Shown here: positions 1-64,000 of the stretch, in pieces
Layout of the letters: each line of letters starts with the position of its first letter
Position numbering within the stretch: position 1 is the first letter of the stretch
Source of the DNA: Pseudomonadota bacterium
Lineage (GTDB): Bacteria > Pseudomonadota > Gammaproteobacteria > Steroidobacterales > Steroidobacteraceae
Assembly (NCBI GenBank): GCA_043748075.1
Contig: JAYTNX010000090.1
Location: 2,457-66,456 of the forward strand
Reading direction: 5' to 3'
DNA: 64,000 nt
Translations under genes and position numbers: made by a program
Notes under the pieces: generated by a model
Seen by the model: the letters and a program-made list of their open reading frames with translations, nothing else
Databases searched by the model: none
What the model was told of the DNA's origin: nothing

Positions 1-221
1 GGCGCGAGGTCCGCGGCGTACCGGTTGTACTGGACAAAGAACTTCTCCTGGGCGGCCTGGATCCGCAGCAGCGTCGTCTTCGCTTCCGCGCGCTGCGCAC
101 GCTGCACGTAGCTGCGGTAGCCCGGGATGGCAATGGCAGTGAGGATCGCGACAATGACGATCGCGATCAGCAGCTCGACCAGCGTGAATCCCCCCGGCTT
201 CGCGCGCAGCGGGGCCTGCAA
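1..221 (-). CDS. pilE: Type IV pilin, PilE-like. N-terminal part only; the gene runs off the window start.
   Basis: Not in the ORF track because it is truncated. My minus-strand translation gives (TTG)QAPLRAKPGG|FTLVELLIAIVIVAILTAIAIPGYRSYVQRAQRAEAKTTLLRIQAAQEKFFVQYNRYAADLA. It has a prepilin leader ending in Gly, Phe+1, Glu+5 and a hydrophobic alpha1-N helix. GGAG lies about 8 nt upstream of the TTG. It is the last gene of the minor-pilin operon, directly after the pilY1 stop (224-226). Confidence 0.8.
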   Translation of the reverse strand, partial: MQAPLRAKPGGFTLVELLIAIVIVAILTAIAIPGYRSYVQRAQRAEAKTTLLRIQAAQEKFFVQYNRYAADLA

Positions 222-223
222 GG

Positions 224-3200
224 TCAACGCTCCGCGCCGTTGTCGGCCGTACGCCGCCACCAGGTGCGGACCACCGAGCCCGGCAGGACGCAGCGCTTGA
301 GCACCTCGACGCCCACCACGCAGAAGCCGCGACGCCCGAGCGCGTCGAGACCGTCCTCGCCGCCACCGCCCGCGCCCGGGTCGCGCACGCTCTCCAGTGC
401 AATGCTGACTTCCCCGGCGATGCCGGACTGCGTCAGACGCGTCGACAGATCCGCCGCGTCCACCGTCTCGTCCTCGTTGAAGTCGACGGCGGGTTTGCCG
501 CTGTCGACGCGCAGCGCATACGCGCGATTGACGCCGTTCGAGGGCTGGCAGGGGTCGGCGTCGCCGCGCGCCTCGGGCTGGTAGCTGGTGAAGAGAATCG
601 TGCCGCCGACGGTGGTGGCCTCGGCGAGAATCTTCTCGCCGCTCCAGCCGCCGTTGAGGCGCATCTCCAGCTTCCAGCCAGCGGCCGTCGTCGGCGCCGG
701 CGTGGCGACCGGGTCGTCGGTGATGTCGACCAGGAAGGCATCGGTCACCGCGGTCAGCGCATCGTACTGCACCTGGGTCAGCGCGCCGAACGGGTTCTTG
801 TCGCGCAGCGAATAGAATCGGTCACGCGTTGCCGCGTGCAGCGGGTGTCCGCGGTAGCCGGAGCCGATCGCGAGGTTGTAGTACGGATCCGCACCGCGGC
901 GCTGGATCAGCGCGACGTCCGGTGCCGAGTAGAAGCGTCGGTTGTCCTCGATCGCGCGCGTCGCGGTGTCGCCCGCGCCGAGTGTCGCCAGCACACCGCC
1001 GGTGCCGAAGGTCGCCGCGGGGCGGCCATTCCACAGATCGAAGCGCCAGACCCGGCCGCCCATGTCGCCCGCATAGAGGCGGTCGGCGTACTGGTCGCCG
1101 TTCGTGTCGAGCACCACGACGCGCCCGGGGATCGAGTGCGACATGCGCGGCAGCGCCAGGTTCGGGGTTCCCGCCGCGCCCGGTCCGCCCGCGAACCAGA
1201 GCAGCCGGCCGCTCGCTGCGTCGACGATGAAGATCCGGTTGCCGGAGCTGTCGGCGGTGTACTCGTAGTTCTCCTGCGCGTCGTCGTACCCGCCGCCGAA
1301 GACCAGCACGAGGTTCTCGGCATTCTGGTTGGCGCCGTCGATGCGCACCCGCGCCAGGGTCGGCGTGGACCAGGTCTCGCCGATGCCGGGTAGCTGACCT
1401 GGCCCCAAGTTCCACTTCAGGCGCGGGCGATTGCGGTCGGTCACGTCGAGCGCATAGAGATTGCGGCCGCCGCGACGCATTCCGAAGAACAGCCAGACGC
1501 GATCACCTGCCGCGGCATCGACGACGCCGTCCTGGTTGACGTCGAACTTGAGTACGCGCACGTCGGCGTCCAGCCCATAGCTGCGCTGCGCGACACTCGG
1601 GTTGCGATACAAGTCGGCCAGGCGGCCGAGCAGCTCCGGAGGGATGAATCCCCACAGCTCCTCGCCACTGCGCGCATCGAAAGCGTGGATGAAGCCGTCA
1701 TTGGTCGGCACGTAAACCACGCCGTCCGCGGCATCCGGCGTGCCGGCATTGCCGCCGTAGGTCACGACCGCAGGCCGCGAGTGCAGGGGATCGCCGAGCG
1801 AGCGCACGAGTTCGGCGCGATCGCCGTCGCGGTCCGCATCCGCCGTATCGATGCCGCGCGCCCAGTTGATGACATCCTCGCGCGACGGCCCGGTGCCCCC
1901 GGTGTTGAGCACCGCGTCGGTCAGGCCGGCAACGTTGGTGGTCGCGAACGCATTCGCGGCGGCCGTCAGGTCGGGCAGGGCGGCTGCGCCGATGTAGGTG
2001 AACAGCCGTCGCTGCGGCGCGGCCGGCAAGCGACTGGCCGCGCCGCCCGACGTCACGGCGTCTTCTTCACGGGCCGCCGACCATAGGCTGCGCGTGCCGT
2101 CGCGCAGGAAACCGGTGGCCGCATCGACCGCTTCGGCGCCGGTGGCGTCGACGATCTTGCCGTCCTCGATGCCGTACTTCTTGACGTTCCCCGGCCAGCG
2201 TAGCGAGTCGTCGGGTTTGAATACCGACACGAACAGCTCGTTGTTGGCCTGGGTTCGATTGAACGCATTGACCGAGACCGAGGGCGCGACGAAGGTGGAA
2301 CCCGACTGCAGGATGTCGCCGAAGATGCTCTGCAGCGCCGCCGTCAGCTGCGTGACGTCATTGGCCGCGAATGAACGGCCGCCGCCACGTGCGGCGACGC
2401 CATCCAGGAAGGCCGAACCGGCCACTTCCGGCCCGAATCCGATCGTGTAGGTGATCGCGTTCTGTCGACCCGGCACGCCGGGCGCGAGGTCGACCGCGGC
2501 GTTCAGGTACTCGGCCATGTCGTCGAGGCAGCGGCCGTCACCCTCGCCGTCACAACTGGCACGGCCCAGCGTGGCGAAGCCGGGAAGCGCGGCGATCTTG
2601 TCGTCGGCCGTCGAGTCGGCCGTCGGCTCGCCGTCGGTCAGCAGTACGATGAAATTTCGCTGGCACTGGTATTCCACCGGCGACTGGTAGAGCGCCTGGT
2701 CCGCGCGGCGCCGCGACTCGGGGACGCTGGGGAACGGCACCGCGAACTCCACCGTCGAAGTGAGGCCGTAGTCGACGGCCCGCCCTGCGAGGTACTGGCC
2801 GGCTTCGTAGAGCGTTTCGGAAAGCGGCGTGAAGCCATCGGGCGTGAACTCGTAGAGTCGATTCACGATCGAATCGCGCGAGCTCGACAGGTTCGCGACC
2901 TCGTGCATCACCATGCCGCCTTCGGAGAAGTCGTCAGTCTGGGCGCCGGCACTGAAGCGCATCAGCCCGAGATTCAGGTTGTCCACCGAGTAGGCGATGG
3001 ACGCGCCGACCGCCTTGACGACATCCAGTCGGGTGATCTCGGCCGGCTCGTTGGGCGCATTGAACCAGTTGAGGTAGTTGGCCGAATAGGCCGTGTAGAC
3101 GTCGGCGCCGGCCCACGACAGCGAATCGGCTTCGGTCGCCGTCCAGCGATTGCGGTCGTCGCCGTTGCGCGCCCACCGCCGCGCCGATGCGGAATCGACG

Positions 3201-3697
3201 CCGTGCAGGCCGGCGTCGGCCTCGCATTCGACCGGGTCGCCGGCCGCACCGCGCAACACGCGCCAGCCGACGCGATCCCGGTCCCATTGCGCGAGCTTGC
3301 CGGTCCAGAGCCCGGCGCGCCCGGCCAGGGCCGCATTCGCGGCCGCGCAGGTGCTGTCCGCAAGGTCGACCGCCGCCGCAGTGTTGCAGGCCGGCGGCGC
3401 CGAGCCGCTGGCGGCGCGCTGGTAATAGAGGCGCCCGGCCGTGCAGCCACCCGAGTAGCCGACCGCCGGGTCGTAGGGCGCCTTCGGTACTTGCACGAGC
3501 CCGTCCATGCTGCCCGAGGTATCGACGATGAACAGGATGTTCGGCCGCACACCGCGCGCATTGGCCTGGTTCAGGAAAACCTCGGTATCGTCGGCGAGCG
3601 CTGGCGCCACGGCGGCGCTGGCGAGCAGCGTGCCGAGAACGAGCGACCGCAGCCGATGGTCGCCGCGAGGGCGGTTGGGACGGTGTTGCAGGATCAT
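224..3697 (-). CDS. pilY1: PilY1-type type IV pilus tip-associated adhesin/biogenesis protein with an N-terminal vWA domain
   Basis: I trimmed ORF 224..4126 to ATG 3695-3697, which forms an ATGA overlap with the stop of ORF 3694..4086. The signal peptide is MILQHRPN...LVLGTLLASAAVAPALA. The vWA MIDAS motif is 'LFIVDTSGSMDG'. C-terminal PilY1 signatures are 'VLDTNGDQYADRLYAGDMGGRVWRFDL' and 'DVNQDGVVD'. It sits between pilX and pilE. Confidence 0.85.
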   Translation of the reverse strand: MILQHRPNRPRGDHRLRSLVLGTLLASAAVAPALADDTEVFLNQANARGVRPNILFIVDTSGSMDGLVQVPKAPYDPAVGYSGGCTAGRLYYQRAASGSAPPACNTAAAVDLADSTCAAANAALAGRAGLWTGKLAQWDRDRVGWRVLRGAAGDPVECEADAGLHGVDSASARRWARNGDDRNRWTATEADSLSWAGADVYTAYSANYLNWFNAPNEPAEITRLDVVKAVGASIAYSVDNLNLGLMRFSAGAQTDDFSEGGMVMHEVANLSSSRDSIVNRLYEFTPDGFTPLSETLYEAGQYLAGRAVDYGLTSTVEFAVPFPSVPESRRRADQALYQSPVEYQCQRNFIVLLTDGEPTADSTADDKIAALPGFATLGRASCDGEGDGRCLDDMAEYLNAAVDLAPGVPGRQNAITYTIGFGPEVAGSAFLDGVAARGGGRSFAANDVTQLTAALQSIFGDILQSGSTFVAPSVSVNAFNRTQANNELFVSVFKPDDSLRWPGNVKKYGIEDGKIVDATGAEAVDAATGFLRDGTRSLWSAAREEDAVTSGGAASRLPAAPQRRLFTYIGAAALPDLTAAANAFATTNVAGLTDAVLNTGGTGPSREDVINWARGIDTADADRDGDRAELVRSLGDPLHSRPAVVTYGGNAGTPDAADGVVYVPTNDGFIHAFDARSGEELWGFIPPELLGRLADLYRNPSVAQRSYGLDADVRVLKFDVNQDGVVDAAAGDRVWLFFGMRRGGRNLYALDVTDRNRPRLKWNLGPGQLPGIGETWSTPTLARVRIDGANQNAENLVLVFGGGYDDAQENYEYTADSSGNRIFIVDAASGRLLWFAGGPGAAGTPNLALPRMSHSIPGRVVVLDTNGDQYADRLYAGDMGGRVWRFDLWNGRPAATFGTGGVLATLGAGDTATRAIEDNRRFYSAPDVALIQRRGADPYYNLAIGSGYRGHPLHAATRDRFYSLRDKNPFGALTQVQYDALTAVTDAFLVDITDDPVATPAPTTAAGWKLEMRLNGGWSGEKILAEATTVGGTILFTSYQPEARGDADPCQPSNGVNRAYALRVDSGKPAVDFNEDETVDAADLSTRLTQSGIAGEVSIALESVRDPGAGGGGEDGLDALGRRGFCVVGVEVLKRCVLPGSVVRTWWRRTADNGAER

Positions 3698-4086
3698 GGG
3701 GCCGACGACCTCGGGACCTGCGCGACCAGGCGCGTCAGTGCCGCGCCGGGACCGCGGTAGAAGACCAGTACCGGCGCTCGCGGATGGGACTGCAGCGCAC
3801 GCCGCAGCTCGTCGAACGCGACCACTCGGTCGCCGAGCATCCAGGTCGAGCCGCTGCCCGCGAGCATCGTCACCGGCTGGCAGCGTGCGCAGGGCGTGAC
3901 GGTGAGTGTGCCGACGCCGCCGGCCGGCAGGGCGACCGCGGCGCTGCGCGTCTCGAGGGCCTGCTCGAGCGCACGAATCGTACCGGTCCCGCGTGGCGCG
4001 GCCTCGGGGGATTGCGCCTGCACGAGGCCGGTGGCGAGCAGCGCGCCGATGGCCGCGACCAGGACGTGCCTGCGAGGCGAGTTCAT
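3694..4086 (-). CDS. Small secreted protein of unknown function (130 aa) embedded in the minor-pilin operon. It is not a pilin.
   Basis: The ATG at 4086 forms an ATGA overlap with the pilX stop. Its own stop overlaps the pilY1 ATG, also as ATGA. The Sec-type signal is 'MNSPRRHVLVAAIGALLATGLVQAQS|PEAAP'. There is no G|F(T/S)LxE prepilin motif. One Cys pair is present ('TPCARCQP'). Confidence 0.55.
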   Translation of the reverse strand: MNSPRRHVLVAAIGALLATGLVQAQSPEAAPRGTGTIRALEQALETRSAAVALPAGGVGTLTVTPCARCQPVTMLAGSGSTWMLGDRVVAFDELRRALQSHPRAPVLVFYRGPGAALTRLVAQVPRSSAP

Positions 4087-4589
4087 TCGAGACCTCCGCC
4101 AAGCTGCGAAAAGTCGCCGTTGCCACCGGAGGAGCCGCTGGCCGCCACCACCATCACGCCCTGGAGCTGCGCATCGCTCGCATTGCGCAGCGAGGTGCCG
4201 GTGCTGTCGATCTGAAAGTGCAGGCCGATGAACTTGTCCGCGCTGGACTGCGGCAGGCCGTTCTCGTCGCCGATGAAGCGCGTCGAGGTCGCGTAACGTT
4301 CCGAGTCGGAGTCGGGCAGCAGCGTCGGGGCGACCAGCGTGGGCGCCGCGCCGGGTGATGTCGGGACGCCGCCGATACGCGTGACGGCCTGTTCGATCCC
4401 GGCCGTCGCCGCCTGCGCGGCATTGCGCCGGTACTGCTCATTGCCGGCCATCGTGAGCTCGGTCGTGGCGGTATTGATGCCGCTGAGCGCGAGGATCGTC
4501 AGGATCATCAGCATCAGCAGCGCGATCACGAGCGCGGCGCCGCGCTGGTGGCGGGACGCGCGGAGGGCGGCCCTGGAATTGGCGCGCAT
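4083..4589 (-). CDS. pilX: Type IV pilus minor pilin PilX
   Basis: 'MRANSRAALRASRHQRGAALVIALLMLMILTILALSGINTATTELTMAGNEQYRRNA' has the PilX_N-type hydrophobic N-terminus (QRGxxLxxxL). The start overlaps the pilW stop; ATG 4589 or GTG 4592 are both possible. Position is between pilW and pilY1. Confidence 0.75.
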   Translation of the reverse strand: MRANSRAALRASRHQRGAALVIALLMLMILTILALSGINTATTELTMAGNEQYRRNAAQAATAGIEQAVTRIGGVPTSPGAAPTLVAPTLLPDSDSERYATSTRFIGDENGLPQSSADKFIGLHFQIDSTGTSLRNASDAQLQGVMVVAASGSSGGNGDFSQLGGGLE

Positions 4590-5725
4590 CACAGTGTCCT
4601 CGAGTTTCGCAGCATGATGGTCCGGCTGAGCAGCATCCGGCGGAAGCGACGGTCCGCGCCCGCTGGGGTGTATTCCACATCGCCGTAGCGGTAGGTACGG
4701 CGGTCGTCGAGTTCGGGTTCGGGTCGCTCGCCGCGAACGCGCAGCCAGAGCCGAACCGACACGACTTGCAGGCGGTCTAGGCCGGGAAAGTCCGGGTTCA
4801 CGTAGCGGGTCGCCCGGCCGTCGGATTCGGGGATGCCGTCGTCGTTGAGGTCCGCGGCGGGATCGACCACGCCGTCGTTGTCGTAGTCGCCCGTGTCGAT
4901 GCCGAACTGCACCTGCAGGTCCTCCACGCCCGCCAGGATCTCGGTGTCCTCGAACGCCGGGCTGCCGCCCGCACTGCCCAACGCCTTCATGCGTAGCGCC
5001 GGAAAACCGGGTCGGCCTTCGGCGTCGCGCGCGACGTAATAGCTGCGCACCAGCAGGTCGTGGACGCGATTGTCGGCGTCGATCGTCGCGGGCGCGACGC
5101 CGTCGACGAACAGTCGCTGCGACTTCTGGCTGCTGAGACGAGAGGCGAAGATCTGCAGTCGGCCGGCTTGCAGGTCGACCGGCAGCGTCGACGCCCGCCG
5201 CAGCGTCAGCGTGTCGCTGCCGTCCACGGCGCCGGCGCCGAACGGCGCGCAGGCCCCGGTCGCAGCCGGGCCGAGTTCGAAGACGTCGTTCGAACCCTGT
5301 ACCGGTACCAGCACATCGATGGCGAAGTTCGTGCCGCAGGCCTGCGCCGCGCCGGCCAGTCCCGGCGCCGGCACGGGAGCCGGAGCGGCGGGCGGGATCG
5401 GAGCCTGGCGCAGCGCCGCCGCCGTCGCGAGCACGGTTTCCGGCGCCGCGCCGCGCACCAGATGCAGCGTGTCCGACGCGTTGGTAAAACCGTAGAAGCC
5501 GGCCAGTTCGATATCCGGTTCGACGATCGACAGCGCGTAGCGCCCCTGCTCCTGCAGGCGGGCCACGGCCTCGTTGACCGCGTAGGTGGTACGACTGTTG
5601 GCGTAAACGCTGACGGCGCCGACGATCAGCAGCGAGCCGATCAGCAGCGCAACCATCAGCTCGACCAGGCTCAGGCCCGCGTGCCGGCGGCGGCCCCGCC
5701 GTAATCGGGACAGAGCCGGAGTCAT
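4589..5725 (-). CDS. pilW: Type IV pilus minor pilin PilW
   Basis: I trimmed ORF 4589..5797 to ATG 5725, which forms an ATGA overlap with the pilV stop. The sequence 'MTPALSRLRRGRRRHAG|LSLVELMVALLIGSLLIVGAVSVYANS' is a prepilin-like leader with Glu+5. Size (~378 aa) and position are typical of PilW. Confidence 0.8.
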   Translation of the reverse strand: MTPALSRLRRGRRRHAGLSLVELMVALLIGSLLIVGAVSVYANSRTTYAVNEAVARLQEQGRYALSIVEPDIELAGFYGFTNASDTLHLVRGAAPETVLATAAALRQAPIPPAAPAPVPAPGLAGAAQACGTNFAIDVLVPVQGSNDVFELGPAATGACAPFGAGAVDGSDTLTLRRASTLPVDLQAGRLQIFASRLSSQKSQRLFVDGVAPATIDADNRVHDLLVRSYYVARDAEGRPGFPALRMKALGSAGGSPAFEDTEILAGVEDLQVQFGIDTGDYDNDGVVDPAADLNDDGIPESDGRATRYVNPDFPGLDRLQVVSVRLWLRVRGERPEPELDDRRTYRYGDVEYTPAGADRRFRRMLLSRTIMLRNSRTL

Positions 5726-6270
5726 ACCGGAGACCTCGGTACGATCAGCACGTCGCTGCGATAGGAGAAGGGTTGGTCCTCGCCTGGCTCCAGCCACGAC
5801 ACCGTGATCAGATAGCGCTCGGGTGCGCCGGGCACGCCCGGGGGAAAGTACTGCACCTGCGCCTGCGGCGGCGCATCGCCCAGCGCGGGAAGCGCCGTGC
5901 GCACGGCAGCGACCCAGCTCGCGAGGTCATCTTCGGCCAGCGCCGCCATCGAGCAGTTGGCGCCGTCGCCACCGGGCGTAGGCGCGCAGTCGCGTGCGGC
6001 CGGCTCGCCGCCGTAGCTGGCGATGTCATAGGCGGCGCGCGCCGTCGCGTTGGCGCGGATGCGGTCGGCCATGTCGCCGACGAGGTTGATCACCTGAGTG
6101 CGCAGCAGCGCCGTTCGACTGTTGCGTACGCTCTCGACGAACAGTCCGGCGATGCCGAGCAGACCGATCGACAGCACCAGCAAAGCCACCAGCGCCTCGA
6201 CCAGCGAGAAACCGCTCTGGCAAAGACTGCTCGGGCGCGCTTCCCGGCAACGCGGGAATTTCAGGAACAC
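5722..6270 (-). CDS. pilV: Type IV pilus minor pilin PilV
   Basis: GTG start. '...SSLCQSG|FSLVEALVALLVLSIGLLGIAGLFVESVRNS' carries the prepilin motif. The gene overlaps the fimT stop by 10 nt. Confidence 0.8.
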   Translation of the reverse strand: MFLKFPRCREARPSSLCQSGFSLVEALVALLVLSIGLLGIAGLFVESVRNSRTALLRTQVINLVGDMADRIRANATARAAYDIASYGGEPAARDCAPTPGGDGANCSMAALAEDDLASWVAAVRTALPALGDAPPQAQVQYFPPGVPGAPERYLITVSWLEPGEDQPFSYRSDVLIVPRSPV

Positions 6271-6896
6271 GGCAACCCCCAGCCCGACAGCGTGTCGGCG
6301 TCGCGGGTGATCGAGGCCCGACCCGTGCGGGAGATCGCGATGCCGCGCGCCGCGGACTGCGAGGTGCCCGCCTGCAGCCCAGTGCCGCGGTCGTCGCAGA
6401 GCAGCACGCGCTCGGCCTCGACGCCGACCGGCAGGTCGAGCGCGAACCCGGTCGGCGCGAAGGCGACGCAGATGCCGTCGGCGGCGGCTCGAAGCGAACC
6501 GTCGAGGGGCCCCTCGGCGCGGATCGGCCTCGGCTCACCCACGGCGCGCTGACAGTTGCCGTCGGCATCCTCGAAGACCAGCCAGCCGGAAAACGGCCCG
6601 GCCGTGCAGCCTGGCTCGGCTGCACGGGGATCCGCGGTCGCACAGACCGCCACGGGAAGTTGCCGCTTGATCGCCTCGGTGCGCGCCAGCTGCAGGGCAG
6701 CCAGCAGATCGTTGGCGGCGCCGGAGAGCCGGTTGTTGCGACGGAACTCGGAGAACTGCGGTGCACCGATCGCCAGTACCACGGCGGCGACGACCAGCAC
6801 GATCATCAGCTCCACCAGCGTGAAGCCCGGATCGAGTCGACGCCTCTGGCCTGCGCGCCACTGCGTCGGGCGTGCGCTACATTCTGGATACCCCAT
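6261..6896 (-). CDS. fimT: GspH/FimT/FimU-family minor pilin; first gene of the operon
   Basis: ATG start. '...RRRLDPG|FTLVELMIVLVVAAVVLAIGAPQFSEFRRNNRLSGAANDLLAALQLARTEAIKR' has the prepilin motif followed by a GspH-type N-terminal region. Confidence 0.75.
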   Translation of the reverse strand: MGYPECSARPTQWRAGQRRRLDPGFTLVELMIVLVVAAVVLAIGAPQFSEFRRNNRLSGAANDLLAALQLARTEAIKRQLPVAVCATADPRAAEPGCTAGPFSGWLVFEDADGNCQRAVGEPRPIRAEGPLDGSLRAAADGICVAFAPTGFALDLPVGVEAERVLLCDDRGTGLQAGTSQSAARGIAISRTGRASITRDADTLSGWGLPCS

Positions 6897-7036
6897 GGAC
6901 GAGGACTATATGTCTTGTCGCGCGAACAGCCAGCAGTTCCCGACGACCGGCAGGCAGGGCCCGATGAGCGGTTGGGATGGCCCGACGAGCTGACCGGTTG
7001 CGGCGGTAGCGGACTATCGCGTTACGACGGCTTGCC

Positions 7037-7042
7037 TATAAT
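7037..7042 (+). promoter_or_regulatory. Possible -10 box (TATAAT) only 6 nt upstream of the Irr-like ATG
   Basis: A perfect TATAAT hexamer sits in 'cttgccTATAATgccccgATG'. I found no convincing -35 at 16-18 nt spacing. Confidence 0.3.
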
Positions 7043-7048
7043 GCCCCG

Positions 7049-7474
7049 ATGGACGTCGCCACCCCTTCGCCGGTCGCACCGCTCGCGGCACGCCTGCAGC
7101 AATGTGGCGTGCGCCCGACGGCACAGCGGCTGCGGGTCGCGGCGATGTTGCTCGACCGTCCCCAGCACATGACGGCCGAGCAACTCCTTGCGGCCCTGCG
7201 CTCCTCCGGCTGCCGCATTTCCAAGGCGACGGTCTACAACACGCTGAACCTTTTCGCCGCGCAGGGCGTGATCCGCCAGCTCGCCGTCGACGGCGACCGC
7301 GCCTGGTTCGATTCCAACGTCGCCCCGCACTACCACTTCCAGGATGTCGAGACCGGGCTGCTGACCGACCTGGCGCCTCCCGAAGTACGTTTCGAGCGGC
7401 TGCCACCGCCACCCGAGGGCATGGCGTACGCGGGGATCGACCTGGTGATCCGGCTGCGGCGCCAGTCGGCCTGA
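7049..7474 (+). CDS. Fur-family transcriptional regulator, Irr-like (iron response regulator type)
   Basis: The winged-helix part is 'RPTAQRLRVAAMLLD...MTAEQLLAALRSSGCRISKATVYNTLNLFAAQGVIRQLAVDGDRAWFDSN'. An 'APHYHF' His cluster follows. The C-terminus 'LPPPPEGMAYAGIDLVIRLRRQ' matches my recollection of rhizobial Irr ('...PEVPEGYEIARIDMVVRLRKK'). There are no CxxC pairs. Confidence 0.7.
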   Translation: MDVATPSPVAPLAARLQQCGVRPTAQRLRVAAMLLDRPQHMTAEQLLAALRSSGCRISKATVYNTLNLFAAQGVIRQLAVDGDRAWFDSNVAPHYHFQDVETGLLTDLAPPEVRFERLPPPPEGMAYAGIDLVIRLRRQSA

Positions 7475-7505
7475 AACGGCTCCTCGCCCGGGAAAAGTGG
7501 CCCGA

Positions 7506-7534
7506 TTGCCTCGCGCGCCGGGCGTCCTTAGAAT
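7506..7534 (+). promoter_or_regulatory. Sigma70-type promoter for tRNA-Thr
   Basis: -35 TTGCCT (7506-7511), a 17-nt spacer, then -10 TAGAAT (7529-7534). A GC-rich discriminator 'gcgcgtcccc' precedes the tRNA 5' end at 7547. Confidence 0.5.
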
Positions 7535-7546
7535 GCGCGTCCCCGG

Positions 7547-7622
7547 GCCGACTTAGCTCAGTTGGTAGAGCACATCATTCGTAATGATGGGGTCCACAGT
7601 TCGATTCTGTGAGTCGGCACCA
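7547..7622 (+). tRNA. tRNA-Thr (anticodon CGT)
   Basis: I folded the 76-nt cloverleaf by hand. Acceptor stem is GCCGACT/AGTCGGC and the D arm is GCTC-AGTTGGTA-GAGC. The anticodon arm is CATCA-TTCGTAA-TGATG (anticodon CGT), with variable loop GGGTC. The T arm is CACAG-TTCGATT-CTGTG, followed by discriminator A and an encoded CCA. Confidence 0.93.
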
Positions 7623-7642
7623 TCCTTCGCCCGCGGCCCCCG

Positions 7643-8566
7643 ATGAACCCGCCGACCCCTGCCGCAGCGCCGCCGGAGCAGGGCGGTGCCGAGCGCGAGG
7701 GCGCGCGCCACGCGTGGTGGGTGCGCGCCGTCTCGGCGGTGCCGATGCCGCTGCTCTACGGGTTCGCAGGATTTCTCTCCTGGCTCGCGTACCGCATCCT
7801 TCCCTACCGACCCAAGGTCGTGCGGGAGAATCTGCAGATCGCGTTCCCGGAGCTCGACGAGCGCGACCTCCGCACCCGCATGCGCGAGTTCTACTCGAGC
7901 CATGCCGACGTGCTGGTCGAGATCGTCAAGAGCGCCACGATGGCTCGCGAAGAGTTGCTGCGCCGGGTCGAGGTGCGCGGCCTCGATCTCGTGCATGCGC
8001 GCCTCGCCACCGGCCGACCGGTGCTGCTGCTGGCCGCGCACCAATGCAACTGGGAGTGGATGCTGCTGGCGCTGTCGCTGTGTCTCGGCGCGCCGCTCGA
8101 TGCCGCCTACAAGCCGCTGGTGAATCCGTGGGCCGAGCGCGGCATGAACCTGCTGCGCACACGCTTCGGCGCGCGCATGGTGCCGGCATCGCAACTGCTG
8201 GTCGACATCCTGCGCCGGCGCAACCTGCCGCGTGCCATCGCGCTGGTTGCGGACCAGGAACCGGTCGCGAGCGAGTCTAAGCACTGGACGCGCTTCCTGA
8301 ATCGCGATTCGGCGTTTTTTCTGGGCGCCGAGGAGATTGCGCGCAAGACCGGCTACCCCGCGCTGTTCGTCGGCATGCAGCGCGTCGGTCGCGGCCGGTA
8401 CATCGTCGATTTCGCTCCGCTCGCCGAGGCGCGCGAGCCGCTGCCCCCGGGTGCATTCACCGAGCGGTATGCGCGGATGGTCGAAGCGCAGATCCGCCAG
8501 TCACCGCCCGACTGGCCCTGGTCGCACAAGCGCTGGCGGCTACGCAAGCCGCTGTACGGGGCCTGA
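7643..8566 (+). CDS. LpxL/HtrB-family (lysophospholipid / lipid A late) acyltransferase
   Basis: The hydrophobic N-terminus is 'WWVRAVSAVPMPLLYGFAGFLSWLAYRILPY'. The catalytic HX4(D/E) motif is 'AAHQCNWEW'. Length is 307 aa. Confidence 0.7.
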   Translation: MNPPTPAAAPPEQGGAEREGARHAWWVRAVSAVPMPLLYGFAGFLSWLAYRILPYRPKVVRENLQIAFPELDERDLRTRMREFYSSHADVLVEIVKSATMAREELLRRVEVRGLDLVHARLATGRPVLLLAAHQCNWEWMLLALSLCLGAPLDAAYKPLVNPWAERGMNLLRTRFGARMVPASQLLVDILRRRNLPRAIALVADQEPVASESKHWTRFLNRDSAFFLGAEEIARKTGYPALFVGMQRVGRGRYIVDFAPLAEAREPLPPGAFTERYARMVEAQIRQSPPDWPWSHKRWRLRKPLYGA

Positions 8567-10534
8567 AAGCCGCGCTTCGATCACGCGCGAGAGCGCCGAG
8601 ATCGTCGGATGGTCGAACAGTTCCGTCAGGTCTGTCTGCCCGGGGTAAGCGCGGTCCATTTCCTCGTGGAGCTCGATCAGCTTGAGGGACCCCGCGCCGA
8701 GCTCGAGCAGGTTGTCGTCCGGGCCTATCGCGCGGCCCGGGAACGCCGCGCGGCACAGCGCCGTCAGCCGCGCCTCGATGTCGCTGGCGGCGGGCGCCGA
8801 CGCGGCCACGGGCTCGGTGTGCAGCGCGCGCAGTTCGGCCCGCGCGGCGTCGAACTCGCCGTCGAGAAAGGCCTGTTCGAGCAGGTGTCGCTGGACCTTG
8901 CCACTGGTGGTCTTGGGTATGCGACCGACGGGAACGACCTCGGCGACCTCGAGGCCGGTGTGCTCGTTGATCAGCCGCGACAGCCGCGTCGCCAGCGGGG
9001 CGAAGTCGGCCATCGTGCCCCGGTGCAATGCGAACACGACGAGCTGGTCGGTGTCGGCGCCCGCCGGCCGCACTCCGCTGATCACCACCTTGCCGAGTTC
9101 CATGCCCTCCGTGCGGATCGCGATGCTCTCGAGGTCGTGCGGGTAATAGTTCTGGCCGTTGACGAAGATGATGTCTTTCGCCCGGCCGGTGATGAACAGG
9201 TCGCCGCTCTCCACGAGACCGAGGTCGCCGGTGCGCGTCCAGCCATCGGCGGTGCGCAGCGCGGCGGAAGCCTCGGGGTTGGCGAAATAGCCCGCGGTGA
9301 CGTTGCTGCCGCGGATCTGGATGTGCCCGAACCTTCCCTCGGGCAGCGGCGAGTCATCGTCTGCGGCGATGCGCGTTTCACAGTTCGGAATGGCGCGGCC
9401 GACCGCGACGAGGGTGAGGGCGTCGGTGTCGCTCCGCTGCAGCGCGCGCGCCGTGTCACCGACCTTCATCGAGTGGCGATCGAGCGGCAGCATCCGCAGC
9501 GGGCTCAATGGCTCGGGGAAACTGACGGCCACCGAGGCTTCGGCGAGGCCGTACACCGGGTACATGGCCGCGCGGCGCAGTTGCGCGGGACGCAGGCGAT
9601 CGAGGAACTCATCGCAGAGCGCGGCGCTGATCGGCTCGGCGCCGTTGAAGATGATGCGCACGGCCGAGAGGTCCAGGCCATCGACCGGCCGTTCGCCGAG
9701 CACTTTCAGGTAGTGTCGATAGCCGAAGTTCGGTGAGCACAGCACGGTGGCACGCTTGCGTGATGCCGCCTGCAGCCACAGCAGCGGCCGGCGCACGAAC
9801 AGGTCGGTCGGCATCTGCACGATCTGCATGCCCGCCGTCAGCATGAAGATGTGCAGCCCGATCAGCCCCATGTCGTGGGTCAACGGCATCCACGACAGCG
9901 ACACGTCGCGGTCGTGGAGCCTGCCGGCGCGGATCGCGCCTAGCGTGTTCGCGATCACGTTGCCGTGGGTGAGCACGACGCCCTTGGGGTCGCTGGTCGA
10001 GCCTGAGGAGTACTGGATGAACGCGACGTCCGACGGCGCCGCAACCTGCGCCCGCCCGGCGCGCGAGATGTCGTCCACCTGATCAGCAAGGAACACGCGC
10101 TCGCGCGGCACCGGGAAAGGTTCGCCGGCCGCGCGCGCCGCGCCGGGAGGCGCTTGCGCGGTGAACTGCGTGATGCGCTCGTAGGCCTTGCGGTCGGTGA
10201 CCAGGTATGGGTTGCCGAGCTGGCGCGCAATCCGCAGCAGTTTGCGGCGATGCTCGTCGCTGATGCCCACCGCGACCGGCACGGGCACGATACCGCCGAG
10301 GATCGCGGCCCAGAACGCGTCGACGAACTGCTCGTTGTTGTTGAGGAACAGAATCGCCCTGTCGCCGGCGCGCAGGCCGAGGGTCTGCAGGTGGTGCAGG
10401 ATGCCGAGCGCGCGCGCGTGCAGTTCGACGAACGGCACCACCCGTTCGCGGTCCTCGCCTTCGAGGTAGGTGATGGCGCGGTCGCGGGTGCGCAGCCCGT
10501 CGAACATCCCGGTCAGCGTGGTCGGTTCGCTCAT
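8540..10534 (-). CDS. Fatty-acyl-AMP/CoA ligase (adenylate-forming enzyme) fused to a C-terminal acyl carrier protein domain
   Basis: I trimmed ORF 8540..10540 to ATG 10534. AMP-binding motifs are 'IQYSSGSTSDPKGVVLTHGN' (A3), 'TGDLG' (A7-A8 region) and 'IPKTTSGKVQR' (A10). The C-terminal PP-binding region is '...DDNLLELGAGSLKLIELHEEM...ELFDHPTISALS'. Confidence 0.8.
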   Translation of the reverse strand: MSEPTTLTGMFDGLRTRDRAITYLEGEDRERVVPFVELHARALGILHHLQTLGLRAGDRAILFLNNNEQFVDAFWAAILGGIVPVPVAVGISDEHRRKLLRIARQLGNPYLVTDRKAYERITQFTAQAPPGAARAAGEPFPVPRERVFLADQVDDISRAGRAQVAAPSDVAFIQYSSGSTSDPKGVVLTHGNVIANTLGAIRAGRLHDRDVSLSWMPLTHDMGLIGLHIFMLTAGMQIVQMPTDLFVRRPLLWLQAASRKRATVLCSPNFGYRHYLKVLGERPVDGLDLSAVRIIFNGAEPISAALCDEFLDRLRPAQLRRAAMYPVYGLAEASVAVSFPEPLSPLRMLPLDRHSMKVGDTARALQRSDTDALTLVAVGRAIPNCETRIAADDDSPLPEGRFGHIQIRGSNVTAGYFANPEASAALRTADGWTRTGDLGLVESGDLFITGRAKDIIFVNGQNYYPHDLESIAIRTEGMELGKVVISGVRPAGADTDQLVVFALHRGTMADFAPLATRLSRLINEHTGLEVAEVVPVGRIPKTTSGKVQRHLLEQAFLDGEFDAARAELRALHTEPVAASAPAASDIEARLTALCRAAFPGRAIGPDDNLLELGAGSLKLIELHEEMDRAYPGQTDLTELFDHPTISALSRVIEARLSGPVQRLA

Positions 10535-10548
10535 TCGCACCGTACTTT

Positions 10549-10572
10549 ATCCCATCGTCCATCCCATCGTCG
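10549..10572. repeat. Tandem 12-bp direct repeat (ATCCCATCGTCC ATCCCATCGTCG) in the divergent promoter region
   Basis: Read directly from the sequence. It lies 15 nt from the ligase::ACP ATG (10534) and 80 nt from the GT2 ATG (10652). Confidence 0.8.
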
Positions 10573-10651
10573 CCGGCCGCGGGCGTCCTTGTTACCCGGG
10601 GTGCAATCGCGGACAATCCACTGTGACGACAACGTCCCCCTGGCGCAAAGC

Positions 10652-11392
10652 ATGACCGAATCCGATCCGGGGGCTACCCGCGTGACGCCCGAGATTTCGG
10701 TCGTGGTGCCGGTCTGCAACGAGGCCGAAAATGTCGGTCCGCTGGCGACGGAAATCGCGCTCGCACTCGCCGATCGCGAGTTCGAGATCCTGTTCGTCGA
10801 CGATGGCAGCACCGACGATACGGCTGCCGCGACGCGCGCCATTCGCGAGCGAGGCATCCCGCAATTGCGGCTCCTCCGTCACTCGTTTCGCAGCGGCCAG
10901 AGTGCCGCCGTGTGGTCCGGCGTACGCGAGGCACGCGCACCGTGGATCGCGACGCTCGATGGCGACGGCCAGAACGATCCGGCGGACATCCCGAAACTCG
11001 TGGCCGCGCGCGGCGACGCGTTGCTGGTGATGGGCAACCGCACCAGCCGGCGCGACACCTGGATGCGACGCCTGCAGTCGCGCATTGCCAATGGCGTGCG
11101 GGCTTCGTTGCTGGGCGACGGCACACCGGACACGGGCTGCGGCATCAAGCTGATGCATCGCGAAACCTTCCTGGCGCTGCCGCGGTTCGACCACATGCAC
11201 CGGTTCCTGCCGGCGCTGTTCCAGCGCGCCGGCGCGCGCGTCGTCTCGGTGCCGGTCAATCATCGCCCGCGCCAGCGTGGTCAGTCCAAGTACGGCCTGC
11301 TCGATCGGCTGTGGGTCGGCATCGTCGACATCTTTGGTGTCATGTGGCTGAAGCGCCGCTTCAAGCCCGGCCTCGCGGTGCGCGAGGAATAG
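10652..11392 (+). CDS. GT2 polyprenyl-phosphate sugar synthase (ArnC / DPM1-like)
   Basis: I trimmed ORF 10154..11392 to ATG 10652. GT-A motifs are 'ISVVVPVCNEAENV', 'FVDDGSTDDT' and 'ATLDGDGQNDP' (DXD). Two C-terminal hydrophobic helices are present ('LLDRLWVGIVDIFGVMWL'). Confidence 0.8.
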   Translation: MTESDPGATRVTPEISVVVPVCNEAENVGPLATEIALALADREFEILFVDDGSTDDTAAATRAIRERGIPQLRLLRHSFRSGQSAAVWSGVREARAPWIATLDGDGQNDPADIPKLVAARGDALLVMGNRTSRRDTWMRRLQSRIANGVRASLLGDGTPDTGCGIKLMHRETFLALPRFDHMHRFLPALFQRAGARVVSVPVNHRPRQRGQSKYGLLDRLWVGIVDIFGVMWLKRRFKPGLAVREE

Positions 11393-11420
11393 CCGTGCGC
11401 GAGTACTAGGAGACGCATTC

Positions 11421-11702
11421 ATGGGATCGACGGAAACCACGTTGTGGATCGTGATCGGATTCGCCGGGCAGGCGCTGTTCTCGGCCCGCTTCATCGTGCA
11501 ATGGCTGGCGAGCGAGCGTGCCCGGCGCAGCCTGATCCCGATGGCGTTCTGGTATTTCAGCCTGCTCGGCGGGGCCGTGCTGTTGTCCTACGCGATCCAC
11601 AAGCGCGATCCGGTCTTCATCGTCGGCCAGGCCGCGGGTCTGTTCGTCTACCTTCGCAACCTCTTCCTCATCCGCACCGGCCGGCAGAAGGTCGAGGCCT
11701 GA
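11421..11702 (+). CDS. Small membrane protein, lipid-A-disaccharide synthase N-terminal (LAB_N) domain family
   Basis: 93 aa with three predicted TM helices. 'LWIVIGFAGQALFSARFIVQWLASERARRS' is followed by a second related half, 'FWYFSLLGGAVLLSYAIHKRDPVFIVGQ'. The RBS is AGGAGA, 8 nt upstream. Confidence 0.65.
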   Translation: MGSTETTLWIVIGFAGQALFSARFIVQWLASERARRSLIPMAFWYFSLLGGAVLLSYAIHKRDPVFIVGQAAGLFVYLRNLFLIRTGRQKVEA

Positions 11703-11727
11703 GGGGCCGGGATCCGGGTCGCTGCCG

Positions 11728-13437
11728 ATGAAGGGCGAAGCGCACCGCGAGCATTGGCGCGACCTCGGCTGGATACTGCTCGCCGTGCTGCTGCTGATCG
11801 CGAGCGGTTACGGATTGAGAGACCCCTGGCCCGCCGACGAGCCGCGTTTCGCCGCGCTGGCGCGCGACATGGTGGCGAGCGGCAACTGGCTGTTTCCGCG
11901 AGTCGGCGGCGACCTCTACCAGGACAAGCCGCCGTTGTTCTTCTGGCTGTTGGCGGCGGCTCATGCCGCGATCGGTTCGGTACGCAGCTCGTTCCTGCTG
12001 CCGTCGATGCTGGCCGCGACGGGTACGTTGCTGCTCGTCTATTCGCTCGCGACCCGATTGCACGGCCGGCGTGCCGGTCTCGCGGCGGCGATCCTGCTGG
12101 CCTGCTGCACGCAGTTCGTGCTGACGATGCGCGGCGCGCAGATCGACCCGACGCTGCTGTTCTTCACCACTCTGTCGCTCTGGGGGTTCTGCCGCCACCT
12201 GCTGCTCGGTCCCGACTGGCGGGCGTATCTACTCGGCGGACTGGCGGCCGGCATCGGCGTCATCACCAAGGGCGTCGGCTTCCTGCCGTTGCTGTTGGTG
12301 CCCATCGGGATGGCGATGTCGCGAGGCCGATGGACGCTGGCGGCGATACCCGCGGGCGGTTGGCGATGGTGGCTCGCACCGGTGGGGTTCCTGCTCGCCA
12401 TCGGTGCCTGGCTCGTGCCGATGCTGATCGCGGTCGCGCTCAGCGGGGCACCGGATCTGGTTGCCTATCGCAACGAGATCCTGTTCCAGCAGACCGTGCA
12501 ACGCTACGCGGCCGCGTGGCATCACGTCAGGCCGTGGTGGTACTTCCTCGTCGAGGTCGTCCCGGCCTTGTGGCTGCCGTTGAGCGCGCTGCTGTTCTGG
12601 CTGGTACCACGCTGGCGACGCGACCTCGCAGCACGCCGAGGGGACGTCTGGCTGCCGCTGTTCTGGGTGGCGATCGTGCTGTTGTTCTTCTCGTTGAGCC
12701 CCGGCAAACGCGGCGTCTACATTCTCCCCGCGCTGCCGGCACTGGCGATCGCTGCCGCCGCGCACCTGGACGAACTGCTGATGCGGCGCGGCGTGGCGCG
12801 CCTGAGTCTCGCGCTCGCCGCACTGCTGGCACTCCCGGGCCTGTTGCTGGCGCTGGGGCATCTGGCGGGGCAGCCGAAGGTGGCGGCGCTGCTGGCGGAC
12901 GCCGGGCTGCAGTCGATGCGGCCGGTGCTGGCGTTCGGCTTCGCGGCGCCCCTGCTGTGGCTCGCCGCGGCGCGCTTCGCACCGGTGCTCGCCTGGCCAG
13001 TCGTGCTCGCGGCTCTCGCCAGCTGCTGGGGAGTCGGAGTCGCGCCGCAGATCAACCCGCAGCGTTCGGCTGCGGCGTTCATCAGAGGCGTGCTCGAGAA
13101 GGTGCCGCCGGAGCGCGAACTGGGGCTCGTCGCCTACAAGGAACAGTTCCTGCTCGCCCTGGATCGCGACTCGTTCAACTTCGGCCACAGTCGCTGGCGC
13201 GAGGGCCCGCAGGAGACTTACGACGCGGCCACCTGGCTCGCGGCGGAGCCGGCGGGACGAGTCTTGCTGGTGCCGGAGGCCCTGCTGTCGCCGTGTTTCA
13301 CCGCTGCCGCGCGCAGGGAGGCGGGGCGGAGTTCGCGCGAGACCTGGTGGCTGGTATCGGGTTTGCCCGCCGCGGATTGCGTGGCCAAGGGGCAGCCCGG
13401 ACGGGCAATTCCGTATCCCGCGCACCCGATCGGATGA
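11728..13437 (+). CDS. ArnT/PMT-like GT-C glycosyltransferase (GT39/GT83 type); polytopic membrane protein
   Basis: The N-terminal loop 'RDPWPADEPRFAALARDMVASGNWLFPRVGGDLYQDKPPLFFWLL' is typical of ArnT-like enzymes (D/E-x-D/E in loop 1, YxDKPPL). More than 10 hydrophobic helices follow, then a soluble C-terminal domain. Confidence 0.8.
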   Translation: MKGEAHREHWRDLGWILLAVLLLIASGYGLRDPWPADEPRFAALARDMVASGNWLFPRVGGDLYQDKPPLFFWLLAAAHAAIGSVRSSFLLPSMLAATGTLLLVYSLATRLHGRRAGLAAAILLACCTQFVLTMRGAQIDPTLLFFTTLSLWGFCRHLLLGPDWRAYLLGGLAAGIGVITKGVGFLPLLLVPIGMAMSRGRWTLAAIPAGGWRWWLAPVGFLLAIGAWLVPMLIAVALSGAPDLVAYRNEILFQQTVQRYAAAWHHVRPWWYFLVEVVPALWLPLSALLFWLVPRWRRDLAARRGDVWLPLFWVAIVLLFFSLSPGKRGVYILPALPALAIAAAAHLDELLMRRGVARLSLALAALLALPGLLLALGHLAGQPKVAALLADAGLQSMRPVLAFGFAAPLLWLAAARFAPVLAWPVVLAALASCWGVGVAPQINPQRSAAAFIRGVLEKVPPERELGLVAYKEQFLLALDRDSFNFGHSRWREGPQETYDAATWLAAEPAGRVLLVPEALLSPCFTAAARREAGRSSRETWWLVSGLPAADCVAKGQPGRAIPYPAHPIG

Positions 13438-13444
13438 GCGCGAT

Positions 13445-13464
13445 CTGTCTTTACCAACAGACAG
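13445..13464 (+). terminator. Weak hairpin after the GT39 gene (CTGTCT-N8-AGACAG) followed by a T-rich tract
   Basis: A 6-bp stem with an 8-nt loop, then 'ttagcttgtctttctc'. It lies 8 nt after the stop at 13437 and 20 nt before the next start. Confidence 0.25.
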
Positions 13465-13483
13465 TTAGCTTGTCTTTCTCGAC

Positions 13484-16213
13484 GTGTATGCCACAATCGA
13501 GGCACGCGCCGGTCCTGGCGCGCAGCCTCAGCGGTATCCGGCCCTGATCGACCCCGCCAGCGACTTCAGCGCCTCCGACATCCTGGCTCCCCAGGCGTGG
13601 ACGCCTCCTCGCGCGCAACGCCTGCACACGGGACTGGACGTCACCTGCACCAAGATCGCGGTCGACTTCCAGAACCTCAGCCGCGACAGCGCCGAAGCCG
13701 TCTTGCGCGAGAACCTCGACCTGCTGCGCGACGCCTCCGGTTGCGACGCCGCGCTGGCGATCACCCTCGATCCCGCGGGACTCGTGATGGACTCCGTCAC
13801 GGTGTCCCGTGGCACGTTTGCGCAGTGTCATCCCGAAGCCCTGCGCGGCGACAGTATCGAGGCCTGGGGCTGGCTGCGCACCCGTCTCGACCATCTGCGT
13901 CTCTCCGCGCTGCTCGACACGGCCGCGCCGCGCCGTGACCAGCAGGTCGAGGCGCGACGGCTGGCTGAACTTCACATCGGATCGCTGCTACTGGTGACCT
14001 ACCGCATCGGCGGCGTGCCGGCCGGGTTTCTCGGCCTCGCCAACTCGCTGCCGCGCGGTGCCTGGGACGTCAACCTGCAGCTGTTGCTGAAGCTGATCGG
14101 TACCAGTCTCGCCACCGGCCTCGGCCGGCTGAAGCTCGAGGCCCGCCTCGCCAAGCTCGAGGAGCGTGTCGAGCTGTCGAAAGATGCCGCCAACGACGGC
14201 TTGTGGGACTTCGACGTCGAGCGCAATGAGATGTACTTCTCGCCGCGCTGGCGCGTCATGCTCGGCTATTCCGATTCCGACCTGGACCTCGCGCCGGACT
14301 GGCGCGGGCTCGTGCATCCGGAGGACATGTCGCGAGTCCAGGCGGCCATCCGCGAACACGTCGCCGGCAAGTCGCCGATCTTCGAAAGCATTCACCGGAT
14401 GCGCCATTGCAACGGCGAGTGGCGTTGGGTGCAGAGCCGCGCCAAGGCGCGCCTCGACGCCACGGGCCGCCTGCTGCGCCTGGTCGGCGTCGAGCTCGAT
14501 ATCACTGAACGCAAGCTGTACGAGGATGCGCTGTTCCGCGAGAAGGAGAGCGCGCAGATCACGCTGCAGTCGATCGGCGACGGTGTGATCACGACGGACG
14601 CGAACTCGGTCATCGACTACATCAATCCAGTTGCCGAGCAGCTCACCGGCTGGCGCCTGGAAGACGCGATGGGGCGACCCGTCGATGAAATCTTCCGCAC
14701 GTTCCACGAAGAAACCTGCGAGCCGCTCGAGAACCCGCTGACCCAGTCGGTACGCCGGGTGCGCCCGATCAAATCGGTGCGTCCGATGCTATTGATCCGC
14801 AAGGACGGCAACGAGCTGTATGTGGAGAGCACGGCGGCGCCCATCCGTGACGGCGCCGGCAAGGTGTCGGGCGGCGTACTGGTGTTCCACGACGTCAGCG
14901 AGAGCCGCGAGCTAAATCGCCGACTGTCGTACCAGTCGAGCCACGACCTGCTGACGGGGCTGGTCAATCGTCGCGAATTCGAGAGCCGGCTCGAGCGGGC
15001 GCTGAAGAGCGCCAAGGCGCGCGAGTCGTCCTATGCGCTCTGCTATCTCGACCTCGACCAGTTCAAGATCATCAACGACAGTTGCGGGCACTCGGCGGGC
15101 GACGCGCTGCTCGGCCAGGTTGGCTCGCTGCTGAAGGCGAAGGTGCGCTGGCGTGACACGCTGTCGCGGCTCGGTGGCGACGAGTTCGGCGTGCTGCTAG
15201 AAGCCTGCGCGCTCGACGATGCGCTGCGCATGGCCGAGGCGCTGCGCGAGGCCGTACGCAATTTCCGCTTTACCTGGGAGGACCGCGTGTTCCGGCTCGG
15301 CGCCAGCATCGGCGTGGTGCCGATCACCGCCGACAACGAGGACGTGGCCTCGATCATCTCAGCCGCCGACAGCGCCTGCCGAGCCGCCAAGGAGGCGGGG
15401 CGCAACCGGGTGCACAGCTTCGCGGAGAACGACATCGAGCTGATGCGCCGCCGGCGCGAGATGCAATGGGCCGCGCGGATCAACGCCGCACTGGAGGAGG
15501 GCCGCTTCGAGCTCTACCGCATGACGATCCAGCCGCTGCAGAAGCCCGAGACCGGCGCGCACTACGAACTGCTGCTGCGCATGCGGGACGAGAACGGCAA
15601 GGTGGTGGCGCCCGATAGCTTCATGGCGGCCGCCGAACGCTACGGCATCATGCCGTCGATCGATCGCTGGGTGATCGAGAACGCGCTGCGCTGGCTGGTC
15701 TCCGAGGCCGACGAGCGCGAGAACCTGGCACTGTGCGCGATCAACCTGTCGGGCCAGAGTCTTGGCGATGACAAGTTCCTGCCCTTCGTCATCGAGCAGT
15801 TCCAGCGCACCGGTATCGATGCGGCCAAGATCTGCTTCGAGATCACCGAGACGGCCGCGGTTGCGAACTTCTCGCAGGCGAATCGCTTCATCCAGGCGCT
15901 CAAGGAACTGGGCTGCAAGTTCTCGCTCGACGACTTCGGCACCGGTCTGTCGTCGTTCGGTTACCTGAAGCATTTCCCGGTCGACTTCCTGAAGATCGAT
16001 GGAAGCTTCGTGCGTGAAATCCTGCACGACCCGATCGACCGCGAAATGGTGCGTTCGATCAATGAAATCGGCCACCTGACCGGCAAGCTGACGATCGCGG
16101 AATTCGCCGAGAACGCTGAAATCATCCAGATGCTGCGCAGCCTCGGCGTCGACTATGCCCAGGGCTATGGAATCGCCCAGCCGCAGCGCGTCCTTAAGGC
16201 AGTGAATTCCTGA
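13484..16213 (+). CDS. Multidomain c-di-GMP protein: N-terminal sensor (GAF-like), 2x PAS, GGDEF, EAL
   Basis: GTG start. The PAS region is 'NDGLWDFDVERNEMYFSPRWRVMLGY...'. The GGDEF motif 'RLGGDEFGVLL' has an RxxD I-site ('RWRD') with its Asp 6 residues before the first Gly. EAL-domain motifs are 'ELLLR', 'EITET', 'DDFGTG', 'KIDGSF' and 'QGY'. Confidence 0.85.
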   Translation: MYATIEARAGPGAQPQRYPALIDPASDFSASDILAPQAWTPPRAQRLHTGLDVTCTKIAVDFQNLSRDSAEAVLRENLDLLRDASGCDAALAITLDPAGLVMDSVTVSRGTFAQCHPEALRGDSIEAWGWLRTRLDHLRLSALLDTAAPRRDQQVEARRLAELHIGSLLLVTYRIGGVPAGFLGLANSLPRGAWDVNLQLLLKLIGTSLATGLGRLKLEARLAKLEERVELSKDAANDGLWDFDVERNEMYFSPRWRVMLGYSDSDLDLAPDWRGLVHPEDMSRVQAAIREHVAGKSPIFESIHRMRHCNGEWRWVQSRAKARLDATGRLLRLVGVELDITERKLYEDALFREKESAQITLQSIGDGVITTDANSVIDYINPVAEQLTGWRLEDAMGRPVDEIFRTFHEETCEPLENPLTQSVRRVRPIKSVRPMLLIRKDGNELYVESTAAPIRDGAGKVSGGVLVFHDVSESRELNRRLSYQSSHDLLTGLVNRREFESRLERALKSAKARESSYALCYLDLDQFKIINDSCGHSAGDALLGQVGSLLKAKVRWRDTLSRLGGDEFGVLLEACALDDALRMAEALREAVRNFRFTWEDRVFRLGASIGVVPITADNEDVASIISAADSACRAAKEAGRNRVHSFAENDIELMRRRREMQWAARINAALEEGRFELYRMTIQPLQKPETGAHYELLLRMRDENGKVVAPDSFMAAAERYGIMPSIDRWVIENALRWLVSEADERENLALCAINLSGQSLGDDKFLPFVIEQFQRTGIDAAKICFEITETAAVANFSQANRFIQALKELGCKFSLDDFGTGLSSFGYLKHFPVDFLKIDGSFVREILHDPIDREMVRSINEIGHLTGKLTIAEFAENAEIIQMLRSLGVDYAQGYGIAQPQRVLKAVNS

Positions 16214-16241
16214 TTATATTTAGGATCTTACCAGGGTAATC

Positions 16242-17168
16242 TCAGGTACATTCTGGGCTAGGCGAGGCCACGAATTCGATCCGCATCGAGAGGTCGACGG
16301 CGGCGACGTGCTTGGTCAGGCCGCCGATCGAGACGAAGTCGACACCGGTCTGCGCGATCTGCCGCACGGACGACAGTGAAACGCCGCCCGACGCCTCCAG
16401 TCGCGCGCGTCCCGCGACCGCATCGCGCCGCACGACAGCCGCCCGCATGTCCTGGAGCGACAGCTCATCGAGCATCACGAGGTCGGCCCCGGACTCGAAT
16501 GCCTGTTCCAGCTCGACGAGCGATTCCACCTCGACTTCCACCGCGACGCCCGGTGCGAGTCGCCGGGCGGTCGCGACGGCCGCAGCGATCGAGCCGGCCG
16601 CGAGGATATGGTTCTCCTTGACGAGCACCATGTCATGGAGGCCCATTCGGTGGTTCTGGCCGCCACCGCAGCGAACGGCGTACTTCTGCGCCAGCCGCAG
16701 GCCGGGCAGAGTCTTGCGGGTATCGAGGATGCGGCAGGCGGTGCCGGCGACTGCGTCGACGAAGCGACGCGTGACGGTGGCGGTGGCCGACAGGGTCTGC
16801 AGGAAATTCAGCGCGGTGCGCTCGCCGGTCAACACGGCGCGGGCCGGTCCCGCGACGTGACAAAGCACGGCGTCGGCGGCGACGCGATCACCGTCTGCAG
16901 CCCGCCAGTCGACCTGCACCCCGGAATCGAGTTGGAGAAACGTGGCGTCGAACCACGCCCGGCCGCAGAGAACCGCGGATTCGCGCGAGATCACGTGGGC
17001 GCGGACTTGCTGGCTCAGCGGCACCAGGGCTGCCGTGACATCGCCGGGCCCGACATCCTCCGCCAGCGCCCGCGCTACCTGCGCCCCGAGGTCGGGCGGC
17101 AGGCCGCTCGACGTCTCGGGATAGCCGATCGTCAGAACGGCAGCCCGTGCGACTGAGCGGACATGCAC
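16242..17168 (-). CDS. nadC: Nicotinate-nucleotide pyrophosphorylase (quinolinate phosphoribosyltransferase)
   Basis: Supporting motifs are '[16 protein letters not shown]', '[13 protein letters not shown]', '[31 protein letters not shown]' and '[13 protein letters not shown]'. The start is uncertain. GTG 17168 is the nearest in-frame canonical start, and the ORF-track start at 17447 is clearly too long. Confidence 0.8.
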
Positions 17169-17710
17169 AGCAACATCGGGAAGGACAGCAAGAAGTTCGT
17201 GCGCGAGGTCAGCGTCGCCGTGCGGCGGGCCCTGGCCTTTTCTTCGTCTGTGGCGGCGACGATGCCCAGCACCTTCTTCTGGTTCGGCCAGATCAGCACC
17301 CAGACATTGAACAGCATGATGGAGCCGAGCCAGACACCGATGCCGATGACCTGGCTGCCTTCCTGAAGGGTAAAGGCCGGCATCAAGCGCGCGCCGAGCA
17401 GCCACGCGCCAGTGAGCCAGGTGGCGACGGCGGCCCAGCGGAACCACAGCAGGGCGCGCGGCGCGACGTACTTGGTGATGCCGGCACCGCCCGGCCCGCC
17501 CTTGTCCGCACCGGCGGCCGCGAGCGCGGGAATCTGCGCGACGTTGAAGTAGTAGAGCAAGCCGATCCAGAAGATGCCGGTGACGATGTGCAGCCAGCGC
17601 GACAGGCCGCCGTCGTTGTAGGCCGAGCCGGGGATGATGACCATCACGACGATCGCGAACACCAGCCCGAGGACGATCGTGAATGGGACACTGTCGAGGG
17701 GGTTCTTCAT
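17132..17710 (-). CDS. Integral membrane protein (~192 aa, 4-5 TM). It may be related to the N-terminal membrane domain of PuuD-type urate hydroxylases.
   Basis: I trimmed ORF 17132..17914 to ATG 17710, which has a GGAGAC RBS. The '[24 protein letters not shown]' motif is present. The family assignment is from memory only. Confidence 0.6.
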
Positions 17711-17840
17711 CTGCGTTGTCTCCGGCTTATGTTCGAGTCGTCGAGTGCGCCCGGCCCGACCGCGGCGGGTTTGAAGAATAGGCCAGCACCCCCCATAATT
17801 CAACGTTGTAGCGGTCATGCTCTGACCACGGAACAGGTCG

Positions 17841-18050
17841 ATGCCCATTGCCCTCGATGTCGGCCCGTCGTCCGCGCCGATGTCTCCCTGCGTCAGTGTG
17901 TGTTCGCTCGACATTGACGGTCATTGCGCGGGATGCCTTCGCACCCGTGACGAGATCGCCGGTTGGCTGCGCATGTCTTCGGCCCAGCAGTGGGCGCTGA
18001 TCCAGGAGCTGGGCCAGCGACGCGAGGCGCGGTCGTCCGTTCGCCGCTGA
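17841..18050 (+). CDS. DUF1289-family small Cys-rich (Fe-S-like) protein
   Basis: 'SPCVSVCSLDIDGHCAGCLRTRDEIAGWLRMS' matches the DUF1289 signature (SPCxxxCxxDxxxxCxGCxRTxxEIxxW). Confidence 0.7.
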   Translation: MPIALDVGPSSAPMSPCVSVCSLDIDGHCAGCLRTRDEIAGWLRMSSAQQWALIQELGQRREARSSVRR

Positions 18051-18158
18051 TCGCGCCAAAGGATCGGGCCAACGCATCGCGCCAATGGGATTGCCATTTC
18101 TGAAGGCTCGCTTCCTGAATCGTCAAGAAACGCTGGAACATCGAAAACGGAGAGTCCC

Positions 18159-18488
18159 ATGGACGTCGTCGAACGCATCAAGGCCCAGCTGAGCGCCGCA
18201 CCCGTCGTGCTGTTCATGAAGGGCACCCCCGATTTTCCGCAGTGCGGCTTTTCGGCGCAGGCCGTCGCTGCGCTGCGCGCTTGCGGCGCCGCCTTCGCGC
18301 ACGTGAACATCTTCGAGGATCCTGAACTGCGCGACGCGCTGAAGCGGTACTCGAACTGGCCGACCTTTCCGCAGCTCTACCTCAAGGGCGAGTTGCTCGG
18401 TGGCTGCGACATCACGCTCGAGATGTTCCGCAGCGGCGAGTTGAAAAAGGTGCTCGACGCGTCGGGCGCGACCGCCGCACACGCCTGA
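18159..18488 (+). CDS. grxD: Monothiol glutaredoxin Grx4
   Basis: 'VVLFMKGTPDFPQCGFSAQAV...WPTFPQLYLKGELLGGCDI' contains the CGFS active site. The RBS is GGAGAG. Confidence 0.92.
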   Translation: MDVVERIKAQLSAAPVVLFMKGTPDFPQCGFSAQAVAALRACGAAFAHVNIFEDPELRDALKRYSNWPTFPQLYLKGELLGGCDITLEMFRSGELKKVLDASGATAAHA

Positions 18489-18516
18489 ACCCGCGGCCCT
18501 CCTGCGGCCCCCCGCC

Positions 18517-19290
18517 TCAGCCGTCCGCGGGCGCTGCCTCATTTCCCGCAGGCGCATTTTCCTCCGGCGCATCTCCCGTCGGCGCATCACCCGTCGGCGC
18601 ATCACCCGTGGCGGAACGCGCGGACGTCGCCGCCCCGTCGTCGTGCCAGCCCAGCGCGCGCGCGCGTTCCTCGGCCTCGAGGTAGCTCGGCAGGCAGCTG
18701 TTGCAGATGCGGCAGAACAGGTCGGCGGTGCGCTCTGCGTCATAGGCGGCCGAGTGCGCCGATGACGAATCCCAGTCCATGCCGGCCACTTTGGCCGCCT
18801 TGGCCAGCACGGTCTGTCCCAGCGCGGCACCCGCCAGAGTCACCGTGTCGAAGCACGAGAACGGATGGAACGGATTGCGCTTGATGTCGCAGCGCTGCGC
18901 CGCCGCGTTCAGGAACGAGAGGTCGAAGTTGGCATTGTGCCCGACCAGGATCGCGCGTTTGCAGCCCTGGTCGCGGATTCCCTGGCGCACTTCCTTGAAG
19001 ATGCGCGACAGCGCGTCGCGTTCGTCGATCGCCGGACGCAGCGGGTGGAACGGATCGATGCCATTGACCGCGAGCGAGGCGGCCTCGAGGTTGGCGCCTT
19101 CGAAGGGCTTCACGTGGTAGCAATGCGTGGCGCCGCGCCGCAGGACGCCCTGCGGGTCGATCGTGACGAGCACGGCGGCAATTTCCAGCAGCGCATCGCG
19201 CGCGGCACTGAAGCCACCGGTCTCGACGTCGACGACCACCGGCAGGAACCCACGGAAGCGGCGCGCCATCGTGACGCTGGCGGCGTTCAT
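18517..19290 (-). CDS. rnt: Ribonuclease T (DEDDh exonuclease) with an extended low-complexity C-terminal tail
   Basis: Supporting motifs are '[17 protein letters not shown]', '[13 protein letters not shown]' and '[14 protein letters not shown]'. The ATG forms an ATGA overlap with the pyrC stop. Confidence 0.9.
18551..18610. repeat. Four tandem 15-bp units inside the rnt 3' end, encoding (T/E)(G/E)(D/N)AP pentapeptides
   Basis: The four units are ggcgcattttcctcc, ggcgcatctcccgtc, ggcgcatcacccgtc and ggcgcatcacccgtg. The protein tail reads '...[30 protein letters not shown]'. Confidence 0.85.
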
Positions 19291-20360
19291 CCGGCGACCA
19301 GCGACCAGAGTGTGTGGCCGCCAGCGCGCATCGGTATGAGTTCCTCGTCGACGCCGCAGCGGTCGACGCCGAAGCGCAGGCGTTCCGGGACGGCCGTCGG
19401 CGCTCGGCGCAGCGTGATGGTGCCGGCGTTGCGCGGCAGGCGGTAGAAGTCGGCGCCGAAGGCGTGGGCGAAGCCCTCGAGGCGCGGTAGGGCGCCCGCC
19501 GCGTCGAAGGCTTCGGCATACAACTCGATGCCCGCATGCGCCGAGTACATGCCTGCGCAGCCGCAGTCGCTCTCCTTGGCGTGGCGCGGGTGCGGCGCAC
19601 TGTCGGTGCCCAGGAAGAAGCGCGGCTCGCCACCGGTGGCCGCCTCAGTCAGCGCGAGACGGTCCGGCTCGGTCTTCAGGACCGGCAGGCAGTAGAAATG
19701 CGGCCGGATGCCGCCGGCAAACATTGCGTTGCGATTGTGCAGCAAGTGCTGCGGCGTGATCGTCGCACCCACGCCCGCCCGCGCCTGGCGCACGAACGCC
19801 ACTGCGGCGGCCGTCGTGATGTGCTCGAAAACGACGCGCAGCCGGGGATGGCGTTCGAGCAGTGGCGCCAGCGCCTCGTCGATGAATCGCGCTTCGCGGT
19901 CGAAAACATCCACCGCGTCCCTCGTCACCTCGCCGTGGACCTGCAGGACGATGCCGCATTCCGCCATGCGCGCGAGCACCGCATCGATGTGTGCGAGATC
20001 GGTGACTCCTGCGTTCGAGTGCGTGGTCGCGCCGGCCGGATATAGCTTGAAACCATGTACGAAGCCACTGGCGAGCGCGCGGTCCACTTCGTCGGGCGGC
20101 GTGCGATCGGTCAGGTAGAGGGTCATCAGCGGCTGGAAACCGGAGCCGGCCGGTCGCGCCGCGAGGATCCGCTCGCGATACTGCGCAGCCATAGGCGTCG
20201 TCGTGATCGGCGGCTTCAGATTCGGCATCACCATGGCGCGCGCAAAGCGCGCGGTCGTATGCGGCAGCACCGCCGCGAGGGCCGCGCCGTCGCGCAGGTG
20301 CAGGTGCCAGTCGTCGGGGCGCCCGAGGGCGATCACATCCACGCTACCGGGCGAACTCAC
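19287..20360 (-). CDS. pyrC: Dihydroorotase (class II, PyrC type)
   Basis: I trimmed ORF 19287..20975 to GTG 20360, which forms a GTGA overlap with the upstream M17 stop. Supporting motifs are '[12 protein letters not shown]', '[10 protein letters not shown]', '[12 protein letters not shown]' and 'FLGTDSAPH'. Confidence 0.88.
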
Positions 20361-21892
20361 GGGGCGGCTCGCGAGGCTGCGCGACGGAGGGCGAGGGCGG
20401 GCAGGACGGGCTGGTCCAGCAGCAGGTCGAGCGCGAAGCGCACGCCGAAGCCCGTGATGTCGGTCGCGACATGGCCGAGGCCGCCGCTGCGCGTCGCCGC
20501 GGAGAGGTCGACGTGCGCCCAGGCCACCGACTCGGGCACGAAATTCGCGAGGAATCGCGCGGCGAGGATGTGGTCGCCCTTGCCGTCGACGGCGCACTGC
20601 AGCAGGTCGGCGACCTTGCTGTGCAGGTCGGTATCGTAGTCGGCGTCCATCGGGAAACACACCACGCGCTCGCCGCTGTCGCGGCCGGCGGCCTCGAGCA
20701 GGGGCTCCAGCGCGGGACGGTTGGTGAAGACGCCGCTCTGTCGCTCCGTCAGTGCGACGACGCAGGCGCCGGTCAGCGTCGCGAAATCCAGGATCAGCCG
20801 TGGCTCGCGTCGCGCGGCGAGCGCCAGCGTGTCGGCGAGCGCCATGCGGCCCTCGGCGTCGGTGTGGATCACCTGGATGGTCTTGCCGTTGCAGGCCCGC
20901 ACGACGTCCTGGGGGCGATAGGCCGTCGGGCCGATGCGGTTCTCGGTGATCGCGAGCCAGCAGTCGACCGACCACGGGGCCTGCAGCTGGGCGAGGGCGA
21001 GCAGCAGGCCCAGCGCGACCGCACTACCGGCCATGTCGGTGTGCATGTCGAGCATGCTGCGATGCGGCTTGAGGTTCGTGCCGCCGGTGTCGAACAGGAT
21101 GCCCTTGCCGACCAGCGCGAGCCGCGGACGAGTCACGCCGCGCGCGCGCGGCTGCCAGCTGAGCCGGGCGATGCCCGCATCGCGCGTGGCATTGCCCGCG
21201 GACACCGCAAGAAAGGCGCCGGCACCGAGCTTGCGCAAGGCGGCTTCGCCGTACCACTGCATCGTCAGGCCGGTATCGCGGGCCAGGCCCTGCAGCGCCC
21301 TGCGATAGCCGCCGGCGTCGAGCACGTTCGGCGGCAGCGAGGTCAGCCAGCGCGCGAGATTCGCCGCCTGCGCGGTGGCGCGCAGCCGCGCGAGATCGAG
21401 TGCAGCGCTGGCATGCAGGTCGAGTTCATCCAGCGTAGCGCGGGGCGAAGGTGCAGTGAGGAACGCCGGCAGGTTGAAAGACTGCGAGAGCGCGGCCGCC
21501 GCCAGCGCTTCGACGACGGCGTCGGCATCGCGGCGCGACGGCGCCGCCGCGAGCGCGATGCGGCGCGGCTTGCGCGCGAGCGCGCTGCGCAGCATTTCGC
21601 CCGCGAGGCTGAGCCGGGTGAACGCATCGGCGCCTTCGGCGAGCACGCCGACTACCACCAGGGTCTGCCGCGAATTGGCGAGGGTGAAGGTCGCGCACCG
21701 GCCCGGCTGGGGACGTTCGCGTTCCAGCAGTGCGGCGATCCCTGCCGCAGGCCCGAGGCCGCGCAGCGCGACGGCTCGACTGGCGGGCGAGACGACGACA
21801 CAGAGCGCATCGAGCGCGTCGAGGCGTGCCCCGGACGGCGGGACGGAGAGGCGGCGCAGTGCCGGCAAGGGCTGATCGGGAAGCAGGGACAC
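20357..21892 (-). CDS. M17-family leucyl aminopeptidase paralogue
   Basis: GTG start. 'LVGKGILFDTGGTNLKP', 'MHTDMAGSAVALG' and 'VIHTDAEGRMALADTL' retain the M17 metal and catalytic residues. The N-terminal domain diverges from the canonical pepA at 59782-61287. Confidence 0.8.
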   Translation of the reverse strand: MSLLPDQPLPALRRLSVPPSGARLDALDALCVVVSPASRAVALRGLGPAAGIAALLERERPQPGRCATFTLANSRQTLVVVGVLAEGADAFTRLSLAGEMLRSALARKPRRIALAAAPSRRDADAVVEALAAAALSQSFNLPAFLTAPSPRATLDELDLHASAALDLARLRATAQAANLARWLTSLPPNVLDAGGYRRALQGLARDTGLTMQWYGEAALRKLGAGAFLAVSAGNATRDAGIARLSWQPRARGVTRPRLALVGKGILFDTGGTNLKPHRSMLDMHTDMAGSAVALGLLLALAQLQAPWSVDCWLAITENRIGPTAYRPQDVVRACNGKTIQVIHTDAEGRMALADTLALAARREPRLILDFATLTGACVVALTERQSGVFTNRPALEPLLEAAGRDSGERVVCFPMDADYDTDLHSKVADLLQCAVDGKGDHILAARFLANFVPESVAWAHVDLSAATRSGGLGHVATDITGFGVRFALDLLLDQPVLPALALRRAASRAAP

Positions 21893-22251
21893 GGCGCGTC
21901 AGACTCGGAAGAACGTCGATGAAGATGCTAGCACAGCGAGCCTCGGGCTACCGGCGGCACGCCGTGCCCGAGGACGTCTTCCCGGTTCATCGCATCGATG
22001 CCGTCGGACGCCACTGCGCCGAACACGCGCGCGAGATGGGTTCCGACTCGACCCCACGCGCACCGCCAACCGGCACGAGGCCGGATCTGGCTCAGTGTCA
22101 ATGGCAAATGGCGTCAGCAGGCGGACGTCGCGGAGATGTCTTGCAGCGGTGGCGATTTCGGTGGCCCAGTCGATGACCTGAATGGGCAGTGGGCGGGTTA
22201 ACATAGCGTTCCAGGCCGCCCGAGGCGGGCCGCACCGCATGGGTCCCGCAG

Positions 22252-24915
<2,664 letters not shown>

Positions 24916-24930
24916 CACCACGGGTCCGCC

Positions 24931-26298
24931 ATGCCGATCGAAGTTCGGGTGCCCGATCTGGGCAGCTTCAAGGATGTCGCGGTCATCGACCTGCTGGTCA
25001 AGGCGGGCGATGCGGTCGAAGTCGAAACCGCCCTCGTCACGCTCGAGACCGAGAAGGCGACGATGGACGTACCGTCCTCGAGCGCTGGCGTGGTGGAGGC
25101 GATCCACGTGGCCAGGGGCGCCAAAGTCAGTGCCGGTGACCTGATCGTCACGCTGCGCGCCGCCGGTGGCGCTACGGTCGGCGCATCGTCGGCGGCGTCG
25201 ACACTCGCCCCGCCGCCGCCGCCGCCGGCTCCGGTCGCGGCCGCTGCGCCGCCGACCATCGCACTGCAGGAACCCGTGCTTGCGCCGCAACCCGCCGCTG
25301 CGGCGTTGACGTCCGGCGTCGGATCGCGCATTCCCGGCGGTCGTACGGACCTCGCCGCGATCGACGAAGCCGGTTTCTCGACGGCGCACGCCGGGCCGTC
25401 CGTACGGCGGCTCGCCCGCGAACTCGGTGTCGACCTCGTACGCGTCAAAGGCTCCGGGCTCAAGGGACGAATTTCGCACGAGGACGTGAAGGCCTACGTC
25501 AAGCAGTTGCTGGGCTCGGGGGGCGGCGCGGTGGCTGCGGCGGGCGTCACAGCGTCGCTGCCGCAAGTGCCGCGGGTGGACTTTGCGGCCTTCGGGCCCG
25601 TCGAGAGCAAGCCGCTGAGCCGCGTGCAACGGATCTCCGGCCCGCGCCTGCACGCCTCCTGGGTCAACCTGCCGCACGTCACTCAATTCGACGAAGCCGA
25701 CATCACGGAGCTGGAAGAGACGCGCACTCGGCTCAAGGAAGCGGCCGCTGGCCGTGGCATCAAGCTGACGCCGCTGGCCTTCATCATCCGCGCCTGCGTA
25801 CGTGCGCTGGCCGAGTTCCCGTCCTTCAACACCTCCCTCGATGAGAGCGGCCAGAACCTGGTCTTCAAGCGCTACTGTCACGTGGGATTTGCGGCGGATA
25901 CTCCGCAGGGCCTACTGGTACCCGTGATCCGCGACGCCGACCACAAGGACGTCTACGGCTTGGCGCGCGAACTCGCGGAGCTGTCCGACAAGGCGCGCAG
26001 CGGCAAGCTGTCCGGCGCCGACATGCAGGGTGGATGCTTCACCGTCTCGAGTCTGGGCGGTATCGGCGGGACGGCCTTCACGCCGATCATCAACGCCCCG
26101 GAGGTCGCGATTCTGGGCGTGTCGCGTTCGTCGATGAAGCCGCAGTGGCGCGATGGCGCATTCGTGCCGCGGCTGATGCTGCCGCTGTCGCTGTCCTACG
26201 ATCATCGCGTGATCGACGGCGCGCTCGGTGCGCGATTCTCGACCTTTCTCGCCGCCCAGCTCGCCGACGTGCGCGGCCTGACCGAAGCCGTACCCTGA
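24931..26298 (+). CDS. aceF: Dihydrolipoamide acetyltransferase E2 with a single lipoyl domain
   Basis: One lipoyl domain ('LVTLETEKATMDVPS') is followed by a Pro/Ala linker and an E3-binding domain ('AGPSVRRLARELGVDL'). The catalytic motif is 'SYDHRVIDGA'. Confidence 0.93.
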   Translation: MPIEVRVPDLGSFKDVAVIDLLVKAGDAVEVETALVTLETEKATMDVPSSSAGVVEAIHVARGAKVSAGDLIVTLRAAGGATVGASSAASTLAPPPPPPAPVAAAAPPTIALQEPVLAPQPAAAALTSGVGSRIPGGRTDLAAIDEAGFSTAHAGPSVRRLARELGVDLVRVKGSGLKGRISHEDVKAYVKQLLGSGGGAVAAAGVTASLPQVPRVDFAAFGPVESKPLSRVQRISGPRLHASWVNLPHVTQFDEADITELEETRTRLKEAAAGRGIKLTPLAFIIRACVRALAEFPSFNTSLDESGQNLVFKRYCHVGFAADTPQGLLVPVIRDADHKDVYGLARELAELSDKARSGKLSGADMQGGCFTVSSLGGIGGTAFTPIINAPEVAILGVSRSSMKPQWRDGAFVPRLMLPLSLSYDHRVIDGALGARFSTFLAAQLADVRGLTEAVP

Positions 26299-26310
26299 GG
26301 CGATGATTCC

Positions 26311-28032
26311 ATGGCGCTGATCGACGTAGTCGTTCCCGATCTCGGCAACTTCAAGGACGTCCCCGTCGTCGAGGTGCTGGTCGCCGTGGGCGACGCCGTC
26401 GAGGTCGACACACCGCTGGTCACGATCGAGACCGACAAGGCGTCGATCGACGTACCGTCGAGCGCCGCGGGCCGGGTGGTCGAGATCCGGGTAGCCACGG
26501 GCATGAAGGTGTCGCGCGGCAGCCTGCTGCTGCGGCTCGAGGCGCTGGCGGGGCCGATCGCGACGTCGGTGGGAGCTCCGGCGCTGGCCGCCGTCGCTAT
26601 GGCGCCCCGTTCCGAAGTCTCCGCAGACCGCGAGGTGCCGCTACTGGTGCTGGGTGCGGGCCCGGGCGGATACACGGCCGCGTTCCGGGCGGCGGATCTC
26701 GGACTGGAGGTGCTGCTGGTGGAGCGTTGGCCGAGCCTCGGTGGCGTTTGTCTCAACGTTGGCTGCATCCCGTCGAAGGCGCTGCTGCATGCGGCGAAGG
26801 TGATCGACGAGGCGGCGACGATGGCCGCGCACGGCATCAGTTTCGGGCCGCCGCAGATCGATCTCACGAAGCTGCGCGACTGGAAGGGCGGCGTCGTGCG
26901 CAAGCTCACGGGCGGGCTGCGCATGCTCGCCAGGCAGCGCAAGGTGGAGGTCCTGCAGGGCGTCGGGCGTTTCGTCGCTCAGAATATCGTCGAGGTGGTC
27001 AGCGAGGCGGGTACGCAGCGCATCGGGTTCCGGCAGTGCATCGTCGCCGCTGGCTCGGAGACGGTGCGGCTACCCTTCGTCCCGGACGACCCGCGGGTGA
27101 TGGACTCGACCGCCGCACTCGAGCTCGAGTCGCTGCCGAGGCGGCTGCTGGTCATCGGCGGCGGCATCATCGGGCTGGAGATGGCCTGTGTCTATCACGC
27201 GCTCGGCGCCGAGGTCAGCGTAGTTGAGTTGACCGGGCAGTTGATGCCGGGCTGCGACTCCGACCTCGTCCGGCCGCTGGAGAAGCGGATCAAGTCGCGC
27301 TACGGCCAGATCCTGCTCGGCACCCGGGTGACCGCGGTCGAGGCACGCAGCGAGGGGCTGCGCGTCACCTTCGAGGGCGCCGCCGCGCCGCCGCCGCAGA
27401 CCTACGACAAGATCCTGGTCTCGGTCGGGCGCGTGCCGAACGGCCGTGCGATCGGCGCGGAGGCAGCGGGCGTGACGCTCGACGCGCGCGGCTTCGTGAC
27501 CGTCGATCGGCAGATGCGCACCAGTGCGCCGGGCATCTTCGCGATCGGCGACATCGTCGGGCAGCCCATGCTGGCCCACAAGGCGACGCACGAAGGCAAG
27601 GTGGCCGCCGAGGTTGCCGCCGGACTGAAGAGTTCGTTCGACGCGCGGGCCATTCCCTCGGTTGCCTACACCGATCCGGAAATCGCCTGGGTCGGGCTCA
27701 CCGAGACCGAGGCCGCTGCGCAGGGCATCGCCGTCCGCAAGGGGTTGTTTCCGTGGATGGCGAGTGGCCGATCGCTGGCGATGGCCCGCGACGAGGGCTT
27801 CACGAAGCTGCTGTTCGACCCGGTCAGCCATCGCGTGCTAGGGGGTGGGCTGGTCGGTCCCAACGCCGGTGAACTGGTGGCGGAGATCGGCCTTGCAATC
27901 GAGATGGGCGCCGATGCGAGCGATATCGGGCTGACGGTGCATCCGCACCCGACGCTATCCGAGACGGTCGCGTTCGCGGCGGAAGCCTTCGAAGGCACCT
28001 TGACCGACCTCTACGTGCCGAAGAAAGGCTGA
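26311..28032 (+). CDS. lpdA: Dihydrolipoyl dehydrogenase E3 with a fused N-terminal lipoyl domain
   Basis: The N-terminal lipoyl domain is 'LVTIETDKASIDVPS'. It is followed by 'LVLGAGPGGYTAAF' (FAD binding), the redox centre 'GGVCLNVGCIPSKALL', and 'HPHPTLSE'. Confidence 0.92.
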   Translation: MALIDVVVPDLGNFKDVPVVEVLVAVGDAVEVDTPLVTIETDKASIDVPSSAAGRVVEIRVATGMKVSRGSLLLRLEALAGPIATSVGAPALAAVAMAPRSEVSADREVPLLVLGAGPGGYTAAFRAADLGLEVLLVERWPSLGGVCLNVGCIPSKALLHAAKVIDEAATMAAHGISFGPPQIDLTKLRDWKGGVVRKLTGGLRMLARQRKVEVLQGVGRFVAQNIVEVVSEAGTQRIGFRQCIVAAGSETVRLPFVPDDPRVMDSTAALELESLPRRLLVIGGGIIGLEMACVYHALGAEVSVVELTGQLMPGCDSDLVRPLEKRIKSRYGQILLGTRVTAVEARSEGLRVTFEGAAAPPPQTYDKILVSVGRVPNGRAIGAEAAGVTLDARGFVTVDRQMRTSAPGIFAIGDIVGQPMLAHKATHEGKVAAEVAAGLKSSFDARAIPSVAYTDPEIAWVGLTETEAAAQGIAVRKGLFPWMASGRSLAMARDEGFTKLLFDPVSHRVLGGGLVGPNAGELVAEIGLAIEMGADASDIGLTVHPHPTLSETVAFAAEAFEGTLTDLYVPKKG

Positions 28033-28095
28033 GGCGCGAGCCGCCGCGATACCGGTTGCGCGCGGGTGGCCACTCGTCGCCCCGCGTTGTCGCCC

Positions 28096-28530
28096 TCAAC
28101 GCAACCGTCGCAGCCGCTCGAGGTAGGCCTGTTCGTCCGGCGCGCGACCGTCGCGTTGTGACTCCCACAGGGTTTCGCCCAGCGCTTCCATCATGCGATG
28201 TTCCGCCTGCAGCGCGCCTCCGGCCTGGACTGTGAGGCTCGCGTGGATCGCGCGGATTCCCGGTGGTCGGTCGGTTTCCACCTGGTCGCGCAGTGCCAGG
28301 TGCATGCCGAGGTGCAGGAACGGATTCGTCGTACCTCGCTGCGGGTCGAAGTCCTCGGCGAGCACCGCGTCCCCGCCTTGCAGCCAGGCGTGATACTCGG
28401 GGTGCTGCGCGACCACGCTGGCGATCTGCGTGTCGAGGGCGCTCAGGGGCAGGTGCTGCTGCGCGCGATTCCAGGCTTCGAGATAGGCGCGACGCAACTG
28501 CTCGCGCGATTGTCCGGCGAACACGGGCAT
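28096..28530 (-). CDS. DUF1841-family protein (144 aa)
   Basis: I trimmed ORF 28096..28641 to ATG 28530, which overlaps the nth stop by 1 nt. Supporting sequence is 'REQLRRAYLEAWNRAQQHLPLSALDTQIASVVAQHPEYHAWLQ', 'NPFLHLGMHLALRDQ'. The family name is from memory. Confidence 0.6.
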   Translation of the reverse strand: MPVFAGQSREQLRRAYLEAWNRAQQHLPLSALDTQIASVVAQHPEYHAWLQGGDAVLAEDFDPQRGTTNPFLHLGMHLALRDQVETDRPPGIRAIHASLTVQAGGALQAEHRMMEALGETLWESQRDGRAPDEQAYLERLRRLR

Positions 28531-29171
28531 CAGGCGGGAGCGGGTGTCTTGCGCGGCAGTTCGCACAGGTCGGTGATCGGGCAGCGCCAGCATTCCGGGC
28601 GCCGCGCCTTGCAGACGTACCGACCGTGCAGCAGCAGCCAATGGTGGGCGTTCAACAGGAACTCCTGCGGCGTGAACTTCAGCAGCCCGCGCTCCACGGC
28701 GAGCGGCGTCTTGCCCGGGGCGAAGCGCGTGCGATTCGCGACACGGAAGATGTGCGTGTCGACGGCGATCGCGGGCACCCCGAAGGCGGTGTTGAGGATC
28801 ACGTTGGCGGTCTTGCGGCCTACGCCGGGCAGCGCCTCCAGCGACTCGCGATCGCGCGGCACCTCACCGCCGTGGCGTTCGAGCAGCAGCCGACAGGTGG
28901 CGATGATGTGGCGGGACTTGGCATTGAACAGGCCGATGGTGCGGATGCGGTGCGACAGGCCTTCCACGCCGAGCGCGAGGATCGTGGCGGGTGTGTTCGC
29001 CTGAGGGAACAGCCGGCGCGTGGCGAGGTTGACGCCCGTGTCGGTCGCCTGCGCGGAGAGAATGACCGCGACCAGCAGTTCGAACGGGGTCCGGTATTCG
29101 AGTTCCGTGGTCGGTGCCGGATTGGCTGCGCGCAGGCGAACCAGGATTTCGCGTCGCTTGACGGGATTCAC
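28530..29171 (-). CDS. nth: Endonuclease III
   Basis: I trimmed ORF 28530..29705 to GTG 29171, which forms a GTGA overlap with the upstream stop. Supporting motifs are '[15 protein letters not shown]', the HhH motif '[14 protein letters not shown]', and the Fe-S cluster loop '[17 protein letters not shown]'. Confidence 0.92.
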
Positions 29172-29770
29172 GGCGGCGACACCTCGGGATCCGCGGCGCG
29201 GCCTGCCTCTTCCGCAGCGGCGCGCTTGCGCGATGCCAGCAGCCTGCGCCGCTCCCCGGCACGGTGCCGCAGACGGGCCTCGCGCGCCTGGAATCGCCGT
29301 TGATTCGCCGCCGGCGAGGGTGCCGGCGACGCCGTGGCCGGCAACGAGGTGCGCGGAACGATCGTTATGCAATCGACCGGGCAGGGCGCGATGCAGAGCT
29401 CGCAGCCGGTGCATAGCGCCTCCAGCACGGTATGCATCCTGCGGTTCGTGCCGACGATCGCATCGACCGGGCAGGGCGGCAGGCAACGCGCGCAGCCGAT
29501 GCAGGCGGCCTCGTCGATCACGGCGACGGTTTCCGGGCCGGCGAGCCCGTGCCGCGGATTCAGCGGCAAGGGCGCCTGACCGGTGAGCGCGGCGAGCGCG
29601 AGAATCGTCGCGTCGCCGCCCGGCGGGCACTGGTTGATCGGCACTTCGCCCGCGGCGATCGCGTCGGCGTAGGGCCTGCAGCCGGTGAAGCCGCAGCGCG
29701 TGCACTGCGTCTGGGGCAGCAGCGCATCGACGGTGGCCGCGTCGGGCGGCGCGAGCGCGGGCGTCGGCAC
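29168..29770 (-). CDS. RnfB/RsxB-like 4Fe-4S ferredoxin; soluble, with no other rnf genes nearby
   Basis: GTG start. The '[13 protein letters not shown]...QCPPGG' region is followed by two ferredoxin motifs, '[12 protein letters not shown]' and '[12 protein letters not shown]', and a basic C-terminal tail. Confidence 0.8.
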
Positions 29771-29781
29771 GCGTCGCGGCC

Positions 29782-31890
29782 TCAGGAAACCTTCATGCCC
29801 GGCTGCACGCCGGCGTCCGCCGACAGCAGGAACAGGCCGCCGTCTCCGCCGGCGCTGAGTACCATGCCCTCGGACACCCCGAAGCGCATCTTGCGAGGCT
29901 CGAGGTTCGCGATCACCACGACGAACCGGCCGACCAGCTCTTCAGGCCGGTAGGCCGCACGGATGCCGGAAAACACGTTGCGCGGCTCACCGCCGAGGTC
30001 GAGCGTCAGCTGCAGCAGTTTGTCGGAGCCCGCCACCGCGCTGGCGGCGGACACGCGCGCGATCCGCAGGTCGAGCTTCGCGAAGTCGTCGAGGCGCACC
30101 TTCGGCATCGCACCAACCGGGACCACCAGATCGACCGGTGCTGAGGCAGCCCGGGCCGCGGCCACCGGGGACGTCGTCGCCGCACGGCCAGCCGACGTCG
30201 GGGTCAGCGACGCCACAGGCGACGCCTCAGACGATTTCACGGGCGACTCCGCGGGCGATCCCGCGGGTGCTTCGATCAGGGTCGCGACGATCTTCGGGTC
30301 GAGACGGATCGCCAGCGGCTCGTAGTGCGCAATCGACACCCCGAGCAGTGGCGTCTGAACCGCGTCCCAGCGCTCGATCGGCACGCCGAGGAAGCGCCCG
30401 GCGGCCACTGCCATCGACGGCAACACCGGCGCGAGAAAGGTCAGCAGCGCACGAAACATGTTGATGCCCTGCGTCGCAACTGCGCGGACTTCATCGGCCC
30501 TGGCAGGGTCCTTCGCCAGCGCCCAGGGCTTGTGCAGGTCGACGTACTGGTTGGCCTTGTCGGCGAGCTGCATGATTTCGCGGAGGGCTGCCGAGTACTC
30601 GCGAGCCTCCAGCGCCGACCCGATCGTCGAGGCCGCTGCGCGGAACTCGTCGTACAGCGCTTCGTCGGGCAGGCGGGCGGCCAGCTGCCCGCCGCCGCGC
30701 TCGATGAAGCCCGCGCAGCGACTCGCGATGTTGACCAGCTTGCCCACGACGTCGGAATTGAAACGGGCGGTGAAGTCGTCCAGCGAAAGGTCGATGTCGT
30801 CGATGCCCGAACCGAGTTTGGCAGCGAAATAGTAGCGCAGCGGCTCCGGCGGCAGACGCTCCAGGTAGCGCCGCGCGGTGATGAAGGAGCCGCGCGTCTT
30901 GGACATCTTCTGGCCGTTCACGGTGAGGAAGCCGTGGACGAATACCGCGGTCGGGCGGCGGAAGCCGGCGCCATGCAGCACCGCGGGCCAGAACAGCGTG
31001 TGGAAGTAGCTGATGTCCTTGCCGATGAAATGGTACATCTCGGCCGAGCTGTCCGGCTCGAGCCAGGCGCCCATGTCGAGGCCACGCTTCGCAGCCAGCG
31101 CCTTGAAGCTGCCGAGATAGCCGATCGGCGCATCGAACCAGACGTAGTAGTACTTCCCCGGGGCGTCCGGTACCTCGAACCCAAAGTAGGGTGCGTCGCG
31201 CGAAATGTCCCAATCCTGCAGCCCGGCCTCGAACCACTCGGCGAGTTTGGCCTGCACCGCCGGCTGCAGCGAGCCGCTCTTCAGCCATTCCCGCAGCATC
31301 GGCTCGAAGCGCCCCAGCGAGAAGAACAGGTGTTCGGATTCGCGCCAGACCGGTCGCGTACCACTGACCACCGACAGTGGGTCGATCAGGTCGGCCGGCG
31401 CATAGGTGGCGCCGCAGTTCTCGCAGCTGTCGCCGTACTGATCTGCGGTTCCGCAGCGTGGGCAGGTGCCGCGCACGAAGCGGTCCGGCAGGAACATTGC
31501 GGCCTGCTCGTCGAACGCCTGCCGCACCGAACGTCGCGTGATGAATCCCGCGTCGCGAAGCCGCGCATACATCAGGTCGGTGAAGTACTGCGTCTCGGGC
31601 GTGTGCGTCGAATGGAACTGGTCGTGGCCGATCAGGAAGCCCTGGTAGTCGGCCCGGTGTTCGGCGGCAACGCGTTCGATCAACGCCTCGGGCGTGGTGC
31701 CCTCGGCCTTCGCCTTGATCATGATCGGCGTGCCGTGCGCGTCCTCGGCGCAGACGTATAGGACGTCGTGGCCGCGCATCTTCTGGTAGCGGACCCAGAT
31801 GTCGGTCTGGACCGCTTCGATGATGTGGCCGAAATGCAGCGGCCCGTTGGCATAGGGCAGCGCGCTGGTGACGAGGATCGTTCTGGGCAT
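29782..31890 (-). CDS. metG: Methionine--tRNA ligase with a C-terminal tRNA-binding (Trbp111/EMAP-like) domain
   Basis: HIGH motif is '[12 protein letters not shown]' and KMSKS motif is 'GQKMSKTRG'. The zinc knuckle is '[18 protein letters not shown]'. The C-terminal domain reads 'LDLRIARV...GIRAAY...[22 protein letters not shown]'. Confidence 0.95.
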
Positions 31891-31945
31891 CCGGCGAGTT
31901 TACCGCGTCCCGCCGCCCACGCGGGACGAGCGGCGACCGAGCCGC

Positions 31946-33004
31946 TCAGGCGTCGCGGACGGCCTCGAACTTCGCCTTGTTGATGGCCTTCTTGAACGCT
32001 TCCTTGCCGGCCACCTGCTTCGAGTCGAGCAGTGCCTGGATCGCGCTGTCCATCGTGCGCATGCCGAAAGAGCTGCCGGACTGCATCGTAGTCTCCAGCT
32101 GGTCGAGTTTGCCTTGCCGGATCAGGTTCGCGACCGCGGGGGTGTTGACCAGGATCTCGAGCGCCGCAACGCGGCCGCTACCGTCGGCACGCTGCAGCAG
32201 CTGCTGCGAGACCACGCCGCGCAGCGAGGTCGAGAGCATCGTGCGCACGTGCGGCTGCTTGTCCGCCGGGAACACGTTGACGATGCGATCCACGGTCTGC
32301 GCCGCGCCGTTGGTGTGCAGCGTGCCCATCACCAGAATGCCCATCTCGGCGGCGGTCACGGCGATGCTCATGGTCTCGTAGTCGCGCAGCTCGCCGACCA
32401 GGATCACGTCGGGGTCTTCGCGCAGGGCCGAATGCAGCGCGTCGGCGAAGCTCGGGCTGTGCACGCCCACCTCGCGCTGGCTGATGAGACAGTTCTTGCG
32501 CGGATGGATGAACTCGATCGGGTCCTCGATCGTCAGGATATGGCCCTTCACGCGGCGGTTGATGTCATCAATGATAGCCGCCAGAGTGGTGGACTTGCCC
32601 GAGCCTGTCTTGCCGGTGACCAGGATCAGGCCGGTGGCGGCCCGCGACATCTGGCGAATGGCTTGCGGCAGCGCCAGTTCCTCCATCGACAGCGCCTTGG
32701 ACGGGATGGAGCGCATCACCGCGCCCATGCCGTTGAGATGGCGCATCACGTTGACGCGGAAACGGCCTAGTTCGCCCATGGTATAGGCGAAGTCGGCACC
32801 GTCGTGATTCTCGAAGCGAGTGACTGCCGTCTTCGGCATGATCTCCAGCAGCGTGTCGCGCACGAAGTCCATGCCGAGCGGCTCGGGGTCGAGCGGCGTC
32901 AGGTCGCCGTAGACGCGGATACGCGGCGGGTCGCCCGCGAGGAAGTGCAGGTCTGAGCCGCGACGCTCGAGCACGCGGGTCAGGTAGGTGTCGATTCGTG
33001 GCAT
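31946..33004 (-). CDS. PilT-family type IV pilus retraction ATPase, second of a pair (PilU-like position)
   Basis: I trimmed ORF 31946..33112 to ATG 33004. Supporting motifs are 'GSDLHFLAGDPPRIRVYGDL', Walker A 'GKTGSGKSTT', 'EDPIEF', Walker B 'DPDVILVGELRD', His box 'GTLHTNGA', and 'TPAVANLIRQGK'. Confidence 0.85.
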   Translation of the reverse strand: MPRIDTYLTRVLERRGSDLHFLAGDPPRIRVYGDLTPLDPEPLGMDFVRDTLLEIMPKTAVTRFENHDGADFAYTMGELGRFRVNVMRHLNGMGAVMRSIPSKALSMEELALPQAIRQMSRAATGLILVTGKTGSGKSTTLAAIIDDINRRVKGHILTIEDPIEFIHPRKNCLISQREVGVHSPSFADALHSALREDPDVILVGELRDYETMSIAVTAAEMGILVMGTLHTNGAAQTVDRIVNVFPADKQPHVRTMLSTSLRGVVSQQLLQRADGSGRVAALEILVNTPAVANLIRQGKLDQLETTMQSGSSFGMRTMDSAIQALLDSKQVAGKEAFKKAINKAKFEAVRDA

Positions 33005-33020
33005 GCGGGCGGTGCTCGGC

Positions 33021-34115
33021 TCAAGTCGCCGCGGCGTCGAGCTTCGGCAGCAGGCTCGTGTCCGCGATGTATTTCTGGAACAGGCGCTTCTCGGAGGCGT
33101 ACGAAACGGCATCGTCCGCGTCGAGCTCTCGGCTGGCCAGCCCGGCGAGCAGCGCCTGGTCGAGCAGCTGCGATCCGAGGTCCCGGCCGGTCTGCAGCTG
33201 GCTCGGGATCTGGAAGGTCTGATCGGTCTGGATCAGCTTGGCGATCGCGCGCGTCATCACCATCACCTCGACCACGGCCTTGCGGCCGCGGCCGTCGGCG
33301 TTCTTGACCAGCACCTGGGTCAGCACCGCGAGCAGGCTCGAGGCGAGGAAGCTCTTGGTCTGCTCACGCTGCTCGACGGGCAGCGCATCGATCACGCGGT
33401 CGATGGTCTTGGTGGCACTGGTCGTGTGCAGGGTGCCGAGCACGAGGTGGCCGGTCTCGGCCGCGGTCATCGCCATCGAGATGGTCTCGGCGTCGCGCAG
33501 CTCGCCCACCAGAATCACGTCGGGATCCTCGCGCATCGCGGCGCGCACGCCCTCGGCGAACGAGGGGATGTGGGTGCCGAGTTCGCGCTGGATCACCTGG
33601 CTCTGCTTGCTGCGATGTACGAACTCGATCGGGTCCTCGAGGCTGATGATGTTCAGCTTGCGCGTGGAATTCAGCAGGTCGATCATCGCCGCCAGCGTCG
33701 TGGACTTGCCGGTTCCCGTCGAGCCTGTGACCAGCACCATGCCCTGGTGGAAGTCGCAGAGCTTGCGCACGATCGGCGGCAGGTTCAGCGACTCGAGGGA
33801 CGGAATGTCGGACGGGATGGTGCGGAACGTCGCGCCGACGCCAGTCTCCTTGTGGAATACATTGACCCGGAAGCGGCCGCCATCGGCGCTGACATACGAG
33901 AAATCGAGGTCCCTCCCGGTGGCGAAGTGCTCGGCCTGCTTCTTTGAAAGGATCTCGGTCAGGTAGCTTTCGAGTTCGACGTCGCGCAGGTCGCGAAACT
34001 TGATGGGCAGCAGGTCGCCGTTCATCCGCAGCATCGGCGGAACGCCGACGGCGAGGTGCACGTCCGAGCAGCCCTGTTGCATGCCGAGCTTGAGGAAGGC
34101 GTCGATTCGGGCCAA
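33021..34115 (-). CDS. PilT-family type IV pilus retraction ATPase, first of a pair
   Basis: I place the start at TTG 34115, with GGAG 9 nt upstream. The ORF-track start at 34181 is an alternative. Supporting motifs are 'CSDVHLAVGVPPMLRMNGDL', Walker A 'GSTGTGKSTT', 'EDPIEF', 'DPDVILVGELRD' and the His box 'GTLHTTSA'. The AIRNLIRE-equivalent is diverged ('TRAIAKLIQTDQ'). Confidence 0.85.
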   Translation of the reverse strand: MARIDAFLKLGMQQGCSDVHLAVGVPPMLRMNGDLLPIKFRDLRDVELESYLTEILSKKQAEHFATGRDLDFSYVSADGGRFRVNVFHKETGVGATFRTIPSDIPSLESLNLPPIVRKLCDFHQGMVLVTGSTGTGKSTTLAAMIDLLNSTRKLNIISLEDPIEFVHRSKQSQVIQRELGTHIPSFAEGVRAAMREDPDVILVGELRDAETISMAMTAAETGHLVLGTLHTTSATKTIDRVIDALPVEQREQTKSFLASSLLAVLTQVLVKNADGRGRKAVVEVMVMTRAIAKLIQTDQTFQIPSQLQTGRDLGSQLLDQALLAGLASRELDADDAVSYASEKRLFQKYIADTSLLPKLDAAAT

Positions 34116-34196
34116 GGGCGGTCGCTCCGGAGACGGGCGGAAAAGGTTATTGTTCGGCCGCCGGTGAGGTCCGACGAGCATCGGCTGCCGGGAATT

Positions 34197-34208
34197 TGAC
34201 TTAAGTCA
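34197..34208. promoter_or_regulatory. Perfect 12-bp palindrome TGACTTAAGTCA in the kinase-pilT intergenic region
   Basis: Read directly from the sequence. It is AT-rich against the GC-rich background and lies about 80 nt upstream of the PilT-like start. Confidence 0.3.
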
Positions 34209-34229
34209 CGCCTCGGCGCAACCGAGACG
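34209..34229 (-). terminator. Hairpin downstream of the kinase stop (8-bp stem including one G-U pair, 5-nt loop)
   Basis: The minus-strand RNA is cgucucgg-uugcg-ccgaggcg, starting 24 nt after the kinase stop. There is no clear U-tract, so termination is uncertain. Confidence 0.3.
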
Positions 34230-34252
34230 CACCGGCACTCCCGAACGCGCCC

Positions 34253-36709
34253 TCAGCGGAAGGGTTCCAGCGCCGCGCGCAGCTCGTCCATCGTCTGGTA
34301 GCGCGCTGTCTTGTCGACCGCCATGGCCTTGACGATCACGTCCGCCAGGGCCTGGGGCAGTGCCGGATTCACCTCACCCGGCTTGCGGGCCTTGCCTTGC
34401 ACGTGCTGGTACATCACGGCCATGTGGTCGCCGCGGGAATAGGGCGGCACGCCGGTCACCATCTCGTAGAGGATCACTCCGGTGGCGTAGATGTCGGCGC
34501 GCTGGTCGACCTTCTTGCCGAGGATCTGCTCAGGCGCCATGTATTTCGGCGAGCCGATCACGTAGCCGGTCTTGGTCAGCTGCGTGTCGCCCTCGCGCTG
34601 CGTGGCCGCCACGCCGAAGTCGACGATCTTCAGCAGGCCTTCGTCGTCGATCAGCACGTTGGCCGGCTTCAGGTCGCGGTGCACGATCCCTACCTGGTGC
34701 GCGACGGCCATGCCGACGCAGAGGTCGATGCCGAATCCGACGGCGCGCTTCAGGTCCATCGGCTTCTCGCCCACGATCTCCTGGCCTAGCGTGTGGGACT
34801 TGAAGTACTCCATCGAGATGGCGTAGTTGCCCTGGATGTACAGGAAATCGTAGATGCGGATGACGTTGCGGTGCGTGATCTTGCGCGAGAAGCGCAGCTC
34901 GTGGACGAAGCGCTTCATCATCTCCTCGTCCTGGGAGACGTTCGGGTTCAGGAACTTCAGGATCAGGCGGTCGTCGACCACCGTGTCCTCCATCAGCAGC
35001 ACGGTGCCGAATGCGCCCTTGCCGATCTTCTCGAGGAACTTGTAGCGACCCTCGATGAGGTCGCCCGGCTTGAGCATCGAAATGTCGAGCCGCTGCACGC
35101 CCGGCGCATCGGCGGCGCGCACCTGCCGTACGACTTCATCGTCGGGACGGATGGCGGTTCGCGCAGGCTCGACCGGGCGGGGGGCCGGATCGCGGGTGCT
35201 GCTGTCCTGCGAACCGGCGACCTGGCCGGAGGAGCGGTTGCCGCTCGGGTCGGCGACCTCGATCGCGCCGGTGGCGAAGCGGCGCTGAAGTTCCTCGAGC
35301 GCACCCGCCGCAGCCCGCGCCACCGTCGGGTCGCTGGTGGTATTGGCCTGCGACTCGAGCTGGATGCGGATGTGCTCGACGCGCTTATCGTCGGCGAGTC
35401 GCGCCAGGGCATGCACCACCTCGACCTGCACTTCCTTCTCCTTGCGCGACTGCATCACCGCAAGGATCGGGTCGATCGTCCGGTTGTCGCCGAGCTTGCC
35501 GAGCGCGCGCACCACGATCGGCAACGCCTTGGCGGGACCGCCCTGCAGCATCTCGAGCAGGCGCGGCACGGCCTTGCGACTACCGATCTCCGCGAGCGCG
35601 TCGACCGCCCGCTCGCTCACCCACCAGTCGCGGTCGCGGGTGGCATCGAGCAGCTGGTCGACGGCGCGTTCGTCCTTGGTCTGGTTCAGGATCTCGATGG
35701 CCGCCCGTCGAATGTCCTCGTCCGGATCCTTGATGAGCTGCAGCACCGCCTCGACGACTTTCGGCCCGCCGATCTTGCCGAGCGCGTCGGCAGCGCGCGA
35801 GCGCACCCACCAGTCGGCGTCGGCGATCGCCTCGAGCAGGTACTTGACCGATTTGGCGTCGCCGATTTCGTTGAGGACCTCGACTGCCGCGCGTCGCGCG
35901 CTCTCTTCGGGGTCCTTCATGACCTCGATCAGCAGCTTGATGGTGTCGGGATCGTTCGCCTTGATCACGACGTCGATGGCCTTGTTCTGCACGTCGATCT
36001 CGACGTCGCGCAGCAGCGGCACGACCTGGCTGACGTCGATCGGGCCGTCCATGCGCCCGAGTGCCGACAAGGCACCGGATCGGATCAGCTTGCTCGGGTC
36101 CTTCAACTGCGCGAGCAGCGAGGTGCGCACTTCGGGAAGGTTGAAGCGTCCGAGCGTGTTGATGACGTGCAGCCGGGCGATCTGGTCCTTGCTTTGCAGC
36201 CGACCGATGAGCTCGGGTACCGCCGCCGGCGTGGCGATGTCGGAGATGACGCGGAACAGCGCGGCCTTCTCGTTCGGCTGCTGGTTGTGCGCAGCCGTCA
36301 GCAGCTCGCGGACGCTGAAGCGGTCCTTCTGCGCGACGATGACATCCATGATCGCGGACTTCGGGACATCCGGCTTCGACAGCACATCGAGCAGCAGGTG
36401 CGGCGGATAGGCCCGGCTGTTCGTCATGGCCCACTTGATGCCCGAAACCACCCGCGGGCTACCCTCGACCATGGCCTGGATGAAGGTCTGGAAATTCTTC
36501 TGGGTGAGGATGCCGCAGAGCGCCTCGGTGAAGGCTGCGGTGGCTTCCTTGCTGGCGTCCGGCAGGGCGCCGAGGATCGGGTAGATCGCGTCCTCGCCGA
36601 TGTCGACGAGGCGCGCCACGGCCTTGCGGGACGGCGGCGAGTTTGGATCCGCGGTGGCACGGACTTCCGTGATGATGCGGTCCGCCCTAAGGTTCGAAAA
36701 GAATCCCAT
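34253..36709 (-). CDS. Cytoplasmic HEAT-repeat protein fused to a C-terminal Hanks-type Ser/Thr protein kinase (818 aa)
   Basis: I trimmed ORF 34253..37705 to ATG 36709 ('MGFFSNLRADR'). The N-terminal ~500 aa contain HEAT/PBS-lyase-type repeats, for example 'DADWWVRSRAADALGKIGGPKVVEAVLQLIKDPDEDIRRAAIEIL' and 'DRDWWVSERAVDALAEIGSRKAVPRLLEML'. Kinase motifs are 'IGKGAFGTV', 'LILKFL', 'HRDLKPANVL', 'VDFGVA' and 'SPKYMAPE'. I see no TM helix. Confidence 0.85.
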   Translation of the reverse strand: MGFFSNLRADRIITEVRATADPNSPPSRKAVARLVDIGEDAIYPILGALPDASKEATAAFTEALCGILTQKNFQTFIQAMVEGSPRVVSGIKWAMTNSRAYPPHLLLDVLSKPDVPKSAIMDVIVAQKDRFSVRELLTAAHNQQPNEKAALFRVISDIATPAAVPELIGRLQSKDQIARLHVINTLGRFNLPEVRTSLLAQLKDPSKLIRSGALSALGRMDGPIDVSQVVPLLRDVEIDVQNKAIDVVIKANDPDTIKLLIEVMKDPEESARRAAVEVLNEIGDAKSVKYLLEAIADADWWVRSRAADALGKIGGPKVVEAVLQLIKDPDEDIRRAAIEILNQTKDERAVDQLLDATRDRDWWVSERAVDALAEIGSRKAVPRLLEMLQGGPAKALPIVVRALGKLGDNRTIDPILAVMQSRKEKEVQVEVVHALARLADDKRVEHIRIQLESQANTTSDPTVARAAAGALEELQRRFATGAIEVADPSGNRSSGQVAGSQDSSTRDPAPRPVEPARTAIRPDDEVVRQVRAADAPGVQRLDISMLKPGDLIEGRYKFLEKIGKGAFGTVLLMEDTVVDDRLILKFLNPNVSQDEEMMKRFVHELRFSRKITHRNVIRIYDFLYIQGNYAISMEYFKSHTLGQEIVGEKPMDLKRAVGFGIDLCVGMAVAHQVGIVHRDLKPANVLIDDEGLLKIVDFGVAATQREGDTQLTKTGYVIGSPKYMAPEQILGKKVDQRADIYATGVILYEMVTGVPPYSRGDHMAVMYQHVQGKARKPGEVNPALPQALADVIVKAMAVDKTARYQTMDELRAALEPFR

Positions 36710-36853
36710 CAGAGCTCGCCCCAGACCCTCGCGGTACCGTCGAATTGCAGCCTCGAAGTATGCCACACGGGGTGCACGCGATTGGCGGCCTGCGCCCCGG
36801 CCGCACCTCGCTGGGATAGAATCGGCCCCCGCATTTTCCCTGGCCGCGCCGCA

Positions 36854-37951
36854 ATGCCCGTCGAGACCTCCGTGGCCGAATTCTCGGCCCTGCTGTCGAG
36901 CTATGTCGACCCTAACCTGCGTCAGTCGCTGGGCGAGGCGGCGGCCGTCGTCGGCATCGAGCGACAGGGCGCCGACCTGGGCGTCACGCTGGAGTTTGGC
37001 TTCCCGACTCTCGGCTACGAGTCCGAGGTGTCCGCCGCGCTTCGGGCGCACCTGGCAGCGGCTGGGCACGACGTGCCGGTCGTGGCCCGACTGCGTCCAA
37101 AGATTGCGGCGCACGCCGTGCAGCGCGGCCTCGCCCCTTTGGCGGGCATCCGTAACGTGGTGGCGGTTGCGTCGGGCAAGGGTGGCGTCGGCAAGTCGAC
37201 CGTCGCCGCGAATCTCGCGCTGGCCTGGGCCGCGCAGGGCGCGCGGGTGGGGTTGCTCGATGCCGACATCTACGGCCCCAGCCAGCCGATCATGCTCGGG
37301 CTCGCTGGCGAGCGGCCAGGCAGCATCGACGGCAAGCGGCTGCGACCGCTGGTTGCCCACGGGCTGGTCGCGATGTCGATCGGCTTCCTGGTCGACCCCG
37401 AGCAGCCGATGGTCTGGCGCGGTCCGATGGTCACCTCGGCGCTGAACCAGCTGCTGGCCGACACCGAGTGGGGCGAGCTCGACTACCTGGTCGTGGACAT
37501 GCCTCCGGGCACCGGCGACATCCAGCTGACGCTCTCGCAGCGCGTGCCGGTCGCTGGAGCGGTGATCGTCACGACGCCGCAGGACATCGCGCTCGCCGAT
37601 GCGCGCAAGGGCCTGCGGATGTTCGAGAAGGTCAACGTTCCGGTGCTCGGCATCGTCGAGAACATGAGCGTTCACGTGTGTGCGAATTGCGGCCATGTCG
37701 AGCATGTGTTCGGCAGCGGCGGCGGCGCGAAGATGGCGACGCAGTACGGGGTGCAGCTGCTGGGCGAGCTGCCGCTGGATGTGCGCATCCGCGAAGAGGC
37801 CGATGGTGGCCGCCCCACCGTGGTGGCCGCGCCCGGCACGCCGCGCGCTGCAGCCTACTTGCGCATGGCACGGCGTACCGCGGGCGAACTCGCGCGCCGT
37901 TCCCGCGACCGCGCCGGGATGTTCCCCAAGATCGTGATCGAGGAATCATGA
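36854..37951 (+). CDS. apbC: Fe-S cluster carrier ATPase ApbC/Mrp
   Basis: This is the C-terminal part of ORF 34793..37951, starting at ATG 36854. Supporting motifs are '[20 protein letters not shown]', '[10 protein letters not shown]' and 'CANCGH'. Confidence 0.92.
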
Positions 37952-38514
37952 GCATCAAATCCGACCACTGGATCCGCCGCATGGCGGCCTCGCAGGCGAT
38001 GATCGAGCCGTTCGCGGCCGGCCAGGTGCGCGAGGTCGACGGCCAGCGGATCATCTCCTACGGCACCTCGAGCTATGGCTACGACGTGCGCTGCGCGAAC
38101 GAGTTCAAGGTGTTCACCAACATCAACTCGACCATCGTCGACCCCAAGCGCTTCGACGAGAAGAGCTTCGTCGACATCGTCGCCGACGTGTGCATCATCC
38201 CGCCGAATTCGTTCGCGCTGGCGCGCACGGTGGAGTATCTGCGCATCCCGCGCAGCGTGCTGACGGTGTGTCTCGGCAAGTCCACTTACGCGCGCTGCGG
38301 CATCATCGTCAACGTGACGCCGCTCGAGCCGGAATGGGAGGGGCACGTGACGCTCGAGTTCTCGAACACCACGCCACTGCCCGCGCGGATCTACGCGCAC
38401 GAGGGCGTGGCGCAGATGCTGTTCTTCGAGAGCGACGAGGTGTGCGCGACCTCGTACCGCGATCGCGGCGGGAAGTACCAGGGCCAGAAGGGCGTCACCC
38501 TGCCCAAGACCTGA
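37948..38514 (+). CDS. dcd: dCTP deaminase
   Basis: The ATG forms an ATGA overlap with the apbC stop. '[13 protein letters not shown]...[21 protein letters not shown]...[35 protein letters not shown]' is near-identical in pattern to the pseudomonad Dcd as I recall it. Confidence 0.95.
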
Positions 38515-38530
38515 ACGGCGCGCCCTCGCC

Positions 38531-39313
38531 TCAGCGGTCCAGCTTGACCAGGCGCATCGACCACTCGAGCTTCTTGCCGTCGCGTCGCTCGGCTTTCACG
38601 GGCGAATAGCCGAGCGACGGCGCGTACCACACGCGTGTGACACGATCGGAGCCAGGTCGACGACTCGACCAGATCACCGTATCCAGCGGCCCCACTGCGG
38701 TGTCGAGCCGGGCGCTGCCATCGTCCGCGTAGAGATATTCCTTGATCCGGTTCTTGTCGACCAGCGTGTAGGTGGTGGGTGTTCGACCCTCCAGCAGGTC
38801 GACGATCACGGCGATCTGTACCGACATGATGTCCTGGACGCCGGGCTGCAGCGGCAGGTCGACCGGCTGGGTTTCAGCGGTGCCACTGACGCGCTGCTGC
38901 GCCCAGTCGAAGTCGAGCGCGATGTCGCGCCGCGAATCCGCCGAGCCATCGTCGCCGCGATAGCTCAGCGGGCGAACCCCGGCGGCTTCGATCCGCAACC
39001 GGCTGGTCTGGATCAGTTCGCCCGGCAACACTGCGCGGAACATGCCGCGCGCGCTGTTGCGCGAAATGTAGGTGAAATGCCCCGCCGCCTGGCGTGTCAG
39101 TTCGAGCGAGGCGCTGGCGGCATTCATCCCGCGCCACTCGAGCACGAATTCGGCCTTGAACGGGCGCAGCTTGCCGTCATTGCCGGTGGCTGCTTCCAGG
39201 CCGATCGCGGCGTCGGCGCAGTGCACGGCCAGGGCGAGGCCCAGGCCCCAGAGCAGGGCGGCGATACGCCGCGCCGCAGGCCGTGGCGGGAAAGAATCAG
39301 CTCTCGAGAACAT
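38531..39313 (-). CDS. DUF3108-family periplasmic/outer-membrane-associated protein
   Basis: I trimmed ORF 38531..39391 to ATG 39313, which overlaps purN by 17 nt. The signal peptide is 'RRIAALLWGLGLALAVHCADA'. The protein is rich in beta-strand-like sequence and sits downstream of purN, the usual position for DUF3108 genes. The family name is from memory. Confidence 0.6.
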   Translation of the reverse strand: MFSRADSFPPRPAARRIAALLWGLGLALAVHCADAAIGLEAATGNDGKLRPFKAEFVLEWRGMNAASASLELTRQAAGHFTYISRNSARGMFRAVLPGELIQTSRLRIEAAGVRPLSYRGDDGSADSRRDIALDFDWAQQRVSGTAETQPVDLPLQPGVQDIMSVQIAVIVDLLEGRTPTTYTLVDKNRIKEYLYADDGSARLDTAVGPLDTVIWSSRRPGSDRVTRVWYAPSLGYSPVKAERRDGKKLEWSMRLVKLDR

Positions 39314-39965
39314 CGCAATCCTCCACCCATGGCGCGGCCAGCGGCACTCCATCGAGTACGGCGCCCGCGGCGCCGCAATGCAGCCTTCCACTCACGAACC
39401 ACTGCACTGCCGTCGGATAAATGATGTGTTCGCAACGCTGAACCCGGGCTGAAAGCGAGGCGACGTCGTCGTCCGCCCGCACGGGCACCCGGCCCTGCAG
39501 CACCACCGGCCCGCCATCGAGTTCGGTCGTCACGAAATGGACACTCGCGCCGTGTTCGCGTTCGCCCGCAGACAGAACTTTCTGGTGGGTTCCCAGCCCC
39601 TTGTGACGCGGCAGCAGCGACGGGTGGATGTTCAGCACGCGACCCGCGTAGGCCGCGACGAACGCCGGTCCGAGCACCCGCATGAATCCCGCGAGCACCA
39701 GCAGCTGTGGGTCGTGGGCGTCGATCGTGTGCCGCAGCGCGGACTCGAACGCGTCGCGATCGTCGTGGCACTCCCTGGCCACGGTCACCGCCGGCAGCCC
39801 GAGCGAGCGCGCCAGGGCGAGCCCCGGCGCAGTCCCGCGGTCGGCCACCACGACGGCGATGTCCGCCTCGATCTCGCCAGTGATGCAGCGCCGCGCGATT
39901 GCCGCCATGTTGCTGCCGCGGCCGGAAAGCAGGACCGCGATGCGCGGCCGCGCCGCGCGGCTCAC
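39297..39965 (-). CDS. purN: Phosphoribosylglycinamide formyltransferase
   Basis: GTG start forming a GTGA overlap with the purM stop. Supporting motifs are '[12 protein letters not shown]', '[10 protein letters not shown]', '[13 protein letters not shown]' and '[11 protein letters not shown]'. Confidence 0.92.
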
Positions 39966-41005
39966 CGAAACGTCACGCCCGCCGTGCCCTCGCGGACCGT
40001 GCCGATGCGCGTTGCCCGCTCACCGCGTGCCTGCAGCAGCGCGAGCGCCGCGGCCTCGTGTTCGGCGGGTATGACCGCGACCATGCCGATGCCACAGTTG
40101 AACGTGCGATGCATCTCCTCGTCGGCGATGCGCCCGGACTGCTGCAGCCAGTCGAACACCGGATCGCGCCGCCAGGCGCTGCGCTCGAGTAGCACTTCGA
40201 GCCCGGCAGGGATCACACGCGGAATGTTGTCGGTCAGCCCGCCGCCGGTGATGTGCGCGAAGCCCCGCACCGGCAGCGCCTGCGCCAGTGCCAGCATCGA
40301 CTTCACGTAGATGCGGGTCGGCGCCAACAGCCGCTCGAGCAGCGGCCGGCCATCGACCTGCGTGTCCGCGCCAGTGCCGACACCGGCGTCGGCCAGTACG
40401 CGGCGAATCAGCGAATAGCCGTTGGAATGCGGCCCGGACGAGGCCAGCCCGAGCACGGCGTCGCCGGCACGAACGTGGCGGCCGTCGATGATGCCGGTCT
40501 TTTCGACGACGCCGACACAGAAACCGGCGAGGTCGTAGTCTGCGCCGTGATACATGCCGGGCATTTCGGCGGTCTCGCCGCCGACCAGGGCGCAGCCGGC
40601 CTGGACGCAGCCTTCGACGATACCGCGGATCACGCTCTCCGCAACCGCCACCGACAGCTTGCCGGTGGCGTAGTAGTCGAGGAAGAACAGCGGCTCGGCG
40701 CCCTGCACGGCGACGTCGTTGACGCACATCGCGACGAGGTCGATGCCGATCGTGTCGTGGCGGCCGCAGTCGATCGCCAGGCGCAACTTGGTGCCCACGC
40801 CATCCGTGCCCGACACCAGCACTGGGCGTTTCCAGCGGCCTTCGGGTAGCTCGACCAGGGCGCCGAAACCACCGATGCCCGCGAGCACCTCGGGCCGGTG
40901 GGCGCGCTTTACGAGCGGCTTGATCCGGCTGACCAGGTCTTCGCCGGCATCGATGTCGACGCCTGCATCCCGATAGGTGAGGTTGGGGCCCGGTGTAGCA
41001 GTCAT
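39962..41005 (-). CDS. purM: Phosphoribosylformylglycinamidine cyclo-ligase (AIR synthetase)
   Basis: I trimmed ORF 39962..41047 to ATG 41005. Supporting sequences are '[13 protein letters not shown]', '[10 protein letters not shown]', '[10 protein letters not shown]' and '[11 protein letters not shown]'. Confidence 0.93.
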
Positions 41006-41130
41006 GAAGCCATCCGCGGAAGGTGGGGCAGCCAGAGACGAGGCCACGGTATGGTATTGTACGGAATGGCGACGGTGAGCGGCTTCCCGAGCTCGAAGGG
41101 CCTCTGCCCGGCCGCAATCCGGCTCCGCCC

Positions 41131-42093
41131 ATGAACCTCAAACCTACCCTCGCGGGGCTATGGGCCGCGGTCCTGGCCGCCGTCGTTGCTGCTGCGATCG
41201 GCAGCCCGGAGGTTCGCGCGCTGCAGCCCGTGCGCACTGGCGAGGTCATCGTAGCGGCCGTCGACCAGAATGGCGCGTTCCAGGAGGCCATGCGCGTCGC
41301 GCTGGTGCGCATCACCGGTCGGCGCGACGCCGACCAGGATCCGGCGCTCGCGCCGCTGATCGCCGACGCGCGGCGCTTCGTGCAGATCTTCCGGCCAGCG
41401 CCGGGTGGCTCTGGCACCCTGGTCACCCTCGACGCCGCAGCCATCGAACGCGCGGTGACGGCCGCCGGACGCGGCACCTGGCCGCGCGAGCGGCCCGTGG
41501 CGCTGGTGGTCATCTTGCAGGCGCCGCCGGGCGCCGACGCCGCGGCCGTGCGCCGGGCGATCGAGGACACCGCCAGCCACCGCGGTCTGCCTGTGGTGCT
41601 CGCCTCGGCGCAGTCCGCCGGGCTCGGCGTGGCGTCCGAGGGTGACGCGGCCTTGTCGGCCGCGCGCCGCCTCGGGGCCGATGTCGCGCTGGTCGGGCAG
41701 GCCGATCCCGGCGACGCGTCGCTGTGGCGCTGGACCTACTTCGGCGTCGGCACCACCGAGTCGTTTTCCGGGGCCGTGTCATCGGGCGTCCACGGCACCG
41801 CGGACCGTCTCGCCGCGGCCACCGAGGCGACGCTGCAGCGGCCCGAACAGGATGCGCTGGTGCAGGTGTCCGGCGTGGCCAGTCTGCGCGACTATGCGCA
41901 GGTATCGCGACTGCTGGCGTCGAGCACCGGTGTGCGTTCGGTGACGCTGCTCGAGTCCAGCAACGGGGTCGCCGTCTATCGGGTACTCGCTCGCGGCGGC
42001 GGTGATGGGCTCGCCGCGGCGCTGGCGGCGCATGCGCGGCTTCTTCCGGCCACGGACGCCTCGGGACGGCTCGCGTACCAGTTCCAGCCCTGA
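41131..42093 (+). CDS. DUF2066-family secreted protein
   Basis: I trimmed ORF 41023..42093 to ATG 41131. The signal peptide is '[24 protein letters not shown]'. It is divergent from purM, the usual position for DUF2066 genes. The family name is from memory. Confidence 0.55.
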
Positions 42094-42100
42094 CGCCGGC

Positions 42101-42655
42101 ATGCTGCGGCACCTCCCCAACCTGATCTGCGTCGCACGCATCGCACTGGTGTGGCCGATCGTTGCGGCGCTGCTGCAGGGCCGCTACGATTTCGCGCTCA
42201 TCCTGTTCGTCGTGGCCGCCGTCTCCGACGGTGTCGACGGCTTCCTCGCGAAGCGTTTCAACTGGACTTCGCAGCTCGGCAAATTTCTCGACCCGCTGGC
42301 CGACAAGCTGCTGCTGGTGGCGGTGTTCCTCAGCGGGTCCTGGGTGGGTCTGGTGCCGTGGTGGCTGGCGGCAGCGGCGATCGCGCGCGATCTGGTCATC
42401 GGCGGCGGCGCGTTGATCTTCCGGCTGTGGTTCGGGCCACTGCACGGCCGGCCGACCCTGCTTTCCAAGGTCAACACGGCGCTGCAGATCCTGTATCTGG
42501 CGGCCGCGATCCTCTTCGCGGCCCACGGGTTGCCACCCCGCGAGGTGCTCGCCGCGCTGGCGATCGCGACCCTGGTCAGCACGCTCGCGTCGGGTGCCGA
42601 CTACACGGCGCGCTTCGCGCGCCGCGCGTGGACCCTGCCCGCACGGGGCGGCTGA
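42101..42655 (+). CDS. Small CDP-alcohol phosphatidyltransferase-family membrane protein (184 aa)
   Basis: I trimmed ORF 42002..42655 to ATG 42101. The motif 'SDGVDGFLAKRFNWTSQLGKFLDPLADK' fits DGx2AR...Gx3Dx3D. About 5 TM helices are predicted. Confidence 0.8.
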   Translation: MLRHLPNLICVARIALVWPIVAALLQGRYDFALILFVVAAVSDGVDGFLAKRFNWTSQLGKFLDPLADKLLLVAVFLSGSWVGLVPWWLAAAAIARDLVIGGGALIFRLWFGPLHGRPTLLSKVNTALQILYLAAAILFAAHGLPPREVLAALAIATLVSTLASGADYTARFARRAWTLPARGG

Positions 42656-42672
42656 GCGTCGCGGCGCCGCCA

Positions 42673-43978
<1,306 letters not shown>

Positions 43979-43986
43979 CTACGCCG

Positions 43987-44262
43987 ATGGTCGCGCGCCG
44001 CTGTTTCGTCTCCGGGAGGGTGCAGGGCGTGTTCTATCGCGGCAGCGCGCAGCAACGGGCCCGCGAACTCGGCATCACCGGCTATGCCAACAACCTCGTC
44101 GACGGCCGCGTCGAGGTGTTGGCCGTCGGTGAGCTCGAGTCCGTCGAGCGTTTCCTCGTCTGGCTGTGGCAGGGCTCGACGACCTCGCGCGTCACCGGCG
44201 TCGAGGTGGTGGAACTGGACCCCGGCGAGGTTCAGCGGCCGGCGGGCTTCTTCACGGTTTGA
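43987..44262 (+). CDS. acyP: Acylphosphatase
   Basis: This is the C-terminal part of ORF 43687..44262, starting at ATG 43987. Signatures are 'VSGRVQGVFYRGS' and 'GYANNLVDGRVEV'. Confidence 0.88.
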   Translation: MVARRCFVSGRVQGVFYRGSAQQRARELGITGYANNLVDGRVEVLAVGELESVERFLVWLWQGSTTSRVTGVEVVELDPGEVQRPAGFFTV

Positions 44263-44876
44263 CCCGGAGGCAGCCCGAGGTCGTCCGCACCGTTCCAGCG
44301 CGTCCAGCGGCCGATCACCATGTCCGAGTACCAGCGTCGCCCGACGCTGCCGTTGTAGCGCGCCAGCGCCTTGGCGACGTCGTTGCGTTCGCGCTTGAGG
44401 TAGTAGCGGAAGATCGCGGTGCCCATGCGGATGTTTTCCGGCACCTGCACGAGCTGGAAACGGCGCATGCCGAGTTGCTCGGGCCAGAACGGCATCACCT
44501 GCATCAGGCCGACCGCACCGGCGGGGGACACGGCCCAGCGGTCGAAGCGGCTTTCGGTGTCGATCAGGGCCATCACGAGCCCCGGCGGCAAGCGCGCCTC
44601 GCCGGCGCGATGCGCCTCGCAGAACACATGCTTGAGGATGAGGATCCGCTCGTCGCGATCCTTCACGACGCGCCGCAGTCGCGGCTCCATCATCTTGTAC
44701 CAGACCTCGGCTTCGAACTCGTCGGGAAAGCACTCGGCCTCGGCAATCGCGTTCTGCACGATGGCGCGCAGTTCGGGGTCGCGCTGCTGGTCAGCGTGCA
44801 CCGGCATCGGCCACCCCACCAGCAGCAGCGACAGGGCCGACGCCAGGGCCAGTGCAGCGGTCGCGCGGGTCGCCAT
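44232..44876 (-). CDS. Lytic transglycosylase (SLT domain), secreted
   Basis: The signal peptide is 'MATRATAALALASALSLLLVGWPMPVHA'. The catalytic region is 'ALIDTESRFDRWAVSPAGAVGLMQVMP' followed by 'ALARYNGS'. Confidence 0.85.
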   Translation of the reverse strand: MATRATAALALASALSLLLVGWPMPVHADQQRDPELRAIVQNAIAEAECFPDEFEAEVWYKMMEPRLRRVVKDRDERILILKHVFCEAHRAGEARLPPGLVMALIDTESRFDRWAVSPAGAVGLMQVMPFWPEQLGMRRFQLVQVPENIRMGTAIFRYYLKRERNDVAKALARYNGSVGRRWYSDMVIGRWTRWNGADDLGLPPGQTVKKPAGR

Positions 44877-44892
44877 CGTTCGCGGCGCGACG

Positions 44893-46608
<1,716 letters not shown>

Positions 46609-46732
46609 GCGAGCCTTGGGGGCAGTGAGGGTGCGACATGTTAAGGAAGCGCGCGCAGGGTGTCATGGCCCGCGCATCGGGCGTTGTGAGCTCGGGTCGC
46701 CAACCCCTACTATGAGGGTCTTCCTCCCATCG

Positions 46733-47539
46733 ATGCCCCGACCCGTGGACCACCCACCCGAAGTCTCCGCCTCTGAGAGCCGTTCCCAGCGTCGCGGGGT
46801 CTACCTGCTGCCGAACCTGCTGACGACGGCCTGCCTCGCCTGCGGGTTCTACGGAATCGTTGCCGCGATCAACGGCGATTTCTCGCGCGCCGGCGCGGCG
46901 GTGTTTGCGGCGATGATCTTCGACGGCCTGGATGGCCGGGTGGCACGCTGGACCGGCACCGAAAGCGTGTTCGGCAAGGAATACGACAGCCTCGCAGACA
47001 TGGTGTCCTTCGGTCTCGCGCCAGCCATCGTCGCCTACCAGTGGGGCGTCGAGCGGATCGCCGAATACGGCAATGCCTGGGGCCGTTTCGGCTGGATCGC
47101 GGCGTTCTTCTATGCCGTCTGCGCGGCGTTGCGGCTGGCGCGCTTCAACGCGCGCGCCGGCGGCGGCGACAAGCGCTATTTCGAAGGGCTGCCGAGCCCG
47201 TCGGCCGCGGCCGGCGTCGCAGCGTTTGTCTGGTTTTCCAGCGAATGGCGGGAGCCGGGCCTGGCGGGCCTGATCCTGACGTTCTCGATCACCGGGTTCG
47301 CCGGCGCGCTGATGGTGTCCGGCTTCGCCTACCCGAGCCTGAAGCAGGTGGACTGGGACCGGCGGGTCAAGTTCGCCTATTTCATCATCGTGCCGGTGTT
47401 CCTCGCGCTGATCGCAGCCGAGCCACCGACGATGCTGCTGGCGATGTTCACGACCTATGCGCTGTCGGCGCCCGTCCTGTGGATCGGCCGCCGCCTGTTC
47501 CGGGGGCGGCGCGACGCCGCGCAGCCGCCTTCCGCGTGA
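46733..47539 (+). CDS. pssA: CDP-diacylglycerol--serine O-phosphatidyltransferase (type II, membrane)
   Basis: This lies within ORF 46607..47539. The start is ATG 46733 or ATG 46712. The motif is 'FDGLDGRVARWTGTESVFGKEYDSLADMVSFG'. Confidence 0.85.
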   Translation: MPRPVDHPPEVSASESRSQRRGVYLLPNLLTTACLACGFYGIVAAINGDFSRAGAAVFAAMIFDGLDGRVARWTGTESVFGKEYDSLADMVSFGLAPAIVAYQWGVERIAEYGNAWGRFGWIAAFFYAVCAALRLARFNARAGGGDKRYFEGLPSPSAAAGVAAFVWFSSEWREPGLAGLILTFSITGFAGALMVSGFAYPSLKQVDWDRRVKFAYFIIVPVFLALIAAEPPTMLLAMFTTYALSAPVLWIGRRLFRGRRDAAQPPSA

Positions 47540-48273
47540 GCGCCGACCGCGAGCGGCGCGCCCGCTACCTGGAGGCGCTGGGTATCGATGTCTGGGTACC
47601 GCGGGCACGCCGTGGCGTTGAATCACAGCCCGGACCGGCCGCTTTCGCGACCCCCCAGGCTGCGCCTGCGCCGCCCTCTGCTGCGGGCGATGCCTCCGCG
47701 GACGAGTGGGTCGCGCTTCGGGCCGAGGTGCTCGCGTGCACCCGCTGCGCACTGCACCGTGGACGTACCCAGGCCGTGTTCGCCTCAGGGAGTCGCACGG
47801 CGCGGTGGATGGTGATCGGCGAGGCGCCCGGAGGCGAAGAGGACCGGCAGGGCGAGCCGTTCGTCGGTCCGGCGGGGCAGCTGCTGAATGCGATGCTGGC
47901 GGCGATCGACCTGCCCCGGCCGGAGGTATTCGTCGCGAACATGGTCAAATGCCGACCGCCGCAGAACCGCGATCCGACGGCGGAGGAGCTGGCGAGCTGC
48001 CGGCCGTATCTCGAACGGCAGCTGCGCCTGCTGCAGCCCGCCCTGATCCTGGTCGTCGGCCGCATCGCGGCGCAGAACCTGCTCGGCACCGACGCGCCGC
48101 TGGCGCGGCTGCGCGGGCAGGTGCATCGCGTCGCCGGGCTGAATACGCCGGTCGTCGTGACGTATCATCCGGCCTACCTGCTGCGTACGCCGGCGGACAA
48201 GCGCAAGGCCTGGGAAGACCTGAAGCTCGCCAGGCGCGTATTCGGCGAGCTGCCGACGTCCGCCGCGCGCTGA
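47536..48273 (+). CDS. Family 4 uracil-DNA glycosylase with an N-terminal extension
   Basis: GTG 47536 forms a GTGA overlap with the pssA stop. Supporting motifs are 'CTRCALH', motif A 'GEAPGGEEDRQGEPFVGPAG', 'KCRPP' and motif B 'TYHPAYLLR'. The N-terminal sequence 'RARYLEALGIDVWVPR' is followed by a Pro/Ala linker. Confidence 0.85.
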   Translation: MSADRERRARYLEALGIDVWVPRARRGVESQPGPAAFATPQAAPAPPSAAGDASADEWVALRAEVLACTRCALHRGRTQAVFASGSRTARWMVIGEAPGGEEDRQGEPFVGPAGQLLNAMLAAIDLPRPEVFVANMVKCRPPQNRDPTAEELASCRPYLERQLRLLQPALILVVGRIAAQNLLGTDAPLARLRGQVHRVAGLNTPVVVTYHPAYLLRTPADKRKAWEDLKLARRVFGELPTSAAR

Positions 48274-48299
48274 CGCGGCCGCGGACCTCACGGATTTTC

Positions 48300-48785
48300 A
48301 TGGCCACCGCACCCGACCTTCTCAAGCCCGCGCCCGAGATCGAGATCCGCGCGATGCAGGACGCCGACGTCGCCGCCGTCGCGCAGGTCGAGCGCGGCTC
48401 CTATCAGTTTCCGTGGAGCGAGGGCATCTTCCGCGACTGCGTGCGGGTCGGGTATCTGTGCCGCATCGTCGAGGTGTCCGGAGTCGTCATCGGCCACGGG
48501 ATCGTCAGCACCGGTGCCGGCGAAGCGCACATCCTGAATGTCTGCATCCGGCCCGAGTTCCGCTGCCGCGGCGTCGGCCGGCAGCTGCTGCGCTACCTGC
48601 TCGACCGCAGTCGCGCGCTGGGCATGTCGGAGGCCTTTCTCGAAGTGCGCCCCAGCAACACGACGGCGATCCGCCTCTACCAGTCGCTCGGCTTCGAGCA
48701 GGTGGGCGTGCGACGCGGCTATTACCAGGCGACGAACGGTCGCGAGGACGCGGCCGTGCTGCGACTCGCGCTGTCTCAGCCGTAG
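48300..48785 (+). CDS. rimI: Ribosomal-protein-alanine N-acetyltransferase (GNAT)
   Basis: This is the C-terminal part of ORF 47706..48785, starting at ATG 48300. Supporting sequences are '[24 protein letters not shown]', '[20 protein letters not shown]' and 'RRGYY'. Confidence 0.85.
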
Positions 48786-48828
48786 CGACACCCCCTGTTC
48801 CAAGAATAAGGCGAGCCCAGGTACCCGG

Positions 48829-50415
48829 ATGGATTCGATCGAGCAGGAGATCGCTCGGCGGAGGACGTTTGCGATCATTTCGCACCCCGACGCCGGCAAG
48901 ACGACGCTGACCGAAAAGCTGCTGCTGTTCGGCGGCGCGATCCAGATGGCCGGCACCGTGAAGGGTCGCAAGGCGGCACGCCACGCCACGTCCGACTGGA
49001 TGCGCCTCGAGCAGCAGCGCGGCATCTCGGTCACCTCGTCCGTGATGCAGTTCCCGTACGGCGACTACATCGTGAACCTGCTCGATACACCCGGTCACGA
49101 GGATTTTTCCGAGGACACCTACCGGACGCTGACCGCCGTGGATTCGGCGCTGATGGTGATCGACTGCGCGAAGGGCGTCGAAGAGCGGACCATCAAGCTG
49201 ATGGAAGTCTGTCGGCTGCGCGATACGCCGATCATGACCTTCATCAACAAGCTCGATCGCGACGGGCGCGCGCCGATCGAACTGCTGGACGAGATCGAGA
49301 GCGTCCTGAGGATCTCGACCGCGCCGGTGACCTGGCCGATCGGCATGGGCCGCGAACTCAAGGGCATCTATCACCTGATCGAGGACCGGATCTACGTCTA
49401 CGCCGCCGGTGAGCGCGGCCGGGTGGGCGAGAACCTGATCGTCGATGGCCTGCACAGCGAGGCAGGGCGCGAACTGCTCGGCGACTCGGCCGCGGCCTTC
49501 GACCAGGAGATCGAACTGGTCCAGGGTGCGACCCAGGCGTTCGATCTCGCGGCCTACCGCGCGGGACGCCAGACGCCGGTGTTCTTCGGCTCGGCGATCG
49601 GCAACTTCGGCGTCGAAGAGTTGCTGAAATCGTTTGTCGAGCACGCGCCGGGCCCACTGGCGCGCGAGACCCGCCAGCGCGCCGTCGCCGCCACCGAGCC
49701 GCGGCTCTCCGGCTTCGTCTTCAAGATCCAGGCGAACATGGATCCGTCGCACCGCGACCGGATCGCGTTCCTGCGCCTGTGCTCGGGCAAGTACACCCGG
49801 GGCATGCGCATGCGGCACGTGCGGCTCGAGAAGGAGGTGCGCATTGCCGATGCGCTGACCTTCATGGCCGCTGACCGCAGCGCCGCCGAGGACGCCTATG
49901 CGGGTGACATCATCGGGCTGCACAACCACGGCACGATCAACATCGGTGATTCGTTCTCCGAGGGCGAGCCGCTGGTGTTCACCGGCATTCCGAACTTCGC
50001 GCCGGAGATGTTCCGGCGCGCCGTGCTGCGCGATCCCCTGAAGATGAAGGCGCTGTCGAAGGGCCTCGCGCAGCTGTGCGAGGAGGGTGCGACGCAGCTG
50101 TTCCGCCCGCTGCGCAACAACGACCAGATCCTCGGTGCGGTCGGCCCGCTGCAGTTCGAAGTGGTCGCGTTCCGGCTGCAGGACGAGTACGCGGTGCAGT
50201 GCACCTTCGAGACGATCGGCGTGCACACCGCGCGCTGGGTGCAGTGCGACGACGAGAAGCGGCTCGCCGAGTTCCGCGCCAAGGCCTACGACCACCTCGC
50301 GCTCGATCACTATGGCGGCCTCGTGTACCTCGCGCCCTCGCGCGTGAACCTCTCGCTGACGGTGGAACGCTGGCCGGGCATCGCGTTCCGCGAGACGCGC
50401 GAGCAGGGCGGCTGA
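48829..50415 (+). CDS. prfC: Peptide chain release factor 3
   Basis: This is the C-terminal part of ORF 48538..50415, starting at ATG 48829. Supporting motifs are '[23 protein letters not shown]', 'DTPGHEDF' and 'NKLDR'. Confidence 0.95.
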
Positions 50416-50432
50416 GCGCGGCTGCGCCGGCC

Positions 50433-51746
50433 ATGGCCGGCGTGTACCCTGTGACGGTGCCGAAGTTCTACTCCCGCCGTCCGCTGCTCTCCTGGGCACT
50501 CTACGACTGGGCGAACTCGGCCTTCGCGACCACCGTGATGGCCGGCTTCTTCCCGGCCTTCTTCCAGCGCTACTGGAGCCTCGGCGTCGACCCGACGGTC
50601 AGCACCTCGCGGCTCGGCTTCGCCAACGGCATCGCCGGATTCGCCGTGGCGCTGCTGGCGCCGATGCTCGGCGCGATCGCCGATCGCTGCGGTCGGCGCA
50701 AGCGCTTTCTCGTGGCCTGGAGCCTGCTCGGGATCGTCGGCACCGCGCTGCTGTGGTTCGTTGGGCGTGGCGATTGGTGGTCGGCTGCCGCGCTGTTCAT
50801 CGTCGGCACGATCGGCTTTGCGGCCGCCAATGTTTTCTACGACGCGCTGCTGCTCGATGTCGCGACCGATCCCGAGCTCGACCGCGCCTCGGCCTTCGGC
50901 TATTCCCTGGGCTATCTCGGCGGTGGGCTGCTGTTCGCGCTCAACGTGCTGATGACGGTCGAGCCAGCGTGGTTCGGGCTCGCCGATGCGGCCGAGGCGG
51001 TGCGGGTCTCGTTCGTGACCGTCGCGGTCTGGTGGCTCGTGTTCATGCTGCCGCTGGCCATCAACGTGCGCGAGCGGCCGGGTGAGGCGGGCGTGACGCT
51101 GTTCGCGGCGACGACGGCGGGAGTGCGCGAGCTGGCCGGCACGCTGCGCCAGGTGGCGCGCTATCGCGGGCTGGCTCTCTTCCTGGTCGCCTATTGGCTG
51201 TACATCGACGCGGTGAACACGATCATCAAGATGGCGGTCGACTACGGCGTGGCGCTGGGCCTGCCGACGACGAGCCTGCTGGCGGCGCTGCTGATGACGC
51301 AGTTCGTGGCCTTTCCGGCGGCCCTGGGTTTCGGCTGGCTCGGCGAGCGAATCGGCGCCAGGCGCGGCATCCTGCTCGGCATTGCGATCTATACGCTGGC
51401 CACCCTCTATGCCTATTTCCTGGACAGTGTCGCGGAGTTCTTCGCGCTGGCCGCGGTGATCGGTCTGGTGCAGGGCGGCGTTCAGAGCCTGTCGCGCTCG
51501 TTCTTCGGCCGGCTGGTGCCGGTGGGCAAGGGCGGCGAGTTCTTCGGCTTCTACAACATGATGGGCAAGTTCGCGACCGTCGTCGGGCCACTGCTGGTGG
51601 CGGTGGTCGCGCTGACCACGGGCAGTTCGCGCGCCTCGATCGCCTCGCTGGCGATCCTGTTCGTCGCCGGTGGCCTGGTGCTGCGAGCGGTGCCCGAGCC
51701 CCCGGCCCGGCGCACCGCGCCGGGCGTCGCGCCGGACTCCGCTTAG
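50433..51746 (+). CDS. MFS transporter, UMF1/Atg22-like family
   Basis: This is the C-terminal part of ORF 50076..51746, starting at ATG 50433. Supporting sequences are 'LSWALYDWANSAFATTVMAGFFPAFF' and 'GAIADRCGRRKRF'. About 12 TM helices are predicted. Confidence 0.8.
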   Translation: MAGVYPVTVPKFYSRRPLLSWALYDWANSAFATTVMAGFFPAFFQRYWSLGVDPTVSTSRLGFANGIAGFAVALLAPMLGAIADRCGRRKRFLVAWSLLGIVGTALLWFVGRGDWWSAAALFIVGTIGFAAANVFYDALLLDVATDPELDRASAFGYSLGYLGGGLLFALNVLMTVEPAWFGLADAAEAVRVSFVTVAVWWLVFMLPLAINVRERPGEAGVTLFAATTAGVRELAGTLRQVARYRGLALFLVAYWLYIDAVNTIIKMAVDYGVALGLPTTSLLAALLMTQFVAFPAALGFGWLGERIGARRGILLGIAIYTLATLYAYFLDSVAEFFALAAVIGLVQGGVQSLSRSFFGRLVPVGKGGEFFGFYNMMGKFATVVGPLLVAVVALTTGSSRASIASLAILFVAGGLVLRAVPEPPARRTAPGVAPDSA

Positions 51747-52594
51747 GAGGCGACTCCGGGCGCGTCCCAGTCTGCCGTATCGAGATCGAAAGCCGCGCGC
51801 AATGCCGCGTAGAGCGCTGGATGGTCGCGCCGCAGCTCGCGGGGCCGCTCGAAGAACAGCTCGGCGCTGACGGCGAGGAACTCCACCGGATCCTCGGCGC
51901 CATACGGATCGATCAGCGTCTCCTCGCCGCGGTCCACGGCGTCGCACAGCGCCTCGTAGCCAGCCGCGAGTGCGCCGCGCTGCGCCGAGGCGCGGCCGCC
52001 GCCGACATGATCGAGGAAGTGAACGACTTCGTGGATCACCACGTTGTAGCCGTCGTCGCGCGCCGCCGCCGCCTCGACGTCCTGCCACGACAGCACGATG
52101 CGGTCGGTGTCGACGGTCTGCCCAGAGAGCGCCCGGCCGCCTTCCGTGACCACGCCGGTGGTCTCGTCGACGTCGCGCTCCTCGACCCAGAACTCGTCGG
52201 GGTAGAGCATCACGCCGTGCAACGGCTCGAAGACGTCGGGCTCGAGGCGCAGCGCGGGGATGCAGGCCTGCGCGGCGATCACCAGCCGCATGTCGTCGCG
52301 TACCACCAGGCCATTGCAGCCGATGAACTCGACTCGCGCGAGCCAGGCGACGATGCGCCGGTCGAGTTCGGCCCGCAAGCCGGTCGGGACACGCCGGTAG
52401 AGCGGCACCCGCGCCTCCAGCAGTCGGCGTTGGGCGGCATCGATCGGCGGGCCCGTCGCCGACGCGGCGAGTCGCCGGCGCCGCTGCGCCCACCACGCCG
52501 CGGCAACCAGCAGGGCGAGCCCCAACGCGACGATCGCGAGCGGCGAGACGAAGGCCGCCGGGTCAGCGGCGGCGCCAGGACCCTGCAGGGTCAT
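51743..52594 (-). CDS. mtfA: MtfA-like zinc metallopeptidase (M90 family) with an N-terminal TM anchor
   Basis: I chose ATG 52594; the ORF-track start at 52600 is a TTG. Supporting sequences are 'VSPLAIVALGLALLVAAAWW', 'LYPDEFWV', the HExxH motif 'HEVVHFLD', and 'EFLAVSAELFFERP'. Confidence 0.8.
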   Translation of the reverse strand: MTLQGPGAAADPAAFVSPLAIVALGLALLVAAAWWAQRRRRLAASATGPPIDAAQRRLLEARVPLYRRVPTGLRAELDRRIVAWLARVEFIGCNGLVVRDDMRLVIAAQACIPALRLEPDVFEPLHGVMLYPDEFWVEERDVDETTGVVTEGGRALSGQTVDTDRIVLSWQDVEAAAARDDGYNVVIHEVVHFLDHVGGGRASAQRGALAAGYEALCDAVDRGEETLIDPYGAEDPVEFLAVSAELFFERPRELRRDHPALYAALRAAFDLDTADWDAPGVAS

Positions 52595-52608
52595 GGGCAA
52601 CGGCGCGG

Positions 52609-52878
52609 TCAGCCGGGCTTGCGCAGCGCCGCGACGACGTCGATGTAGGCCTTCATGGCCGCGTCGGTCGCCGTGCCCTGCTTGCGGGCCCAGGCGTCGT
52701 ACTTGGCACGGCCGGTGACGTCGAAGAGGCCGGGGCGCGCACCGCTCGCGTCGCCGTCGGTCGCCTGCTTGAAGAGGGCGTAGAGCTCGAGCAGTTGATC
52801 GTTCCGGGGCCGCTTGGACAGCCCCTTGACGTCTTCCGCGGCCTTCGCGAACGCCTTCTCGAGTGTCGCCGTCGCCAT
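52609..52878 (-). CDS. Acyl-CoA-binding protein (ACBP, 89 aa)
   Basis: I trimmed ORF 52609..53040 to ATG 52878. The ACBP signature is 'FAKAAEDVKGLSKRPRNDQLLELYALFKQAT...GRAKYDAWARKQG...AMKAYIDVV'. Confidence 0.85.
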   Translation of the reverse strand: MATATLEKAFAKAAEDVKGLSKRPRNDQLLELYALFKQATDGDASGARPGLFDVTGRAKYDAWARKQGTATDAAMKAYIDVVAALRKPG

Positions 52879-52945
52879 GATGATCCCTCTGCGCGGGTCG
52901 GCTGCGGTCGCGGACTGCGCCGCAGCGGTCGAAAGTATGCCCGAT

Positions 52946-54913
52946 TCAGTCCGCCGCCCGCAGCGACAGCCGGCGAGCGGCGCGCACGAAGCCCTGCAGC
53001 GCCTGCGGGTCGGGGTCCGCGCCGTAACGGAGTCGCGCATACCGTTCTAGAAGCGGGCGCAGGCGGCCTTCCAGCGCCGGCCGCAGGGCCCCGATGCGCT
53101 GCGCATAGTCCAGAGGGCCCTCGCTCGCCTGGCGAGGCAGGCCGTTTGCCGCGAGTCGTTCGCAGAGCCGTCGATAAGCGCGAGCCAGTGCGTCGGCATC
53201 GCGCGGGCCTGGCGGACGTCCGAGACGCAGACCGACCCAGGCGAGCCACACGATGAGCGCGCCCGCCAGCAGCGCGCCCAGCTGGGCAACGCGCGGCGAC
53301 TCGAAGCCGGCCCAGGCCAGCAGTCGCCACTGCGAACGCAGGTCGAACTCGATCACCTGGTCCTTCCACCAGGTGTTGGCGGTGTCCCAGGCGAGGCGCG
53401 CGTCGGCGAGCCAGCCGATTTCACGCAGCATCCGGTCAGTCTGCGATACGGCCTCCGGCATCGAGTCGAAGAACCCCCGGTTGAGCCGATCGGGTGCGAC
53501 GACGCCGGTCGGGTCGACGCGCGTCCAGCCGCGGCCTTCGAGCCAGACCTCGACCCAGGCATGGGCGTCGGACTGGCGCACGATGTAATAGGCACCGATG
53601 GGATTCCATTCGCCGCCCTGGTAGCCGGTGACGACGCGTGCCGGGAGGCCCGCGGCACGGGCGAGGGTCGCGAAAGCCGACGCATAGTGCCCGCAGAACC
53701 CCTGCCGGGTGTTGAACAGGAAGTCGTCGATCGAATCCAGGTCGAGCCGCGGCGGCGTCAGGGTGTAGGTGTAGCCGCCGGTGCGGAACAGTTCGAGGAC
53801 GGTCTCGACGAAAGCGGACTCGTCCGCAGAGCCTTCCCGCAAGCGGCGCGCCAGTGCGAGGCTGCGGGCGTTGCGGCCCGCTGGCAGCTGCAGCGCCAGC
53901 CGTCGCTGCAGCGGCGACAAGGGCTCGGTCGCCCGCGTGGCGACGTGCGAGGTGAGCTCGTAGCTCAGTGGCTGAGTCACCGGACGCAGCGCGATGAGCT
54001 GGTAGTCATAGGTGAACAGCACGTCGCGATCGGGCGATCGGGTCGCCGTGTCGAGTGCGAACCACCAATTGCGTTGATGCGGCTCGAGCGTGACGCGATA
54101 GCGGTACGCATCGCCGAGGTATTGCAGCGGTGACCGGCGATAGATGCTGCGCCATTCGCGGCGCCAGGTGTAGCCGTCGAAGTTCTGCAGCACCGGGCCG
54201 CGCCAGTACATGTCGCGCGCGGCAGGGATGGCGCCGAAGAATCGCGCGCGAAACGCCGGTTCGTAGGAACTGGAGAGCTCGCTGATCGCGCCGGGGCTCA
54301 TTTCATTGGAGAGCCCGGTGACACTGGAGCCGGCGCCCGGCAGCGCCCAGACCTGTCCCGCAATCCGCGGAAAGAAAAGAAACAGCGCGATCGCAACCGG
54401 CAGCGAAAAGGCCAGGGAGCGGCCGGCGATCGAGATCGCGGCGCGCAGACCGAGCCCGACCTGAGGCGTACCGACGATGGCCAGTGCGGTGCAGACCAGC
54501 CAGACCGCGCCGACGTACAACGGTACGCGCAGCAGCGACTGCCGATCGAGACAGGCCGCGATCACCAGGAACAGGGACACGCCGATCACCACGAAATGGT
54601 CGCGACGCGCGCGGCTTTCGAGCAGCTTCAGCGCGCCCATGCCGGCCAGCAGCGACGTGCCGGCGGCCAGCCCGTTGATCGTGCCGAACTGCGACGCCAC
54701 GGCCAGCAGCAGGACCGCGACGATCGCACCGCGCATGACCCCGCCCGGCAAGCGTCGTTGGCGCAATGCGGCCGTGACGCGCCAGGCCGCCATCGCCAGC
54801 ACCACCGCGCTGCACCAGGGCGGCAGGCGGTCGATGTGCAGCAGCACCGCGGCCACGAAAACACCCGTGGTCCAGGACAGCGCGCGAAGGTCCCCGCCGG
54901 GCGGCTCAGCCAT
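52946..54913 (-). CDS. tgpA: TgpA-like membrane transglutaminase (DUF3488 - transglutaminase core - DUF4129 architecture)
   Basis: I trimmed ORF 52946..55162 to ATG 54913, which overlaps the DUF58 gene by 8 nt. There are about 6 N-terminal TM helices. The Cys-His-Asp core is 'RQGFCGHYASAF', 'DAHAWVEVW', 'TRVDPT'. A C-terminal TM helix is followed by a tail. Confidence 0.82.
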   Translation of the reverse strand: MAEPPGGDLRALSWTTGVFVAAVLLHIDRLPPWCSAVVLAMAAWRVTAALRQRRLPGGVMRGAIVAVLLLAVASQFGTINGLAAGTSLLAGMGALKLLESRARRDHFVVIGVSLFLVIAACLDRQSLLRVPLYVGAVWLVCTALAIVGTPQVGLGLRAAISIAGRSLAFSLPVAIALFLFFPRIAGQVWALPGAGSSVTGLSNEMSPGAISELSSSYEPAFRARFFGAIPAARDMYWRGPVLQNFDGYTWRREWRSIYRRSPLQYLGDAYRYRVTLEPHQRNWWFALDTATRSPDRDVLFTYDYQLIALRPVTQPLSYELTSHVATRATEPLSPLQRRLALQLPAGRNARSLALARRLREGSADESAFVETVLELFRTGGYTYTLTPPRLDLDSIDDFLFNTRQGFCGHYASAFATLARAAGLPARVVTGYQGGEWNPIGAYYIVRQSDAHAWVEVWLEGRGWTRVDPTGVVAPDRLNRGFFDSMPEAVSQTDRMLREIGWLADARLAWDTANTWWKDQVIEFDLRSQWRLLAWAGFESPRVAQLGALLAGALIVWLAWVGLRLGRPPGPRDADALARAYRRLCERLAANGLPRQASEGPLDYAQRIGALRPALEGRLRPLLERYARLRYGADPDPQALQGFVRAARRLSLRAAD

Positions 54914-55925
54914 GCCGGGTGACCTCACCGGATACAGCGCCTTGCGCCTCGCAAGGCTCGTAGGTCGCCAGTGCCTCGAGGCAACGTGCCAGATGGGCGG
55001 GACCGCGATCCGCCTCGAACTGCCGCGTCGGCAGCCGCAGCGCATAGCGCTCGTGTCGTGCCTCGGCGTCGAGCGCCCAGCGGCACAGCTGCGACAGTCG
55101 AGCCTCGACATCCAGGTCGGCGAGTGCCGCGAAATCGAACAGCGACGCCTGCACGCTGGCACCGCTGTATTCCTTCACCAGCAGCGGCATGCCCCGCGCG
55201 TAGGCCTTCCACGCGACCTGGCGGGGTGAGTCGCCGTCGCGGAAGGGCCGCAGATCGCGCAGTTCGTCGCGACCGGTCTCGTGCCGCGCGTTGCCCGATT
55301 CCCGACCCGAGATGCCCGGCGGCGGCAGCCGCGACCCGACCGGCTTCGGGTACACCAGCAGATCGATCGGCAGGTGCACCCAAGTCCAGCAGCGGAACAG
55401 GCCGAACGGGAACGAGGTTTCGACCCGCAGGCGGTGCAGCCGCAGCCGACCCCGCGACCTCGTGGGAATCTGCAGCTCGACGGTAGTGAGGGCGAACGGC
55501 GCCGCCTGCGGGGTCCGAGTGCTCGCGCCGGGACCCTCGACGGCGAGGTCGTAGCGGGCGACGCCGGGATTCTCGAGCGCCAGCGAGACCCGCGCCGCTT
55601 CGCCGGCAAATGCGTGCTGCGGGTGAATGGCGACCAGTCGCAGGCCGAGCAGGTTGCGATGGCAGTAGTTCATGCCGACGAGTGCGAAGCCACCCAGTGA
55701 GAACGTGATGAGCAGTGCCAGGCTGTTGGCGTAGTTCATGCCGGCGAACAGCATCGTCAGCAACATGACGGCGAACGCTGCGCCGCCTCGCGTCGGGAGG
55801 ATGTAGAGCCGCCGCCGCTGCAATTCGACCGGCAGCGAATCCTCGCCCTGGCGGCGACGAATCCATTCCGCGGCCCGCGTCTCCAGGCCACCCCGCCAGC
55901 GCGCGACCGCGGCACGCGGCGTCAT
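54906..55925 (-). CDS. DUF58-family protein (MoxR-associated, vWA-like)
   Basis: 'LRDLRPFRDGDSPRQVAWKAYAR' matches the DUF58 signature. Two N-terminal TM helices are present. It sits between the MoxR and TgpA genes. Confidence 0.8.
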   Translation of the reverse strand: MTPRAAVARWRGGLETRAAEWIRRRQGEDSLPVELQRRRLYILPTRGGAAFAVMLLTMLFAGMNYANSLALLITFSLGGFALVGMNYCHRNLLGLRLVAIHPQHAFAGEAARVSLALENPGVARYDLAVEGPGASTRTPQAAPFALTTVELQIPTRSRGRLRLHRLRVETSFPFGLFRCWTWVHLPIDLLVYPKPVGSRLPPPGISGRESGNARHETGRDELRDLRPFRDGDSPRQVAWKAYARGMPLLVKEYSGASVQASLFDFAALADLDVEARLSQLCRWALDAEARHERYALRLPTRQFEADRGPAHLARCLEALATYEPCEAQGAVSGEVTRHG

Positions 55926-55929
55926 GGCG

Positions 55930-56850
55930 TCAGGCGGTCACGGGCACGGCGCGCAGCAGCTCGCGCGCAAAGCCGGCGCCGTCGCCACTGGCGGCGGCGT
56001 CGCGCCGGATCAGCCGGTGCGCGGCGACCGCGGGGAACACCGCCTGCACGTCTTCGGGCATCACGGCGTCGCGGCCGGCCAGCAGCGCCCAGGCCTGTGC
56101 GGCCCGCAGCAGGCCCTGACCGGCGCGGGGCGAGAGACCCAGCTTGATGTCGGGCCGCTCGCGGGTGCGCAGCAGCAGCCGCTGCAGGTAGTCGTAGAGT
56201 GCGTCGGCGACGTGCACGCGCCGCGCCTGCTGCTGCACCTGGCAGAGCCGCACCGAGTCGAGCCCCGCCTGGACGCGCTCGAGCAGGTCGCGGCGCTCGC
56301 CGCTGCGCAGCAGCTCGCGCTCGTGCGCCGCATCGGGATAGCCGAGCTCGACGCGCATCAGGAAGCGGTCGAGCTGCGACTCCGGCAGTGCGAAGGTGCC
56401 CAGCTGTTCCTTCGGGTTCTGGGTGGCCACCACGAAGAACGGCTCGGGCAGCACGTAGGTCTGGCCGTCGACGCTGACCTGCCGCTCTTCCATCGCCTCG
56501 AGCAGCGCGCTCTGGGTGCGAGGACTGGCGCGGTTGACCTCATCGGCGAGCAGCAACTGCGTGAACACCGGGCCCTTGCGGAACTCGAACTGCTGGGTCG
56601 CGCGATCGAAGATCGAGACGCCGACGATGTCGGCCGGCAGCAGGTCGCTGGTGAACTGCACGCGGTTCCAGCCCAGCCCGAACACCCGCGCGAGCGCATG
56701 GGCCAGGGTGGTCTTGCCGACGCCCGGCACGTCCTCGATCAGCAGATGGCCCCGCGCGACCAGGCAGGCGACGCAGAGCCGCAGCTGCTGCGGCTTGCCG
56801 AGGATCACGCGCTCGAGGGTCGCCAGCGCTGCAGAGAGGTCCTGGTCCAT
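55930..56850 (-). CDS. MoxR-family AAA+ ATPase
   Basis: I trimmed ORF 55930..56964 to ATG 56850. Supporting motifs are Walker A 'EDVPGVGKTTLAHALA', Walker B 'LLADEVNRASPRTQSALLEAMEE' and 'VVATQNPKE'. Confidence 0.88.
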   Translation of the reverse strand: MDQDLSAALATLERVILGKPQQLRLCVACLVARGHLLIEDVPGVGKTTLAHALARVFGLGWNRVQFTSDLLPADIVGVSIFDRATQQFEFRKGPVFTQLLLADEVNRASPRTQSALLEAMEERQVSVDGQTYVLPEPFFVVATQNPKEQLGTFALPESQLDRFLMRVELGYPDAAHERELLRSGERRDLLERVQAGLDSVRLCQVQQQARRVHVADALYDYLQRLLLRTRERPDIKLGLSPRAGQGLLRAAQAWALLAGRDAVMPEDVQAVFPAVAAHRLIRRDAAASGDGAGFARELLRAVPVTA

Positions 56851-56857
56851 GCCTGCC

Positions 56858-59680
56858 TCAGAGCAGCCGTCGGACGCGCGCGCGCTGCTCTTCGAGACTC
56901 GCCACGGATCGCTCGAAATCCGCGAGGCGCGCCGTCTCCTGCGCGACAACCGCCGCGGGCGCATTGCGCATGAAGTTGTCGTTGGCGAGCTTGGCAGTCG
57001 CCCGGTCGATCTCGACGCGGGTCTTCGCGAGCTTCTTGTCGAGCCGGTCGGTCTCGGCCTGCGGGTCGATCACGCCGGCCATCGGCACCAGCACTTTCAT
57101 GCCTCCGACCAGCGCCGTTGCCGCGGGTGGCGGTATTTCCCCGGGCTCGAGCGCGCGCAGCGTCTCGAGACCCGCGAGACGCGCCAGGAAGCTGCGCTGA
57201 AGGCTCAGCCGGCGATGATCTTCCGCCGCGACATTCTCGAGCAGCACCGGCAGGCGGCGAGCCGGGCTGATGTCCATTTCGCCGCGTATCTGGCGGATGC
57301 CGAGCACGAAGGCCTGAATCCAGCGCAGGTCCTCCTCCGCGTTCGCATCGGCCGGGAACTGCATCGCGTCGGGCCAGGGCGCGACCATCACCGATGGCGC
57401 GGAGGCGCCGGCCATCGCACCGATGCGCTGCCAGATCTCCTCGGTGATGAACGGCATGACCGGGTGCAGCGCCCGCAGCAGTGCCTCGAGCACCTCGGCG
57501 AGCGTGCGGCGCGCGCCGCGCCGAAGCGAATCGTCGACGTCCTCGCCCTGGAGCACCGGCTTGGTCAGCTCGAGGTACCAGTCGCAGAACTCGTACCAGG
57601 TGAACTCGTACAGCGCGGTGGCCGCAAAGTCGAAACGGTATTCCGCGAAGGCCTGCTCGACCTGGTGGAGGGTGTGGCCGAGCCGCGAGCGGATCCAGCG
57701 GTCGGCGACGGTGTAGTCGACCGGGCCGGTCAGCAGCGCCGGGTCGAGCGGCTGGCCTTCGGCATTCTCCAGCGACATCAGGGTGAAGCGCGCGCCGTTC
57801 CATAGCTTGTTGCAGAAATTGCGGTAGCCGGCAACGCGCGCGACGTCGAAGCGCAGGTCTGCGCTCTGGGTCGCGATCGAAGCGAACGTGAAGCGCAGCG
57901 CGTCGGTGCCGTAGGCGGCGATGCCTTCCGGAAAGGCCTTGCGCGTGCTCTTCTCGATGCCGGACGCCAGGTGCGGCTGCATCAGGCCGGTGGTGCGTTT
58001 GGCGACCAGCGGTTCCAGCGCGATGCCATCGACCACATCCAGCGGGTCGATCACGTTGCCCTTGGACTTCGACATCTTCTGCCCTTCGGAATCGCGGATC
58101 AGGCCATGCACGTAGACTTCGCGGAACGGCACGTCTCCCGTGAATTTCAGTCCCATCATGATCATCCGGGCAACCCAGAAGAAGATGATGTCGAAGCCGG
58201 TCACGAGCACCGAGGTCGGGTAGAACTGCCGCAGCTCGGGCGTCTGCTCCGGCCAGCCGAGCGTCGAGAACGGCCACAGCGCCGAGGAGAACCAGGTGTC
58301 GAGCACGTCCTCGTCCTGGCGCAGCGGCAGGTCGGCGGACAGGCCGTGCTTCGCGCGCACCTCGGCTTCGCTGCGGCCCACATAGAACGCGCCGTCGGGC
58401 GCGTACCAGGCGGGAATGCGGTGGCCCCACCACAGCTGCCGGCTGATGCACCAGTCCTGAATGTTGCGCATCCACTCGAAATAGGTCTTCGACCAGTTGT
58501 CGGGCACGAAGCGGATCGCGCCGCTCTCGACGGCGCGGATCGCGGGACCGGCGAGCGCTTCCACCTTCACGTACCACTGATCGGTGAGATAGGGCTCGAT
58601 CACGGCGTTGGAGCGATCGCCACGCGGGACGCTGAGGCGGTGCTTGTCGGTCTTTTCCAGCAGCCCGAGCTGATCGAGTTCGGCCACGATGCGTTTGCGG
58701 GCCTCGAAGCGGTCGAGGCCGCGAAAGCGTTCGGGCACCGCGTCGTTGAGCGTCGCCGTCGGCGTGAAGATGTTGATCTGCGGCAGGCCGTGCCGCTGGC
58801 CGACGGCGTAGTCGTTGAAATCGTGCGCAGGCGTGATCTTGACGCAACCCGAGCCGAATTCGGCGCTGGCATGCGGGTCGGCAATCAGCGGGATCTCGCG
58901 CCCTGCCAGCGGCAGCTGCAGCATCCGGCCGACGCTGTCTGCGTAGCGCTCGTCGCCCGGGTTTACAGCGACCGCCACGTCGCCGAGCAGCGTCTCGGGC
59001 CGGGTGGTGGCGACGACGACGTGGCCATTGCCGTCGGCGAACGGATAGCGCAGGTGCCAGAGCCAGCCGTCTTCCTCTTCCTTGAGCACCTCGAGGTCGG
59101 ACACTGCGGTGAGCAGCGCCGGATCCCAGTTGACCAGCCGCTTGCCGCGGTAGATCAGGCCTTCATCGTGCAGTCGAACGAACACTTCGGTGACGGTCTT
59201 GGACAAGCCCTCGTCCATCGTGAAGCGGTCGCGCGACCAGGCGACCGAAGCGCCGAGCCGGCGCAGCTGGTGGGCGATCGTGCCACCGGAGCGGGCTTTC
59301 CATTCCCAGACGCGTTCGACGAACGCCTCGCGAGTGAAGTCGGTGCGCCGCTTGCCCTCGGCCGCGAGCTGGCGCTCGACCACCATCTGTGTGGCGATGC
59401 CGGCGTGGTCCGTGCCCGGTTGCCACAGCGTCGCCTCGCCGCGCATGCGGTGGTAGCGCGTCAGCGTGTCCATGACGGTGTCCTGGAACGCATGGCCCAT
59501 GTGCAACGTGCCCGTGACGTTCGGCGGCGGGATCACGATGCAATAGCGTGGAGCGTCGCCTGAATCGGGGGATGAGCCCGGGGCCGGCGAGGCGCCGCCG
59601 CGCGGCTCGAACCATCCGGCGCGCTCCCAGCGATCGTACAGGCGCCGCTCGATGTCCTGCGGCGAATAAACCTTGTCCAT
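56858..59680 (-). CDS. valS: Valine--tRNA ligase
   Basis: I trimmed ORF 56858..59731 to ATG 59680 ('[15 protein letters not shown]'). The HIGH motif is '[13 protein letters not shown]' and the KMSKS motif is '[10 protein letters not shown]'. A C-terminal coiled coil is present. Confidence 0.95.
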
Positions 59681-59781
59681 GAATTCGCGGTCCGGTGAAG
59701 CGGGCGAAGAGTATAGCGGCCGGTCGGTCACGGTCTGGCGGCCGGCTCGACGGGCGGCACCGGGCGCGTCCGCGCCGCAAA

Positions 59782-61287
59782 TCAGCGAGCGGCGCGGCGA
59801 ATCAGGAAATCGGACAGCAGTCCGACCGGGCGTCCGGTGCTGCCCTTCTGCGCGCCGCCGAGGTAGGCGGAACCGGCGATGTCGAGGTGCGCCCAGCGCA
59901 AGCCCTGCGTGAATTTCGCCAGGAACGCGGCGGCGGTGATGGCGCCGCCGTCGCGGCCCGCGACGTTGGCGAAGTCGGCGAAATTACTCTTCAGCTGCTC
60001 GCCGTATTCCTCGGTCAGCGGCAGACGCCAGGCGCGATCGTCGGCGCGCAGGCCGCTATCGACCAGTTCGGACGCGAGCGCGTCGTCGTTCGACATCACG
60101 CCGGTGTGGTGCGCGCCGAGCGCCACCACGCAGGCGCCGGTCAGCGTCGCGACGTCGACGACCGCTTCCGGCTCGAAGCGACGCGCGTAGTGCAGGGCGT
60201 CGCAGAGGATCAGGCGACCCTCGGCGTCGGTATTGAGGATCTCGACCGTCAGCCCCGCCGCGCTGGTGACGATGTCGCCGGGCTTGATCGCGCGGCCGCT
60301 CGGCATGTTCTCGCAGGTGGGGACGAGGGCCACGACGTGCAACGGCAACGCGAGCTCGGCGGCGACGGTCAGCGCGCCGAGCACCGCGGCGGCGCCGGAC
60401 ATGTTGAACTTCATTTCGTCCATGCTGCCCGGGTCCTTCAACGAGATGCCGCCCGTGTCGAAGGTGATGCCCTTGCCAACCAGCACCACCGGCGGCCGCC
60501 TGGTGCGTCCACCCTTGTGCTCGAGCACGATGAATCGCGGCGGTTGCTCACTGCCCTGGGTCACGGCGAGGAAACACCCCATTTTTTCCTTGCGGATCGC
60601 GTCCTCGTCGAGCACGCGTACGCTGACGCTCGGGTATCGCGAGGCAATTTCCTCGGCCCGCTTCGCGAGGTAGGTGGGGGTACAGACGTTGGCGGGCAGG
60701 TTGGCGAGGTCCCGCATGGTGCGCGCGCCGAGCCCGACTGCGTGGCCGTGCAGCAGCCCGCGGCGCACGGCGGCGGCGCCCTGGGCGCGGACTGGACCGA
60801 CCTTCAGCTGCTCGAGCACGGGCGCCTTCGGCTGCTTGCCGGTCTTGAGGTCATTGATGCGGTAGAGCGCGGCCCCGGTGATTGCCGCGGCAGCGCGCCC
60901 GAAGTGGTAGTCGTCGAGCTCGCGCGACGTCGGCCGCGTCAGCGCCAGCGCGGCGCTGCGCACCTGGGTACGGGCGAGCGCCGCGATCGCCGAGTGCAGC
61001 GCCTTGCGCCAGCTGCGCCGGGACAGTGACGCGCGAGGACCTTGCCCGACCAGCAGAATGCGGGTCGCCTTGACCTTGGGCAGGCCGGGCACGAGCAGCG
61101 TCTCGCCCGCGCGGCCCGGGAAGTCGCCGTGTGCGAGGACGCGCGCCAGGGCGCCATCGGAGACCCGATCGAGCAGCCGGGCGTCGTCGCCGAGTTCGCT
61201 CCGGTCGTCGGTGCCCAGGTGGATTCCGATGACGAGGCAATCGACCTGTAGCTGGGCGAGCGGCTTCGAGAAAACATCGAACTGCAT
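59782..61287 (-). CDS. pepA: Leucyl aminopeptidase PepA (M17)
   Basis: I trimmed ORF 59782..61305 to ATG 61287 ('[10 protein letters not shown]'). Supporting motifs are '[16 protein letters not shown]', '[13 protein letters not shown]' and '[16 protein letters not shown]'. It is divergent from lptF. Confidence 0.93.
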
Positions 61288-61402
61288 GATGAGGGGTCTC
61301 CGCACCGGCAGGGGCCGCGGCCATTGAGGCGCGGCGCCCGGTGCTCTAACTTAGCGGGGTCCATCCGATCGTTCATTCTATCCGAACCGGGAATCGCTGG
61401 CC

Positions 61403-62500
61403 TTGGGCCGTATCCTCGATCGCTACATCCTTCGCCAGGTGATCTCGAGCTGGCTCGGCGTCACCGCCGTGCTGCTGGTGATCCTGCTGACCAACCAGGT
61501 GGCCCGCGTGCTGGATCGCGCCGCGTCCGGCCAGTACCCGCGCGGAGTGGTGCTGGAGCTGATCGGTCTCAGCGCACTGCAGAACCTCGCGGTACTGCTC
61601 CCCGTCGGTCTGCTGCTCGGGGTGGTGCTGGCCTTCGGTCGGCTGTACCACGACAGCGAGATGGCGGCAGCGTTATCTTGCGGGGTCGGGCCGTCGCGCA
61701 TCTACGGGCCAATCCTCGCCCTGACCGTCGTGGTCACCGCGACGCTCGCCTGGCTGACGCTGTTCGTTTCGCCCTCGGCTGCAGCGCGGGTCTTCGACCT
61801 GCGCAACGAGGCGGCACGCGCCGGTCAGTTCGCGGCGATCGCGCCGGGCAAGTTTCGAAGCTTCGGTGGCGGCAGCACCGTCGTCTATGCGGAGTCCGCG
61901 ACAGCGGACGGCGCGCTGGAGCGCGTGTTCGTCAAGCGCAACCGCGGCAATCGCTACGAGATCGCGGTGGCCCGGCGGGCGCGGCACACGATCTCGGCGG
62001 ATGGCTCGCTGCACACCATGACGCTCTACGACGGCGAGCGCTACGAGGGCGTGCCCGGCAAGGCACAGTTCCGTATCGTGCGTTTCCGCGAAAACGTGAT
62101 CCCGGTGAGGATCCCGGAACTCGACGCCTCCGACCTGCCGCTCGAGGCGGCGCAGACGGCGAGGTTGATGGCCTCCGACGATCTCGAGGAGCGCGCGGAA
62201 CTGCACTGGCGTGTCGCGTTGCCGGTAATGGCGATAGCCCTGACGCTGCTTGCGATCCCGCTGTCGCGGCTGCGCCCCCGCCAGGGTCGCTATTCGCGGG
62301 TGTGGGTGGCGATCGTGATCTATTTCCTCTACGTCAGTCTGGCGTCTGCGGCCAAGGTCTGGATCGAACGTGGCAGCGTGCCCGAGGCGCTCGGGCTGTG
62401 GTGGGTGCACGCGGTTCTGGTGGCGTTGACGCTGGTGTTCCTGCTCACGCCGGGATGGGCTGCGCGCTGGCGGCATCGTGACGGGCCGCTGCCCGCGTGA
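61403..62500 (+). CDS. lptF: LPS export ABC transporter permease LptF
   Basis: TTG start. Supporting sequences are 'GRILDRYILRQVISSWLGVTAVLLVILL' and 'YHDSEMAAALSCGV'. It is divergent from pepA and followed by lptG. Confidence 0.9.
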   Translation: MGRILDRYILRQVISSWLGVTAVLLVILLTNQVARVLDRAASGQYPRGVVLELIGLSALQNLAVLLPVGLLLGVVLAFGRLYHDSEMAAALSCGVGPSRIYGPILALTVVVTATLAWLTLFVSPSAAARVFDLRNEAARAGQFAAIAPGKFRSFGGGSTVVYAESATADGALERVFVKRNRGNRYEIAVARRARHTISADGSLHTMTLYDGERYEGVPGKAQFRIVRFRENVIPVRIPELDASDLPLEAAQTARLMASDDLEERAELHWRVALPVMAIALTLLAIPLSRLRPRQGRYSRVWVAIVIYFLYVSLASAAKVWIERGSVPEALGLWWVHAVLVALTLVFLLTPGWAARWRHRDGPLPA

Positions 62501-63564
62501 CCCTGCTCGACCGCTACCTGTTGCGCTCGATCCTCGGCGCCGTGCTGATGGTGATGGCGGTGTTCCTGACGCTCGGCGGCCTGTTCCTGTTCATCGGTCA
62601 GCAGGACGACATCGGCGTCGGGCGCTATACCGCGCTTGATGCGCTCGGCTTCGTGCTGCTGAACTTGCCGCAGCAGGCCTGGGAACTGTTGCCGATCAGT
62701 GCCCTCATCGGCACGCTGGTCGGGCTCGGCGCGCTGGCGCGCGGCAGCGAACTGACCGTGATGCGCGCCGCAGGCATGTCGGTCTGGCGCATCGCGCGCG
62801 CGGGGCTGGTGGCTGGCGTGCTGCTGGCGGCCTGCGGTGCGCTGCTCGGAGAGGTGCTGGCGCCGCCGATGCAGCAGCTCGCGCGCCAGCAGAAGGCCTT
62901 CGGCAAGTTCGACAACGTCAGCTTCGCTGGCAGCGGTGGCGCATGGGTACGCGACGGCGACCTGCTGGTCAATGTCGAGCGGCAGTCGGGGGATGCCGAG
63001 TTCGGCGGCATGATGGTCTTCGAGCTCGATGCCGAGCACCGCCTGAAGGCGATGGGCCGCGCGGCGTCCGCGACCGCCGACCCCGCCGGTGGCTGGCGGC
63101 TTTCGGAGTACGCCGAATCGCGTTTCGAGGGGGACCGCGTGGCCGCCAGCCGCGTGGCGTCGCGGTCCCTCGAGTCGAACGTCAGCGCCGAATTCGTCGG
63201 CATTGCGGCCACCGCCCCGAGCCAGCTGCCCTCGGCCACGCTATACCGGCTGATCCGGCACCTGCAGACGAACGGTCTCGACATCCGCGAACCATTGTTC
63301 GCGTTCTGGTCGCGTATCGCGCGCACGGTGGCCGTGCTGTTCGGCGTGCTGGTCGCGGTACCGTTCGTGTTCGGCTCGCTGCGCTCCTCGGGCGGCGGTG
63401 CCCGCACCACCGTCGGGCTGCTGATCGGGATCGCATTCTTCCTCATGCAGCGGATGCTGGAGAGTGGTGCGATCGTGTTCGACCTCGATCCGGTCCTGCT
63501 GGCCTGGATGCCCACCGGATTGCTGGCGGCGGCGGCGCTGACGCTGCTCGCGCGGACGCGGTAG
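62497..63564 (+). CDS. lptG: LPS export ABC transporter permease LptG
   Basis: GTG start forming a GTGA overlap with the lptF stop. Supporting sequences are 'LLDRYLLRSILGAVLMVMAVFL' and 'SELTVMRAAGMSVWR'. Confidence 0.9.
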   Translation: MTLLDRYLLRSILGAVLMVMAVFLTLGGLFLFIGQQDDIGVGRYTALDALGFVLLNLPQQAWELLPISALIGTLVGLGALARGSELTVMRAAGMSVWRIARAGLVAGVLLAACGALLGEVLAPPMQQLARQQKAFGKFDNVSFAGSGGAWVRDGDLLVNVERQSGDAEFGGMMVFELDAEHRLKAMGRAASATADPAGGWRLSEYAESRFEGDRVAASRVASRSLESNVSAEFVGIAATAPSQLPSATLYRLIRHLQTNGLDIREPLFAFWSRIARTVAVLFGVLVAVPFVFGSLRSSGGGARTTVGLLIGIAFFLMQRMLESGAIVFDLDPVLLAWMPTGLLAAAALTLLARTR

Positions 63565-63587
63565 GACCTCACCCCTCCCCAACAGCC

Positions 63588-64000
63588 CTAAGGCGCCGCC
63601 GGCGAGGCCTCGAATAGCGTTGCGTAGCGGTAGGCCGGGATCTCGAACTCGCGACCTTCGAAGCGTTGCGCGAGCAGTCGCGCTTCCGCTGCCGGGTCCG
63701 CCGGGGCTGGCGCCGCCGGGGCTGGCGCGGGGGACGTGACGGTCGTCGTCCGGGCGGTCGTCGTGGCCGTCGTGGCGTTCGCGGCGGCCGGGCCGGCCAT
63801 CGCCGTCAGCGCAATCCAGCGACGGCCGCCATCCTCGCGGCCCTCGACGCCGATGGTGAGACCCTCCGAGGTGACGAATTGCGCCCGCTGCGGCGCTGGA
63901 GTCTTCGAACCCGGTCCGGACTTCTCCAGTGCGCGGGCGCGCAAATCCTCGAGCGCCAGACCCTTCAGCGCACCGGCCAGCGCGGGCGGCAGCCGCGCGC
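63588..64000 (-). CDS. Hypothetical protein, C-terminal part (ORF open at the window end), with an Ala/Thr/Pro-rich low-complexity segment
   Basis: ORF 63588..63944 continues without a stop to position 64000 in my translation ('ARLPPALAGALKGLALEDL-RARALEKSG...'). I recognise no family motif. Confidence 0.4.
   Translation of the reverse strand, partial: ARLPPALAGALKGLALEDLRARALEKSGPGSKTPAPQRAQFVTSEGLTIGVEGREDGGRRWIALTAMAGPAAANATTATTTARTTTVTSPAPAPAAPAPADPAAEARLLAQRFEGREFEIPAYRYATLFEASPAAP

What the first reader, a model, noticed from the sequence alone, without database searches (positions are those of the whole stretch)
31946..36709. HEAT-repeat Ser/Thr kinase plus two PilT-family ATPases inserted between apbC and metG
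Seen in the sequence: apbC (36854, +) and metG (31890, -) are separated by 4.9 kb. This stretch carries three same-strand genes: a HEAT::kinase fusion and two PilT-like hexameric ATPase genes.

Established knowledge: mrp/apbC and metG are immediate divergent neighbours in E. coli. The dcd-apbC / metG ... rnf-nth neighbourhood is conserved in pseudomonads. The rest of that neighbourhood is intact here (dcd, apbC, metG, rnfB-like, nth), so the three genes look like a discrete module dropped into a conserved locus.

Inference: a eukaryote-like kinase carrying a large protein-interaction scaffold next to pilus retraction motors suggests phospho-control of T4P retraction/twitching, or of another PilT-powered machine. 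I do not know of this being described for gammaproteobacterial PilT/PilU.

Caveat: a hairpin and a 137-nt gap separate the kinase from the first ATPase. The link therefore rests on neighbourhood only, not on proven co-transcription.
Basis: partly seen in the sequence, partly recalled or inferred. Interest (0 to 1): 0.7.

Follow-up and report, generated by a model that had tools for sequence, protein, structure and literature searches.

The report
Kinase wired to paired PilT-like motors
A soluble Ser/Thr kinase with a large HEAT-repeat scaffold is followed by two specialised PilT-like motor ATPase genes, and this three-gene unit recurs across distant bacterial groups in unrelated neighbourhoods, so it looks like a real, undescribed signalling-and-motor module.

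Summary
On the minus strand, between apbC (36854-37951, +) and metG (29782-31890, -), lie three genes:
- a HEAT-solenoid::Hanks-kinase gene (34253-36709);
- PilT-family ATPase A (33021-34115);
- PilT-family ATPase B (31946-33004).

The organism is a Steroidobacteraceae bacterium.

The kinase→A→B order is kept in 57/57 and 49/49 related loci that extend far enough downstream. It is also kept in 8 of 8 distant relatives (kinase 33-43% identical), including Inmirania, Methylomirabilis and Kaarinaea, whose flanking genes are all different.

In those distant loci the genes abut or overlap. They are joined by FHA proteins, PP2C phosphatases and FHA-GAF-HD-GYP, EAL or guanylate-cyclase proteins, and once by an HD-GYP::PP2C fusion.

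A and B form two co-inherited clades outside the two canonical PilT references. Both have non-canonical AIRNLIRE motifs, and clade B has lost the first His-box histidine.

Functional coupling of kinase and ATPases is therefore well supported. The direction of control is inferred, and so is the link to type IV pili.

In Steroidobacteraceae the module is reduced to the trio. A conserved DNA motif upstream of ATPase A suggests the ATPases have their own promoter.

I found no paper describing this module.

The parts
34253..36709 (-). HEAT-solenoid::Hanks-type Ser/Thr kinase, 818 aa, soluble, kinase domain at the C-terminus
   Evidence: Pfam HEAT_2 and Pkinase. Catalytic residues K585, H677-R678-D679, N684, D697-F698-G699 and P726-E727 are invariant across 30-36 homologues. 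AF2 model has mean pLDDT 82.9. The kinase fold is closest to PknB/Stk1.
35273..36709 (-). HEAT/alpha-solenoid region (residues 1-479), carrying the repeated DWWVR-x-RA-x-DAL signature
   Evidence: AF2 gives continuous helical hairpins H2-H479 with pLDDT about 85-94. D299-W300-W301 and D361-W362-W363 are invariant.
35099..35269 (-). Disordered Ser/Thr/Pro-rich linker (residues 481-537) between the solenoid and the kinase domain
   Evidence: pLDDT is below 50 over residues 481-529 and 531-537. The sequence reads ...GNRSSGQVAGSQDSSTRDPAPRP.... A role as an autophosphorylation or FHA-docking site is inference.
34289..35044 (-). Protein kinase catalytic domain (residues 556-807)
   Evidence: Pfam PF00069, E 8e-48. 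Foldseek to PknB gives TM about 0.9 normalised to the target.
34116..34252 (-). Kinase-to-ATPase-A spacer. Holds a hairpin without a T-run and a degenerate copy (about 34130-34224) of a motif conserved in Steroidobacteraceae-type relatives.
   Evidence: The 18-mer GTGCGTTACGTCAAATTT occurs once per locus in 29 relatives, always upstream of ATPase A. By my manual alignment the window copy differs at 4 of 18 positions, and the search found no match at 3 mismatches or fewer. There is no consensus RNA structure and no Rfam family.
33021..34115 (-). PilT-family ATPase A (364 aa, TTG start), 'clade A'. All NTPase boxes are intact, AIRNLIRE is replaced by AIAKLIQT, and there is a conserved C-terminal tail FQKY-I-ADTSLLPK.
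   Evidence: TIGR01420, 417 bits. Best PDB match is P. aeruginosa PilT 3JVV, E 3e-95; clade A members are 46-49% identical to PaPilT. Clade and motif analysis.
31946..33004 (-). PilT-family ATPase B (352 aa), 'clade B'. Walker A/B and Asp box are intact, the first His-box histidine is replaced (AAEMGILV), and AIRNLIRE reads AVANLIRQ.
   Evidence: TIGR01420, 433 bits. PaPilT 3JVV, E 3.7e-96. 43% identical to A. Clade and motif analysis.
36854..37951 (+). apbC/mrp, the divergent upstream flank of the module
   Evidence: Pfam ParA/NUBPL, E 9e-101. Present next to the kinase in nearly all Steroidobacteraceae-type loci.
29782..31890 (-). metG, the downstream flank, same strand, 55 nt after ATPase B
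   Evidence: Pfam tRNA-synt_1g, E 1.1e-142. Synteny.

Best explanation
The three genes form the reduced core of a conserved cytoplasmic signalling-and-motor module.

The module has two parts. One is a soluble Hanks-type Ser/Thr kinase whose N-terminal HEAT solenoid acts as a docking scaffold. The other is a dedicated pair of PilT-paralogue hexameric ATPases, A and B.

Most likely the kinase binds the ATPases or their partners through the solenoid. It would then set their activity or engagement by Ser/Thr phosphorylation.

In fuller versions of the module, a PP2C phosphatase reverses that phosphorylation. FHA-domain proteins read it, and many of those are fused to cyclic-nucleotide enzymes (HD-GYP, EAL or guanylate cyclase).

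The likeliest output is control of type IV pilus retraction dynamics or surface behaviour by accessory retraction motors, acting alongside a canonical PilT encoded elsewhere.

**Shown:** domain content, intact catalytic motifs, conserved gene order across unrelated contexts, and co-inheritance of A and B as separate clades.

**Inferred:** physical interaction, the phosphorylation target, the direction of control and the pilus output.
For: - **Domains and intact catalytic residues.**
- **Order within the family.** Kinase→A in 57/57 loci and kinase→A→B in 49/49 loci that extend far enough. The control gave 2 of 78 generic-kinase loci (1.13 Mb) with any PilT-like gene.
- **Order in distant relatives.** Eight relatives with unrelated flanks keep the order:
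  - L165;
  - L166;
  - L169, Inmirania thermothiophila;
  - L170, Methylomirabilis;
  - L171;
  - L173;
  - L174, Kaarinaea lacus;
  - L175.
- **Tight coupling in those loci.** Spacing runs from a 13-nt overlap to 20 nt, with overlaps in L166, L169 and L174 and direct abutment in L170, L173 and L175.
- **Recurrent accessory genes**:
  - PP2C in L165, L166 and L175;
  - an HD-GYP::PP2C fusion in L173;
  - FHA proteins in L169, L171, L173 and L174;
  - FHA-GAF-HD-GYP, FHA-EAL or FHA-GAF-guanylate cyclase in L165, L166, L169, L170, L171 and L175.
- **A and B co-inherited.** They form two clades with congruent branching, both outside PaPilT and GmPilT. Identities: A-A mean 67%, B-B 63%, A-B 45%, A-PaPilT 47%, B-PaPilT 50%.
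- **Pilus genes in the same genome.** A FimU-like gene, PilW and PilY1 lie at 224-6896.
- **Precedent.** Deleting MXAN_6706, one of an adjacent pair of extra PilT paralogues in M. xanthus, gives a partial S-motility defect (PMC13584747).
Against: - No T4P structural gene sits inside or beside the module in any locus. The only hint is one faint T2SSG-like ORF 4 kb away in L165.
- The window itself has no PP2C, FHA or small-protein partner (tblastn).
- In Steroidobacteraceae a 100-260 nt spacer with a conserved DNA motif separates the kinase from A. In L126 an opposite-strand gene separates them. The ATPases are therefore probably transcribed on their own there.
- Both ATPases lack a canonical AIRNLIRE motif, which by my own recollection (not checked here) is required for PilT function in vivo. 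Clade B lacks one His-box histidine.
- No phosphorylation site is identified.
- I could not test whether a canonical pilT exists elsewhere in the genome.
- The 80 metagenomic loci are mostly one clade that shares its flanks, so the independent evidence is the 8 distant loci.
Confidence: 0.5

Rival explanations
1. The wiring is the same but the direction is reversed. The PilT-paralogue pair acts as the sensor, for example of pilus load or of nucleotide state. It activates the HEAT-docked kinase. The kinase's phospho-threonines are then read by FHA-fused HD-GYP, EAL or cyclase enzymes, so the output is a change in second-messenger level rather than in motor activity.
For: The commonest accessory genes are FHA domains fused to cyclic-nucleotide enzymes, plus an HD-GYP::PP2C fusion. 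The kinase has a long disordered S/T-rich linker suited to FHA docking. The search listed a preprint whose title proposes PilT as part of the P. aeruginosa surface-sensing system (PMC10187167). An FHA-regulated diguanylate cyclase is known in Bdellovibrio (PMC6733907, listed).
Against: In the window and all Steroidobacteraceae-type loci no FHA or cyclic-nucleotide partner lies next to the trio. The core therefore persists without a neighbouring partner of that kind. There is no experimental or structural evidence for either direction.
Confidence: 0.2
2. The PilT-like pair has been recruited to a process that does not involve type IV pili, such as another envelope machine or a purely regulatory ATPase. 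The kinase regulates that process.
For: No pilus gene is linked to the module in any of about 60 loci. Both ATPases diverge from canonical PilT at AIRNLIRE. Clade A carries a family-specific conserved C-terminal tail, and clade B has an altered His box. A and B form their own clades.
Against: Both score well above the PilT/PilU family cut-off, and their best solved relatives are bona fide PilTs. To my knowledge (not checked here) no non-pilus role is established for this subfamily. The genome does encode T4aP parts.
Confidence: 0.2
3. This is an ordinary pilT-pilU operon that happens to lie next to an unrelated kinase.
For: Two adjacent PilT-family genes resemble the pilT-pilU arrangement of pseudomonads. 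The 137-nt gap and the probable separate promoter fit independent units.
Against: The adjacency survives across phyla and eight different contexts, with overlapping or abutting stop and start codons. Against solved structures, both proteins score higher to PilT than to the PilU entry 9n32 (322 vs 242 bits; 326 vs 272 bits). Both fall outside the PaPilT/GmPilT branch.
Confidence: 0.04
4. The trio is an anti-phage defence or conflict system built on a kinase, like PD-T4-6, MADS or BREX PglW.
For: PADLOC PD-T4-6, mad6 and PglW models hit the kinase domain (E down to 1.6e-79), and there are weak mad8/mad3 P-loop hits to the ATPases.
Against: The hits cover only the generic kinase or P-loop parts. 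The locus is vertically conserved at a housekeeping junction across a whole family. There is no GC anomaly, no flanking repeats, and no integrase or tRNA nearby. The accessory genes are signalling genes, not nucleases or methylases.
Confidence: 0.03

Closest known systems
PilT/PilU retraction ATPases of type IVa pili (P. aeruginosa PilT 3JVV, Geobacter PilT 6OJX, PilU 9N32)
   Same: Same family (TIGR01420) and same length class. Walker A, Asp box, catalytic Glu, Walker B and the second His-box histidine are present. They occur as an adjacent pair of paralogues.
   Different: Clade members are about 46-53% identical to PaPilT, and A and B form separate clades. AIRNLIRE is altered in both. The first His-box histidine is lost in clade B. 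Clade A has its own conserved C-terminal tail. They are linked to a kinase rather than to pilus genes.
Extra PilT paralogues of Myxococcus xanthus, especially the adjacent pair MXAN_6705/MXAN_6706 (PMC13584747)
   Same: An adjacent pair of additional PilT paralogues, conserved across a lineage, with all four NTPase boxes. Deleting MXAN_6706 gives a partial motility defect.
   Different: Orthology to clades A and B was not tested because no sequence was available here. In a term search of that paper, the only match to 'kinase' was in the reference list.
Threonine-phosphorylation pathway of the P. aeruginosa H1 type VI secretion system (PpkA kinase, PppA PP2C phosphatase, Fha1); from my own knowledge
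   Same: A Hanks kinase, a PP2C phosphatase and an FHA reader are encoded together with a nanomachine's ATPase and control its activity after translation.
   Different: PpkA is a membrane receptor kinase with an N-terminal kinase domain. Here the kinase is soluble, with an N-terminal HEAT solenoid and a C-terminal kinase domain. The ATPases are PilT-like, not ClpV. The window carries only the kinase and the ATPases.
PknB-type Hanks kinases with FHA substrates (M. tuberculosis PknB-GarA, 6I2P)
   Same: The kinase domain is the closest fold match (33% identity, TM about 0.84-0.90 normalised to the target). Relatives of the module carry FHA proteins.
   Different: No PASTA or transmembrane region. 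The sensor or scaffold is a cytoplasmic HEAT solenoid. NCBIfam PknB_PASTA_kin scores 272 bits against a cut-off of 450.
FHA-regulated c-di-GMP enzymes (Bdellovibrio DgcB, PMC6733907) and c-di-GMP control of pilus ATPases (FimX-PilZ-PilB in Xanthomonas; from my own knowledge)
   Same: FHA domains are fused to cyclic-nucleotide enzymes. Second-messenger control converges on pilus motor ATPases.
   Different: The fusions here are FHA-GAF-HD-GYP, FHA-EAL or FHA-GAF-guanylate cyclase, and they sit beside retraction-type ATPases rather than the extension ATPase. They are absent from the window itself.

Membership tests
PilT/PilU family type IVa pilus ATPase (TIGR01420) | Whole-protein score above the curated NCBIfam cut-off of 319.1 bits | tested here: met
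   A scores 417.2 bits and B 433.4 bits, both aligned over profile positions 2-341 of 343.
PilT/PilU family type IVa pilus ATPase (TIGR01420) | Walker A, Asp box, catalytic Glu, Walker B and the two-histidine His box | tested here: inconclusive
   A has all of them (GSTGTGKSTT, EDPIEF, QRE, DPDVILVGELRD, ETGHLVLGTLHT). B has all except the first His-box histidine (EMGILVMGTLHT). That substitution is present in all 11 aligned clade-B sequences and in every B-type His box among the 55 sequences counted.
Bona fide PilT (retraction motor orthologue) | AIRNLIRE motif near the C-terminus | tested here: not met
   A reads AIAKLIQT and B reads AVANLIRQ. The clade-wide forms are AIAKLIQ[ST]/AIAHLL and A[VAS][AS]NLIR[QE].
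Bona fide PilT (retraction motor orthologue) | Groups with canonical PilT in a tree, or shows orthologue-level identity | tested here: not met
   In the neighbour-joining tree, clade A and clade B each form their own branch, separate from PaPilT plus GmPilT. Identities to PaPilT are 46-53%. Only two canonical reference sequences were available.
Bona fide PilT (retraction motor orthologue) | Powers pilus retraction and engages PilC | not testable with these tools
   Needs genetics or biochemistry.
PilU | Closer to PilU than to PilT | tested here: not met
   Against solved structures, A scores 322 bits to PilT and 242 bits to PilU 9N32. B scores 326 and 272 bits.
Hanks-type (eukaryote-like) Ser/Thr protein kinase | Pkinase domain with the Gly-rich loop, VAIK Lys, HRD, catalytic Asn, DFG and APE | tested here: met
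   PF00069 at 163.5 bits (cut-off 31.7). Motifs GKGAFG, K585, HRDLKPAN, DFG and APE are seen in the sequence, and K585, HRD, N684, DFG and PE are invariant in the family alignments. The fold matches PknB.
HEAT-repeat alpha-solenoid | Tandem helical-hairpin repeats matching HEAT models | tested here: met
   HEAT_2 at 252.5 bits with 7 stretches; HEAT_PBS and HEAT also pass their cut-offs. AF2 gives about 29 helices over residues 2-479 with pLDDT about 85-94.
STK / PP2C / FHA phospho-threonine signalling module | A kinase encoded together with a PP2C phosphatase and an FHA reader | tested here: not met
   The 64-kb window has no PP2C, FHA or small-protein homologue by tblastn. The feature is met in the distant relatives L165, L166, L169, L171, L173, L174 and L175.
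Kinase-based anti-phage defence (PD-T4-6, MADS, BREX PglW) | Full-length match to the system proteins and presence of the other system genes | tested here: not met
   Only the kinase domain (residues about 545-816) matches. There are no partner genes, and NCBIfam MAD6 and PglW score far below their cut-offs.
Recently acquired genomic island | Compositional anomaly, flanking direct repeats, a tRNA or integrase, and patchy distribution | tested here: not met
   GC is 0.62-0.69, similar to the neighbouring genes. The only repeats come from A/B paralogy and the HEAT repeats. The nearest tRNA is 24 kb away. The trio is present at the same junction in all related loci.

The most novel reading that the evidence does not exclude
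A widespread bacterial module has gone unrecognised. It occurs in Steroidobacteraceae, other Gammaproteobacteria such as Inmirania and Kaarinaea, Methylomirabilota, and probably Tectomicrobia (from a protein record name only; context not examined). In it, a dedicated heteromeric pair of PilT-paralogue motors is hard-wired to a HEAT-scaffolded Hanks kinase. In its full form it also connects to PP2C, FHA and c-di-GMP/cNMP enzymes. This would be a phospho-threonine and second-messenger switch for pilus retraction or surface sensing, and it would give a function to 'orphan' PilT paralogues.
Probability: 0.45. Interest if true: 0.75.

Novelty: new variant of a known kind. Interest (0 to 1): 0.62.

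Why it matters
Many bacteria carry extra PilT paralogues whose roles are unclear, and little is known about how retraction motors are regulated after translation.

This module is conserved as a gene unit. It ties a specific pair of PilT paralogues to a Ser/Thr kinase, and in its fuller forms also to a phosphatase, FHA readers and cyclic-nucleotide enzymes. That gives a concrete circuit to test.

It also defines two new PilT subfamilies with diagnostic sequence features, and a family of soluble bacterial kinases with an N-terminal HEAT solenoid. At least two cultured organisms carry the module (Inmirania thermothiophila and Kaarinaea lacus), so experiments are feasible.

Tried and rejected
- **Genome-contig scan with the full-length kinase alignment.** Only L004 and the 2.7-kb L005 were true relatives. 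I reused the other 78 loci as a negative control.
- **Metagenome-contig scan with a HEAT-only alignment.** It returned only close relatives (61-94% identity). These were useful for counting but are not independent evidence.
- **Distant relatives.** I had to reach them through profile searches followed by 12 single look-ups.
- **RNA element in the kinase-to-A spacer.** There was no Rfam family and RNAalifold predicted no consensus pairs, so I rejected a structured RNA in favour of a DNA-level motif.
  - By eye I considered sigma-54, sigma-28, CRP/FNR-type and sigma-70 readings of the motif. None fitted all sequences, so I assign none.
- **Intrinsic terminator after the kinase.** The scan did not support one in the window.
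- **Defence-system reading.** Rejected.
- **Mobile-island reading.** Rejected.
- **The small protein upstream of the kinase in relatives.** It has only sub-threshold DUF6812 similarity. I read the tool's input restriction as excluding it from structure prediction, so I did not submit it.
- **Orthology with M. xanthus MXAN_6705/6706.** Not tested, as no sequence was to hand.
- **Literature.** Five full-text searches found no description of the module. A sixth, on Steroidobacter and pili, added nothing.

Full report
**What is there**

The stretch between apbC and metG carries three minus-strand genes.

- **Kinase, 36709..34253 (818 aa).**
  - Pfam finds seven HEAT_2 stretches (E 2.4e-76) and a Pkinase domain at residues 556-807 (E 8e-48).
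  - The Gly-rich loop (GKGAFG) and HRDLKPAN are visible in the sequence.
  - The VAIK lysine (K585), HRD, N684, DFG and PE are invariant in two family alignments.
  - An AlphaFold2 model built on 30 homologues (mean pLDDT 82.9) gives three parts. An uninterrupted alpha-solenoid covers residues 2-479. A disordered Ser/Thr/Pro-rich linker covers 481-537. A kinase domain follows, with a low-confidence activation loop.
  - The closest solved folds to the kinase domain are PknB and Stk1.
  - There is no membrane segment, and the kinase domain is C-terminal.
- **ATPase A, 34115..33021 (364 aa).** The TTG start fits the orthologous N-terminus MARIDAFL.
- **ATPase B, 33004..31946 (352 aa).**
- Both ATPases exceed the curated cut-off of the PilT/PilU family model TIGR01420, at 417 and 433 bits against 319. 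Their best solved relative is P. aeruginosa PilT. They are 43% identical to each other.

The flanks are metG and apbC, with dcd, an rnfB-like gene and nth beyond them. In E. coli K-12, mrp and metG are immediate divergent neighbours.

**Whose genome, and is it a recent insertion?**

- The exact kinase sequence lies on a 133-kb metagenomic contig with the same gene order. Named close homologues come from Steroidobacteraceae.
- GC content across the trio is unremarkable.
- The only repeats reflect A/B paralogy (spacing 1111 nt) and the HEAT repeats (spacing 186 nt).
- The only tRNA in the window is 24 kb away.
- The same apbC | kinase-A-B-metG arrangement is present when the kinase is only 56-76% identical, and across 80 metagenomic loci.

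The insertion into the apbC|metG junction is real, but it is old and inherited vertically within this family.

**Is the kinase-ATPase link more than neighbourhood?**

I surveyed all related loci with tblastn.

- Every locus with at least 1.3 kb downstream of the kinase has a clade-A gene next (57/57).
- Every locus with at least 2.5 kb downstream has A followed by B (49/49).
- As a control, 78 loci centred on generic bacterial kinases (1.13 Mb) held a PilT-like gene in only 2 cases, and in neither was it adjacent.

Most of these loci also share apbC and metG, so they are not independent evidence. The decisive evidence comes from distant relatives, found by profile searches and single look-ups.

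In eight loci the kinase is only 33-43% identical to the window's (for six of them; for the proteins behind L173, L174 and L175). Their surrounding genes are all different. In every one the order is still HEAT::kinase → PilT-like of 363-378 aa → PilT-like of 353-369 aa. Spacing between the kinase and A runs from a 13-nt overlap to 20 nt.

| Locus | Source |
|---|---|
| L165 | metagenome |
| L166 | metagenome |
| L169 | Inmirania thermothiophila |
| L170 | Candidatus Methylomirabilis |
| L171 | unnamed NCBI assembly |
| L173 | metagenome |
| L174 | Kaarinaea lacus |
| L175 | metagenome |

**What the relatives add**

The distant loci carry recurrent accessory genes that the window lacks.

- PP2C phosphatases directly after B (L165, L166, L175).
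- A single protein that fuses HD-GYP and PP2C, in L173 (12642-14756).
- Stand-alone FHA proteins (L169, L171, L173, L174).
- FHA domains fused to GAF-HD-GYP, to EAL or to GAF-guanylate cyclase (L165, L166, L169, L170, L171, L175).
- A conserved protein of about 160 aa directly upstream of the kinase (L165, L166, L169, L170 and L005). It has only weak similarity to DUF6812. ORFs of 159 and 164 aa occupy the same position in L174 and L175. The L174 one carries a weak DUF6812 hit, but neither was compared by sequence.

Kinase, PP2C and FHA together are the standard parts of a bacterial phospho-threonine circuit. Their fusion to cyclic-nucleotide enzymes ties that circuit to second-messenger signalling.

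tblastn with all these proteins finds none of them in the 64-kb window. The one exception is a generic EAL match to an unrelated PAS-GGDEF-EAL gene. The Steroidobacteraceae version is therefore a reduced core.

**What kind of PilT are A and B?**

I aligned A and B from 11 loci with PaPilT and Geobacter PilT. The two references were reconstructed from the alignments printed.

- A and B form two clades with congruent internal branching.
- Both clades lie outside the PaPilT/GmPilT pair; B is the nearer of the two.
- Identities: A-A mean 67%, B-B 63%, A-B 45%, A-PaPilT 47%, B-PaPilT 50%.

The pair therefore arose from an old duplication and has been inherited together with the kinase.

- Both keep Walker A, the Asp box, the catalytic Glu, Walker B and the second His-box histidine.
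- Clade B replaces the first His-box histidine (ETGH becomes E[MT]GI) in all 11 aligned members. The same holds for every B-type His box among the 55 sequences counted.
- The AIRNLIRE motif of true PilTs reads AIAKLIQ[ST] or AIAHLL in clade A, and A-x-[AS]-NLIR[QE] in clade B.
- Clade A carries a conserved C-terminal tail, [DE][KR][KR]xFQ[KR][YF]V[TS]D[TP]xx[LM]PK. Neither clade B nor the two PilT references, as far as their sequences extend, shows this tail. Its hydroxyl cluster is a candidate docking or phospho-acceptor site, which is inference only.
- Neither protein resembles PilU more than PilT.

A and B are members of the PilT/PilU family, but they are not canonical PilT or PilU.

**Transcription in the window's lineage**

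- In Steroidobacteraceae-type loci the kinase-to-A spacer is 100-260 nt. It holds a strongly conserved motif of about 75 nt...CGTGCGTTACGTCAAATTTCC-N8-CAAGCTGTTGATCC-(short GC hairpin)-[TA]AAACA.
- The 18-mer GTGCGTTACGTCAAATTT occurs exactly once per locus in 29 loci, always just upstream of ATPase A.
- In L126 an opposite-strand membrane-protein gene has been inserted between the kinase and A. The 18-mer still lies just upstream of A there.
- RNAalifold finds no consensus structure and Rfam has no match. I read the motif as a promoter or operator for the ATPase pair.
- The window's copy is degenerate, with 4 mismatches of 18 by my manual alignment.
- The window's hairpin has no T-run.
- In several relatives the spacer contains sequences that, read by eye, look like intrinsic terminators before the motif.

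Distant lineages with overlapping or abutting genes are almost certainly co-transcribed.

**Link to pili**

- The window does encode type IVa pilus parts: a FimU/GspH-like pilin (6261-6896), PilW (4589-5797) and PilY1 (224-4126). They lie about 25 kb from the trio.
- No pilus structural gene is linked to the module in any locus examined.
- The pilus output therefore rests on family membership and on precedent. Deleting MXAN_6706, one of an adjacent pair of extra PilT paralogues in M. xanthus, gives a partial S-motility defect (PMC13584747).

**Most likely mechanism**

- **Shown:** a conserved gene unit made of a soluble HEAT-scaffold Hanks kinase and two co-evolving, apparently active PilT paralogues. 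In most lineages it sits with PP2C, FHA and cyclic-nucleotide enzymes.
- **Inferred:**
  - The solenoid docks the ATPase hexamers or their partners.
  - Ser/Thr phosphorylation sets motor engagement or activity; candidate sites are the kinase linker and the clade-A tail.
  - PP2C resets the phosphorylation, and FHA-fused enzymes couple it to c-di-GMP or cNMP.
  - The output is pilus retraction dynamics or surface behaviour.
- **Main rival:** the same wiring read backwards, with motor state → kinase → FHA-enzyme → second messenger.
- **Second rival:** a role that does not involve pili.
- **Disfavoured:** chance adjacency, a defence system and a mobile island.

**Novelty**

My full-text searches on PilT combined with HEAT, kinase, FHA or HD-GYP terms, and on PilT paralogues, found no description of this module. 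All the parts belong to known families, and phospho-threonine control of a nanomachine has precedent in the type VI secretion PpkA/PppA/Fha1 pathway (from my own knowledge). I therefore rate it a new variant of a known kind. It appears undescribed and can be tested in cultured organisms.

**Limits**

- The independent comparative evidence is eight loci.
- The tree uses neighbour joining with two canonical reference sequences.
- No whole genome could be searched for a canonical pilT.
- No interaction or phosphorylation has been demonstrated.

Noticed in passing
window 34130-34224 (- strand); L003, L087-L160 spacers upstream of ATPase A: A motif of about 75 nt is conserved in primary sequence in Steroidobacteraceae-type loci; its core is GTGCGTTACGTCAAATTT ... 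TTGATCC ... GGGC[TA]AAACA. The core 18-mer occurs once per locus in 29 loci, always just upstream of ATPase A. It has no RNA consensus structure and no Rfam match. It is probably a promoter or operator, and the window copy is degenerate.
   Followed up: partly
window 224-6896 (- strand): A type IVa minor-pilin and tip-adhesin cluster: a GspH/FimU-like pilin (6261-6896), PilW (4589-5797) and a 1300-aa PilY1-like protein (224-4126). The organism therefore has T4aP machinery, about 25 kb from the trio.
   Followed up: partly
L173 12642-14756: One 704-aa protein fuses HD-GYP (HD_5) and PP2C domains. Its start overlaps the stop of ATPase B. This is a Rosetta-stone link between cyclic-dinucleotide hydrolysis and phospho-Ser/Thr removal within the module.
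   Followed up: no
L165 7369-7902; L166 4346-4879; L169 8515-8994; L170 7513-7974; L005 51-497; probably L174 3543-4022 and L175 7469-7963: A conserved protein of about 160 aa (42-60% identical between lineages) lies directly upstream of the HEAT::kinase in the first five loci. It has only sub-threshold DUF6812 similarity. L174 and L175 have ORFs of similar size in the same position that I did not compare by sequence. It is absent from L171, L173 and all Steroidobacteraceae-type loci, including the window.
   Followed up: partly
L126 5881-7068 (- strand): In one relative, a 395-aa multi-pass membrane protein gene on the opposite strand sits between the kinase and ATPase A. The ATPases must therefore be transcribed independently there.
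   Followed up: partly
L064 8043-18797 (Acidobacteriota MAG): Three Hanks kinases with N-terminal kinase domains (PD40/TPR/WD40 tails) surround a 427-aa PilT-like ATPase gene (13893-15176). This may be an independent kinase-PilT association, or chance in a kinase-rich genome.
   Followed up: partly
window 34113-34115 and orthologous positions in L001-L004, L085-L162: ATPase A starts with TTG (sometimes GTG) in nearly all Steroidobacteraceae-type loci, but with ATG in the distant lineages. This hints at low or regulated translation initiation.
   Followed up: no
window 13484-16213 (+): A 909-aa PAS-PAS-GGDEF-EAL protein. It is the only cyclic-di-GMP enzyme found among the window ORFs that I scanned, and it is not linked to the trio.
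   Followed up: no
window 36880-36909 (- strand): The only sigma-70-like match in the region (TCGACA-18-GAGAAT) lies inside the 5' end of apbC. It is about 170 nt upstream of the kinase start and faces the kinase, so it is a candidate kinase promoter in the divergent region.
   Followed up: no
window 7643-13437: A lipid A acyltransferase-like gene (7643-8566), an AMP-binding plus PP-binding (NRPS-like) gene (8540-10540, -) and a PMT_2 glycosyltransferase (11728-13437) lie together. This may be an envelope-lipid modification cluster.
   Followed up: no
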